This document shows, one piece after another, positions 1 to 64,000 of a stretch of 64,000 bases of DNA. The notes under the pieces were generated by a model. That model had not been told where the DNA came from, made no database searches, and saw only the letters and a program-made list of their open reading frames with translations. Origin of the DNA: Bispira polyomma (taxonomy: Eukaryota); the NCBI GenBank assembly GCA_965649765.1, contig OZ287751.1, forward strand, positions 32,054,001-32,118,000, in the 5' to 3' direction. Within the stretch, counting starts at the first letter, position 1. Each line of letters starts with the position of its first letter. The translations under genes and the position numbers were made by a program.

Positions 1-86
1 TTATGCCAAAAAAATATGACAAGTGGTAAAAACAGTGTACCATTTGAATCACGTGAAAGATAAATTTACAAGCAGTATTACAATAA

Positions 87-136
<50 letters not shown>

Positions 137-2468
137 CCACACCACGTGAAAAACATTACTTTTTATGAGGGAGTGTAATTTACACAGTTCTATATTTCTT
201 CATGCACTGAATTCAATTTTTTTTTTTTTTTTGTCTAACTATAAACATGACAGGAAAAACCCACATGAAAATGTAAACTGGTGTGCCAGATCAGACAGAA
301 ACAATAATTGTGTGTGTAAATCTAATACTTGGAAACACATGTTGTGGTTTGAGGAAAGTTGTTTTTGTCCAGGTTTTTTTCCCCAGCCTTTTTTAGAGGG
401 TTAATGTATGCATATTACATCAGCCTTAACTGTATGCAAGTTTTACATTATAAAATAAATGACAGTATAGGAAATGTTTCAATTTAGCCCTTTTGCTATG
501 ATTTTAGATGAATTTAAAGTGATAAATTCATGTATCGGATCAAATTATTCAGACTTTAGATAAATACAAATTATCTCCAATTATTGTCCATATTTGTTGA
601 AATCTGGTGGCCAGAAGTGTACGTCTGTGTACATTTATTAATTGTTTTTTACTTTTAGTAGAAATTTCTTGCGGGGAAAAAAATGGGGAAGTGTTGGTGT
701 TGTTGAACCCAAAACAGACCAATCCTTTTGTAATGTACATGTATTTGGTATATATTGTCATGAGAGATTTGAATAACACTTTTTTCTGGTTTCAGTTACC
801 TTTCATTCAGTCAAAGCAAGGCCCTTAATAGATTATATTGTCTTGTGTTTTTTAAAAATCTATTAAATGTTTTTATAGTGTGTAAATGTATAATAATTTA
901 TGCACAAGAGATGACTGTGATACATGTGTTAATGATACAAAAATAAATAAATGCAAAAGAAAAGACACCACCCTGATCTCTTAGTTCCCTTTGTTGTAAT
1001 ATACGCAGTGACTGGTCCCAGTAAATAATTTTATATATTAATAAATACCATCTCTCAGGCTTTTGACTCCTATCTGTTGTTTGGTGGCTAGACAAATCTT
1101 GGGTTTGGTAAAAGTTCACTTTTGCGCAACATCAAATCCCACATGCACAAAAATGGCAACTTTTTACTAGTCACACTGCAAATTTTTTACAAAGTTCACT
1201 TTTTTCTAAGTTAAGAATAGTTGCAAATATATTCAAAACAAATTTTTTCACGCACTACAGTTACAAGATGTTAATATATCCTCAGGTTCTTTTGACGGCA
1301 GAATAAGATTTTTTCAATGTAATTGCACAACATATTTTGTAATCTTGTGAATTAAAATTGAAGTAGTAATCGGCATGAATTTTAAATAAAATGAGTAAAC
1401 ATTAGGGAGTTGTTACAACAAGTAATAGGAACACTGAAATAGTGTTTATTAATTTAATCACGGCAATAAACGCTAGAAGAAAAATTGTAATGTGTTTTAG
1501 TTTAACTTCCATCTATTAAAAAGAGCGAGTATTATAAAAATAGAAAACGGACTAAAAAGACTAGCATTCATCAAAAAGAGCAAAATAAAAAGACTACCTG
1601 AGCCACTCTGTTTAATTGGTCGTTTATTATATTCACACATGCTTGGAGTGCAGCAAATGTATTAATTTCTCTGGCATTTTTTGTTGAGGACTTTAGATGA
1701 GACTGGGGGTTTGTTTTATACCCAAAATATTACATTGAGTCATAGTTTTAACATGACTATGCCCGAGTTGAAAGACAAAATTTATTGAATTAAAAAAGTT
1801 AAACTATTCAATAAAGCCACTTTGGCAACTAAACTTGAATAAATCCCAGAGTTCACTGTTTTTGTGGTGTGATGTATGTACCAGGGTAGACGGGCATAGT
1901 TTGCATATGAAGTAGACAGTCATTACGGACACTGATATAAAAACATCAAAGTACAAATATTAAGCAGAAACAATTACGTTGCCAGCAAGTTTAAACAAAA
2001 ACTTATTTGTAAGTATCCCATAAAGTAGTAAGAGACTATGTTTTATGATGACCTGATTATGATATTAATTGTTTTGTGATCAAAAGCAGGTAAATCTTGG
2101 GAAAGTCTTTGGATAAAAACCAATTCAAATAGAATGTTGTAAATATTTAAATAATTCTTACAAAAACATCATGTACAAACTGTAAAACCTGCAACAATTT
2201 TAGACCAAAAATCTGGAATATAACTGATACAAGTAAAGGTGTATATTTGTAGTTGAATATGTGTAGCAAACAATTTATTGAAGTATCCAGTATTACTGTC
2301 CACCTGTAAACAAGGAATCCATTGTGTTATGTTGAATTAAAACAATAGCAGGTTGTCACACATGCGCAAATATTTAAAATTGTTCTCATTTGATAACGTG
2401 CATTTCTCTAAGGTTACATTTGTTATCAGAATGAAATTGAAAAATTTAATTTTTAATTAAAATTTTTA

Positions 2469-3065
2469 TTAGAAATACTTAACATTTACACTCTCGTCTT
2501 CTGCATCTAAGATGGAGTCATCAAACTTCTCTCTTTCAGGCACTTCCTTAACCTTCTTAGGTTGATGCCTTCCCTGCAATCTCTGCCTCTGATCAGCAGT
2601 TAAGGAAGCGCAGGCACCACAGTCTTTCTTTAAAACACAAGGGTCGTCTCCCTTTATTGATTCACGACACTTGCAGCAAAACCTATGGTTATCAAAACCT
2701 GACATTATATGTCCACAAAATAACGATTGCTTAGAAATCTTTGCAGAATCAGTACCAACATCAGTACTCTCCAAAGAAGTCATGATAAAGTTTTAAAAAC
2801 AGAAAAATCCTACAAAAACCCCAAATATCTTCAAAGATAGACCTCACTGTTGATGGCCAACAAAAAATAATGAAGTAAATGTGATCAGGTGACCCTTTTG
2901 GCGGGAGGGTGGACTACTGTATATACCTATTGGCTGGTTAAGGTGGCACTATACCTTAATTTTTGCATGTCTGCGTTGGCCAATGGATTGGATGGCTCCA
3001 ACATATAGCCATATTAGGAAATGGTAGTAGCATTTCGTTATAAAAAGTGAAAAATTTTCCCTTTA
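2469..3065 (-). mobile_element. DIRS1-type retrotransposon 5' fragment (gag zinc-binding N-terminus)
   Basis: CGHIMSGFDNHRFCCKCRE....DDPCV....CGACASLT motif typical of DIRS gag; truncated. Confidence 0.7.
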
Positions 3066-6000
3066 TAATGATGATGGAAAATTACTGAATGCAAGGCTTT
3101 AGGTCTCAACACAACGCAAACATCACTACATACAAAAGATTTTGGTCTTAACACAATGCAAACATTATATTAATGAACTTTTTAAGTATGAAAGCATCAT
3201 ATTCTATTAGACAGCAGGGCTTTATTGAGCATGGATAATAATTTATTCAAATAAATGTAATGCTACATGTAGTTTATCTTCCATTTTTAATAAACATAAA
3301 GATTGCATTCACTGCTATAATGGGTAGTCTCCATTTTAAATTCTGATTACCTCAGTCTTTGAGCTGTACTTCCAACTACACTTGTATGCAAGGTTGAGCA
3401 TTTGTTCCAGTGGAAATAATAGGTCCTTTGTATGGAGAAATATTAATAAATAAGCCATATTCTTCAGTTCTCAAGGTTTTAATATATATTCAAAATAGTC
3501 TTGGCTGTTGAATATTCTAATTTAACTTTTTCAGCTATATAAGTACCATGTTGCTTTAAAGTGTGCATTCTTTTTGTCAACTTTTGTTAAGAGACCTCCG
3601 TTGTTCTGGAAAATAATTATTTTACATTTGAATCACCAATTGAGGTATGCCAGCACCAAGTTATAAGTGATACTATTTTTAAATCTTTATACAGCAAGTA
3701 AGATCACATGTCATTTGCCGTGATTTGAGTTTTATTGTGCACAAAGGAAGTAGATGGATTGTCTAACCAAATAGCCCTGCTAAATCTTGCCTGAGGGTAA
3801 CTGCAGCATCATTCTGAAAGAGATGACCACAGTGGTGACTTCCTGGAATGATTTCAGTTCCTTTAAAGACATTACTAACTCTGTACCTCTTATCTGTAGG
3901 TGTAGGACATCACTAGTTCACTACCTTCCCTGAGGTGAACTTTGGCCTTATTTCCACACACAAGGAATCCTGCTGCAGCACTTTTTAGTACATCTTATTT
4001 AAATGAAAGTTGTCAGCATCTGCCGATATCAGAAATTATTTAAATGAAAATTGTTAAATCGGTCTCAAACACATCTTGTACATTTGTAGTCTCTTCCCTG
4101 GTCAATGCTTTTGAGTAATGACTTTTGCTTGGCCCTGCACCTTCCCTTTCAGGATAACAGCGCCTTAGAGGATCTTCTCATCAATTTGGCACTCTATAAA
4201 TGCTTTTTTATTACTATTTTTTTTTTAAACTTTGTACAAGATGGCATTTTAAAAATTCAATGAAAACATACTGTTTACCACCTGGATATAATAGTACAAT
4301 TATATTCAGCATACTCACAGAGCAGTGATGATATTCATTTAATGGTGTTGTGATCTTTTTTTTAATGCAACACTTTGGGGCATTTATTTTATTACCAAAA
4401 TAGTGTACTAACTACAACTTGCCTAGCCATAGAGGAGGGCATGGGATACACATCTTATTAGGCTACCAGAAATGGGAGCTACGATCAAGTTAAACCCACA
4501 GAAGAGTATAGCAACAAAATTTTGTTAAAACCAACAATCAGCAATTTGCTCTATGTAGAACGTCAGCAGCTAACAGTCTTTATTTTAAAACAAAAAAAAA
4601 ACATGACCTGGTGTCTGTTTGCGCCACCTGCGCGACTATCTTATTTATTATTTGGCAGTTATTTTATCCCTAAAACAGCTTAATTACTAGAAATAGCTCA
4701 AACTTGGCATGACCATCAAACATAGAACATATGTCCATCTGAAACATTTGACAGCATAATACGGGCATATTTTGTATAAACATAATGAAGGAAACACAGG
4801 TTTGATTTCAAAATGTTTTTATTCATAAACAACCTTTATACCACAACATAATATTTCTGATTATGTAAGATTATTCTGGAATGACATATAATTACTCAAA
4901 ATCACATTAACTAGATATACTGAATAAAACTAAAAACCCTGTCGTAAAACATCACTGCTGTTTGTGTACTGTTGTTACAATCTAAAAGTATGGTTTGACT
5001 AATGCAATCACTTCACACGGGAATAATCGTAATATGTACCTCAATACCTTAGATTTGTATGTACATTAGTGATAGATAAAAGTATATGATCAAGTCTTTC
5101 AAATAATTTAATGAAGACAATATTTTTTTCCCTTAATTTTGCGATGAATAAAAGGTATTAAAATGACTATAAATGTGTCTATGTTGATAATTGGTTGATA
5201 TGTGACAATGCAATAAAAGTTACTCAAATTTGGTTTATTCTTGAACTTTAAATGAATATATAGTAAAATATTCTGAAATAGTCTATTCACATACACATCT
5301 TAAACATATATACCAAATATCCTCATTATTGATTTTTTTATTATGTTTTACACAACTATCAACTAACTTCTTGAAAAACAAATTGAACAGCAAACTCAAG
5401 ACTAAAAAGAGACAAACTTCTCATAACTACTTTCACACAAACACATTTCATTTCTGCATTGATTATTGCATTGTTAAAATTAGACAAATAAAAAAATATA
5501 GCATATTTTTCGAAACTAATAATATCATTCTCATTACAATAATAAGGGTGGTTGTTTGAAAAAGTTCCAAGCAACTGTCATTGCAGTTTTTTGGTTTATT
5601 CTCGTATTTTTCTTTCTATTTTTTTTTTTTTTCCCAACAAACAATTTAATAAAAGGGGGTAAATTTTAAAAAAAATCTTAATAAGTTCTCTGCTATTGCT
5701 TGATAACATAAAACACCCAAGGTTACAAAATAATAATTTACAATTATCTCTTTAAAAATGATACATTGCAAACTAAGAATGTTGACAAAATCACACAGGA
5801 TATGTGTAGCATATACATGTAGTAAGTAGAATTGTATATAGTTCAGATCCATGCCTAAACCAGCTTGAAGAGTATGATTTAGATATGTTTAAAAGAAAAT
5901 TTTAGATTACATAAAATGAGATAGCAATTTTTGAAAACAGAAGGTATGTGAAACATGAAAATGATCAATAGTAATTAGAAATGAAATCATTCACACTTTT

Positions 6001-7908
6001 TCAAGATGTCCATCCAAGTACTTCAAGACGCATTATGTACGAGATTTCTGTTTAAAATATACAACGCTGGTACACTAAGTGTCTAACTGTAAAAAGAACA
6101 CAAAGTTACACCAAGCTATGAAAATCCAGATTTGACAAAACTTGGATTTTACTGTCCTCTTTGCAACTGTAATAGAATAGTAAATACACAATATCTTCAG
6201 TGACTAGATTAAACTAGAAGAATACTTCATTTAGATCCTTGCAGTATTCTTGATATATGATACTGTGACATCACGCTATCCTATTTATTTTAAAATACAA
6301 AGCTCACAGCATTAAAACTCTAGTTTGTTAAACCGTAAAGCTCAAAATTTGTGCTCTTATGGAGTAAAATTGCTATCCATGCAAGCTGATAACAGTGAGT
6401 CCGAACTATAGCACCTTTTGATAACCTTATTTTAAACACCCTGTTGAATGAAAGTCCCTGTTGTACAGAAGTTCTGTGCAAGTGAAAATTTTAGTCCAGC
6501 TAAATTTCAATTTACAAAAAAATTATTAATTCAATGTTTTTTTATTGTTAACTGAATATCTAAACTGTTATTACATTTACCACATAATAGTCTCATTCCT
6601 AATAAATGCCCCACACATACTTTCGCTTGCTAACTTTTTACAAACATTATATTTGGTTAAAGTTGCCGCCCATATTGGTTGTTCAGCTTTACAGCATCTA
6701 CCACTTTATAATTTGAGTTTTACAAAATATCAACTTCTTTTTAAAATAGTGTCTACATAAAATGTTCGATATATCAAGAATTCTTGCCCTAAAAGAAACT
6801 TGTTTAATGAAACTCAACATTTAACATAAGTTGAATTATTTAGATAAGGTAGGTGATGTTACAGTAGATTTATTGTGCCCACCATACAATATTTAGTTAA
6901 AATAGTGGTCCCCTCCTTTAAGTACATAGCATTCGGGCCTTTATTTCAGTTAATATGTTAACTTCATCTCTAAACATCATTACCACTTTAAAGTTTAAGG
7001 CCATTCCACATCACAAGGATTATTAGAATTACTGAAGCTCTGACGTGTGATCATGATAATTCTGACCCAATCTATGAGGTAAAATAAATACGTTAAACAA
7101 ATACACGTCCCATTACAAGAATGTTTTACCACAGGTATAAAGATTCACAGATAAAATATATAGCCAGGGATACAAGTATGTATAGGAACATATATACATA
7201 TATATAAAGCTTTCAAATACGAGAATGTCTGGAGCAGATCTAGAAACAAATCAATACTGCAACACAGAGAGTAGCCTTCTGGTAGATCATACAAGTATAA
7301 CAGTTATCACAATGTTTTGAATATTCTGAATAATTACCAATTACTTTTCTTTAACAATATCTAAATTATGTACAAAGTAATCAATACTACCATTAGATGT
7401 GTTCAATTACGAAAAAGGAAAAAAAAATGCCGAAAAAGTTTACGAAATCAAAAATCCTGCAGCAAGCATTCTTCACAGACAGAAGTTTGTGAGAATTAAG
7501 TACCAGAGATGATATATAAATAGATAGTATATAGTTCACCAAGTAATGATGATCACTTTGCAGCAGTCTATATAAATGCATGAAGTCTCGCCTCCTTCTT
7601 TGGGTAAGAATGTATATCACAGATAGAAAGAAGAAACAGCTTCCAATGCCATTTGATCCTCTCTGTATGTTATTAAAACAAAAAAATATACCATGTCTTT
7701 TGACGATACAAAATATTATTCCAAGATCATCGATTCAAAAAACAAGTCTCTTAGGTTTTGTCTTTGCTTTTCTGACGAAAAAACACAGTCATTTTCAATA
7801 CTGAACACTTTTTTTCTTTATTGCATTGTTATGTAAGTCATTGGAGAAGAATGCACCATATATAGACATCAAAGGACTTTCGAATCATGGCGATTCTTTT
7901 CCCCGGTG

Positions 7909-8011
7909 TATATGTTACAGTCAACCTGTGAAACCAGTCATTACGCGTAATGACTAAAATTTTCAGTCATTACGCGTAATGACTGGTTTCACAGATTGAC
8001 TGTAACATATA
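7909..8011. repeat. Near-perfect 103-bp fold-back element in the MYLIP 3' UTR
   Basis: TATATGTTACAGTCAA...TTGACTGTAACATATA; each arm contains the palindrome AGTCATTACGCGTAATGACT. Confidence 0.92.
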
Positions 8012-8086
8012 TAACGAGACACCCTTGGTCTCTGACTATCACGAGGCGCCTCTTTTCTAATCGTGGCAGTTTTTACATGACACTGG

Positions 8087-8326
8087 TCATCGTTTCATTA
8101 CTCCCCCACCCAGTTGGGTACCATCTGCTAGTGGGATAGTTGGTAGGTAGACCGTCTGTATACTCTCCACTTGGGTCCGACACAGTGGGCAGTTGGAGAG
8201 TTTCTGTGCACACTGCGTACAGCAGGCCACATGACCACAGGGACAGAAGGCGGTCTCAATGTGAGCGTCCATACACACCCCGCACTGTAAGCTGTCTGTG
8301 ATATGTCGCACATTGTTCCTCCACAC
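8087..8326 (-). CDS. MYLIP: MYLIP last exon (IAP-type C3HC4 RING)
   Basis: CGVCMD...FCPCGHVACCTQCAQKLSNCPLCR...VYLP, the MYLIP RING signature; TGA stop; spliced CDS totals 1530 nt (509 aa). Confidence 0.95.
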   Translation of the reverse strand: MWRNNVRHITDSLQCGVCMDAHIETAFCPCGHVACCTQCAQKLSNCPLCRTQVESIQTVYLPTIPLADGTQLGGGVMKR

Positions 8327-8685
8327 CTACAAGACAAGTTAAAACTAATTAAAAGTAACATGTACATGATTTTACATATATATTATATTTTATAGACAGA
8401 TGGTATGTAAATGTATAAATGATCTGAAATAGAAGAAACAAATGCCAATTTACTGAGTTAGTTGATTTTTAAAGTTAGGGGCGGGGGGTAGAGTTACAGC
8501 TGCTTGTTTTGGCTGTACTTAGCAGTCTCGAAAAGGGTTACTTAATGCTTTGACATCCAAGATAAAAGGGACATAATGTGCTGACTCATCTCCTTATAAA
8601 TATATTGAGACCCGCACTATCCCCACAAAGTGGGAGAGCAATCATCAACTCGGGTAATAGAATCAAACAGATATACAGTACACAC

Positions 8686-9224
8686 TAGTGCTCTCACGAC
8701 TTGGTATAACAGCGGCTCGAGTCGGGTCCGAGATTGTCGAGTCAACTCGAGTTCAACTCGAGTGATATTTCTCATTAACAAGCAGCATTGGTGTCAAAAA
8801 CGGATATTTTGATTATTGTACACGTTATTTTTGAATGACAGTTACAAATAAAGACATATAACAATATATTACCTTGTCTTTACTATCCTTGGTTGTTAAA
8901 ACAGACGGCCATTACATATTATCTATGGAACGATCTGATTGGTTCAATGTCCAGTTGAGGAATTTGAAAGGTGTGTTTCTATTGGCCAACCGCATAAGAT
9001 GGAGCATGAGGTAAATACAGGTCGATTCCAGGTAAATTATTCCTTATTTAAGTAAATATAATGGATTTGGTATTGTATTTGAGGTTTAAAATGTCATATT
9101 GTTCGTTTTTGAATAGATTGTAAGTATCATTTTGAACTCGAGTTGTAAAACGGTGAAACCGTACTCGCGAGTTTGGACATTGTCGAGTACCGACTCGAGC
9201 CGGCGAGTTAAGGCGAAAGCACTA
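8686..9224. mobile_element. hAT-type MITE
   Basis: TAGTGCT...AGCACTA termini, exact 8-bp TSD GTACACAC, subterminal CTCGAG repeats. Confidence 0.88.
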
Positions 9225-9583
9225 GTACACACTTTATAAATGTATAAATCAAATGTTCAATATACATAGGATTTGGTTACGTTGATCATTTATTTCTACT
9301 GACAACTAGTTTTTTTGACATGTGGGACTAAAAAGTTGGATATAAATTCGTCTTGTACTGGTTTACAATATTAGAGTCTACAATACAAGTTAAAAGTACT
9401 GGAAAAAATCCTAAAGTATAAAACAAAAGAACTATAAATTTGCAAGAGTGACTTGGAATTCATAAAATCCTAAAGTATGAAACCAAAAAACTATAAATTT
9501 GCAAGAGTGACTTGGAATTCATAAAATCAAATAATAATTCACATAAGATAATTTGGTTTGGATAATAGAGGAGTTATTGTTAC

Positions 9584-9756
9584 CTTGCAGGTAGGGGAGG
9601 TACATCCATGGCTGGGATTCTCCAGAGTCAAATCCTCCTCCTCTTCACTCTCACACTCCTCAGCCTCCTCCTCATCAGCATCATCCCAGATGTCCTCTTC
9701 ATCTGACGCCCCAGGCTCCCCATCCGAACACAAGGCCTGCCAACTCAACTCACACC
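9584..9756 (-). CDS. MYLIP: MYLIP exon 7 (acidic linker)
   Basis: Phase-1 ttag acceptor and phase-0 gtaac donor bridge exons 6 and 8 in frame; D/E-rich ORF ending ...GCTSPTCK. Confidence 0.7.
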
Positions 9757-9984
9757 CTAAACATAAAACACCTCTGATATCACACAACAGTCTATGGAAA
9801 GTGGAGAATCTAGAAAACACTAACAATTTAAACAACAGTTGTACTTAAACAGGCTAAATAAATTTGTGTACAGTGAAGTGATCAAGCACTGCCAAACATG
9901 TCACCCTCAAACTTCATCAAATTCTTTACTAAAGAACTAAAGGGTATAAAAACACTAGAAGGTAGTGGGTAAATCATTTGTTTA

Positions 9985-10216
9985 TATTTGAATCACTTCT
10001 ATAGCGCCCTATTTATACAACATCTATTAAGGCGCTGATTCCTTGAGAAGGGATAGTTCTAAAACATAACAGTATGGGTTGTCATCATTAGGCAATGGCG
10101 TGTTCATAACTTGCTCTAGGATGCTATCCCCTGGTAACCATTATGGCATTACAGGGAGTTGAACCGGGGACCCTCTGACTACCAGACAAACTTTCTAACT
10201 ATTATGGACTAAGCCA
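9985..10216 (-). mobile_element. tRNA-derived SINE with L2-like 3' tail
   Basis: - strand head with B box GGTTCAACTCC; tail GCGCCTTAA...GGCGCTATAGAA. Confidence 0.65.
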
Positions 10217-10266
10217 TTGGAGATAACAAACAGATGCACAGTACATTAATTTAATTAGGTGTGTAC

Positions 10267-10431
10267 CTGATGCCTCAGCACTGTTCTCTGCCGACTGCAC
10301 AGCAAGGAGCTGTTGTTGAGTATCCTTCAATTCCTGCTTCTGTTGCAAGTGTTCCTTGGCAAATATTCGACGCCGATTGAAATCACAGGCTTCCTGCAGT
10401 GTTCGTCTGATGTCAAACACATACTTTTTAC
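10267..10431 (-). CDS. MYLIP: MYLIP exon 6
   Basis: GKKYVFDIRRTLQEACDFNRRRIF (MYLIP GKKYVFDIKRT motif) followed by a Q-rich segment; cag/gtacac boundaries. Confidence 0.9.
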
Positions 10432-10476
10432 CTGGAAATAAAAAAGAATAAAACTAGTTTTAAATATTTAGTTCTT

Positions 10477-10517
<41 letters not shown>

Positions 10518-10667
10518 TATATAACATAATAAACTACTAGTAAATAGAATGTGACACTATAATAAAATACAGGGGCTGTATTCACTTAGTCCTAAGCTTA
10601 AGATTTAACTGATGTAGATTGTATGTCCAAAATATTTAAGACTGCCTAGTAACTACTATCAGTCCAG

Positions 10668-10774
10668 GGGCTGTATTCACGAAGGGACTTAGCCCAGTCT
10701 TAGGCTTAAATCTAGCACAAAAGTATACTGACTTAAGCCTAAGACCTGACTAAGTCCTTTCGTGAATACGGCCC
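10668..10774. mobile_element. PIF/Harbinger-like palindromic MITE (copy 1; nested in a related element ~10572-10910)
   Basis: GGGCYGTATTCACGAAGGGACTTAG TIR, ~107 bp fold-back. Confidence 0.8.
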
Positions 10775-13283
10775 CTAGTGTTAAGAGCAAAGTTAACACT
10801 AACCAAAGATATTTTCTTACTGTCACTGAAACTAAAACCAAAATATTAACCTTTTCAGCCAAAATCTTAAGACTAAGTTAAGAGTAAGACCTTTTGTAAA
10901 TTACGGCCCATGAGGCACAAAAGTATTGTTTGCTTGAGTAATTATTTCAAATTAAACATTGACTGTGCACTTACGGGTACATTTTACTGACGTCCTACTT
11001 CTCACCTACAGCATACTAAGCATATATGTTAGGATGATAGAACTACATTTAATGCAGTATGGTTACAAATTTATGTGTGTTGATGTATTTTATATTATTT
11101 TATGTAATTAAAGATGAAAAAAAAAAATGTCAACAAACAAATGAAATCAGGATCGGTAGAATAAAATTGCTCCATAATTATTTATTGGTCAATCGACTCA
11201 CAAATTGCACACATTCTATATGTAACATTCTTCTAAAAATAGTACAACAGTCATTCTTTTACCAATACTGACAAATCACTTAGCCTTCCTAAGTAGGTTA
11301 CAAAGAATCTACTCTTAATAATCCGACCATGAGACAGATTTTATTCCATAAGGAATATGTGTTACGGTATTTTGGTGCAAGATTTTTGTGGACACTCCTT
11401 ATAAATAGGGTTTGTGTTTTGGTTTTATAAGCCCCCAAATTCACTAGGTACCATAAGACTGAATGGATGTAGTCTATTTAGTAGCCTTTTATATACTGCT
11501 TAATACATAATAAAATTAAATATATAACCATATTTGGTATTAAATTAAAGCATTAATGCAACCATTTTTTTAATTGATAAAATTTTGTAATGGGGAAAAA
11601 AAACAGTTGAACTTAAATTACTATGTCTCAATTATTTATTACCAAATGTTAATAGAAATGCAATTTGTACTGTGGACAGACAGTTTTTAAAACTGACAGA
11701 TCACATCTGGTGAAAACAGTAACAAATGATACGTAAGGCTTAACCTTCAATATTCACGGAGACTCGTGTTACAGCAGTTGAAAATTGGGTCAGTGATAAT
11801 TACATTCCATATTTTTTGTGAAGTTGACATCTTTTCTAAAGGCTAGATATATAGGTTGTAAAACTGCACCTGCAGACATCATGACAAAAATAAGGACAGT
11901 CCATCAAGTTATGGAATTTTGAAAAACACTAAGTAATTTTCCACAAAAATGAAAGGTCCATTTTCAAGAACAGATGATTAGGTAAAAAAAACCCACAAAC
12001 CCCAACTAGAGAGTGTCATTTAATAAATTGAATATTCTAAAAACAGAAGTTTTAGTTGCTCGCATGTATTAATTTACACATAATAACACATGTGATCCAA
12101 ATTGTTAATACATATGATCGACAATGGGTTTTTTCCTTCAAATCTAATAAAAGATCTGACCTAATCAACTGTTCAATAAAGCCATCAAGATCCTATGATT
12201 AATGCAGTATAACATATCTGGGAGTGAAGCAAGTGTATTTATGTGACCCTAAATCAATACTACAACTCAGAAAGAAACTCCACACACAGACATTGTAAAG
12301 TAATTTAGCAGAATAAATATTTACATTACACTTCAAGTACACAAAGCAACACACACTCACACAGAGAGAGAGACCTTAGGATGTACTATACACAGCTAGA
12401 GTACGTCTGCACCCACAAAGTACATGATGTACCAAGCACTACACAAAGACTCTTTACCACAGGATCAATACAAACTTCCACGTAGGCCAAACACAATTAT
12501 GTACATATTGCTCAAGAGCATGTGACTGGTACGTGAATGGCCTCCAAGTTTACAAGGATTTTTTTTGTCACTGTCAGATTGTTCAACTTGTGCTTATAAT
12601 AAAAGAGTTTTGATTGAAATAGAAAATATAACTAATAAAACTTAAAAAAAAAAAGACGAAATAAAAGAAAATACATTAGACTTTGATAAATACCAAAATA
12701 TATCTATTTCAAGTTATACACCACATTTACCAGCAAGTTCTAAGTAAATAGGTTTGTGTAACAGGTTATGCAATGACTTGATAATCTTGGTGGAAAGCTT
12801 ATTTTGAGCCTCAATGGTTTTGTGTACACTGTTGAGTTTTGCGGGGAGATATGACTGTGTTTTTGTCCCATTAAAGCTATTCTTAAATGTACTGGAAAGG
12901 CTTAAACAGTTACAAATTTACATGACATATTTTTACATCAAGCGACATGCATAACCTTTTTACCCACTCTCTTAATGCATAAGATAAAATTTACAACCAT
13001 CTAACCATCAATAATTAATTGCTGAAGTTTTTTTTAAGAAAATATTCCTTGCTGCCCTACCCCAAAAACTACAACAACATATAAATAGACATTACTCTTC
13101 TCCAGATAATTGAACTTTTCTATAAACTATCTCATATCCTATTTGTCCCCCTTTTCTTGGCATTTTGCCAAGTTTGACAACCCCAATCAATATAAACTTT
13201 GACGACAACCCTGGGTAACCAAATATAGACCCTAAAAATCCCAAACAGTTCACATGAAGTGTTGACATGTAAACAAGACTCAC

Positions 13284-13405
13284 CCATATCCTTGTTTTCA
13301 CTGAATAAGGAGGCCAGCGTTCCCTTGATGTCCCTGTCAAACTGGGAGGACACATCATTGCGGACTGTGTCACAAAGGTAGAACAGATGCATTTCTGTCA
13401 CACAC
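13284..13405 (-). CDS. MYLIP: MYLIP exon 5
   Basis: CVTEMHLFYLCDTVRNDVSSQFDRDIKGTLASLFSEN, the conserved MYLIP motif TE.H.FY.CDTV...RDLKG.LASLF.EN. Confidence 0.93.
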
Positions 13406-13731
13406 CTGAAAGACAAGTACATACATATATTCCTTTGTAAGGTGTAACTGTGTCCTACTTTTCTGACACAAATAGACCAGGTAAGGAAAATCAGCCTTAA
13501 AAATTAAAAATAGAAAATATTGAAGTGCAACACACAATGTTTAGTAAAAGTTCAAAGTCTGGTAATGATCACAGTTTTCATAAAAGACTTAACAACAAAT
13601 TAAACCTACATGACACAGAATCTTAACCCATATATTATACATCAAACTCGACAAAAGTTTATGACCTGTAAACCTATGATTCATCAATCATATGCAATAT
13701 CCCAGAAAATGACCTCACACATCTATTGCAG

Positions 13732-13838
13732 GTCCCATATTCACGAAGGGACTTAGCCAAGTCTTAGGCTTAAATCAGTATACTTTTGTGCTCAAGTTAA
13801 GCCTAAGACTTGGCTAAGTCCCTTTGTGAATACGGGCC
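13732..13838. mobile_element. PIF/Harbinger-like MITE (copy 2)
   Basis: Same family; CAG TSD on both sides. Confidence 0.82.
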
Positions 13839-14352
13839 CAGATCACAGAGTTCACTTAACAACTGATAAATAACATATGCACCAGGAGTTAGGACTAGTC
13901 AAACTATTGCACAAACATTCAAGTACAGTTACAACAATTTTACTTATTTATTTTTGTTTACAGGAAAATTTACAAGGGTATAAACTATTAAGATGGTTGG
14001 CTATTCTATATTTCATGTCAATGACCTCCATCCATAGCAATGTTTTGCCGTGCCAAAACCATCCACACTATTTAATCTCATAGCTCATTAGGCTGCACAG
14101 CAAGGACGCATCTGCATGTACTTGTATTTACAAATTGGAGAGAAACTAAAGGACAGATGAGAAAGTTAGCATTGGGTGTCAACTGAGTAACCTTGGGTCT
14201 ACACTTAAAACAAAGGATATAATATCAGTGAATTGGGCATGTCCTCATTACTGCACAGTAGCAAAAGGTCATCCAATCCATTTCACATTATGAATCTCAA
14301 AAACATTAAATATGCTTTCCTGGAAGACAAACATGGTCTGCACAACGCACAG

Positions 14353-14462
14353 GGGCCGCCGTATTTACGAAGAGACTTAGCCGGGTCTTAGGCTTAAATC
14401 AGTATACTTTTGTGCTAGATTAAAGCCTAAGACCTGTCTAAGTCCTTTCGTGAATACAGGTC
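14353..14462. mobile_element. PIF/Harbinger-like MITE (copy 3)
   Basis: Same family; CAG TSD on both sides. Confidence 0.82.
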
Positions 14463-15748
14463 CAGATCTGTTACTCATTATATATATCCAAGCAAGATTT
14501 TGATGAGATACTACAAGGTTCCTTAAGTGGGAGATGAAAAAAATATATGGCAAATAAAAATGGGTTCATGAAATCAAATGTTCAGATAACAGAAGTTTGG
14601 ATAGATAACATCTACGGTACTAATTTAATCTAATTTAAGGAATTAAATATCCAGGGAAAAAATAAAGAGAAATGAAAGTTACATAACCATCAAACTGTAA
14701 TAATGTATGAAGGATGGGAGAAATTTTCACCGATTTGTTTAGATTTAATCACCAAATAGTAGAAAATACAGGACAGTTTCTTAAATAAAACATGAAGAAA
14801 ATTACACCACAACTTGAAACTATTATTTTTGTCAACATATGGTATTGCAAAGAAACGAATCACATCCTATTTACGCACAACTACTATTTGGTGCACCATA
14901 CACATATATTTATGGCCACTTAGACTACATTTGCATAAATGGAAATGAGTCAGAATGCCAACAAAACAGAAAGGAATTGATTTTTGTTTTCTAGTGCAAG
15001 TGCATCTGCACTAGACAAGTACTTGTTATTTACGAACCAAGGATATAAAAATATCAAGCAGTAAATCAATAGGCATGTACAGGCTCTTGAACACAATCTT
15101 ATTATTAGCTCTAGTCCTTGGAAAACTATAGGTTTTTTATATGGAAAATACCAAATACTTTATGCTAAATCTAAAAACAGGTCATTAACTAGTCACATAG
15201 ACTACATTAATTTTTATTCTGCAATTTTTATAGCCATATTTTGCACACTTTATAAAATATTTGGCCCTGCTTTAATGATATATGGCAAATACATGTCCCT
15301 TACTTGTGAAACAACAAATAACATTAGAGCACTATTATATTTCACAAATATACACTTTAATCTATTCATATTACAGCACAACTTTGTGCAAAATTGTACA
15401 AGGTACTTCTAAGTTCTACTTATTCACTTTGGCAAAAAATTCATATAAGATAAATAAATCTTATCAGATTGGAGTTTTTGTCAGGACACACACATGCATG
15501 TTTTCATGGCAAACAAATGAACAGGAATTGAATAGAATTACAGTAGACTCTGCATAAGTAGAACCAGTGTAAGTCAAATTTAGGTACAAATGGGACTGGT
15601 TTTGAGGTCCCAACATCAAAAAATACTGTAGTTTTGTAGATATAAGTGGAAGTTGGCCATAACTAGAACCAAATCCTGTGGATAATGGAGGCTCTTGTTA
15701 AACAGAGTCTGCTGTAAGTAATATGTTCAAGCAACTTTTTCAACTTAC

Positions 15749-15883
15749 CGGTATAATGCATTCGCTGCTTTATGACACTGCAATTTAAACATTTCTGCAG
15801 TAGTTGTCCCATCATCTTGAGTTGTGTGAAGATAAAATGACTTCCCATTGTGAGTTGCCTTTTGAACTGCAGTGCAAGCAATT
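15749..15883 (-). CDS. MYLIP: MYLIP exon 4 (FERM C-lobe); not in the ORF track in this frame
   Basis: RIACTAVQKATHNGKSFYLHTTQDDGTTTAEMFKLQCHKAANALYR resembles human RIAYPVVQMATQSGKNVYL...AASGLYR; tag/gtaag boundaries. Confidence 0.9.
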
Positions 15884-16430
15884 CTACAAGCAAAAGTATT
15901 ATTGCATGTATTTTACAATATATTATATTGCTCACCAGTCATTGTAAGATAAGTAACAAAACTCTTCATCAACTTGTAATGGTTTGCAAAAATCAAAAGC
16001 GCTTTCCAATGGGTAACAAAAAAACTGAAACAGACATATTTTATGCCGCAGTTTTCTGGTGAACCGTATAACATGGGTGCACATGAGCCATAACTGTGAA
16101 CAGGAAATGTCATGTCAAAAAATTCTAAAACATTTTTGTTACATATTTCCATACTCACATATTTTAATGTTTGGAAGACATGACATGTATTTAAAGGGAA
16201 AATAGTAATAATTATACCAATCAATTCTAAACACTCCATTTTTTGGCCTAGAACTTTCATAATAGTACACAAGGTTAGTTCCCCTGGTGTATCTCAAGTT
16301 ACTTTCCAGTATAGCAGTGGCACTTAAAAAGGCAAAAAAAAACAAATGAACTAATTGCATGCAATACTGAACAGATGCTCGTGTACTATTACAGTTTACA
16401 CACAGAAAAAAAACCAACAAAACTGCTTAC

Positions 16431-16832
16431 CTTCTCGTCAATTCATAATCCTGATCAAATATAGATATATTTGCTGGTCCAATACACATATGTACAATGG
16501 GCCCACTGTCCCCCGATTTAACGGTATGCCACTCTACTCCATATGTTGACCATTCAGATGCTGTCTTTAATGCATTATACACTGCCTTTCTTTTGATTAA
16601 TCCTTTGTGTTGCATATGAGCCTCTGATATCCTTTGTAATATGTCACTTTTGGCTGCATAACTTGATGGCAATAATTTTTTGTATCTCTGTTCAAGAGCT
16701 GGCAAAGATCGAGGTCGAAAACTCCCCATATCTGCCTGAGCTACTAGTCCAAGAAACTCTATCAATTCTTCTTCAGTGCACCTTACCACTTCTTCACAAA
16801 TGTCTTGTTTGAGGTTATCCAGAATAAATTCT
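16431..16832 (-). CDS. MYLIP: MYLIP exon 3 (FERM central lobe)
   Basis: EFILDNLKQ...GLVAQADMG...YGVEWHTVK...IGP; AG/GT boundaries in phase. Confidence 0.92.
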
Positions 16833-17114
16833 CTGTAATTGAACAAAATACCATATGTAAAATTTAGTATGAATATACACACGTTATGTATTTATCACTT
16901 TGGTATAGTACACATTTATATATACATTCCAACAGTCAATTTTAACAGAAATTGCTTGAAATAACTCTTTTCTATTTTACACAAATGCATTCACTAACTA
17001 AAGAATATAAAGAAGAGAATAAAAAATGATTTAACAAAACAAAAATAAACTTCAATGACACAGTAACATGGAGACAATAAGACGGACACAATTAATGAAC
17101 ACAAAATAACATAC

Positions 17115-17320
17115 CTTGTAACCAACTGCTGAATAAAATGTGGTTTCACGTAAAATTTTACTTTCAGCTGTAGCCGATATGGGGCTGAACCAGACAACTG
17201 GCGTAGCAATCCATTCCTTAAATTCAACCAATGGCCCTCATTTTTGTTGTGTCTGTTGTCTTGTTGTATCTGAACAAGACTGAAGAAATCTGTCTCCAGA
17301 ATCCCAATATCCTCACAGAC
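17115..17320 (-). CDS. MYLIP: MYLIP exon 2 (FERM)
   Basis: VCEDIGILETDFFSL...WLNLRN...PYRLQLKVKFYVKPHFIQQLVTR; ttttag acceptor, gtatgt donor, phases consistent. Confidence 0.92.
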
Positions 17321-18786
17321 CTAAAATAATGGCAATGTATAATAATTGAAATATTGACACAGTACCCTGAAAAAAGTAATTACTATGCTCCTGACGAAAA
17401 GTGGTAACACTGGTGATAACAATTTTAAACTATTTGCAAGTGCACATTTATTTGTTTCTTTTTTAGCACAGGTTTCGTTAACATTGTCATTTCGCTTTTA
17501 TTAACTTCACTTGGACGTTTGTGTTTAAAGTATCAATGTTTATTAGCACAAAAAATTCTGTTGCAATCTTTTTCACTGAATCTCTCAAATTGATCAGATC
17601 TGAGTATACCTCTGTTAAGGGGGCGCCCCTGTGAAGGCATCTATTCTTGCTGAAAATTTAAAAATTGTATGATGTTCGTTGGCGTTTTTGGCATACTTAA
17701 AAAAACGCACTGTCTTCGGAACCGCCATTAGCAGTTTGCAAACTCAAGGGATTTAGAGCCGTCCAAAATATGTATAATTTTTTGCCGACAATATCAATAT
17801 TATTTTACAGACAAACTTTTTTTATATTATTTTGTCGACAGAAATTAATTGTTTTACAGACGTAAATCATTTGCCAATTGCTTTCCAGGTATATGTGCAG
17901 ATATAAGATAATATGTTGACGGTTCTTGCCGAGTCAAAGATAGTTAATATGCTTATATGGAAGTTGTTGCTACACTTCCGAGATATACATCAGCGTAACT
18001 TCCCAGATATACATTGGCCATGGACTTATCTTTTGTTAATGTATGAATAAATGCATTAACAGAACTTCACAGAACTGTCCAAAAATATTACTATATGAAA
18101 AAAGTCTTACAATTTCTATGTTTTGAATTATATAAGTTAGAACTTCAATAAATAACTCTGTAGAAAATACGAGTTGTAGAAAATATGTACTTGTACTTCG
18201 GGGACCCGATGTCTATTGATTTTCTTAGGCATCTGTCACCCGACGCCCAAGCACTAAGAACATATATTATCTATATCTTATATCTAATCACATACCTTGG
18301 AGGAAGGCAATGAATGGAACTCCAAAGGCAGTAGACTTAAAACTAAAACTGGAAAAGTTTATTGCTTCATTCATGCTGTATTAGGCAAAATTTACAATAA
18401 CGGTTCGTAAGGAAAACTGATTTAGAACCGTCAGCGTGTGATGGTTCCAAATCACATTGTTTTCCGAACTGCCTGTGACTGTTTCAAAGCCTCAGCGAAA
18501 AAAATTACGTTTGTCATAAAATACGTACAAAGTAAATGCGGTACGCCAAAAACATGATGCACAACCATACTAAACCAAGAGGGCCAAATAAAGGAAATTT
18601 AAGAGAAAATCAATTAAACATTTTACTAAGATTGAAAATGAACATTCAAAACTTTATAAATTTCTTCTATAATTTGATTTTGTATAACATTTGTTTTTGA
18701 ACAATATACTTAATGTTAACAACATCAGAATGTTAGCATCTACATCACTACAAATATACAGTATATGGCATCCCATGAATACATAC

Positions 18787-18873
18787 CTTGTTCAAGAGAT
18801 CTTGTCCAAGTGCCTTTGTGTCAAGTTCATATTCCTTGACATCTCTGTTGGTTAAAGTAACTAAGCACCACAT
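18787..18873 (-). CDS. MYLIP: MYLIP/IDOL (Dnr1-like) E3 ligase, coding exon 1 (FERM N-lobe)
   Basis: Translates MWCLVTLTNRDVKEYELDTKALGQDLLNK, resembling the human MYLIP start [29 protein letters not shown]; GTATGT donor; alternative in-frame ATG at 18882. Confidence 0.9.
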
Positions 18874-19339
18874 TGTGGACATCTGTATTTTGTGTTAACA
18901 CCTTGTCTTTACAATATTTCTCCAGTGAATAGTTTCATATATAAACATTGCAACACTGCTCAACAGTTTTGTTTTTTCCAACTTGCACAAAAACAACAAC
19001 TTCTTACTTCACGTTCTCACTCCAAATGAAATGAATATTCATTTGCGCGGTGACCTAAATATAAACCACGGTCGTCACAATACCGTAAAGAAGAAAAAAA
19101 AAACCCAGAAAACTGAAGTAGTACAGAACATAACTGTTGTTCACTTGAATCGTTCGGGTTTTGTTTGCTAATTAGATATTCTGCACATTTTGTAAGACTG
19201 AATCATTATTTTGTTTATGTGTAGTAAAAATATGAAAGACTTTTATATTATTAATATATTTCTATACTTTTAATAGACTATGGATATTCTATTTTTGCGA
19301 AATAAGAACAAGTGCTGCAATGATGATCTGATGAAACCA

Positions 19340-19790
19340 GTGACTATGATCCACCCATTGTTGTAAATGAATTGCTTTGCTTTATCAGCTACAACATTGA
19401 CCTGATACCAAAAGATATTCTTGTGAAACTGTGCATTGACTTTTGTGGAGATCCCGTAGTAGAAGTGCCAAGAAGCTTCAATTTGGCCTAAATGTTGTAA
19501 AAACCTTGGATGGAAGAGGAAGATTTATGCTAAGAAAAGGTGCTGATGAAAATGAGAAAAATATTTATGATTTATTTAATATTTTTCTTCTGCTTGATGT
19601 TTCAGCCTCTCCTGAATTTGTTGCTAAAGATCTTTCTAACTTGCCACCTCTATTATACAACCACTTTGACCTTTCTGGTGTAATACATGACATTAAAGTC
19701 TTTGAGAATGAGATAAACCTTGCAAAAGCTGCACCTAAATCCTTATTTACAGATATTGTAAAGAAGGACTGCCACTCCCTCTACTGACCT
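19340..19790 (+). mobile_element. LINE (CR1/Jockey group) ORF1 remnant
   Basis: VVNELLCFI...VKLC..F...AKKL...RKG....DL..IF......PEFVAKDLSNLPP motif of LINE ORF1 N-termini. Confidence 0.65.
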
Positions 19791-21099
19791 GAAATTGAAG
19801 AAAGCCCGGAACAGGGCTAAAGATATAAGTTCTTCTCCAAGTTCTGCTCCAAATACTGTGTACAACCAGTTTTGCATCAAACTTGATCAGATGTGTGAAT
19901 GTTGCTCCTGTGGTCACTAGAAAGATGATGCCTAAAGAGGATATCTAATGTAATGATTATTATTGTTAACAAACATTTATATAGCGCTATTCTATGCATA
20001 CTAACAACCCATAGCGCTTTGCAGACAAACACTTTATTAAATTGAAATACAGTGTCCTGTAGAGGAATACACTGCTACACTTTACTGACCAGTTAAAAGA
20101 ATCCTCAACTCTGGCTTTATCTCAGTGGAATTAAACTCCTGCTGAGCGTGACACATGATCCACCACTACCTAAAGGAAATAATCTTTAGGTGTGTTTATC
20201 TTGCACATCTTTGGCTTGCTTGTGGTATATGTTGAAGGTTTCTAAACTGCTCATACATTGTATTTGCAAAAGGTGTACTATTTGATACAAAACAATGATT
20301 TCAAAAAATATTTTTATAAAATTTAAGAAGGCTCACACCAGTGTTTACTTCTTGGCGGTTGGAATAATACTGAGAAGAATTTTTTAAACTTAAACTACAA
20401 TTTTTTTTGTTTAGGTAACATAAAAATGTCGAAAAATCAAGTTAATATCCATAAAACAATTAAAGTATTCCTAAAATGTCTGGATGCTTCATGTGTACAT
20501 ACAATGTTCATGCTTATCAACATTATTCTTAATTACTCCTAACAATAATTGACAGCACTTCAATGTCAAAATAGATTTTTCAATGTCAAGGGCTATCACA
20601 ATCTATGGAGGACCTATGGTTTTTTTGTAAACTGGTGAAGATCTTGACCCACTATAATGGAAAAGGGTTAGTAAGTGTTAATATTTGAAAATTGTAAAAG
20701 ATTGGTGGCCGAATTGTCATGGTTTTCATAAAATGGTGAATAACCCGAAAACGGATATAGATCAATTTGTTGGCAATTTAAACCCACCAGTGTAAAAGGG
20801 GTGTAGTACAAACCAAGATTAAAACTTTAGCGGCCATCTTTAATCATTGTGATTTTGATAAAATGGCAATCCATCTCAGAAATGATATAGAGCAATTCAT
20901 AGCCAAACCCCTAATTGTGCTGATCAGGGTTTGTTTTTACCACCAGCCGAGCTCTGCTCCAATTGTCCTAGTTGACTAGTTCCTTTAACCAATGGTGTTA
21001 AAGACTGGTCTATGACCTATGACCTTTGTCAAGTGAAAAGTAAAATTCTGTGATGAGGACATCCACTATCCCCACCTCCTCCCCCCCCCCCCCCTCATC

Positions 21100-22000
21100 A
21101 TTTTACATAAAACACTTTCTTCTCCTAATGGTATATGTTATAAAGTGATCAAACTTGTGTACTATACTGTACAAGACTGAACATGAAGGAATATACACAT
21201 GTTTATACTTTTTTAGCAAACACACCACAGGAGAGTGAGTGTATGTTGTTTTAAAACCACTAACTGCAAGGTTTAATACTTAGGAGGCAGATAAGGGAAA
21301 TCTGACTTCTGATCAGAGCTGGACAGACTTGGGATGTAATGTGTAGCAGTGAGTAGACAGTTAGGCTCGATGACATTACATATACTCATTTCGAAAAAGA
21401 TGAGTGTTCAATTGTTTTTTAAAAAGCTCAATGCTGTCTATTTTTCTAAAAGAGAGAGGAAGTTCATTCCAGAGTTTTTGGACTGGCAACAGCCAAACTT
21501 CTTTTCATACAAGTTTCTAACTGATATTTTGGCTGGTAGTGCAAATTTTTATCCTGTGAACACAGAGTTGGTTGAGTGATGTAAGCTTTAATGAGCTCTG
21601 TCAGGTAATCAGCAGAAAGTCCATGGAGAACTTTGAAAATGAGCGAACATTAAGGTGTCCAAGTTGAAATGATGTCCAAAAAACAATTAATTCTGTATGG
21701 TCTTCATTTAACTTTAATTAATTATGGTACTTCCAATGACTGATAATTGGACTAGGGTGGCGTCTAGGAAAAAGAAAAATCAGGTGAATGCACAGGGAAC
21801 TTGACTAGCTGGTAACTCTGACTTACAAGTCGTTAAAGATTCCAGTCTGGTTCTCGACGTAGATGCACTGGTGAGCTAATCTTCTGACTCGCTCCTGGTG
21901 CCAACTGTAACTCCATTGAAGATCATGTATGACAAGTGGCAGGGTTTAGTGTCAAACCAGAAAAGATAAATACACAGTTGGACTCCTCCTTTGTTATAAA
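21100..22000 (-). mobile_element. LINE 3' fragment and 3' UTR; the UTR part recurs at 47640-47900
   Basis: FGCCQSKNSG...IELFKKQLNTHLF-like ORF2 tail; ~250 bp of 21110-21355 clearly similar to 47640-47900. Confidence 0.55.
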
Positions 22001-22129
22001 GTGTGACTTTGAGACTAGAAAGCAGCTATTAATACCAGATGTGAGGGATAATGGGATCCTAATTCGTGGTTACTTAATAAACTAATGACCTAATGATGGA
22101 CTCTATAGCAAAACTCTCCTGTGAAATTT

Positions 22130-24275
22130 TTTGCATTGTATCATCCAACTGTAAGTCTAGAAAGAAATCAATTAATGCGATTTAAGATTTATGCATTGAT
22201 AATGATATAGTTCTACTTCACGAGACATGACTGACAAAACAGGATATGCATCTCCTAAAGTCCCTATCTCCAGAATTTAATGGTGAGGGAAACTCTGTGT
22301 TGACCTTAGTACTAGAACTTATTAAGGGAAGACTGTATGATGGCCTTGCAGTGCTCTGAAAGAAAGGCTTTGGTGGTACATGCAAAAACATTTATTTAAA
22401 TTTTTTGTAAATGGCTTAGAGATTGATTACAGTGGTGGTGGAAAAACGTTGCTTCTAAATTGCTACTTACCCTTTAAATTAAATTCTAACTATCATTCAT
22501 TTTGCGAGTAAATAAGAAAATTGTGTTATATAATTAGTACATCTAAATTTCATCATGTAGTAGCAGTAAGTGACTTTAATGCTGACCTTTCATATTTATT
22601 GGACCATACTGCAGTTACTACAGTTAAAGAAAAGTAAATTTGGTGAGGAGTTGGTCAATTTTTGTGAACATGAGAATCTTGTTTAAATTAATTGTATAAA
22701 TCATAAAGATGATGTGAGTGTACATACTTTTGTTAGCGATATTCATGATAGTGTGAGTTAGTTAGACCATTGTATATCAACTCCCAGTGCAATACCATAT
22801 GCTGTTTATTGTCATAATCCTTAATGTATGGATAAGACCACAGCACTGATTTTACTCATTTATATAACTACAATTTTTATAACTACAGAGTGCCAGTGCT
22901 CTATTAAGTAAAATTAATAAAATGGAAGACAAGCAACTTCTGGGTTGGAACTCTGTGTTCAAAAATGCACATGATAACTACAGAGAACCTTATGTTATAT
23001 TGGTAGAATATGGTAAGCCTAAGTTTGGTTTAATACATCACCTACACAAAAAAGCTCCTGCCAGTTTTAAGTACACCCTTAGGTTCTGTAAGCAAATTAA
23101 AGAACGAATTTTAGCAGATAGTCTTGCCAGTGAGTTTGGTGAAAAAACAATTATAAATTTTGGGATAAAGTTAAAAACTAGCAAAAGCATGCAATCTACT
23201 GCTGCTGAAATTGGTGGTGCTACTGATGTTAATAAAATTGCCAATATGTGGAGTGCACACTATTCTGCCCTGTTGAATACTTGTGACAGTGAAAACCATG
23301 TAAAACTAAATATAATTAGCAAGGTTAATAATATGTGTTTTACGTATGATATGCTTTTGACAATTGAAGAAACTGGCTCTGCAGTTAGGAAGCTTAGAAT
23401 ATTAGTAGAGAGCACTTTAAATATGATTCAAATAGGATTGTTGTCTTACTGCCTCTCTGTATTACTAGTATATTTATAAATGGCTTTATACCTGATGATT
23501 GTATAAAAACTATAATGGTGCCTATAGTCAAAGATAATGCAGGGAATATCTAAGATGTTAACAACTAACTACAGGCCCATATCCTTGACAACAATCTTCT
23601 CAAAAAAAAAATAAAAATTATAATTCTTCAAGGATATGAGCATCTTCTTTCAAGCTCTGATAACAAATTTGGCTTCAAGAGAAATCATTCTACTGATATG
23701 TATATTTGCTTTTAAACAAATAGTTCAGTATTCTTTCAACAATTCTAGTCCCGTTTATATTTGCTTTATTGATGCTTCAAAAGCTTTTGATAAAGTAAGT
23801 TATTTAGTAAATTGCTTGATAGAAACACCCTTGCTTATATAGTCAGTTTGATTATGTTTTGGTACTGCAACCAAACTTTAAGTATCAAGTGGTGTGATAC
23901 CTTATCTGCTGGCTTCTATGTCTGTAATGGTGTGGGACAAGGTGGAATTTTATCTCCCTATCTTTTTAATGTGTATATTAAGGAGCCATTTATTAAACTA
24001 AATTACTGCAATGTTGGTTGTAACTTTAATGGTGTAATGTTGAATAACTTTGCTTATGCTGATGATATGTTTCTCTTAGCTCCTTCGCCAAAAGGATTGC
24101 AACGTTTAATTAAAATATGTGAGGATTATGGAAATGATTTTGATATTATCTTTAATTTAAAAAGAGCTTATGCATGTGTGTCACTGTTACTCATATCATT
24201 TTCTTATTTTTGTTTTTTATTCTTGTATCTATAATATCATATGGACTAGTTCAGTCTGTAATAAAAGAATTAAAC
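22130..24275 (+). mobile_element. Decayed LINE ORF2 (AP endonuclease + RT), probably the same element as the ORF1 at 19340
   Basis: IVLLHET, DFNAD, LDHC endonuclease motifs; NYRPISL, FIDASKAFDKV, GVGQGGILSPYLFNVY, FAYADD. Confidence 0.88.
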
Positions 24276-24299
24276 TAATTAATTAGAATGATCAATCTA

Positions 24300-25640
24300 T
24301 CAAATCTAGCAGTCTGAATGTTGCTAGTCAGTTATTTAGTAGACATATAAGAATGATAAAATCACATAATAGAACATCACTTTTAAGAACATCAAGATAT
24401 GATCATATGCTTGAACTTTCCAAACGTAGCTATTACAGTGACATTGTTAACAAAACCTGTGACAAGCCAAAAGCCTTGTGAAACTTAATAAAACAAATAC
24501 TCCACAAATTCCCCACAATTTTACTACCTGACTGCAAAACAGTGGCAAACTTGACAAATATTTTTGGTACTTTTTTCTCAGAGAAAACTACCAAAACTAA
24601 CTCCAGCTGGTTTACATCCTCTGATCCCCATCAAACCCACCTACTATACACAACACCTCTATCTTCTTCCAGACTATGTCAGAGAGAGAAGTCTTCAAAA
24701 TTATTCAATCCTCCCCAAATAAGTTCTTCAATCTGGATCCGATTCCAACATCTTTGGTGAAGGAATGTTTCAGCATCCCTATTATACCCATTACCTGTAT
24801 AGTCAATTTCTCTCTCCAAAAGGAATTTTCCATCTTGTTTTAAAACCGCATATGTTTCTCCACTTCTTAAAAAACCTAGCATTGACAGAAAATTTCTTAA
24901 TAATTATTACCTGTATCCTATTTGAGTTCCATCTCCAACATCATCGAGAAGGCAGTGGCAAAGCAGTTTAATGACTTAAAGGCCTACAAAGACATATCAA
25001 ATATAAATCAATCAGCATACAGAGGCTTTCATTCAACTGAGACAGGCTTGTTAAAGATTCAAAATGTCTGCTTCTGTTAGCACCCACACCGTTGGACCTG
25101 TCTACTACCTTTGAAATTATCAACATATTATCCTCTTCAACTGTGTGACTGATTTGTTTGGCATTCATGGAACTGTCCTTAATTGAACCCAGTCCTATCT
25201 ACATTGTTGAAAGCAGAAAATTAAAATTTGTGATAATTTGTCAGAAGCTTTTCCACTCCCTGATGGTGTCCCACAAGGCTTGGCATTGGGTCCTTTCTTC
25301 TTCATCATGTACCTCTCTCCTCTCCGTAATATAATCTCTCAGTTTAAGGTGACTCATCATTTGTATGACTACAACATAAAAATATGCTTAGCACTTGATG
25401 AAACATACTTTGACTCAAGCTTATTAGAGTTGGCAAAATGCCTTAAGGCTGTGCAAAACCCAGACAAAACTAAATTTATTACTATCGGTGACAATGCTAG
25501 TCAAGACAGTTTGAAACAATTTTTCCCGACAAGTCTCTTTGACAACAATATGTCAACTTAGAAACTGCTGTCTAGGTGGCAAATGCCATGGTGAGTAGTC
25601 GGCTGTAGACTGTTGTAATTCCTTGCTGTACAGTATTAGT
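24300..25640 (+). mobile_element. Decayed L2-like LINE RT; its probable 3' end lies at 27560-27905
   Basis: DPIPTSLVKEC, VSPLLKKP, QSAYRGFHSTETGLLK, GVPQGLALGP; distal EWNKLP and a CGCCTTAGA...GGCACTCTATAAA(TAT)n tail. Confidence 0.82.
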
Positions 25641-25717
25641 AAGATCAATATAACAAGCTATGTTATAAAACTTCACATCTTAAGCAGGGGTAAAAAGCAT
25701 GATACAATAATAACTTG

Positions 25718-25775
25718 TCTCTGTTAATTGTATTTCGACCCTATGTCTATTGGAGTGGTCTCATCAGAGGCTATG
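25718..25775 (-). ncRNA. Degenerate type I hammerhead ribozyme core (Penelope pLTR-associated)
   Basis: - strand CTGATGA-GACC[16 nt]GGTC-GAAA; stems I and III poorly paired. Confidence 0.55.
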
Positions 25776-26009
25776 ATTAAGTAAGGTTTCCTCGTCCCTG
25801 AAGTACTATTTGGCTCTGGGTGGTATACTGCTGGGATAAAGCGGTATACCGGTTTTGTGGGTGGTACAGAGCCGGTATTTTGTGGTATGTACCATTGAAG
25901 TACTTTTTTTGTAAATGTGTAACTGATTTGATTAGATTTTTATTAGAATAATATATAAGCATCTTTTAATTAAAGATCATTCAAGCAGGAACTACTCAAA
26001 AGTAAGGTT

Positions 26010-26720
26010 ATGATATCCAAGACGAATAATCTCACCAAAAATGAGAGAGTTGGTCTACGAGAAAACAAAACAACTCAGGACATACTTATCAAAAAAGCTG
26101 ACAAAGGGTCAATATGTAGTTCTATCAATCATGCAACTTGCAACATAAGCAAATTTATTGATAAACATATAAAAAAATATGTCCCCCTTACTAAATCATA
26201 TGTAAGAGACACACAACACTTTATTAACTACATAAGGGCACTAGACAATATTCCTGAAGGAGCCACCCAAGTTATCTTAGATGTGAGTTCACTATATACA
26301 AGTATCCAAAATCATGAAGGAATATTAGATATAGCAAACCACCTCAGAATTGGCCCTGATAAACAAGTCGTGGGCCTTTTCATACTCAGACTCCTTAACA
26401 TGGTTCTACACTCAATGCACTTAAACTTTAATGGGGATTATTACCTGCAGATTTGTGGCACAGCCATGAGCACTGCAACAGCCCCTAACTATGCCAACCT
26501 CTTTATGAACAGATTTGAAACAGGAACAATTAATAACTGGCCCCTAAACCCCTCTTATGGCTGAGATTTATAGAAGACAAAAATTAATGATATGGACTCA
26601 TGGTCAAACCAACTGACCAATTTTTTAGCCTACCTTAATGACATACACCTAACCGGTAAGTTCAAACACAAGTCTAGTGATACAAATATCAACTTTCTTG
26701 ACAGTCAAAATTGATAAGGA
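26010..26720 (+). mobile_element. Penelope-like element RT remnant
   Basis: IKKADKG, SYVRDTQHFI, LDVSSLYTSI, YLQICGTAM...APNYANLFM, WLRFIED, INFL. Confidence 0.9.
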
Positions 26721-29167
26721 CCAACAAATATATAAAGCCTTACATGAAGGATACAGGAGTTTACCAAACCTCAGGGATACCCTTACCAGTGCCACAATCC
26801 AATACCCAAAGGGGGACTCTACCCAAAAAACACAAATCCTAAAAGTTTGTACCACCCAGCAAATATTGCAAAGGTTTATAAACGTTTTATAAAACTCTTT
26901 TAAACCAATCTTTTATCATTTTCAGTAACCTAAGGTTTTCAATGGTTTTGAGTATTTGTAAACGTTTGTAAACATTTATTAAATGTTTCACAAATGAGCA
27001 GGAGAATGGACAATTGCTGATAACGTTTAATAGAATAGTTGTAGAACATGGTTGACAACTGGCAGTCAGTCTACTACCACCTCTCTCAATCTTTTGACGT
27101 CTAAATACTGTAACAAGAAAACATCATTTCAAGCTACATATACAATAAAAAGTAATTTAACATGAAGATTGAAATATAGTGAAACTGGTCATAAATGGAA
27201 AGTAATGTTACTTCTTGATTTAGCGTCTGTATTTTGATTGTGGCACACATATTAGTGTGCAACTTCTTGGTTGAAATATCTTCACATAAATTCAGCTGTT
27301 TATCAGCCCACTAATGAAACAGATCAATGAGGTTTATTGTGAGTTCACCAAACTAAATACCCAGTTATTAAACTTCCCAAATTAATTTCCTGTGAAATAA
27401 GTAACATTATTTACTTAATTTACTGCAATAAATATATCAAAAATTTTGTGGGCGAAACTGGAAGAAAATTTAGAAAGAGAATTTACGAACACAGATTATC
27501 TGTCTTAAAACCAAATACCAAATACTGGTCTGTCACATGAAATTCAGTGTGTTAGAATGGTGTACACCCAAATTTAATAACTATGAAACCGCATCTCCTT
27601 TTCCTCAACCCAACCAAATAGGAAGATCAACAGGTATTGTTTGGCTGTCGCAGTCCTGTTGAATGGAACAAGCTCCCACAGACTAAGATAACAGGATCCA
27701 ATCGCTGGTTGCGAAAGCCATATAAAAACTTGCCTTTGAAGACTGGTCTACCCCCTTCTTAGTATCTTCCCTCATGGATGCTTTTTTAGTAATAACCTTT
27801 TGCCTGCCCTTGGACCTCCCTTTTTGGATATCATCGCCTTAGACAATGTTCTGATCAATTTGGCACTCTATAAACGCTATAATTACTATTATTTTATTAC
27901 TGTGATAATAGCATACACAAACACTAATTGTATCAATCTTCTCAACTCTTTCAGACTGTGAAGCTTTTTCCCGAACATTCTACAACTTAAACAATTATAC
28001 AGAGAATTATGTTTTATTGTGTTTGTGCATTGTCTGTGTGTTTGTCTCTCCATACTAATCAACACTGTTCCACACACACACTCATGGGCCATGTGGACAG
28101 CTATTGTGGCCTTATACCTTATATCAAGTCCCACAATTTAAACGATGATAATGCAGATAAGACATTTTTGCCCCTGGGTGTTAACCAAGGTCTTTAAATG
28201 GTTAATCAAAATGAGGGTGCATGTGTAAGTAGTTATGCAATTGTCTTACCTGCAGCCAACCACCAACTAAATGTATTGATTGATCAATAATGTTAGACAT
28301 TTTGTTTTACTGTAACATTAATAGGATCAAAGATACAAACTCACTAGCTGCAATTTTTGTATGTTGTTTATATGGCAAGTATGCTTTCAATTATAACATT
28401 GATTCAATTCCCATCAAATTATTTCGATTAAAAGTTTAACTAATAATCGAATTTGTAATATTAATTCCTAATTTCTTTAAATAATAGAAATCCAAAGTCC
28501 CAATTAATAATTTATCAATGATCTACCACACATTTGAAGTAAAAGTGTAAAACCATATGGAATAATTTGCCAATCAATATACGATTCAAGGAAACCCTCT
28601 CTGGCTTTAGAAGTAACCTTAAGACCCATCTTTTCACCTCGCTTACCCTTCATAGACATATTTCTCCTGAACATCACCCCGCTCACGAATTTGCTTTGCC
28701 AATGATGTTGCTCTTCAAATGATGACTGGCACCAATTAGCGGTATTCATGCTCAGTTCGGGGGTGAACCTTAAAACTCCACCACCATAGCCCTAGAAAGA
28801 CTACTTAAAGAAGATTTTGTTTTGACAACAAGTGTAATATTATTCTTAATTGGCTAAAACACTCTCTACAAATCTCATTGGTTGACCTTGTGGGTCACTG
28901 CTTGTGTTGTGGGTATTTTCCTCACTTTGAAATTACAAACTGAGGTATCAACAGCTATAGTCTGCTTAAATTGGACGCCATTGTACTATTTTAACATTTA
29001 CAAACTTTTTAGTTGTGATACTGGACTATTTTATCATTTATTTCACTGTTCAAGTGTTTTATGATTGATACACACGTTTATGTGTACGTGAAAACTGACT
29101 TAGACAATATATATACATATAAATACGGCCAATAAATTGAGCCAGTAAAAAAGGCAAAAAATTATAA

Positions 29168-32100
29168 TGCCTAGTGTGAAGTGTACCGGCTGTGGAGGTA
29201 GACATCCGAGACCCGTGGGAAGATGATGCATAGTGTTCAAACGGGCACAAGGCGAGGCCGAGCAGGATGAATGAATTGACGACAATGTGATTATATCCAA
29301 GTTCAGGTAGATCAAAGGCTGCGTGAGCTTGCCTTACTCAATGCCCAGGATCCTTCAGGTAAAAATCAGATCAAATCCCAAAGGGGTGGTTCAGTCGATG
29401 TTTTTGTTAAAAAGCATGTCAAGTGGCCTCACCAGCATGTACTGGGAGGTTCCACAAAAGATAGAATAGCGTACAACCAGCTCACATTTTCTCAACTTGT
29501 ATCGAGTTTCACTCGTAGTATTCAAGAAGAAAGTAATGCTTAAACCAAAGATCAAATGTGATTATTTATGTGATCTGTTAGAAGATGTCCAGGACTTTTC
29601 TTGGCAAGCTGCCAAGAATAGCCATGAAATACTCCTTTGTCAAATGGAGGAAGGAAGATAGAATGGTCTGACACCAACAAGACTGACAGGATACGTAGGG
29701 CACATGCCCAGAGACATGTAGTTGGTAGTAACACAGGTAGTAATTACTCTAAATCACAAACCAAGGATAGGAAAGCAGGCACACCTTGTTTTAGATTTCA
29801 AAAGGGGACATGCAAATTTACCAAGGATCATGAAATGGGGAGCAAAAACTTCATACATGTGTGTGAGTCCTGCTTTGCTGAGGGTAAGTTGTTTAACCAT
29901 CCTGACAAAGAGTGTAGGAACAATAAGTATAATTCAAAAAACGGGAGAGGGCCAGCATCAAATTAGGCGCTGGCAAAAATGGTATGAAATATTGTGATGG
30001 ACAGAAACACAGGTCAGATAGTGTATATAATCATGTAGAAGGTAGTAATACTGAAGTCTAGTATAGATAGTATGGTGATAGAATTGTGTACAGTACAGTT
30101 ATACCCAATGTAAAAGTATTGCATAATAATCAGTTTTTAGGTGATTGGAGAGAAGCATATAGAAACGCAGGTCAAAAGCGCACATATGCACAGGCCCTGA
30201 AACAGGGCACACATGGTAAGGGTGTTGTAGTCAGTCAGCAGCAAGCTGGGTGTGGGCGAAATTCTCCCACTAATAGAACAGCAAATGCCCTCAAAGTTAC
30301 CAACCATAGCATATCTAAATCAGCTGTTTCAAACGGCACTAGCATTGACAACAACAAATGTCCAAAAAGGGGTGATATTAAAAAACCCCAAAGCTCCATG
30401 GCCAACAGTCACAATAAAACCCTCATTAGAGACAAACAGGTCCCACTGGCTAATCGTTTCACTCCCCCAATGTCGACCCTGGAACAAGGCGATGGTCATA
30501 ACAAAGAAAGTGGGGAAAGGGGGGGGATGTGATTTTCTCAAAAGTAGCATAAATGATAACACCTACAGACGGATTGGCAGTGGCATAAATAATCAACCGG
30601 CTTGTGTCACAACTCCATTTGACAACAACAAATGTCCAAAAAGGGGTGATATTAAAAAACCCCAAAGCTCCATGGCCAACAGTCACAATAAAACCCTCAT
30701 TAGAGACAAACAGGTCCCACTGGCTAATCGTTTCACTCCCCCAATGTCGACCCTGGAACAAGGCGATGGTCATAACAAAGAAAGTGGGGAAAGGGGGGGG
30801 ATGTGATTTTCTCAAAAGTAGCATAAATGATAACACCTACAGACGGATTGGCAGTGGCATAAATAATCAACCGGCTTGTGTCACAACTCCATTTTTAGCA
30901 CATAAAAGGCGCAACATGTATGACAATGGGGATAAGGATAAAGGGAAAACCACTTCTATTCAAGGTGTGGAAACACCTCCACAAAGTGACAAAGTTAGCA
31001 AAAGTACGGGTGTTTGTAATAGGGGTAATGGGGAGACTCGTACTCCAGGAAATAAAACCAATATTGTCATAGACAGCATTGCATGGGGTAATAGTACGGT
31101 TGCTTCAAGTGAATATAACAAACAATGTCATAGTAATGGAACCACACAAGACAAGGACCAAAAAGTAGTATGGCAGGGAAAATTAACACCACATGCCCCA
31201 GTATTTATCCCTAGCAAAGTATGTTCCTCGGTTGACTTGCTAAACGTAGATGGCAAATATGAATTGCAATTCTTGAGTAAAACAAACACAAAGGATATTG
31301 CTCAGCTAGTGCAATGTAAAAAATTATACGACACTCGTATTTTTTAAAACCCTCAAGGCTTGGGCTTTGCACCATTGAGTGATTTTGTTAGAACCCAGCA
31401 TCAGGTTAGTGTCCATACTGTCCATACTTACATGAAATGGTTAAGGCAACGGGGAAGTACATTTTTCAGCAGGCACGTTATCCTGTCAAATCCCAACTAA
31501 AGGTTGATAACTGGGAAAGGTACTTACTGGGATTCACAGTTGATTGATTCCATCAAATTTGGATTCCCCTAGGCTTTGATAGGAATGTTGAACTTCAGTG
31601 TGACTTAAACAATCACACATCAGCTACCCAATATCCAGCACCAGTAGATACATATCTAAATGAAGAATGTGGTTTTAATGCAATTATAGGGCCCTTTGCC
31701 ACCAATCCTATAACACAGCTTCACTGCTCACCATTTATAACTCGGGAGAAACCAGGATCAGTAAATCGCAGGGTAATCATAGATCTGAGTTGGCCAGAAG
31801 GTGGTAGTGTAAATGGGGGGGGGGGGGAGACTTCTATATTGTAGCCAGACCTTTCAGAGAATTAGTGATGAAGTAAGGTATATTATGAGTAAAAACAACC
31901 ACAAGATTATCAATTATATTGATGACTTAATAGGCTGTGGTGTACCCAGCAAAGCTAGGGCAGCATATGACTTCCTGTACCAATTACTAGGTAAGTTAGG
32001 TCTTACCATCAGTGCAAAAAAGTTAGTTCCACCAAGTACACAATGCATATGTTTAGGAGTACCAATTGACACTGTACAAGGTACCATTTCTATTCCTGTA

Positions 32101-32830
32101 GACAAACTAGAAATCATAGTCAAAACTTGTGCCACTTGGCAGGATTTTGAGGTAACCACAAAAAGAAAACTGCAGTCATTATTAGGTTCTCTCTTATATG
32201 TCGCAAAATGCTGCAAGCCAGCTCGCATTTTCCTGAACAGAATGTTGACTAGTCTTAGAGCTGCTAGTAATCCCAAGCGTATTGTACTAGATTCCACAGG
32301 GATGTCAACTGGTTTCAGTCTTTTCTAGCTCAGTACAATGGTGTCACCTTCTTTAACCACAAGCCGGTGGCTGCAGTCATTGAATTAGACGCATGTTTAA
32401 CTGGGGTAGGGGCCAGGTATGGGGATACGTTATACACTCTACCAATTCCCCAGTCCATGCAAAGCATCGGAATAGTCAGACTAGAAATGGTAAATATTGT
32501 GGTGGCTTTGAAGGTGTGGGGTAGTTACTGGAAAGACAGCAAAGTGGTTATCCGTTGTGACAATAGTGCAGTAGTATCAGTGTTAAACACAGGTAGGACT
32601 CGAGATAAATACCTTGCAGCTTATACAAGGAATGTATTTCTCCTTACAGCTAGGCACAACGTAGACTTTAAGGTAATGCATATTTTAGGCATTAATAATG
32701 CAGTGGCTGATACACTATCCAGGTGGATGGGCTCCAACTCTCAGTGGCAAATAATACACAGGCATGTTAATGATTCTGTGTGGTGTGACCTTAAGCAAGA
32801 GGCCTTCCACCTGGATTGGTCCATATAGAC
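29168..32830 (+). mobile_element. Decayed DIRS/Ngaro-group retrotransposon (gag, RT, RNase H; no tyrosine recombinase seen)
   Basis: gag CTGCGGRHPRPVGR, KWPHQHV, C-x6-C..H..HVCESC..H...C; RT RVIIDLSWP, NYIDDLIG, LQSLLGSL; RNase H ELDACLTGVG, LEMVN, CDN, NAVADTLSR. Confidence 0.9.
30345..30894. repeat. Apparently exact 274-bp tandem duplication
   Basis: 30345-30620 repeats at 30619-30894. Confidence 0.95.
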
Positions 32831-33496
32831 AAATGCTTTCTTTTACCAGTAATACTAAATTACGGTCTGTGAGCTGTACTGGTGTGTTTTATTGTTTTCT
32901 TTTCTTTAAAGAAAGGTTTATTCTAACTACTGTCTGTTGAACATGTATTGATTTATTATGTAAAGTGTCTCACTAATACCAGATACTTTGTCACACAGTA
33001 CACTTTTGTATGTGTGTAAATTATATTAAGTAACATTTATATTTAAAAAAAATACATTCAGATAACATCAATGTACATGAAAGACATTCAGAAAAATACT
33101 TTAAACCTTATACATTTTCCATCACAGCACATTAATTACATTGAAAAGATTATACACTCACAGGTAAAATTATTTTTATCATATCATGTTTTAATGCACA
33201 CAAGAAAGAATACTTTATTACAGCATATACATATTCCAGGTAATGCAAAAAATAAAAATTTAGTATTTTCCATTCAGAAACTTTGTAACATTATACATTA
33301 AACATCCTTGTGCAATTAAAACATAATTATTTTGCATTTTAATGTCCACAACATGTCCACTATGCATATGTCTTAGGTGCCCACAACGCATCATATTTAT
33401 GTAATCTGAAAGCTTAGTACTACTATCGTTTAATCTAGAAAGTTACCATTTATTCAGCATCATTTATTTATTTATACAACTAATACTGTGTATGAT

Positions 33497-35200
33497 CTAA
33501 TCTGAAGCATGGCTCAATGCCAAGTCCTGTATTGCTGGAACACTGGGACCAATAGTGTTCAATCTATTTTTGGATGCCGCTTTGAATCCTACAAACTTTA
33601 CAGTGTCTCTGTGGATGTTGTTTGGCATCATTTGGTGGTACAACTGAGTGAAAATGCCTGGCAGTGAGCCTGATAATATCCTCATTATTATTATCAGCAC
33701 ATCTGCTGGTTATGCAAATATAAGACTTCCAATCACCTAAACACAATTCATTACAGATTTACACAAAATTTATCTTTAATTCAAATTTATACACATATTT
33801 TAAAACTTTTTGGGTATAGGTCTTCAGAACGCTAATGAACTATTTCTAGTTAACAGGATTCAAATGGCACATCTTCTGATCAGTCAAAGAAGATGAGTTA
33901 AAGAAGATAGATAACCATTTCCCTGTACTATTTTAGTTTCTCTTGTGGCGTCATGGGGTTGCAGAAGCTGGTACAAATTGATTGATTGATTAATTGAGGG
34001 TAAATGTTGCTTTGAAAACATTGTATATGTCATATCACAACAGGTGGTTTAACTGGTGAGGGAAAGCAGTGCATACTAGTTGATCTTGATTTGAGCTGTT
34101 TGCAGAAGATAAGTATTGCATAAGGTTAAACAGGTCATATTATAGCTTACATCAAGTTGAACATCTTCCGTCATTTTGTGACAGTGTAATTATTAGTGTA
34201 ATTATTAGTCTGTGACTAGCTTTCTGTACCATTTAACATTTCTAACATGATAAAATAATATACATACACTAAAATTTACCTGATCTGCTTGATCCACGCC
34301 TTCCATGTTTAGGTTGCAATCAAGGATACACTCTGGTTTCAGAACCATTACCCCATGTCTACTATGTACGCATACTTCCCTGGTTGCTTCATTGTGACAG
34401 TTGTTAGCCTGTGTACATTTTTCCAAGGCTTTGGTAGGTACCCTGTTTTTGCAAACTATTAACAAGCTGCAACAGTTTGTTCTGCCATATATTGAAACAG
34501 TCCAATAATTTACAGCCCAATAATTTACAGCCAACAAATGATTCAGCCATGTAAAGTAAGTTTATTTTCAAAAAGAAAGGTTTATTTGTAACGATGCACT
34601 GTCGACATCGGGCATTAGGTTGTGTTTACCATGCATTGGCGTCATTTTACCTAAATATACGAGAAATTTGTGTGTATATCCAGTAGACGATTTAAAAAAT
34701 TGATACATTTTGACACCAAATCGGGAGCTTTGCTGGAATGTATTGTTTAAACTCAAGTCTACCTAGGAGCAAGTTTAGATAGGAGCAAGGATGCATCCAG
34801 AGATATGTTTTTCTCTAGCTGCAAGGCCTTTTGAAATTTGTTGTTAAAGTTATCAATTAATGGATTTATCTTGTATATTCAACCATGATTTGGATCCCGA
34901 CAATCAGGCTGGTTAGTAATATCTACAAGATGCCAGAAGCACAGAATGTTCATGTTTTGATCTATTTTTATCATTATACGGAACAAAGGTGTTGTCATAA
35001 GTGGGTCTGTGGTCCAATATTCTGCATCCGTTGATTTTTTATCAGTCCCATCATTAAGATCAAATTCAGGTTCTCAAACAAGAAACCAAAATTTCTTAGG
35101 TCTGGTCGAGCCTGTAAGAACTGTTTTGCATAACGGTTTGGTTTGGTTTGGTTTTTGGTTTGGTGTTACAATGTCATTACTGAGAAAATGTTTGAAATAG
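33497..35200 (-). mobile_element. Decayed piggyBac (PGBD4-like) transposase
   Basis: SRFGVKMY....SSTGYT..FLVYLGK; KPECILD.N.NMEGVDQADQ; VKWYRKL; C-terminal RHF......QRHCKVC...C.....EPCFRLDH cysteine-rich domain. Confidence 0.85.
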
Positions 35201-35670
35201 TCTATTTATATATATAGCAATCTAGCAATGAAGTATCAGTAAGCATATTAGGCTTAGCCAAAAATGGGGGCAATTCTGGTCTTTCTAAGTTAGGCTCTAT
35301 CCATATAGTCTATTATCGGCACCAATATCTATTTCCTGTCCCTCATCCCCAGAAATGAATGTGTACTTTTTGTTCTTGGTGTTCATCACTTGATAAATTT
35401 TCATGTTCTGACTCATTAGAATCAGTTTAATCAAGACCATGTTCCCGTCCAAAGCCTTGTCCACAACCCTATCTGCTTTATACTCTTCTCCCTTTTACTC
35501 TCACACCTCCCCCTCTTACTCTCACACCTCCCCTTCTTACCCTTAGTTAAATTCTTTCAACTTGAACTCTCCCTCTAATTCTTGTTATTCTTCTTGTCCT
35601 TAGTATTACTAGTGGTTCAGTTTTAGAAGAACTAAAATCCAAATTACTTTCAAGTCTCAGTAAAATCTGT

Positions 35671-38600
35671 CTCCGTCAGGGGGGGGAAATTGAACCCCCC
35701 TAATTGCCCTGGCCCTCGAGAGAGAACGGCCCCACCACGGCCTGAAGGGGACCGCCGGCGCTGACCCGACACACTCTACCAGATGCCAGGCCGGAACCCC
35801 GGGCTGTGGGCTACCACTGCCCGGCGCGGATCCCCGGGAGGGGCAATTACGGGGGTTCGATTTCCCCCCCTGGACAGAGACAGAGATGGCAGACGGGGTT
35901 GCCAATGAGGATACGGGGTGGTTCTGGAGTTAATCAGGTGATCAAGTCATAATGGATCTGGGCTCTCTTTCATATTGGGAACAAAGGGTTGTGGATGTTT
36001 TTTTTGTGTGGATTGGAATTTAACTATTTTAGCTTAATCAAGGTAGGGTTCATGCTCACTATGTTTTAACAAGTAGTAGCAACATATTTGGTGGGGATGG
36101 GGGGGTGGATGATTTCCATTATATTTAAATATCATTATACCCAATTTTTTACCAAATAGTTACCAAACATGGGGATAAAGTTTGACCTAGATCTTGGGAG
36201 TTGGCTGTATCATCTAGTGATACTTGGAGTATACCTGAATACTTTGGTACCCCATTCCATCTGGTGGGGGTAGGGGTAGGGGTACCTCTTAAGGGTAGGT
36301 GGTCACATGGAGAAGTATCACTATTATTTCACCAACTATCAGCAGTTATAATCACCACTCTGGTTTGGCTACAACAGCAAGGGAATAGGTATATCTAGTT
36401 TCAAGGAGGCAGGTGAGGAGCCGGCCAGATTCTTGGGGGGGACTAGCCGGGTTACCCTGTATTGGTTGGCTGCGATTGTGGTGTGACCAGGACTTCGCCA
36501 CATGGTACAAGGAAGCAAATATGGGAGGACGAATATGATTAAGCACTCCATGTCCAAATTAGGTTGGGAAAGGTTTAAGTTAAATGGTAGGTAGGAGTTA
36601 GTATATGCAATATGGGAGTTATGGGGATTTCTGGAACAGTGGAATTTTTTTTTTTTTTTTTTTTATATATATATTTTTTTTATTGAAATTCTACAAAATA
36701 CATGTACATAATACAAGTTGTAAGGAATATCTATTATATACACTCTATTTGAACATTAAACATTTTCAAACACAGCCAATTTATACATCATGGAATACAG
36801 TATGGTCCTAAATGGAACAGTGGAATTTTTGTTAGAATTTGTATTATAGTATAGAGACATTTAATCAGGCTTAAAATAAAGTAAACTTTATAATTGTAGT
36901 GAGATTTTTGGTAGAACTAGTGTTATAATATAGAGACAATTATTTAGACTTTATTAATTATTTTAGAACTAAACTCAAAATCGTAGTAATTGTAGAAGAA
37001 TAATTCTAGGTTGGAAAGTAATATTTCAAGCAATAATTAATTATAGTGAACTATGACCTTAGTAATACATAAACATTATTGTTTTCCTTGACTTACAAAT
37101 AGTTGTCGATGCAAATGCTTAACATTATTGTTTTCTTTAACTTGCAAATAATTGTCAATGCAAATGCATAATATTATTGTTTTCTTTAACTTACAAATAA
37201 TTGTCGATGCAAACGCATAATATTATTGTTTTCTTAAACTTTACAAAAATTTGTTGCTTAGTAATAAGTATTCTAAGAAAAAAAAAAAAAAAAATAAGTA
37301 TTCTATTTTGCCACTTACTGAGTATATTTACCCCCTTTTGGTTTAAATTATTTGATGTAACAGTATAATACATCACATAATTTACCTTCATTATTAAATT
37401 CTATACTTTTCTACATTATAAATATATCCTAACTTAATTATTATTAATAACATTATGAAATCCCATACTTTACTAAATTATAAATAAATCAAATCCTTAA
37501 TAAATTATCTTGAGTTTAAGTACATTATTAAATCCTATATTTTCCAAATTGTAAATAACATCCTAATTTTGTCATATCCTCAGTAAATGTTCTGTGTTTC
37601 CTTGAGTTAATTTACGTTTGTTGTGTCTATTTCTGTGGGTATTAACTGCCATAATATTTATTCTAATTCTAAAATATAAAATCTAACCTTAAATCTTCTT
37701 ACTCTTAATATTAATTCAGTTAATGATTGGTGTTTGCTATTTTATACATATATATGTGGATTTCCTCTATAATATTGTTACCTACATGTATTCTGTCCAT
37801 TTCAATATTCACATTTGTTATCAATATATATTTCTTTTGAATATCATTTATTGTGTTTCCATTATTGTGTTTTCCACTCTATTAATACAACTTTTCTTGA
37901 CTCCGGACCTGAGTTTGCCAATAGATTTGGAAGGTTAAAAATAGAGGGTGACATTGACCTCGACCTTGAAGGCAAATAACCTTGATCTTGGATTACAAGC
38001 CTGCACCCTTTGAGTTGGTTGGCAGCGTGTCCGTCCGAAAAGCATGCCTTCTCCGAAAACTGTGACTGTACCCCTCCCAAAAATTAGTTGTAAGGTAAAA
38101 TATGTAGGTGTCCTAACAAAAAAATCCTAGAACCAAGGCTGCAATATCTCACTTATTCACAACTCCGACTCTACAGTGTGCTCAGTTTACAATACTAGAT
38201 TGAGAAACCTTAAGGTTGGACTATCCAGTTAGAATATTCCAGTAACAGCTTTTGGTCGGTAGCTGGGTTGGACCAGGGGAAATGGGGCAAGGTGAATTGG
38301 TGGGTCAGTAGTGTTGTCCCAGCTGGTGGGTGGTAGGGGAACCCAGAGTACCAATATGAGTTCTGGTGAGGTGTGATAGTTTTAACTCTTGGGTTATGGT
38401 CTTGTCGACCTAATCGACATGGTGGCAGCAAACGGAAGGTACAAATAACTAGTGACAGTTGGTAATAGGTTAGATCCTATCTAGTTATATAGATAGAAGA
38501 TAGGCAGATACTTGGTGGAATAGAAACCATCGGAAGGGGATACGACAAAGAGGATGATTCTCGGGCAGCAACACCTTTCTGGTTTCTTCCTGGTGAGCGC

Positions 38601-38809
38601 CCCCTCCCAGGGAGCCGTGCAGGGCGGTGGTAACCCACGGCGTGGGGTTCCAGCCTGGCATCCTGTAGAGTGTGTCGGGTCGGCACTGGCGGTCCCCTTT
38701 AGGCCGTTGCGAGGCCGTTCTCCCTCGAGGGTCGGGGCAATTAGGGAGGTTTGATTCCCCCTCTCCCCCGGACAGAGACGGCGGACGAGGTGGCCCCCCA
38801 TCTCGCTAC
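35671..38809. mobile_element. Unclassified 3.1 kb insertion with GC-rich structured terminal repeats
   Basis: 35666-35900 and 38599-38795 are ~80% similar (core inverted); flanked by AAATCTGT direct repeats at 35663-35670 and 38810-38817; no recognisable ORF. Confidence 0.65.
37072..37250. repeat. 49-bp tandem repeat, about 3.6 copies
   Basis: Units start at 37072, 37121, 37170, 37219 (AACATTATTGTTTTC...GATGCAAATGC). Confidence 0.9.
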
Positions 38810-40424
38810 AAATCTGTTTTGTTCAAGAAGTAGTCTAAGAAAGCAGTTTAAAATAAAGAAAAGTGTTTCCATATTAGGGTTACTGTGTCAAATTGCACAA
38901 AAACAACTTGACCTGGCCAAGTTAAGATTTCAAGTGAACAGCTGTGTTAAAATTTGCTTTCCATCAACTTACTTTTACGCAAGAACAATATTTTTTATTT
39001 CATTCTGGCAATGCCATTTGCCATTTTTTAAAAATAATTTCTGGTTTACCATATTGGCCTTTTCTCCAAATTTTTTCCAATAATTTTTGTATAAAAGTAG
39101 TGGTATAGAGTAAGAAAAACGATTTGTTGCAAATGATGCGAATAATCGTCACAAGGAGTGAGACAAATCGTCGCAAACTGTGCGACAAATCGTCGCAAAC
39201 TGTGCGATGATTTGTCGCAAGCAAAACTTCACAAGGGGCATTATATTAAGGAGGCTCTTGTTACTATTTTCTTTGTTCTAATTAATTCATTAGAAACTGT
39301 ATAAATTAACACATATAGTTAATGTTATTAAAAGTAAATGTAATTAAACAGTTTAAAGTAAATCAAGCAAATGAATATTATTAATCATGCAAATGTCATT
39401 TAAAGTTTATAGTTTAAAAGTAAATACCACAGTGTCAAGTAAGTAATTATATTGTCAGTATATAAGTTAAAAGCAACATGTTTAATAATGAATCTTTTGT
39501 AAGTACATGGTATCATCATATTTTTTGACAACTATGTTCAAACATGTAATGTATTTTATCAATGTGTAAGTATGCAGTTTTATACAAGTGTGTGCACTAA
39601 GAAACCCTGTTTCCTGTGCATCATTCCTTAGGAATGTAGTCCAAGGTTCTTCCCATATTTACACCTAGGTTTAGCAAAATATGTAATCATGTGACCCCTT
39701 CAGCTATCAAAAACTATATTACCCACAATCCTATGCAGGTCACATGACACCCCATATAAGGCAATGTTATCTAAATATTATCAGATAACTGGTCACATGA
39801 CCATCAACAATTCTGGCTTCCTAGTCACATGACCATCAATAACTCTTTCTTCCTAGTCAGATGACAAATCACATGACCCTTGCCAATACTATATAAGGCA
39901 ATGGTTTGATCACATGACCAAGCAATGCATCAACATTTACTAAATTACTTATTTTCTCTAACCATGTGACCAGTGTTTCCTGTAGAATTCCCAAAATTGT
40001 TATCTGTGTGACTCATGGCATGCATGCCAATGTTGTGTATATAAGGAGCAGCACATGTGCCAGAAAAAAATATTAGAGATTATAATATTATGGGATGAGA
40101 TGAGATAAGTACAGCATTCTGGGCCTTGTGCCCAGAGTCTATAATAAAGAGCCAGTTATATCAGGCCTCACAGAAAAGTACCATCAAGACTAAATATGAT
40201 ACTACAACTGCTGTTTGTTAAACATTTTAAACTATGTTAAAAGGAGAAATAAAGTATGATGAAAAAGCTTACAAAAAAGACTATTATTAGTTTGGACTTC
40301 AACTGTTGTCAAGTGGTGGAACCCGCCGAAAACAAAACAACTACCGCAGAGCCCAAGTTTACAGAAACATCTGAAAAAAGTCACCCAAAACACCACTTGA
40401 CAATTAACGATTCTTTATTTTGGT

Positions 40425-41090
40425 GATATCTCAGTCAATACTGGATGGATTTGAAGTGTGTTAGAAAGCTAGGATTGTGATCTTTAATTTGGTATAAATT
40501 ATGTTCTTGTAGTGTACATAGTTACTGAGTTATAGCCGTTTATATAAAATCTTATATTTCGTGAATTCTGTCAATTAACTACTCTACTGTCAGAAAGCAC
40601 ATACTCTGGGCTTTAAATGATATAAGATATTTATAGAGTATATAGTCACTGAGTTATAGGCGTTTATAAAAAATCTTATATTTCGTGAATTCTGATTTTT
40701 TTTATTAAAACAAGCCCAAAAATAACTATGTAACGTAGACGATATCTCACAGCATACTTGATGGATTTTATTTAAATTAAAAGCAATAAACAGCACCGGA
40801 TCTGGGCTTTAAAATGGTATAAATTATGTATGTATAGGTAACACACTCACTGAGATATAACCGTTCACAAATATCTTATATTTTCGTGAATTCCGGTTTT
40901 TGTGTTAAAATATGCCAAACATGGCTGTGCAACATAGAAGATATCTTACAGGCGTATCAATGGATTTTGATGCAATTAACAGTATTGAAAAGCACTGAAT
41001 CTGAGCTTTAAAATAATATAAATTGTATATGCATATTTAGCATACTTACTGAGATATAACCGTTTACAAAATATTTTTGTAAATTCCTAT
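40425..41090. repeat. Diverged ~200-bp tandem repeat (about 3.5 units) within the Maverick left arm
   Basis: Recurring GATATCTC..TGGATTT..CTGGGCTTTAAA..ACTGAG(T/A)TATA.CCGTT..TCTTATATTTCGTGAATTC. Confidence 0.8.
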
Positions 41091-41637
41091 TTTTGGTAAA
41101 ACATGCCGTTTAAATATAGGTAATATTTTCAAATCTGTAGGACATAATGTCAACACATCAATATGAAATCATTGCTATGCCACAATGATAGTGATTGTGA
41201 TGTCACAATGGTGAATATGTGCCAAGAACACATAAAGTAACAAATGCAAAATGAGCTGTTGTGACCTCCCTTAAAATGGCGACCAAAATTAAGTGACATA
41301 ACTATGGCTGCAATGGAAATGCACCAAAAGGATGTAAATCAGTTTTGACAAAATAAATTATTCCTGTTCATATTAAAAAACTGTAATATTTAAACCCTAA
41401 CTACCTAACTACCATGGAGTCTATTGACAAAAGTTATGAGGAAAATAGGTAAAGACAAATAGCCAGTGTCCCAGCATAAAGAATTAAAAAATGAAATGTT
41501 TAGTTTCAATGATTATTTAAACTGTTTGTTTAAACATTCACTTAACATTCAATTAACATTCAATTTTTTTTTCTTTGACAATAATATCAACATTATTTAC
41601 AACACTACAACATTGTTGATAACATTATTGATAACGT

Positions 41638-42350
41638 TTATTTTCTTTGATAATAGTATCTTTCTTTGTCTTCATTCAAATTCAAATCCATATACTCTGG
41701 ATCTTTGGGGTACATCTGTCTGGCTAAATGTTTAATCTGACTGGCATCTCGGGGATTCTTGAACAGTATCATATAATATGTATTCAAGCTGATTGTTCTC
41801 TGGTAATTACTTTTAGTAAAACACATTTTGTGTCACCACAATGACAGACTGCCTTTGGTAAACAACTCAGTCACTCTACTTTCCAAGCGATCCATCATGT
41901 CATCTAAAATAAGCAAGCAAGATTCTAGTTCCTCGACATCTGGCAGTCCTTGATGAAAATCTACATTTTTCATCGTTGCATAAAGAGGTTGCCATTGTGT
42001 ATAACACCAAATAACCTTTGATGGAGGCTGATATATCTTTTCATCTTTAACTTGCAATAACTTTTTCAAAAATGTCGTTTTGCCACTTTCAGTTGGTCCG
42101 GCCACCAGACATGTAAATGGATGTATCATTTTAGGTAGCGCTACCACGCTATAGCCATCTTGATCTACTCTAGGACTTGGATATGTATCTGTTGGTCTGA
42201 CCTGCTGTGGTGGCAGCACTGTTGGTAGCCCTGTTGGTATAACTTGTATTTGTGACAGTTTCTTTCCGCCTTCAGCATAAACAAGTTTGATGTGTCTTTT
42301 TAAACTATCACTTTTTGAAAGTACATTAAGCAGATAAGACACTGAGACAT
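41638..42350 (-). pseudogene. Maverick A32/FtsK-like packaging ATPase with N-terminal C2H2 zinc finger (frameshifted)
   Basis: HPFTCLVAGPTESGKTT (Walker A), LLILDDMM (Walker B), LFTKGS, RTISLN.YMILFKNPRD..QI..LARQMYP. Confidence 0.92.
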
Positions 42351-42422
42351 GTTTACACTTTGATGTCTAAACTTGAAATGACCTTTGTCATGACATGCAT
42401 GAACTTTGATAATCAGTGATGG

Positions 42423-42830
42423 ATGAGGTCCCACATGTGGAGGTGTGGAGATGTGGAGTTACCACATGTGGAGGTGCCGAAGTTCCACATGTGGAGGTAT
42501 GGAGAGGTGAAGGTTCCACATGTGGAGGTGTGGAGATATGAAGGTTCCACATGTGGAGGTGTGGAAATGTGGAAGTTCCACAGGTGGAGGTGTGGAAATG
42601 TGGAAATTCCACATGTGGAAGTGTGGAGATGTGGAGTTACCACATGTAAAGGTGTGGAGGTTCCACATGTGGAGGTGTGGAGGTGTGTAGGTAGCACATG
42701 TGGAGATGTGGAGGTTCCACATGTGGAGGTGTGAAGATGTGGGGCTGTACCACATGTGGATGTGTGTAGGTACCACATGTGGAGATGGAGAGATGTGGAG
42801 GTACCACATGTGGAAGTTTCATATGTGGTG
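42423..42830. repeat. Minisatellite of ~15 CCACATGTGG palindromes inside the Maverick
   Basis: Cores at 42431, 42462, 42485, 42516, 42547, 42578, 42609, 42640, 42663, 42694, 42717, 42750, 42773, 42804, 42819. Confidence 0.95.
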
Positions 42831-43311
42831 GTAGAGAAAAGGCTGATGTGGTGAAACCATTTTTAAAGCAATATTCACTAAGTAAAATGAATAATGTTAA
42901 ACCAAACAAACCATCATTACATTAAAATTACAATAACCACTTAGGTATGATCAAAAGAAAGTAAATACTTTAAGAAGGAATACTCTTTTAGACAATTTGA
43001 ATCGGGCAATTTTTAAAGATAGTTTTAGTTGCATTAAATTAAATTCAGAAATCAAGATCAGTTTGAAATGCTAAACCAAACACTATTTCTTTTGTATCAT
43101 TAAAAAAAAAATGCTACAACACATAAACTTTTCATGCCTTAAACAATAATCACTTAACTATTATGAACATCACTTACTATCATTAAATTAAATTAGGAAA
43201 ACTAATTGCTAAAATGCTAAACCAAAATATTTAGTCCCCACAAACATTTTTTTTTTTTAATTTTTTTTTTAAAATGATCAATTATTAATTCATAAGCGTT
43301 TCTATAAAGTT

Positions 43312-43714
43312 CTAGATTTGTCCATCATTGTAGTTTTCTAATCTGTTGACAATCTCTTCCATGGTATATCCAGCAAAGGTGTACAGAGTTAACAATGCAC
43401 AATAGTGTCCACAAGCCATTGAAAATGGACTTTGCAACTGAACATCGTTGTAAGTACAATTTCTGGCAAAATGCCGAAAAAACTGCATGAACTCTTTGAA
43501 GAGAGGTGGTAAACCATAGGAGTCAAAGTACAGCCCATCCCCTGGCTCATTGATACTAAGCACTACCCAGTGGGTTCCTTTTTTGTGGGAACAATCTGTG
43601 TTGCAGATAAATACACGTTTTCGGTCGTGTGAGTAGATATCTGGCAAACACACCAACATCCCATTTTGGAGGCTTAAAAGTTTGTAGTAGATTTTGTAGT
43701 TCTACTGTATTCAT
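43312..43714 (-). pseudogene. Maverick adenain-like cysteine protease (one frameshift)
   Basis: NTD....GTHWV (His), YFDSYG (Asp), QLQSPFSMACGHYC (Gln/Cys) catalytic motifs. Confidence 0.92.
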
Positions 43715-43715
43715 C

Positions 43716-44395
43716 TTACAGAGTGAAATCAGTCACAGCGTCTCTGTAACTGTCAATTTCAATGGTATTTTCAAATTCTCCAAACACAACAATATTCACA
43801 GTTTCTGTTAAAGCCTTTTAAAATGGAGTTCTAGAGCAACTGTGCCAGTTTTTCTCAAGTTGACACAACCTCCCCCTTCTTCTAAATCAGGTTATAAATC
43901 AAAGCATATCAATGTGTAACCCTTTTATTATTCTTCTCTGTCAATGTGATTCCCCTCGTCTTGATAGATGGTCCCTAGGCCAGAAAATAGAGTCGTGCAG
44001 CAATTCATGTAGTCATCTGTGTCGAAATCTGGTTGCAGTGCCTTGCCAGGAAATGGTGTCCTGCCTACACTGAGTGTAATATGTTCCACATCAAAATATT
44101 CAAACTGGAATGGATTTGTCTTGTAGGTTCTATTGATGGCACTGTTCTTTAGAAATCCCAACACAATGCGTTTAGGAATTTGAACAAAATACAGGTTTTC
44201 TTCAGTGTGACTTCTGGTTCCTATTCCCACGATAAAAGTCTTGCATTCTCCTCTGGTGATTGGATATTTAGCAATTCCCAATTCTAGAGCCTTTGTGTGA
44301 GCAGCCTTGATTACAGAGCTGATTTGTACTTTTCTGATTATCATTTTGACACTTTCTAATTTCATCTTAAAGTTGGCACCATCGGTTGGGCTTGG
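43716..44395 (-). pseudogene. Maverick major capsid protein (double jelly-roll), C-terminal half
   Basis: AKYPITRGECK...QIPKRIVLGF...YKTNPFQF...GYTLICFDL.PD...G.V.LELHFKKAL...IVFGEFENTIEID motifs; in-frame stops. Confidence 0.88.
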
Positions 44396-44569
44396 GTCAT
44401 TGACTGATTGTACAGTTCATTTTTTTCTGACTGTTCCATATTGGTATTTTTTAACAGGTCACCCATATCCTTTTCTAATCTCGCCATGGCTGTAGCGGCT
44501 GTCCCTACAGGATTTACACAGGCCCTGCAAAGCTTTAGGAATAACAACCTTTTCAATATATTTGTTCAT
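44395..44569 (-). pseudogene. Truncated Maverick conserved ORF following pX
   Basis: MNKYIEKVVIP...RLEKDMGDLLKN...EKNELYNQ; starts in an ATGA overlap with the pX stop; cut by the deletion that joins it to the MCP. Confidence 0.5.
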
Positions 44570-44907
44570 CGTTTGAATAATCCAATCAATTTTTCAGCAA
44601 CGGTGGGGATAAGAGTGCCTAAAAAAGGAGCTAGCAAGGCTGGCAAAAATCCCCCTGTTTGTAAGATATCCTTTTTTCTCTCATTAGAGGTTTGTTTCTT
44701 CCTCAGCTCTCGCAGTTCTTTGTACTTTCCTAGTTTTTTCTTTTCTGTTAATCCCAGTGGGATATTTCTTTCAAGTAGATTGTGAGCACACTCAACGAAA
44801 CAGTGTAGGAGAGCTTTGTCTGCACCACGCATAATATATTTTGTTGCTTTGGAATCACACTGAGCCAAAATTTATAAAATATATTTATTCTTTTTTACAT
44901 CAGACAT
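44566..44907 (-). pseudogene. Maverick core protein X-like ORF (adenain-cleaved, amphipathic C-terminus)
   Basis: ECAHNLL...ILQTGG|FLPALLAPFLGTL resembles the adenovirus pX xGG|(F/I)LP site; one frameshift near the N-terminus. Confidence 0.75.
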
Positions 44908-44960
44908 GTTGACTGCATGACATTTGTCAGTAAAATGAAGAACAATACTGATATTCCCTT

Positions 44961-46011
44961 TTATCTATACTGATATCTTGTGACATCTTTGGCAGGTATC
45001 CATGAGTCATACTTTGGTGGCCAGTGTAACCATCGTACCAAAAGTTCTTTAAGGCGTCCTTTCAATTTTCGGCTCTTTAGAATTTTATAATACTCGCTGG
45101 CCATGACTTTTTGTAACTCTTCTTCGTAGAAAGTTCCTTCAATGGATTCCACTGCATAATCATTCATTTTGCAGGTAGGATAGCTTTGAGACCAGTCTCT
45201 ATTCACTATTTTAAAAAGTTCACCACTCCATCTCTGAACGTATTCCCTACTAAATGTTTTTCTGCCATATGATATTCTGACAAGATCCCCAACATTAAAT
45301 TTAAATTTCTTTTTTCTTGAAATTTTTCCTTGATGGCTCAAGTTGTTCGCCGTCATTTTGGCTGGGGCCATTTTTATAGAGCGATGAACACTCCAGTTGT
45401 AAGCATTGGTAATATCTTGCAACACATCAATGTACCAATGGGTTGGTTTGTGAGTGAAGTATTTGTAAATCTTGCCTTTGATGGTCTTAATAGTTCTCTC
45501 AGCGTAATTTGCCTTAACTTCATTTTGTGTCACAAAGTGTAGAACAGAATGCGTTTTGAATAACTGCTGCACTTTATAAATGTAAATTCAGTCCCTTTAT
45601 CGGAGCGGACAGTTTCTGGTGTTCTTTCCTTAAAAACCAATGAGAAAGCATGAACAACTTCATCTCCAGATTTGTTATTTAAAGGCACTGCCCACACATA
45701 CTGTGAAAATATATCCAAGACTAACAGAACAAAATGGTGACCATCATTGTATTGGGCAATTTTTGTCATATCCATCAGGTCAACATCCCACTGCTGATCT
45801 ATACTCGCTGAAATGACTTTGTTTTTTTTTTAATAATCCTTCTTGCAGGTTTGTGCAATGTATAAGTCTCTTCTCCACTTAACCAGGATTTCACATCTGT
45901 TAGGGTTATGGACGGGTCTTCTTTTGTTGCAGCTTCATACAGCTTTTGGGGCTCAGAAAAACTAGCAGGATGGGCAGGATTAAAGTAAATTGAAGTAAAA
46001 AGTTTGTTCAT
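44961..46011 (-). pseudogene. Maverick retroviral-like integrase with C-terminal chromodomain (frameshifted)
   Basis: YFNPAHPASFS...YTLHKPARR; WDVDLMDM...LLVLDIFSQYVWAVPL...SDKGTEF; AERTIKTIK; YNWSVHRSIKMAP; LVRWLHWPPKYDSWIP. Confidence 0.93.
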
Positions 46012-46193
46012 TCTTTCTTTTTTGAAGTGGGATTTGGCAGAGCATAACCCAAAATTGAACACAATGATGTCAACCAAATATCTCTACCTTGATTGTTCAA
46101 AGACAAGTTGACAACGCAGGCTAAAACCACAATAATAACCAAGATTATTGGAGCCACATATTTCACTAAAGATTTTTGACAGACATTATCCAT
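46008..46193 (-). CDS. Maverick small two-transmembrane protein (intact ORF)
   Basis: 61 aa with two hydrophobic segments ending IW.TSLCSILGYALPNP; stop overlaps the integrase ATG (ATGA). Confidence 0.65.
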   Translation of the reverse strand: MDNVCQKSLVKYVAPIILVIIVVLACVVNLSLNNQGRDIWLTSLCSILGYALPNPTSKKKE

Positions 46194-48350
46194 CTTGCTT
46201 CTTTAAAGTTTGATAGGTAAATGAATTGTAGCGGTTGTAGTATGAAGTTATATAGGGGTTTTCAAGGAAAAACCCCAAATTAAAAACATTTATTGTTCTC
46301 TAGGATACACTAGGATACACCATTTCAATAAATTCACAAAAACATCTATTTTCTGACACTTTATACAGAATGAAAATTGGAGCATGCATGGCCAAGATAT
46401 ATCTGTTTTAAGATTGGCATATCATTGACACATCATTGACATATCACTTTTGGGCTCCTAGGAAATCCAAGATGGCGGCTGAGTGATAATAGAGTTATTT
46501 GTAAAATATGGAACCTTCCATCTTTCTTCTCCCCTTAGCTACCAGGGACATGCTAAACTTCAAACTGTCCCAAATCCAGTTTTCCAAAATCTTTCCAAAT
46601 ATTCCCGAAAATGACTGATGCTCGGGGGATTTGATATATTTCGGACAATAAGCAACCTCACCTGTCATACCCCTGAATGATGTTTAGTATGCACCTACCC
46701 ATTATAATAATATGGCACCACCTGACCGGTAATAGGGTACCTCTAATAGGGTATCCCTGGGTGTCGTTTTGGGTACACCCAGACAAATTGTCGCAAATTC
46801 GAATGTTAAATATATACATATTTTTCCAATAGAAATGCTCACTACACCTACAATTTTGCCGTCCTTCACCTTAACACAATCAGGTGACCTGTAAAATTCA
46901 GCCTAGCAGAGATGAAGGTGTTACCCTTTAGTTCGCAATGTGAGACTTTCCCTGAGGTTTGAAATAATTTGGTATAAATGTATAGAGAAATTGCCCACAG
47001 CCACGGATTTTTGTCTCTGTCTTGATACTGTCTTGGCCTGATGTCTGAACAACCGGTATATAACCCTTCATAGGAAGTATAGAGGTCAAGTGACATTCAT
47101 TTAAAAAAAATTATATCTCACAAATTATAAATAAATTATTCAATGCACAGATTCTGCAACAATTCCTCGCAAATGAATATTTCTGCGACAGTTTGTCGCA
47201 CACCATGCGATGATTTGTCACACACCATGCGACCATTTGTCGCACTGCTAGCGACACATTTCCATCTACATACAAATCCCCACATAAATTTATGCGACAA
47301 TCAGTCGCACATCTTGCGACAATTTGTCGCACACCTTGCGACAATTTGTCGTACCTATGTTCAAAGGGTTTTCCATCTACCATTTGAATTTGTGACAATT
47401 AGTCACACTCCTTGCGACGATTAGTCACATCACTTGCGACAAATCATCGCATCACCATGGCAACCACCCTAGCAACCATGGTTGCCGTGGCAACAAACAG
47501 CTAAAACGCAGGCTGTGCGGGGGTGATTTGCTCACTCAATACTACTATAAGTAAAACAAAGTAGAAGTTTAAATGTAACTATCTTCAGTGCTGATCACTT
47601 ACCAATAAAATAAATACTAAAACTACAGTTTATTTTATATAAAACAATTTTTCCTCAAAATGGTGCATGTTATAAAGTGATCAACATGTGTACTATACTG
47701 TATAAGACTGGACATAAAGGAATATATATACACATACATTAAATGTTTAGACTTTATCAGCAGATGCACAACAGAAGTGTGAGTGGATGTTGTTTTAAGA
47801 TCACTAACTGTCAGGTTTATTACTTAGGAGTGAGATAAAGAAAATCTGACTCTTGCTTACAAATGAGCAGATTCGGGAAATAAAGTGTAGCTGTGAGTTT
47901 TGAAGAATGTGGCATAATTTTGAAGATTTAGCTACTAACTAAGGCGATTTTCGGGTTCGTCTAGATTCGCGCTCCCAATTCGCCAAAGTGGGACCGGGAC
48001 ATTAGTATGAACCTTCACAATCTGAACGCTCCCTCAAAAAACCCAAAACTATTTAAGGCATAATATTCATATGGCGACATTTCGTTTTAGATTTATATAT
48101 CTAACATAACCCTATATTCTTAGAGGTATTTTAGATCAAATTACCAAAGTTTCAATCCAGTTTCATTATCCTGTGGCTGGCTAAGTGCCGACCGTGGCAG
48201 CTTCTGAACGGCCCATGGTGGTTTCGAAACTGCCACCTAGTGGAAGACCAGTTAACGCCCGTCCAAACTGCATGTTTTTGATATGTGCATATTATTCGAT
48301 AGACTGGTTCCCAATGCTCTGGTTACATATGGTTTATGTTTATTGACCTA

Positions 48351-48563
48351 CACGGGCGTTCATAATACCGGTCGGGTCACAATACCGTCCGTTGCATTTT
48401 AAAAGACTTTAACGACGGAAATTATTGTTAAAAACACATGCCACTTCATCCCTATGAATTAAAGTACAGAACAGTTTATTTTATTTTAAATATATTTACG
48501 TTTTAAGCATTGAAATGTGCATCGAACAGTATTGTGACCCCACTTGTATTATAAACGCCCGTG
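48351..48563. mobile_element. MITE with TA target site (Tc1/mariner-like)
   Basis: TA-CACGGGCGTTCATAATAC ... GTATTATAAACGCCCGTG-TA. Confidence 0.75.
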
Positions 48564-49336
48564 TAGTTACTTATATATAACTACAACGAGGTTCTTCAAA
48601 CACAATAGACATTTATATTTTATCAGTCTAAGTAAGTAGTATTAAGTAATTTAAAGACCACATTGCTGCTTAATTTATGACAGTCTACCACAAAAACGTA
48701 AATAACATGAAAACCCCCTGGATTGTCTTGACATTACTTCCTTTTGCTCACATTTATCAAATTTCCTGGAATTTTGAGCGAATTGCTGTCCCCCCTGTAG
48801 ACCCAGTTTTCTGTCCTGTCACCAATGCTTTGATTTACTGATGTACGGTCGACGATGGACAGAGTTGCTTACTATAGCAAATTAGTTTATATGTGTAAAA
48901 ACAGCAAAAATGCTTGAAATGGCATCCTAAAATCTAGAACTGGCTATAAAAAACTACATAGAATCGAAGATAAATGGCAATATATTGTATAACAACTTTA
49001 AGTGAATGTCAATCATGGATACTTTATTTTAACTTATTTTTTACTTCTGAATATTTAACCTCCCTGTTGAAAAACCTGTTGGTGCATGCGCACACCATCT
49101 CTTCTTGTGGGATTCCCTGGGGGTTTTCTGATTGGAATAATTGGACAAAATAAGATCCGTAAAAATTTATTTAATACAAATGATCCCAAATGATATATTT
49201 TATTGACAATAATTCAATCCACGTAAGTAGAGGAAGCAACACTCCACATGTTGTTGACATTATATGATGGTCACGTAATGGATTATACAAAACTAATATG
49301 TGGACAAAATACCGGAATAGACAAATTGTTTAATTC

Positions 49337-49715
49337 ATATATATGTCATGCCGTTTTCCAAATAAAAATGGTGAACGGCTAATAACCTTTATTACAGTCA
49401 AAATTTCATGTATTTAAAACAAAAGTGTATGCCTAAATATGCCATTTCACATTTACAACAATTTGCTATAGTAAACAACTCTGTCAACAACTCTGGACGC
49501 ACCATTAGAAAAAAAATGGCCTTTTCAATGATATATATATATATGTCATGCTGTTTTCCAAATAAAAATGGTGAATGGCTAATAACCTTCATTACAGTAA
49601 AAATTTCATGTATTTAAAGTAAAAGTGTATGCCTAAATATGCCGTTTCTCATTTACAACAATTTGCTATAGTAAACAACTCTGTCGACAACCCTGGACGC
49701 ACCATCAGAAAAAAA
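49337..49715. repeat. Tandem duplication, period 200 bp
   Basis: 49337-49516 is similar to 49537-49715. Confidence 0.9.
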
Positions 49716-50225
49716 GCAAGTACAAGCAATTGTGATGTTAAATCAATTAGTATATCACTATGTTTGGATTACAAAAATGGCTTTTGAAATAAATATTTCT
49801 TCAATGATATATCCACTGTTTTACATAAGGTGGGCCTTGATTGTTACACAGACATTGACTGCTCAGCCACCACCACTATGTCTTATCGACAGTTGCATAC
49901 AAATGCATAGACTGAATAATCTGTCCCTCGTTAACGAGATTCCTTGCTGTTATTTTAACGACTGAATCACGAAAATGGACAGAACGGAAACTACTACCAA
50001 AATCTTGTAAATTTAGTGTTACATAAAATGGCTGACAGAGTTGTGCCAATGTTTATGGTTTAGTTTTTATGTTAGATAACCTAACATATGTGCCATGTCT
50101 GCATGAAATAACCCAAAATCGGCTACTATATCATATATAAGAAATAAGGATATGTATTTACTTCAACCAGATTTTATCTCTTATATATGCCGATTTTGAT
50201 TTACAACGTTGCTACTTAAGTACTA

Positions 50226-50372
50226 GGTCCACAGTGGCCGAGTGGTTAGCAAGCTTGGCATTACATCACAGGCTGTCACCTCTGTGTGGGTTCGCCTCCC
50301 ACAAGTGACAAATGCTGTGGGCCGGTTCCAATATGACCCTGGCTGTTGAACAGGACGTAAAACCCTAAACTT
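50226..50372 (+). mobile_element. tRNA-derived SINE
   Basis: A box TGGCCGAGTGG, B box GGTTCGCCTCC, tail GGCTGTTGAACAGGACGTAAAAC; cloverleaf incomplete. Confidence 0.78.
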
Positions 50373-50784
50373 TGACCTCTGTCGCCGATCGGTAATATAT
50401 TAGTTAAAAAAACTGTCCTTGGCGGCAGAATACTCGGTCTAATAAATACAGTGTAGTCCCCACTATGTGCTTTAATTTATTTGTAAATAAAAAGCACATG
50501 TACTGAAGCTGTTCACGTCGTTTTCAATGTTGGGGTGGACTTGCCTTCGTTTAATAGATTATTTCACGCTAAATTTTGATTGAATTTAAAATGTATTAAA
50601 GCATTTACTACCTTCCTAGGTATTATCATTATGCTTCTCGTATAATACCATCCCCCAAAAAAAATTTGTAATATTTCTTAAAATAATGACATTGTACAAT
50701 TATCTTGCTGTTTGTGAGAAATAAATATATAACAAGCAGTTGAGAAAACTGAACACAATAAAATGCTAAAATCAAAAACATATT

Positions 50785-50963
50785 TTAAAGTTGTCAAACA
50801 CTCTGAACAAGATGCCCTGTGGCCCCGAAATAAGTCTAAATCACTCTATCTCACACCGTGTCCAAGATAACGAACAAATTTTCGAGAAACAGTGCCAGAT
50901 AGAGTGATTTCGACTTATTTTCGGCCCACAGGCATTTTGTTTAGAGTGTGTGACAACTTTAAA
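50785..50963. mobile_element. Palindromic MITE with TTAA ends (Kolobok-like)
   Basis: TTAAAGTTGTCAAACACTCT ... AGAGTGTGTGACAACTTTAA imperfect fold-back. Confidence 0.65.
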
Positions 50964-52398
50964 GAAATTTTCAGATTTTGAAAGATGAACCATCTCTGTG
51001 ATAGAGTCTGTGATAGAAGATATGAATCTCTCTGTGATAGAGATATGAATTACAAGTAAAATTTTGTTTGAAAGAATGCAAGTAAAGCCATACATAGTGC
51101 TTTGTTTTAGTTGTGCCAAAATAGAACGCCATACGCAACTGCATTAGTAGGACTGAACCATATGAGACAAACAAATCTTTTACACCAATTTCTGCAAAAA
51201 AATGTTCCAGTCAGTTCCTCAAGGAATAAATAACTTTAATGTAGATAAATAAATAACAACAAATGAAAAAGAACAACAGGTTTCCTAAAATTTATTATAT
51301 AAAAATTCAAGACAATACTAGAACAACATCAGGGACACATATTTATATTGTGGATTTTTAATACACCTTATTGATACCAAATCCTTATATATGGCCAATT
51401 GGTTGTCATCAGGAAGCAATGAAATATTCAAATCTCAGGCCACTATGGCATCACCAGGAGTCAATAATAAAAAGCAGTTGTGTAGATTCTTGTATTTGGC
51501 ACAGTTGTCATTTTCAAGTCTTTTAATTTCTGCCCCTCCCCCCCCCCCCTCCCTAATTCTCTGGTGTGTCTATCCTGCTTACAGACCCCTAGACTTTTAC
51601 TGTAAGCTGACAGCAGGTCCCTAGTGATGGCGGCTGCACTCGTCCAACATGCATTCTTCCTGGTGGCTGTTTAATTTTGCATTTACATTCTCAGATTTCT
51701 TTTTAAGTCAGCTGACAAAGTCCACTAACTTAATCCCATGGGTCTGTGTATGTGTACGCGTCAACAGCTTCTTCTCCAAAACTACAAGTGCCAAAAAGGT
51801 ACCTGTGGGCCCACGGATGAAAAATTGTTCATGGAATCATCTGGATCAGGCAATTACCTGTATCTTCACATTTTTTGAATTTTCCCTATCTTTCATGTAC
51901 AAACAGCACTTTTTTTTTGACAATCTTCTTCTCCAGAACCACTGAAGAGATTAGTCTGTAATCTTGCAAATATATACCTTGCCACATGTATATTAAATGT
52001 GTTCATGGCATTTTCCTCAGATTTATTTTCAAGTTAGGAATTTTTAAAATTTTTAAATATTTGTATAAATTGCCAATGAAAATAAAAACGTCCGCTATCT
52101 TGGTAAGGGTGCGAGTTTGACTTCATTTTTTTTCGGCCCATAGGGCATCTTATTCAGAGTCTATGAAAGCTTTTCAGACCCTGTCTTTGATTCCTGCAAT
52201 TAATAATGAAATGTGTGTCTATGTAGTCTGTTTGAACTATTTCCTAATGTTTCTTTGCTCTGCTAAATTAAGAAACTCCAGATAGTAGGACACTAAAGAT
52301 AAGTGCCTAGTTCTTATTTGACTTTCATGCCCATTAGATTTATCCTTGAGCCAAAATAATCCATAAAATCTTTAGACGATCAGAAACAAACAAGAATA

Positions 52399-52432
52399 GG
52401 GGATTTCCCAGGGAATTTTTCCAGTTTCATTT
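52399..52432 (+). promoter_or_regulatory. Tandem NF-kB sites plus ETS/IRF-type element near a probable non-coding first exon of the SPATA2-like gene
   Basis: GGGGATTTCCC, GGGAATTTTTCC, then AGTTTCATTTCC (reverse complement GGAAATGAAACT); AAG|GTAATT donor near 52492. Confidence 0.6.
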
Positions 52433-54629
52433 CCTGTTTGAAGTTGTTTTGGTGCTTTTGATATTGTTTCTTCATTTGAACCTTTATAAAAGGTAATTTC
52501 TGTTTCTCTGTATCATTGGACCTTTACATATAAAAATATAGTTTGGCTGAGTACCATTCAATAAATCTGATTACTGGAAAAAAAAACGAGTACTCTTTCT
52601 ATTCTATGTATTATCCTCCATGATAAGTTTACAAGCTTCAGCCTTAAATATTAGTAATTTCCATTGGATGGCTTGTGGTATAAATATAGGGTACTATAAC
52701 ATATAAGGATATTACATCAGTATACATTAGCCTTATCAAGTAATACATGTAGTGATAGAATATATAAACTGACGCAGTAGTTGGCTGGAATTATGTTATA
52801 TTTCCAGCTTAGATCATGACTTTGCGTAAAGTTCAGTATGAGAGAGTTTATAACAGTGAGTCTGTTCATAATTGTTTTTAAACCAGTTGAAATACAAGAC
52901 ATGAATGTCAAATATTTGAGACAATTACTGACACATAATCATGATATAGCTAATATCTAAGTGAATTTATAATAAATCAATAAATTATATGATAACAAAC
53001 TATTAGTAAGCACTACAGTAAAGAAAAAAACTCTTCTCACATTTCCTTAATCTGGACTGAAAAGCAAAGCAAAAGATCTTATCAGATCTGTAATTCTATG
53101 GGATACAACATAATTAAAATATTGGATAATTGTTTATAAAAATTACCAAAATTGTGACAGTATTTATATGTAATACTTTTTTTTTTTTTTTGTAGTTTTT
53201 ATGCTATTTTTGTTCTGCTTTGTAATTAACACATTTTCACAGTATGTAAGGTATGTGTTAGACATTTTATCTTGTGGCCTTGAATTTGTAAGCTACAGGG
53301 ATATTCACACTTTATAACATAAAATGAAACAAATAAATGGTGAACTGTATTAAGCTAGATGGAGTACTTTTTAACATGTTTCTACATTTTAGAAACATTT
53401 CTAGTTGTTTATTTTTGTGACCTTTTGTAAAAATATACAAAAAGCCATTTACTGTATGTTTTTGAACTATTAAGTTAAAATCCTGCTAAGTAGATACATT
53501 TCTCTTAATCCTTTGAGGTTCGAATAAATGGGGTTTAACTTTATATAAGCACAATTCTGTCTGGAATGTTTTAATCCAATTGCACCCATCAAAATGCTCA
53601 GTAGACAGTAAATGATTACTTTGTGCTGACATCAGATTATTATATCCATATATAACACCATAGTCTCTTGTCATTGTTTTGAAGTTTTGGTGAACATTTA
53701 ATACATATATCCCATACTGAAAGCTTTCTTGGGTTTTAGTTTTTGAAACTCTACTTTGAACAAAAATCAACACTTGTCTATGGATGTAATAAAATAAGAT
53801 TTACTCTACCTTTTCTGAGCTTATTTGTCCTATCACTTGGAAATGGAGTGGTGTATCGGATGCATTTCCCTGTAGAAAGTAGAATTATATTCAATATTAT
53901 TAAGCAGTGGAAATGGGGACATGTTTTTTTGAAGATGCCTGTATTGATTATTGCTGTGTAAGATTTGTTTGGCACATTAAGAGTACCATATCTAGAATTT
54001 ATTGTTTGTCTTTTTGGGTCTGATGATAGATCTATGGACTATTCATACCTACTTTTTATTTATTATAAGTAACAACAATATTACACACACAGAAGTTCAG
54101 ATATTACTAGCACCAAGTTTTAGGGAGTATCTATTAATCGATTTTACTCAATCATTTCTAAAAAGACACTCATAGTTAAGACAATACACTAACTGGTAAT
54201 TATGTTTGGTGAACTATAGGTTGATAGGGTATACATTATTGGATAGTCTAAATCATTGTAGCAATAAATGTCCTTTTACATTTGTCCAACTCAATCTTTT
54301 GTTGTGTTGTTTTTTTCAACTTCATTATCTAAGTTCTTGCTATTTATTGAATTATTTTTTTTTTGTATTGATATAATGTACTGTATGTTTGTTAGTTTCT
54401 TTAGCAACATAGTGTACATCAAAACATACCATACACATGTATCTCTCAGCCTGTCTTCAGAAGGAATTTTAAAACATTTGCATGTTAAATTACTTATTTA
54501 TTTTTTTAATTGATCAAATAAGCCAATAATATGTTTCAGAGTCTGTGCATCATTGAGAAAAAGCAGTACATTAACTGGTTTGACTGTGTAAATTGTAGGA
54601 GTGGCAGACGATCATGTTCCCTCTCGTCT

Positions 54630-55001
54630 ATGTTCCCTTACCAGAGGCCTGAGAAGGACTCCGGTGATTCATCCTTGGAGTCCAGCATGGATACAACTAC
54701 CTCCGTGACACAACAAACACAAAATTTGTACCACAGAACGCGTATTCTGGAATTCAGTAGTCAGAGTCTGGATGAAGACAAAGATTATACAAGTAAAATA
54801 TATGACAAAGTCCACACCCTGCTATTGGTAGTGCACACCAAGACACGCCATAGTAAAATGACTCAGCACATCATAGAAACAAGCATAGAATGTTTGGACA
54901 ACTTCAGCGCAGAGGAAGCATCCAAAGCATTCATCAAATTGGAAACATTTGCAAGGAACTTAATCAATCAACCATGGAAAGTAGGATATAGAAGAATAAA
55001 G
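54630..55001 (+). CDS. SPATA2: SPATA2/tamozhennic-like protein, first coding exon (PUB domain N-half); start codon uncertain
   Basis: AFIKLETFARNLINQPWKVGYRRIK resembles the SPATA2 PUB motif (LE....NL...PWKKEFRSIK); phase-0 GTAAG donor at 55002. Confidence 0.8.
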
Positions 55002-56027
55002 GTAAGCTGAAACATGAGCAATCATACATACATGTAGGTTCAACCTATTTCCTTAAACAATTTTACTGGTAGCTTAAGTTATATTTGACTTTTTGCATAA
55101 GTCTATTACAGACTTTGTGTTGTTGCAAAGTAAATATATTATCTGTAGGACTCTATTTGATGATTTATTAATTCATATCAATATTTGAAAGGGCAAAGCC
55201 AAAGACTCACAGTGCTGCACAGCAAAAATAGGGCTCACAAAGAAAATACAAGCCTAAAACTTGCATTGCATTGTTTTAGCCTTGCATTTATGATTTCTGT
55301 TTTGCATGTGAAGATTGTTGTGTAATGTAAAACTAAGGGCAATATAATTTACTGTACAAGCAGAGAAATTGCATTATAAAACAAATATTATGAATGCATG
55401 TATTACTTATCTAAAACCACAAACTAGGGCAGACACAAATGTAAATAGAGCATAACTTTGCAGTCTTAGGAGTCTGGATAGTGTAAGGGTACCATTATTG
55501 CCTCTTATATCTGCAGTCATGGGTCTAAATATAGACCCATGCATTTATGTGAGATAGTTGGGTACACTCTTGCTTAAGGCTGGTGGTTTACAATACAGAA
55601 ATCTAGACAAATTACATTGTAATCCCCCTCTCATAAAATAATATGAAGGTAGTGAAAGTTAAACCCTAACAAAAGTAGAGAGCTGACAGCTTTATTATCT
55701 GAGGGGTCTTTCTAAACGCTGTCTCAAAATACAAAAATATAATACAACTTTACAGTTCATACTTGAACTTGTGTATTATCCACATAGCGCATTAAGACTT
55801 GAAGTCTCACTTGTAGATAAAACTATATAGTTGTACTTGCAGTCAATAGTATTTCCCTTTGTTTAATGTACCATAAATAATGATATTCAGCCATTTACTT
55901 TTCATTACGCTGTATCAAAGAAGGGTGTAATTGAGTGTCCAACACATAGCTTCCACAATGATGAAGGGTTTAGGGACATGATAGGGTGTCGAATCATTTG
56001 TGTCACAAGTGTTTGTTCCTTTTGCAG

Positions 56028-57623
56028 ATATACTCAGGATTTCTGAAGCTGCACATAGACAGGTACCTGAAAGGAACCAAGGTAGTGTTTGACGCGCTTG
56101 GCTACCGAAAAGACAATGATGTATTGGTTTTGGAGAAAAAAGTTGGTCAGAGAGACAAGGAAACGGTAGCATTGGACTGCTATATAGCTCATGTGGAAAT
56201 GCAGGTTATGAAAGAGCTTTTCACTAAAGTATCTGTGTTGGGTTACAGTTACATGGATGTTTATCGCAGTAGACAGCATTGCATTGATTTATCATCTTGT
56301 GAAAATTGGATTTTCAAACACTGCAAACCTAAACCAAGAGTTCCTGTTGAAACAGATTATACTGGTGCTAGCAATTATGTTAGCTTGCCACCTGAAATAA
56401 GCAAAGAAGCACAAGTTAGTCATCCCCCAAAACTTTCCTCTAGACAAGATGAAGGCTTAGATATTTATTCCCCTCCACAGACAAGAGACAGACAGTCATT
56501 TGTTAGTATTGATGGAGCATTAAAAAAAAATGAAAGATCTAAAAGCGCAACTGAAGGAAGTGATAAAATAGGCTATGCAACAGGGACATTTGATGATCAT
56601 ATGAAAGAATCCATGAGGATTCTAAATGAAGATAAAGCTAGTCCTGGGGTGGCCCCCCCATCCTATGAAGCATCTAGTATGTACCCTAACGACAAGAGCT
56701 CAGAGGATGAGTGGCAAGATGTGAGAGAGAAAATCAAGAATATGGGCTCACAGTTTGCAGATCCAGGAGGCAGAGGAGATATATTGGGCACTGGTAAAGC
56801 TAATCAGGGTCTACCAGTGAAGCAGCCAGCAACTTCTAAAACCCAAATTCCATCCATTAACCCTCGACCTCCTATTCGGGACAGTGCGTGTAAGCCAAAG
56901 CAGAGAACAAAGCAATTTGGTAGGACAGACTTGGTAGCTGACGGCGATCCAGAATCTCCCAATAGATCACCAACGGAAGGTGTTAAAGTGTCCAGTACAG
57001 GGGAGAACTTAATAGCTAGTATTCACAATAGTACTCCATATCCTGCAGTAAGACCTCGACAGCCAGAGTTCTCCACGTTTAGAACGACCGATATAGATTC
57101 ACAAAACCCCCAGTATGTCACTAAACTTGCTGTACCAACTGCAAAGCCCAAGCACTTTACCAATAGTCAGAAGGGCTTTAACGAGACAGATAGTGGGGAT
57201 AATGGGGACTATGTCAGTCTACGAGAAACAATTACAACTACTGCAGACCTAAAACATGGAAAGCCAAGTTTCCAGGACAACTTTCAGAAAACAACTGCAA
57301 GATTTTATCAGCATGATGCTTCATTGCACTCACTGCCAATTTTGGATGGCAAAAAGAAGAAGAAAATTGATGAAAACAACATTTTAAAAACAACGCCCGC
57401 TAGGTCTGTGAGTATATGGGAATGTGAGAAATGCACATATGCAAATAAAGGGCGAGTGGAGCAGTGTGAAATGTGTGGCACAAGTAGAGTTAAAGGTGCT
57501 GAGCAAATGCCTCTCAGGTCTGGAGGCGCCCAGTGTCAGTCGTGTACTCTGGTGAATACACCAGGCAGTAGGCTCTGTGTTGCATGTGGAGGGACATTGA
57601 AGGGATCACCTACATACATTTAG
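56028..57623 (+). CDS. SPATA2: SPATA2/tamozhennic-like protein, last exon (PUB C-half, disordered linker, two RanBP2/NZF zinc fingers)
   Basis: tttgcag acceptor, IYSGF...VFDALGY PUB motif; WECEKCTYAN..CEMCG and CQSCTLVN..CVACG fingers; long intact ORF. Confidence 0.85.
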   Translation: MYSGFLKLHIDRYLKGTKVVFDALGYRKDNDVLVLEKKVGQRDKETVALDCYIAHVEMQVMKELFTKVSVLGYSYMDVYRSRQHCIDLSSCENWIFKHCKPKPRVPVETDYTGASNYVSLPPEISKEAQVSHPPKLSSRQDEGLDIYSPPQTRDRQSFVSIDGALKKNERSKSATEGSDKIGYATGTFDDHMKESMRILNEDKASPGVAPPSYEASSMYPNDKSSEDEWQDVREKIKNMGSQFADPGGRGDILGTGKANQGLPVKQPATSKTQIPSINPRPPIRDSACKPKQRTKQFGRTDLVADGDPESPNRSPTEGVKVSSTGENLIASIHNSTPYPAVRPRQPEFSTFRTTDIDSQNPQYVTKLAVPTAKPKHFTNSQKGFNETDSGDNGDYVSLRETITTTADLKHGKPSFQDNFQKTTARFYQHDASLHSLPILDGKKKKKIDENNILKTTPARSVSIWECEKCTYANKGRVEQCEMCGTSRVKGAEQMPLRSGGAQCQSCTLVNTPGSRLCVACGGTLKGSPTYI

Positions 57624-58733
57624 AGACATGAAAATGTAGAGGACACATCTGCTTATCTTGTTGGTACAAAATAGATTTCGAAAAAGAGATCAAACTGGAT
57701 CTTTGATTGTTAGGTTGTTTTTTTTCTTCCCCATAACCACAGCTTTAAATTAAATTTTGCTTTTTTCCCTTTAACCACAGCTTTGAATGAAATTTTGCTT
57801 TTCAGTAGAATAGCTCCTTTTAATTATTTTTTCGTAAATTATATATTGTTCATTTAAATTGAATCTTGCTACTCCTTAAATCGGTATTTATTTTAATAAA
57901 TACTGAACTGTACTTCTATGGTGTGTATGAAAATCACTAAGTCAAAAATAAATACACAGACTTTAAAATATTTCAAAGCTTCCCATGCTTTAAACTTGGA
58001 GGTAGTACATTGTGGATATTTGTATCAGCTGATGGAATTGTGTCGCCAACGGTGCAGATCCTAGTGTCCCTGAGATGTCTGCTTCAGTACAATAGTGCAT
58101 GACCACCCAACAACCCAAGAATGTCTAATTACAAGTGTTTACTTGTCTCATCTCCAAATACTCAAATATTTTGAAGGATTTCTTTAAATCAAAGGGAGAA
58201 AAATGTGCAAGTTTCAAATAAAATGAGGTTAGGTTCTATGGAAAATTAGGAATGTGTTCAATTTTCCCATATTTATTGTACAGAACTGCCTATTTATAAC
58301 TAAAATTGTAGTTTAATACTTGTTACATGTTGCATCTTATGTGGATACAATTTTAAGTGTAACAGTATTGGTATTTTTCCTTCTGCAGTTATATAATTAT
58401 TTGTGGTCACCAGTGCCATCTGGGCAGCGGCGTGTCACATCTTGTGGGCCCTCGGCAGACAAAACCACTGGGTGACATCTGTTTTTCTTGGGAATATTTT
58501 AGCTTTACACCCTGTGGGCGATCTACAAATAAGACTACTCTACAGACCAAAATGTTCACTGCATTTTTGCAAAATTTTCAGGATGTGTTTATCCCAACTG
58601 CCTGTCATGCAACTTTTGAAAGTTTTCTTTGAATATTTTGACATTTATTACTTGTTTGTGCTCTACAGTCTAAACTGCACAACAAATTTGGGAGACTTCA
58701 TACTTTGCCATGGTTCATACTATACAAATTCAG

Positions 58734-59462
58734 TTTTTGTGTCGCCTGCTCTGGCAGACACATTGGGATTGCTTTGTTCGTCTGTTGTCGCCACGCTTTC
58801 GTTTTTGGACTCTAAGTTGAACACTGCTTGATGGATTTCATTCATATTTGGTACACAGATGTATATGGACCTGAAGAGAAACCCTATTGTATGGTGGCCT
58901 TAAACTCCTAAGAGTTAAAATTTTATGACAACTTTAGGGTTTTAGCATGTTTCAGTCATTCCAGACTCTAACTCCAAAACTGCTTGATGGATTTCATCCA
59001 TATTTGGCACACGCATGTATATGAACCTGAGGAGGAACCCTATTGTGTGGTCACCTTAAACTCATAACAGTAAAAGAAAAAAAATGAGTTAAAAGTTACG
59101 ACATGTTTGATTACTTTCAGACTTCCACACAAAATCTGTTTCTATACACTTTTAGGTTAATATTTGAGGTTGAGAGCAATTTTTGTCAATTTTGTCCACT
59201 TCACTAGAACGGTAGACTAACCCACCCTCACGAAAACGGATTATTATTTTGTGAAGAATGTTTTTGGGGTCTCGTAAATTTTGAAAAGCTTCGAATTAAA
59301 ATATGTAGTATATACTAGCTCCACCTGGCAAAAATTTGTTTCATTTCCTTAAAGTAAAAGTAATGGTACCACTGGATGCTTGTTTTATACTTTTCTGCGT
59401 TTATACAATTTTTTCTCTTTCTAACTTCCCTAAGAGCAGGAGACACAGTAACTTATTTCTTG
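58734..59462 (+). mobile_element. Helentron-associated (HINE/DINE-like) non-autonomous element
   Basis: T-rich ends, subterminal IR TGTGTCGCCTGCTCT (58738) / AGAGCAGGAGACACA (59433), internal ~155-bp core repeats. Confidence 0.65.
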
Positions 59463-60217
59463 TATTAATATACCTCTCTCTGAAATGTTAACATCTGCAT
59501 TCTGCTGTATTTCTGCCAGGATGACTTCTGCCCCTAGCAATTCCACCTTCCACACAATTCCAATACAACCTTTCCACGACAACTGCCTTTTATATTGGCA
59601 CCACCCCTAGTCCAGCCAAATTCAGATAATTAAATGTCGCTTCAATGGATAAACAACTCTTTATCATATTAGCCAAGTGTTGCAAGAGACATTTGTTAAG
59701 GAAAACTTTGAATACCTTGAAGTTATACTTCACTCTTTGGGCTTGGGTGTGCAAATGGACCAATATTGGCAAAATTTCTGTTGTAACTTTGTCACCAGGT
59801 CTGAAAAGATTTAGTTTCCACTATATCCCAGCCACGATTTTTTATTTTGGTATAAATAGGTATTTTGGGATGCAAAGTTTAACCTCGTGCTTTGGCCTCC
59901 TGTTGTTCATTGACCTTGCATATTTTATCGCCTCAACTTTAAAAGGCTAGTCCAGAAGCCAACTCAGCATTTTAAGTGCGCATACCCAACTCAGGATATA
60001 TAATAGCATGTGTGAGCGATAACAAGAGTATTTCCAAATCTCGCAAAATATCTTCAATTTCGTCCCACTTCAGATTTCAAAATAACTTAACACAACTAAT
60101 ATTAAGCCCTAATATAGGCAATCTTGGTATCCATAGAAAGGTTTTGACGAGAGATTCTTGATTATAGGGCAATTTTTACAATAATTGTATGCAATACTAA
60201 TTAATTTGAGATTATGT

Positions 60218-60745
60218 GATTTGTTTCAGTTTGCGTTCAGTGGTTTGTTTATCCCAAACCAAAGCAGTTATTTATACATGCGCCTTTTAAATGCTAAATT
60301 GGCTATGCACGACGAAGCACTTAACAAGGAAACACAAATGTGGTCAAATATTTATTAGTGTCGATGTAAAACATTGAGTATTGACCTTTAGAGCCTGCGA
60401 CATAATCTTTATATTAAATCATATTAGTATATCTAGGGAACTTGTTGATTATAATGCAAGTTTTACAATACTTGTACGTTATAACAATTATTTTGACAAA
60501 ATGTGAATACCTGATTTGTTTCAGTTAGCGTTCAGTGGTTTGTTTATCCCGAACCAAAGCAGTTATTTATACATGCGCACTTGAAATGCTACATTGGCTT
60601 TTATGCGTGATGAAGCAATGGTCCAGGGAACACAGATGTGGTCAAATATTTATCAATGTTGATGTACAGCATTAAATTCTGGCCTTTTGAACCTTTGACG
60701 TAATCTTGATATTAAATTGTATTATATCTCCAGAACTTGTTTTAT
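60218..60745. repeat. Diverged ~295-bp tandem duplication
   Basis: GATTTGTTTCAGTT.GCGTTCAGTGG... at 60218 and 60513. Confidence 0.85.
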
Positions 60746-62348
60746 CCTGTTAATTTATTGCAATTTTGAAAATTTCACCTGAACTGTTTTCTTGAGGAGC
60801 TATGGCAGTAAATATTTCTGCCTAATGAAAAATGTAAATTTCTTTTGAGTGAATTGTGAAAAACAAACAATTATGGTTAAATTGTAGTTGTAAAATATTG
60901 AAATTTTATGCCAGCTTAAATTTTCATCTCTGCTGTGGTTTAATGTCACAGTTGGGTCTTCAAAATTTAATCTATGTTGTTCCAGATTTTTTTACTATTG
61001 GGCTGCAGGACATCTAGGTCAGGGAGTCTATGATAAAGGTTTCATTGAATTATCAGCTTATTTTTAAAGTTTGTGTAAAAACAGGAGATTGCAAAGTTTC
61101 AACATTTTTTTTTTGCGTTGTACAATGTTGGACATTCAACAGGATGATTCTACCTTTATGCTCCTCAAAGTACTCCTTTCTTTTTCAAGCAAGCAGTCTT
61201 TACTGAGATAAAGAAGTAAGCAAAATATGGTAAATAATTTTTATACCCTGTGGCACCGGCTTGAACTTATTCAGATGCAATATGCTTTTGGACCGTCTGT
61301 GAACAACCTATCAAATTGCTCTTGCCTATGTTTGAGAAGGTTGTAAATATTTGGTATACAAATAGCACAGTCAGTTGATCTTTAAAAGTTGGCTTATTTC
61401 CGTTTCATCAAATCTGATTACAGGTTTGTGATTTAGATTATTATTTAACCTAGTACCTTAAAATTTTATGCAATAAAAAATAGGCTCTAAAAAGTTCAAT
61501 AATAGTAATAATTACCTGGACATTGCACGAGTTTGAATAGCGCGACAAAAATTAAATTTGTACTTGTGTAATATGCAACACAAACTCGTCAATTTTTTCC
61601 TTTTGATGTTGGGAGTAGGGTATTCATATTTGGTATTTTAGTAGACATGACCAGGAGTTTTTAGTTGGAATTTGGTGAACAAATTTTAACTTAAAGGTTG
61701 ACCTTTGTATAGTTGATAGCATTTGGACTTAATGTTGCACAACTCAACGTTATGGTCATGGCAGATCTGTTATATCTATAAACAGACATGAACCTGTCTG
61801 ATTTTTGAATCGTAAAAAGAATGGACTTTAATATTGACCTTAGAACAGGTTGGAATACATATCTAGACTTGTACATCATATTTGACATTGATTGTGCAGC
61901 CACATGTTTTAATTTACAAGTCTTACAACCTACCATTGTATATGTTCTACATCAAAACTCTTTTGGGAAATCCTGGTTTAAAATGAGTATCAATCTTGCT
62001 TAAACAGGTTTGTGTAACCACATATTTGAAAACTTGTCTTACAACCTGCCATTGTAAATCTAGCATGAATTAAATTTAATAATCCCTGCATCAGAGGCAT
62101 CTGCAATGTCGAGACACATTTCTAAATTTCTTTACGAGTGCAACCATTTATAAGATACCAATGTTTGGCATTTTATATCCACATGACTGAAGGGCAATAT
62201 ATATTTTGAGTTAGTTACTTTTATTTGACACAAAAACCAAATATATGGGGCTTTGCTTAAATAAATAGACTAAAAAAAAGTCTAGTGCAGTCTGAAATGT
62301 CACTTTTATTTCATCAGTTTACAAAACAACTTTTAGTCTTGTAGCACA

Positions 62349-62450
62349 CTATTTTTTATGCACTTTCTTGTTTGGTTTACGAGACTGGACAGGGTTCTTC
62401 TTCTGGGCATTCCTTAGTTTACCAAACTGGATGTCGATCAGGCGGTTTCT
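62349..62450 (-). CDS. RPL14: RPL14 last exon
   Basis: RNRLIDIQFGKLRNAQKKNPVQSRKPNKKVHKK* continues the previous exon in phase; AATAAA at 62310-62305. Confidence 0.9.
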   Translation of the reverse strand, partial: RNRLIDIQFGKLRNAQKKNPVQSRKPNKKVHKK

Positions 62451-62795
62451 CTGCAATAGAAATATTACCATAATTATTACATAAACATAGAATATATGAA
62501 ATACAAAATAAATAGCACCTAGATTCAATGCATTATCAATAAGAATGACCTTCAATAAAGAAGTCGTGTGCATGTAACTTAAATTTAATAGTAAAATTTA
62601 TGGACTTAAGCATTGGCTTGTTTTGCCAATTATAAATTTGTAGCTAGACATGGTTCCTGATAAAGGGCACACACATATCTTCCACTATTAGTTTGAGCAA
62701 GCCAAGGAACTGCAATTCAAGTGGTATACTGAACATATTTTAGGGCTGTATTTACTTAAACTAAAAAGAAATTTTTTTTGAAATGCTATAACAGG

Positions 62796-63195
62796 TAGTG
62801 GGTAAATCGTTTGGGCTGGTAGAGATCAATATCAAAAGTAAAATAACTTCAATATCGGCCGATATCGGGAGGTAGCAAGAAAGTTGTGAAGTAACCAGAA
62901 CGACTTTTGAAAAAACTTGCCAAAACAACCACTAAATATGTTTACAGGTAGAAAGAGACATAAAATGGTTATAATTCATTGTTTAAAAGGTATTTACCTT
63001 AAAATACCATTAAAATTATTGTAAAAATGTTATCCCAAGGTGAAAGATATTTACCTTAAAAAAATAAAAATTACTGTAAAAATGTTATCCCAAAGTGAAT
63101 ATATGTCATTTATGATATTGAGGTGTTGGTATTTTACATCGATATCGGCATGCAAAAGCCCAAACAATAAATATTGATAAACAATTTACCCATTA
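62796..63195. mobile_element. hAT-type MITE in the RPL14 last intron
   Basis: TAGTGGGTAAAT...ATTTACCCATTA TIR; TSD ATAACAGG/ATAACGGG; paralogous empty site at ~63862-63880. Confidence 0.85.
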
Positions 63196-63288
63196 ATAAC
63201 GGGGAATACAAGGACACTGCACTGACGTTAACTCTAGATTTTCTAGGATTAAAGTTATAACTATTCTATGATAAAAGTTATAACTTTT

Positions 63289-63370
63289 GCATACATCAGG
63301 GTTGGATTGTTCACAATCATTTACAACTTGTGATATCATACGGCACTTCCAGTTTTCATCATTTGTACGC
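63289..63370 (-). ncRNA. Intronic box C/D snoRNA with two 28S guides (SNORD49/U49-like and SNORD69-like)
   Basis: - strand: stem GCGTACA, C box ATGATGA, guide GGAAGTGCCG + D' ATGA, C' ATGATT, guide GTGAACAATCCAAC + D box CTGA, stem TGTATGC; guides complement conserved 28S CGGCUCUUCC and GUUGGAUUGUUCAC; in an RPL14 intron in sense orientation. Confidence 0.9.
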
Positions 63371-63576
63371 TCGTCAACTAGACCCATTTAGTAGTGTCTG
63401 TCACTAAAGACACGAACATTTACAATGGCTCTATATATAAGTTACTTTAACATCATAAGAATTTTGAAGAAAAAATTTTTTCGAAGTTATGTATACTATA
63501 AACAATATATTCTATTAATTCCATGAAACCTTAAAAGCATTTAATGCACATCTTTTACGTAGAACTTTCTACTCAC

Positions 63577-63630
63577 AGCTTGCTTTGCCTTCATCAGCTT
63601 GAACCTATCAAAATCTGTCAGCTCTGCTCG
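63577..63630 (-). CDS. RPL14: 60S ribosomal protein L14 (eL14), penultimate exon
   Basis: RAELTDFDRFKLMKAKQA matches the eL14 motif (human ..MTDFDRFKVMKAKKM); ttttgtag acceptor, gtgagt donor. Confidence 0.93.
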
Positions 63631-63934
63631 CTACAAAAGAGGAAAAGGAAAACACTTCAGTAAAATATTATTGACCAATGACCGTTACATACCACTCAGT
63701 GACTGATGTGGTATACAAGTATACAACGGTAACGTTTTCAAATATCTTCCATCTTTAGTTTGGGAAAGCCGGGGAACTGCAATTTAAGTCTTATACAGAT
63801 ACACTGAACATATTTCAGGGAAGTCTTTACTTAAACTGAGAAGGAAGAAATATTAAAAATGCTATAACAGGGAATACTAGTGACACTGCACCAATGTTAA
63901 CTCCGGATTTTCTACGATTAAAGTTATCACTTCT

Positions 63935-64000
63935 GCATACATCAGGGTTGGATTGTTCACAATCATTTACAACTTGTGATATCATATGGCACTTCCAGTC
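63935..64000 (-). ncRNA. Second copy of the same C/D snoRNA (5' end beyond the window)
   Basis: Near-identical to 63289-63353, located in the next RPL14 intron. Confidence 0.85.

Follow-up and report, generated by a model that had tools for sequence, protein, structure and literature searches.

Fold-back ends of a 3.1-kb insertion in Bispira polyomma appear to match the known footprint of Penelope-like elements better than a virus-like hairpin replicon

A 64-kb stretch of Bispira polyomma DNA, referred to here as the window, contains two GC-rich islands, one of which folds back on itself while the other repeats its core in the opposite orientation. This arrangement raises the question of whether the islands are the ends of a single mobile unit and, if so, what kind of element would leave ends of this shape.

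Layout of the insertion and its repeats

The insertion is about 3.1 kb long and on the + strand reads 8-bp repeat, a-X, a'-T, 2.7-kb body, X'-a'-T, 8-bp repeat. The features of the locus are as follows (strand in brackets where one applies):

34200-35662 (-): decayed piggyBac-type transposase adjoining the left junction; outer limits approximate, set by eye
35663-35670: 8-bp direct repeat, left copy, putative target-site duplication
35671-35843 (-): inverted copy of the terminal repeat, made of arm a (35671-35709) and core X (35710-35843)
35840-35884 (+): arm a', start of a 5'-truncated direct copy, pairing with arm a in a 44-bp stem
35885-35914 (+): internal template of the tail (T), matching the element's final 33 nt in direct orientation
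35915-38598: body or cargo, 34% GC, GC-richer at its ends and AT-rich in the middle, with short tandem arrays
36632-36830 (-): nested short insertion with a T-run, flanked by identical 18-nt stretches (36632-36649 and 36813-36830)
37064-37251: tandem array, 49-bp unit repeated 3.8 times
37381-37569: degenerate array of 55-nt copies, three in all, spaced at 62 and 72 bp
38599-38777 (+): 3' terminal repeat, the pseudo-LTR (pLTR) equivalent, with core X' to 38733 and arm a' at 38734-38777
38778-38809 (+): 3' extension or tail of 30-32 nt, present at this end only
38810-38817: 8-bp direct repeat, right copy

The islands (35671-35903 and 38599-38809) are each 68% GC, whereas the body has 34% and the window 35%, and the CpG o/e of the terminal repeat is 0.63-0.69. 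Most of the geometry proposed in the first-pass annotation was borne out by measurement. The right island, described as the left core inverted at about 80% identity, aligned at 82% over 179 columns (35669-35843 vs 38601-38779, E 6e-46); the arms of the left fold-back (35666-35709 and 35841-35884), proposed as a 44-bp stem, were complementary at 39 of 44 positions; and the downstream arm did run in the same orientation in both copies (35840-35903 vs 38734-38795, 78%). This last feature follows from the geometry, since one repeat is present there twice, side by side, inverted in one copy and truncated but direct in the other: the left island consists of the right repeat inverted, fused with the final 75 bp of that repeat in direct orientation. 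This upstream direct copy is 5'-truncated in a partial-tandem, pLTR-like manner (35840-35914 vs 38734-38809), GGGG at 35840-35843 is common to the inverted and direct copies, and the inverted copy ends 30-32 nt before the element's 3' end. The segment beyond the fold-back is a direct repeat independently (10 of 5000 shuffles; 0 of 1000 in a second test). T matched the tail directly (0/1000 shuffles) and not in inverted orientation (161/1000), with 21 of 30 aligned positions identical plus a 3-nt gap, the match being weak in the last third. Of 21 module pairs tested, four pairings were significant, to which an implied a/a'R pairing is added.

The repeat copies differ chiefly by transitions, many of them at CpG, as in old decay, and the insertion is read as an old one. 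The inverted copies of core X differ at 22 of 134 positions (84% identity), on which ground an assembly artefact was rejected. The length of a C-run is common to both left arms and differs from that of the right arm by a 4-nt indel.

The 8-bp direct repeat said to flank the unit was also found, as AAATCTGT at 35663-35670 and 38810-38817. This 8-mer occurs six times on the + strand of the window, and a shared 8-mer is expected in about 1% of random draws from windows of that size. The last five bases of its left copy also lengthen the fold-back stem, and the microhomologies at the two 5' junctions are 4 and 5 nt. We infer that it is a true target-site duplication (TSD), and the earlier view of the unit as a single non-autonomous insertion, duplicating its target and lacking any visible enzyme gene, was supported. 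The flanks had been read as piggyBac on both sides; this was confirmed on the left only (PF13843, E 1.1e-6, about 34774-35046). The decayed piggyBac is the likely insertion target; none of 98 and 14 candidates was a relative on which the join across the insertion could be checked, and no convincing piggyBac TIR pair was seen.

Folding of the islands and hairpin or transposon ends

As DNA, the left island folds far better than its shuffles (z -7.29; 0 of 200 equal), and this significance stems wholly from the stretch where inverted and direct copy overlap. On its own, the core folds no differently from its shuffles (z -1.47, -1.10, -1.21 and -0.02, with 16, 26, 24 and 96 of 200 shuffles), so the "branched core" described at first is no more structured than its composition implies; in consensus folds of the two sequences available (n=2), two-sided changes affected 2 of 52 and 3 of 45 pairs on opposite strands, which is uninformative. 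The right island showed no significant fold (z -0.55) and no trace of the inner arm (3261/5000 shuffles), hence a hairpin is possible at only one end. A weak stem-loop is present at the terminus, and the inner flanks are not inverted repeats of each other (4637/5000 shuffles).

These results bear directly on the idea, raised in the first-pass annotation, of flip/flop hairpin telomeres, according to which the locus would be an integrated, defective parvovirus-like or rolling-hairpin replicon. A 219-nt fold-back at one end with the same core inverted at the other, and a length close to what a deleted parvoviral genome would have, would suit such an origin, and an excerpt of PMC12297876 states that parvoviral hairpins may be imperfect direct repeats inverted internally, so that the locus shares with homotelomeric parvoviruses and densoviruses a terminal palindrome with an internally inverted core. 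Unlike those viruses, however, it has one hairpin, no symmetric ITR and a target duplication, its T segment lies inside on the left and outside on the right, and no NS1, Rep, VP or capsid remnant was found in the 18 body frames (Pfam 0/18; PHROGs 1/18, E 0.3, function unknown). With the unstructured core and unrelated inner flanks, this makes a viral origin highly improbable, and that idea was not supported.

The long inverted ends and the 8-bp duplication could also belong to a non-autonomous DNA transposon with TIRs of about 210 bp (MULE, hAT or Foldback-like, with an 8-bp TSD), or to a composite of two inverted 250-bp MITEs, to which GC-rich ends are suited. Such an element would later have lost its outer 30 bp on the left, a deletion for which the 5-nt microhomology could account, and its inner arm on the right. 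We consider this unlikely: TIRs should abut the TSD at both ends, but 30-32 nt separate the right inverted repeat from it; one or two later deletions are required, one stopping exactly at the duplication; the right side shows no trace of the inner arm; and neither island has a further, solo copy within the 64-kb window, nor was a separate duplication seen by eye around either one.

A priming model based on Penelope-like elements

A passing mention of Penelope-like elements (PLEs) in the first-pass annotation proved to be the best lead, and its verdict that the element could not be assigned was too strong, because this layout has already been described for PLE insertions. In Adineta vaga, Pen2a_Av carries two direct 218-bp pLTRs with an adjoining inverted one that is 37 bp shorter; its tail measures 31 bp and its TSD 9 bp, and an unrelated gene lies between such repeats with an 8-bp TSD, captured non-coding sequences also being reported (excerpt of PMC3846280). 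An excerpt of PMC8557442 describes PLE insertions with a 5'-truncated upstream copy, an adjoining inverted copy and a 30-40-bp tail that is often one-sided, and Naiads without hammerheads. According to part of PMC11167929, both strands of the target are cut and extended by a PLE protein, whose two RT start sites lie on either side of the tail. We therefore favour a PLE-mobilised, non-autonomous insertion, with the enzyme acting in trans, as the probable origin of this locus.

The present element shows the inverted copy beside its 5' end (35671-35843 vs 38601-38779) and a one-sided tail of 30-32 nt copying the sequence that follows the internal repeat; its terminal repeat measures about 180 bp, and its 8-bp repeat and 4- and 5-nt microhomologies would fit the variable TSDs of about 8-10 bp and/or microhomology junctions of PLEs. 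In these respects it resembles the A. vaga EN+ PLE insertions (Pen2a_Av and the pLTR-flanked NRPS or other cargo), which have an inverted plus direct repeat, an interior that may be unrelated and a further direct repeat, with a tail of about 31 nt, repeats of about 200 bp, TSDs of 8-10 bp and microhomology junctions (PMC3846280, in part). It differs from Pen2a_Av, whose 5' direct pLTR is full-length, in that its own 5' direct copy is just 75 bp, and from the A. vaga PLEs in its 68% GC repeat, in which no ORF start, TATA-type motif or hammerhead was recognised. The tandem and inverted layout and one-sided tail are shared with the Naiad and Chlamys PLEs and their non-autonomous derivatives, which the same excerpt of PMC8557442 presents as abundant in invertebrates and which likewise have no canonical hammerhead; a scan of the islands, strict or relaxed, found no hammerhead core. 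Unlike Naiad and Chlamys, the locus shows no N-terminal GIY-YIG or RT remnant against the PLE-type protein set described below, and its target is not a microsatellite.

The model would call for a PLE enzyme and an RNA intermediate, for two separate priming events and for a donor in the form of a partial tandem (repeat R, that is X'-a'-T, then body, then repeat R). Cuts staggered by 8 bp would expose two target ends. One of them would prime cDNA from the tail end, with synthesis running through the 3' repeat, then the body, then the final 75 nt of the upstream repeat; the other, aided by the 5-base microhomology, would prime about 30 nt further in and copy the repeat in the opposite direction, and the two products would join at the common GGGG. 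This would leave the inverted copy next to the truncated direct one, with a fold-back where they overlap, and would account for the tail at one side and for the 8-bp duplication. This single model would explain all four significant pairings as well as a/a'R, with no later deletion, and it builds on the repeat geometry, tail length, both microhomologies, 8-bp repeat and transition-rich divergence that were observed. The shared C-run length of the left arms is expected if both derive from the upstream repeat.

Enzymes of this type have been active in this genome, as a PLE-type RT/GIY-YIG element is found 10 kb from the insertion (HMM, E 2e-83). The 3' end of the insertion had no match in this one neighbouring PLE of the window; and 69 PLE-type proteins, a set centred on one PLE family that did not specifically include Naiad proteins, gave a best E of 4.0 within the insertion, and their HMM gave nothing there. 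For lack of an RT or GIY-YIG match we did not file it as an autonomous PLE. Several observations count against PLE membership: besides the missing RT/GIY-YIG remnant, the missing hammerhead and the short 5' direct copy, the 68% GC and CpG o/e of the repeat contrast with 35% and 0.28 in the body of the neighbouring PLE, the identity of the tail to its internal template falls below the 84% of the core, and the insertion is a single copy within the window, with no empty site and no partner element.

Were the PLE reading true, the locus would be a clean footprint of two-site priming, with the inverted copy and the 3' end starting 30 nt apart, and a further instance in which PLE machinery carried along unrelated non-coding DNA, here 2.7 kb; its unusually GC-rich, hammerhead-less repeat could point to an uncurated PLE family. 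This would be of use to transposon curators, the principle being already known.

Other retroelement readings and the body

Read on the minus strand, the locus could be a non-autonomous DIRS1-like tyrosine-recombinase retroelement, with its left ITR at 38.6-38.8 kb and an rICR-rITR fold-back at 35.7-35.9 kb, integrated by a circle recombining within the 8-bp shared core. According to an excerpt of PMC3266345, DIRS1 typically folds back at the 3' end, the rICR pairing with the terminus, has a conserved ITR measuring 31-304 bp and carries ATT at each end, and here too there are ITRs of similar size, a fold-back at one end through an rICR complementary to the 3' end, and ATT at both junctions. However, the lICR of DIRS1 should complement the 5' end, and its slot here is direct (10/5000 shuffles; inverted, 1469 and 4012 of 5000); the AAT junction is absent at the ICR position, there is no 3-bp circular junction, and gag, RT/RH/MT and tyrosine recombinase were not found in the element. 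A string at 38064 (-), YSHSFRR, which we take to resemble a tyrosine-recombinase motif, and an RT/RNase H (Pfam) 3 kb from the element, presumably of the DIRS order, were counted in favour. Motifs of this loose type occur five times in the six frames of the window, and the YSHSFRR frame, the one frame taken to a deep search, had no match among 1.84 billion representatives and no Pfam or PHROGs support, so this remnant was rejected. On balance a DIRS1-like origin is quite unlikely.

A Helentron-type non-autonomous element (HINE), with a 5' subTIR and IR, central tandem repeats and a 3' subTIR and hairpin, is extremely improbable. The a...a'...a' order, central arrays and weak terminal stem-loop resemble the scheme in an excerpt of PMC7492417, but the elements described there have 11-12-bp subTIRs, a 1-12-bp spacer, insertion at TT and no TSD, whereas the arms here are 44 bp, the 131-bp spacer is itself repeated inverted and an 8-bp repeat is present.

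It is quite unlikely, too, that a-X-a'-T...X'-a'-T is a fixed, GC-rich, ribozyme-less terminus of an undescribed invertebrate class, whose fold-back would self-prime and whose 8-bp core would be a recombination overlap. On such terms the inverted and split-direct repeats would fit neither DIRS1, Ngaro/PAT nor PLE, and an autonomous partner is postulated; a new terminal architecture would be far more interesting.

No recognisable protein remnant was found in the body. The Pfam negatives weigh little, because Pfam also overlooked the clear RT frame of the neighbouring PLE, and body ORF lengths were at chance level (P 0.24 and 0.31), a test of little power since the decayed piggyBac control behaved likewise (P 0.44). 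RNase H-, SGNH- and GIY-YIG-like strings picked out by eye were unsupported by Pfam or the PLE profile (best E 4.0 against the window's own elements), and selenocysteine read-through yielded no long frame. Four Rfam matches (E 0.89-4.2) were all far below gathering, ARAGORN found no gene, and no tRNA-, 5S- or 7SL-derived head of a SINE was recognised. An LTR or TRIM was also discarded: the right island can be read as bounded by TG...CA, yet the left end opens with an inverted copy at the duplication. Blastn against phage and plasmid sequences gave no match; GTDB pattern scans returned 0 loci and then six prokaryotic loci whose similarity covered only 20-30 bases at the pattern, which we put down to chance; and a promoter scan, with bacterial models irrelevant to this animal host, gave nothing. 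Within the body, the nested insertion at 36632-36830 probably arrived later, as a truncated retro-insertion with a poly(A) tail.

Layout of the terminal islands

At 35% GC, the animal DNA of the window is AT-rich and dense with decayed mobile elements, and the GC-rich islands reported by the first-pass annotation are present as it described, both with 68% GC. They align to each other in inverted orientation (179 columns, 82% identity, E 6e-46), and no third copy of either was found within the 64-kb window; all conclusions on the element are drawn from this single copy. The sequence AAATCTGT lies on both sides of the unit, at 35663 and 38810, and chance alone gives an 8-bp flanking match for roughly 1% of window pairs drawn at random. 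The stem of the left island, formed by arms 35666-35709 and 35841-35884, is complementary at 39 of 44 positions, and none of 200 shuffles folded as well (z -7.29). Folding of the right island was no better than chance (z -0.55), and the core alone did not fold beyond chance on either strand of either copy.

On the forward strand the order is the 8-bp repeat, outer arm and core (a-X), arm and tail segment (a'-T), body, inverted core with arm and tail (X'-a'-T), and the 8-bp repeat again:

35671-35903: left island
35885-35914: left T
35915-38598: body
38599-38809: right island
38778-38809: right T

Twenty-one module pairs were tested in both orientations against 1000 shuffles, and five were significant.

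Significant module pairs
Pair	Orientation	Shuffles as good
a / a' (left)	inverted	0/1000
a / a' (right)	inverted	0/1000
X / X'	inverted	0/1000
a' / a'	direct	0/1000
T / T	direct	0/1000

T is the module carrying most weight for interpreting this layout. It lies outside the fold-back, internally at the left and at the extreme terminus at the right; both segments have the same orientation and agree at 21 of 30 positions, in an alignment that reaches the last base before the 8-mer, with poor agreement in the final third. Given this placement of T, the absence of inner arm a from the right island and the lack of any relationship between the two inner flanks, the left island joins two copies of the right repeat, one inverted and missing the final 30-32 nt, the other direct and comprising only the final 75 nt. 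At the fusion point, GGGG (35840-35843) is common to both copies, and the outer junction has 5 bases in common with the putatively duplicated target. An origin from a DNA element with long terminal inverted repeats (TIRs) and later deletions is unlikely.

The flip/flop arrangement seen in the first-pass annotation is the unavoidable outcome of an inverted copy fused to a truncated direct copy. The left fold-back could recall a hairpin replicon, a reading that we consider very improbable; parvoviral telomeres, as described in PMC12297876, require a hairpin at both ends and NS/VP genes.

Comparison with Penelope-like insertions

A typical Penelope insertion, according to PMC3846280, comprises two direct pseudo-LTRs (pLTRs) of ~200 bp with an adjoining shorter inverted pLTR, a 31-bp tail at one end, a target-site duplication (TSD) of 9-10 bp and 5' junctions with microhomology; unrelated cargo, coding or non-coding, is also described there between pLTRs with an 8-bp TSD. 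According to PMC8557442 and PMC8969392, the upstream direct copy of Penelope-like elements (PLEs) is usually 5'-truncated, the tail measures 30-40 bp, and Naiads have the same layout without hammerheads. Every structural item of the published layout has a counterpart in our element, with the flanking 8-bp repeat as the putative TSD. Three features fit less well: the 5' direct copy is short, the tail agrees poorly in its final third, and the repeat is far richer in GC and CpG than the neighbouring PLE. The feature is real and represents one old insertion, which probably behaves like a PLE insertion and is best read as a non-coding version of a known PLE-type footprint. As neither a PLE ORF nor, in the islands, a hammerhead core was found, we did not class it as a PLE proper.

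Most likely, a PLE enzyme would have acted in trans on a repeat-body-repeat transcript. The target would be cut with an 8-bp stagger, priming would occur twice, at the end of T and ~30 nt further in, and both products would be joined at the GGGG. The geometry, tail and microhomologies are observed; the RNA intermediate, enzyme and donor are inferred. In PMC11167929, a PLE protein cleaved and extended both target strands in vitro, with two RT start sites bracketing the tail.

An atypical DIRS element appears improbable: the DIRS1 scheme, as outlined in PMC3266345 and PMC9210276, accommodates the fold-back and ATT ends, but demands an internal segment complementary to the 5' end, which here is direct. 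Non-autonomous Helentron-type elements (HINEs) have subTIRs of 11-12 bp and no TSD according to PMC7492417, whereas this element has its flanking 8-bp repeat. It is improbable that the layout is the fixed hybrid terminus of a new element class. No description of this repeat family was found by text search of the literature, by which a sequence cannot be recognised; supplementary consensuses (PMC8557442, PMC10294476) could contain the repeat.

Coding content, decay and putative target site

No protein-coding content was found in the element, a negative result of limited strength. Pfam matched none of 18 body frames and also missed the frame of the neighbouring decayed PLE, used as control, PHROGs matched one of the 18 at E 0.3, and an ORF-length test lacked power. 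A profile of 69 PLE-type proteins, collected with the RT of the neighbouring PLE as query and centred on one family, detected the control at 2e-83; against these proteins the best E for the element was 4.0. A recombinase-like string at 38064 (-) was rejected after 0 matches in 1.84 billion representatives, in a search covering one frame of the right third.

Of 134 core positions, 22 are not shared by the two copies (17 transitions, 12 in CpG context), a pattern that resembles neutral decay since insertion. The body contains short tandem arrays, and a T-tailed segment at 36632-36830, bounded on both sides by the same 18-nt sequence, seems to have been inserted later.

The first-pass annotation had likened the flanks to the acidic N-terminal region of a neighbouring piggyBac. 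A piggyBac-type transposase was confirmed left of the insertion, the frame running out of the left junction has serine/acidic stretches, and the spacing of the 8-mers, 3147 bp, is divisible by three. Searches for piggyBac relatives for testing the join, and for a piggyBac TIR pair, found none; a candidate join of the piggyBac across the insertion is plausible.

Other features of the window

10650-10780, 13730-13844, 14358-14480: three copies of a ~110-120-bp self-complementary MITE-like element
15900-17320 (-): host exons, FERM-domain gene
25767 (-): sole strict minimal-hammerhead core of the window
25930-27760 (+): decayed PLE-type RT/GIY-YIG element
29170-32830 (+): retrotransposon with gag-like, RT and RNase H frames (RT/RNase H by Pfam)
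30345-30894: 274-bp tandem duplication, 100% identity
35851-35868, 38743-38763: small G/C hairpin of arm a'
39129-39231, 47183-47463: related 22-bp tandem arrays, inverted
41800-45600 (-): ATPase-like frame, adenain-type protease (PF00770), integrase-like frame with chromodomain
55974-57623 (+): host exons, SPATA2-like, with RanBP zinc fingers

The loop of the a' hairpin resembles a tRNA T-arm/Pol III B box; ARAGORN and Rfam gave no support for a tRNA origin. The neighbouring PLE has 69 homologues with up to 70% identity. The hammerhead, on the opposite strand just upstream of that PLE, is placed as expected for an inverted pLTR; a second copy of its flank was looked for and not found. The retrotransposon, which seems DIRS/Ngaro-like from its motifs, showed no tyrosine recombinase downstream, and the duplication within this otherwise decayed element is either recent or an assembly artefact. 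The region at 41800-45600 would represent Polinton/Maverick-like remnants, and the 22-bp arrays, 8 kb apart on either side of it, are possibly the ends of another element.

Follow-up and report, generated by a model that had tools for sequence, protein, structure and literature searches.

In HIV-1, the tRNA-like element (TLE) of the RNA leader is a conserved mimic of the anticodon loop that lies upstream of the PBS and for which LysRS binding has been measured, as described in PMC4810235, and for Ty1 and Ty3 an extra primer-related structure of the leader is documented in PMC4974528. Motifs resembling tRNA boxes are also described within LTRs: Helenus elements (Kojima 2024, PMC10886601) are given there as non-coding elements of 311-1263 bp with a conserved box A and clear tRNA/SINE2 similarity, and Helenus and TRIMp3 (PMC10886601) as well as Cassandra (PMC7215508) share with the family described below, as far as these accounts go, a tRNA-box-like motif in the LTR that encodes no functional tRNA. 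Coding elements with long LTRs are expected, in the account of PMC10886601, to rely on Pol II.

The segment studied here, at 38599-38765 on the + strand of the window (the whole 64,000-nucleotide stretch analyzed, from an assembly of 1.0 Gb in 75 contigs), is with near certainty the GC-rich 3' end of a Ty3/Gypsy LTR on its sense strand, situated about 45-210 nt before the LTR end and a tRNA-Leu PBS. A genome search returned 125 candidates, of which all 40 that were scored matched the segment at 82-86% identity, and the 30 copies retrieved were all alike over an upstream stretch exceeding 1 kb, most of them (nearly all) ending at the same point, ...GCTACA. When LTR ends were mapped in 21 ten-kb stretches (20 loci and the window), both ends could be located in 11 loci, where intact LTRs measure 2.9-3.7 kb, start with TG, end with CA and, in 10 of the 11, carry a perfect 4-bp target duplication (TSD). 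The LTR end is followed by TTTTC and an 18-nt PBS in three of 30 further loci, and by the PBS directly in L095/L096 as well; taken in reverse complement, the last 15 nt of the PBS give the 3' end of a host tRNA-Leu(TAG) gene, and its first three nucleotides match the CCA tail of the tRNA. One locus reads TSD, LTR remnant, PBS, 2.9 kb of internal sequence, PPT, LTR and TSD, and in another two LTRs surround gag (zf-CCHC), RT, RNase H and integrase, the coding sequence being interrupted by stops and one frameshift. The internal domains stand in Gypsy order (zf-CCHC, RVT_1, RT_RNaseH, Integrase_H2C2, rve, Integrase_p58_C), and the RT/RNase H best matches chain 4ol8 and the Ty3 Gag-Pol 7q5b in the PDB, with E-values of about 1e-46 and the next best at 1e-23.

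The family thus shares with Ty3/Gypsy elements (Ty3 RT/RNase H, 4ol8 and 7q5b) the features by which that group is recognized, namely direct TG...CA LTRs with a 4-bp TSD, a PBS matching a tRNA 3' end, a gag zinc knuckle, the order RT-RNase H-integrase, a PPT and the occurrence of solo LTRs, while differing in a very long LTR, in a tRNA-Leu instead of an iMet primer, in a GC content of 73-78% over the last 200 nt of the LTR, and in a T-arm-like hairpin at the LTR end. The orientation of PBS, gag-pol and PPT bears out the original prediction that the + strand is the polarity of the RNA, and its suggestion of a priming structure was well placed insofar as the segment does lie in the priming region, just upstream of the tRNA-Leu PBS. 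A pattern scan of viral contigs found no relatives of the family, and a search of metagenomes by gag alignment confirmed none of 141 pattern matches as a locus. Five close gag relatives are present in ENA.

In the window, positions 35668-38810 (+) are one solo LTR of ~3.2 kb from this family, with TG...CA ends and its sense strand on +, and not a 3-kb inverted-repeat element: the TSD AATC at 35664-35667 is identical to that at 38811-38814, and with AATC on both flanks the locus is therefore a single solo LTR. Rearranged sequence from its own 3' end stands in place of its first ~230 nt, namely an inverted copy at 35668-35843 (-; hereafter the left copy) and a direct fragment at 35841-35903 (+) that comprises the T-arm-like hairpin and the tail and forms a 44-nt fold-back arm with 35666-35709. 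The rest of the LTR (35902-38582, +) is mostly AT-rich, contains short tandem repeats and is presumed to be U3/R. Toward the 3' end, still on +, there follow a pyrimidine tract (38583-38593), which in most family copies forms the 5' strand of a long closing helix and is weak in this role in the window copy; a hairpin with a D-loop-like GGTGGTA tip (38622-38636), the 3' arm of which many copies have shortened or lost; a long hairpin GCCTGGCAT/GTGTCGGGT with three inherited G-U pairs (38653-38680); a T-arm-like hairpin that is also a B-box-like motif (38745-38761) and has decayed in the window copy; and a terminal hairpin with the LTR end (38780-38810; ...CA).

The stems listed in the original prediction, which had described a structured RNA with D- and T-arm-like hairpins, are all present in the window sequence. 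The two arm motifs, however, are cleaner in the left copy, where the D-like arm is GGGC-AGTGGTA-GCCC (35822-35808, - strand), than within 38599-38765, where both have decayed, to GGGC-GGTGGTA-ACCC and GGAGG-TTTGATT-CCCCC; the T-arm that had been quoted, GGGGG-TTCRATT-TCCCC, belongs to the left copy, and both copies in the window fail a strict T-arm test (a 5-bp stem with a TTCRANY loop). In the family, the perfect AGTGGTA loop is a variant, likely produced by CpG decay, that occurs in 3 of 42 copies, in the context GGCAGTGGTA, versus 28 of 42 for GGTGGTA, in the context GGCGGTGGTA. No acceptor end had been seen, but most copies do have a stem at the acceptor position, where the pyrimidine tract just upstream of 38599 pairs with a purine tract after the T-arm to give a closing helix of 12-16 bp that adjoins the T-arm, with more than 6 expected long-range pairs in 32 of 41 copies. 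As for the G-U pairs of the long hairpin, they are indeed kept (unchanged in 37-38 of 40 copies), but the pattern reads as inheritance and is evidence neither of selection nor, as had been argued, of polarity.

From a comparative perspective, the structure predicted to be common to related families is not the T-arm hairpin but a pairing of the LTR end with the PBS, in which the last ~16 nt of the family's 5' LTRs form a duplex with the adjacent PBS. In 8 of 14 Leu-PBS loci, whose sequences differ, at most one of 68 upstream windows ranks as high as this modeled duplex or above it, whereas the duplex is weak in the other 6; in L106 a variant PBS is accompanied by a matching LTR end. Primer-activation-like pairing with the body of tRNA-Leu gave no consistent site in an uncontrolled comparison of 8 copies. 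The pairing recalls the U5-IR/U5-PBS stem of retroviruses and Tf1, in which the LTR 3' end likewise pairs with downstream sequence at the priming site, with the differences that the predicted partner here is the PBS itself and that priming is by a tRNA and is not self-priming. A short terminal inverted repeat partly forces the duplex between LTR end and PBS.

Functionally, we think it reasonably probable that the segment is the folded R/U5 5' leader of a Gypsy RNA and that its likeness to a T-arm is incidental, rather than the mark of a separate tRNA-like RNA. In the modeled genomic RNA, the long helix would close a multi-branched domain with the T-arm-like hairpin at its 3' side, and the end of the LTR would mask the PBS by pairing with it. 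By analogy with retroviral and Ty1/Ty3 biology, as presented in PMC4974528 and PMC4810235, the Gag nucleocapsid would open this pairing so that tRNA-Leu could be loaded, after which the segment would be the first part to be reverse-transcribed, as minus-strand strong-stop DNA. The likeness to a T-arm is specific to the family, and the copies compared give no sign of selection on a tRNA shape. A literature search that took in few subscription papers and no Repbase entries listed no description of tRNA-like structures within U5 for any Gypsy element that has coding capacity, and the family may already be catalogued.

Thermodynamically, the segment is no more stable than shuffled sequence, in the window and across the family alike: the window segment folds with a z-score of -1.30 (21 of 200 dinucleotide shuffles as good) and the left copy with -1.22 (23 of 200). 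Among 42 family copies (47 distinct copies extracted, less 5 near-duplicates), the sense strand has a mean z-score of +0.81 and the opposite strand one of +0.25, with none of the 42 below -2 (25 shuffles each); when the segment is extended upstream to include the closing helix, the mean is -0.30 and 4 of 41 copies fall below -2 (12 shuffles each). Evolutionarily, no covariation emerged from 40 aligned copies, in which 6 of 54 pairs were changed on both sides, where shuffles give 4.9 and 176 of 500 of them equal or exceed the observed count, and in which the covariation score was 0.084 versus 0.083, a test of low power because the copies are young and mostly decaying. The double changes that keep a pair are all singletons and half of them are of CpG type, variation at CpG columns is double that elsewhere (11.7% versus 5.7%), and the covariation term of RNAalifold is -0.55 kcal/mol for the 42 copies, in an alignment disturbed by homopolymer gaps. 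The original prediction had itself cautioned that its apparent compensatory change, CCGG/CCGG to CCAG/CTGG, could stem from CpG decay, which does account for it, and had held that a lack of covariation beyond CpG sites would count against a structured RNA; this lack is what the copies display.

The T-arm-like hairpin adjoining the long closing stem is, for all that, a real trait of the family, of unproven meaning. The strict test is passed by 20 of the 42 copies, by 0 of 42 reverse complements and by 11 of 21,000 shuffles, although the 20 are to be taken as one post-hoc observation because the copies share one ancestor. ARAGORN, allowing introns, reports a tRNA at its default threshold in 4 of 42 copies, each time on the sense strand, versus 1 of 1,050 shuffles, and at a score of 90 in 34 of 42 versus 83 of 1,050; the relaxed score served only for comparison with shuffles, because it gives many spurious tRNAs across loci. 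Both excesses weigh against a reading as leader only, as do the hairpin's place beside the closing stem, just as a T-arm adjoins an acceptor stem, the restriction of the last T-loop base to C or T, in two sub-lineages, and the low variability of the bin 100-200 nt from the LTR end, which has the fewest shared non-CpG variants (9, versus 10-59 in 11 other bins; 45 copies). Neither RF00005 nor ARAGORN at default settings recovered a cloverleaf: ARAGORN reported no tRNA in the window, the Rfam tRNA family had no match at E<=10 in one intact copy, and the Rfam search that had been proposed as a check gave no match at gathering score in the window.

These traits would also be explained if the T-arm, the closing stem and the GG-bearing loop folded as a mimic of the tRNA elbow and acceptor. 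Through binding of leucyl-tRNA synthetase, or of a different tRNA-binding factor, the mimic would help, by analogy with the HIV-1 TLE, to hand tRNA-Leu to the PBS about 60 nt downstream, a reading that we consider unlikely. Consistent with it are a T-arm far above the shuffle rate on the sense strand only, its position directly beside a 12-16 bp stem and just upstream of the tRNA-Leu PBS, and the precedent of the LysRS-binding stem-loop upstream of the PBS in HIV-1 (PMC4810235). With that element, as PMC4810235 describes it, the family has in common a tRNA-resembling leader hairpin just upstream of the PBS on the sense strand, a likeness in position only, since here the hairpin resembles a T-arm and not an anticodon loop and is confined to one family. 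The missing anticodon arm need not be fatal to a mimic, because leucyl-tRNA synthetases largely ignore the anticodon. Against a mimic stand the lack of covariation, a commonest D-loop that begins with G instead of A, a D-arm-like stem that 17 of 40 copies have lost in part, with gaps at two of the four pairs, and a pairing probability near 0 for the tRNA-register T-arm in most copies listed, a shifted hairpin being preferred. Sister families with the same primer also lack the T-arm: the motif GGTTCRA is absent from the 1.5 kb upstream of all 29 other gag loci in the genome, which include sister families at 49-66% identity and ten loci with a Leu-type PBS in that stretch. The full 5-bp T stem is likewise found in 0 of 26 metagenome loci, one of which has 4 of 5 pairs; these loci were chosen because GTTCRA precedes an identical PBS 18-mer by 50-80 nt, and some of them are not LTR elements. 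No structure conserved among relatives was detected, in a comparison of low power that covered loci of this genome and of metagenomes. The full proposal, that an autonomous-type animal Gypsy family recruits leucyl-tRNA synthetase through an elbow/acceptor mimic at its LTR end, with a T-arm on a long stem, a GG loop on a separate arm and no anticodon, we hold to be slightly more doubtful again.

It is also improbable, in our estimate, that the segment is a decayed tRNA- or SINE-derived insertion whose A and B boxes function in the DNA itself as a promoter for Pol III or a site for TFIIIC, along the lines proposed for Helenus, with the T4 run between LTR and PBS terminating an RNA of ~200 nt. 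Of the Pol III boxes originally suspected, the B box stands (GTTCRANNC in 28 of 41 copies, GGTTC in 29 of 41), whereas a full, canonical A box (TRGCY...YGG at tRNA spacing) is found in 0 of 41; an A box one base short (TRGCY-NN-YGG) occurs in 15 of 41 copies, and in the 12 of these that also carry GGTTC the two are 111-117 nt apart, with the A box upstream, a spacing that exceeds that of an intronless tRNA gene. The TTTT between 5' LTR and PBS would suit such a promoter, but families that do not have the T-arm motif show T runs ahead of the PBS as well. A capture would fit the fact that, compared with the LTR ends of 11 other Leu-PBS loci, the segment gives no significant alignment to 10, the eleventh equaling the shuffle maximum. 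The family also has a precedent in Helenus as described in PMC10886601, with which it shares a GGTTC box B and, in the case of animal Helenus, a 4-bp TSD and a dependence on Gypsy. It departs from that description in having a form with gag-pol and an LTR that by its length alone (2.9-3.7 kb) exceeds the size of a non-coding TRIM, whole elements measuring 3-11 kb, and in its lack of a full box A and its long A-to-B distance. No tRNA donor emerged from an incomplete set of 57 host tRNA sequences with 14 labels, to which the similarity stays within the shuffled range. The genomic distribution of the T-arm argues in the same direction, since all 30 exact matches of the commoner 16-mer (26 by motif test, 4 partial copies by eye) and all 5 of the other variant, a 17-mer, lie in this LTR, and none of the 35 in a tRNA gene or SINE. 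Every copy of the segment examined is embedded at an LTR end, with none dispersed independently in the manner of a SINE.

That the segment is a self-cleaving ribozyme, or an RNase P/Z processing signal forming an end of the element RNA, is very unlikely. In favor of such a reading, a T-arm on a stem has the shape of a minimal RNase P substrate, 5 of 6 intact LTRs have no A(A/T)TAAA closer than 870 nt to their end, and a loose HDV descriptor, applied with no shuffle control, matches 3 of 41 copies. Against it, the ribozyme suggested at the outset was not found: there is no Rfam ribozyme match, none of 41 copies has the hammerhead core, and 38 of 41 fail the HDV descriptor. Cleavage at this point in the 5' LTR would be expected to remove sequence that the transfer of the first strand requires.

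The terminal inverted repeat of the original prediction proves to be one LTR end together with a fold-back of that same end that is particular to this locus. The window holds two copies of the LTR 3' end, at 38601-38778 (+) and 35666-35843 (-), 81-82% alike over ~178 nt, and ordinary LTR sequence resumes after the direct piece at 35841-35903. An element of 3.1 kb at 35666-38778 with terminal inverted repeats or parvovirus-like hairpin ends is the least credible reading of all, for although the 178-nt inverted arms lie 2.76 kb apart and the left end folds back stably as DNA (z -6.55), the fold-back is unique to the window locus among 45 genome matches to the segment, the 11 other copies for which both ends could be placed begin with a plain TG, and the same sequence flanks gag-pol as a direct repeat in LTR-internal-LTR copies, which already refute it. 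The TG...CA ends, TSDs, PBS and gag-pol rule out a parvovirus-like or TIR element as well as a Helitron end and a Penelope-type inversion. The fold-back is unlikely to be an assembly artefact, because positions 35450-35751, including the left flank junction, are covered without difference by a contig in each of 3 sequencing runs (one study with at most two samples, possibly including the source sample) and because its arms are only 89% complementary. Its likely origin, we infer, is template switching from one to the other of the GCCCC and GGGGC arms in the folded domain.

Doubt thus concerns what the T-arm does, and not the identity of the segment as a Gypsy LTR end. As it stands, the outcome is one of annotation, a long-LTR Gypsy family with a T-arm-like motif in its leader, the folded leader being the reading that we favor. 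The locus also illustrates that a fold-back in one solo LTR can mimic terminal inverted repeats, and that CpG decay can mimic both a D-loop and covariation. If the Pol III reading were true, the family would be a case of Helenus-like boxes in a coding element with long LTRs, and if the mimic reading were true, primer delivery by a synthetase decoy would extend from HIV-1 to Gypsy elements, with a different part of the tRNA put to use.

A candidate Pol II promoter lies upstream of the GC-rich domain at the LTR 3' end: a TATA-like TATATAGA occupies window positions 38486-38493, ~110 nt upstream of that domain, and its equivalent in other LTR copies stands ~330 nt before the LTR end. In five of six intact LTRs, the final 870 nt contain no A(A/T)TAAA. 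The LTR copies L055, L078, L220, L239 and L252 retain the terminal hairpin but carry internal deletions, which have removed either the domain as a whole or its T-arm or D-like arm. Elsewhere in the window are an exact tandem duplication of 274 nt (30345-30892) and a minisatellite of 8-, 23- and 31-nt units (42431-42823) based on the palindrome CCACATGTGG. Separately, tRNA genes and decayed tRNA copies form tandem arrays in the host genome (L176-L189), including Ala arrays and Ser/Leu/Ile clusters.

At locus L043 (3036-9147), ~3.06 kb of LTR is duplicated in tandem, head-to-tail, with 98.6% identity, and at L071/L087 (G000:C9:2412000-2421999) the LTR end is followed by the tRNA-Leu primer-binding site (PBS) and then by a second copy of the LTR's final ~390 nt, an order that looks like an aberrant strand-transfer product. 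A full-length Gypsy copy appears to have inserted into a reverse-transcriptase-like reading frame other than its own (L089 9626-9958 and L088 1500-1755), and this other frame, judged by eye, may be DIRS-like.

Finally, loci L081, L094-L096 and L243 apparently represent a non-autonomous derivative with a 2.9-kb internal region from PBS to PPT (the tract before the 3' LTR). L095/L096 hold a pair of LTRs, each with a PBS, 6.1 kb apart, and the minus-strand unit at L081 (G000:C5:28966000-28975999) retains only ~37 nt of its 5' LTR, yet is nonetheless surrounded by a CAAG target duplication.
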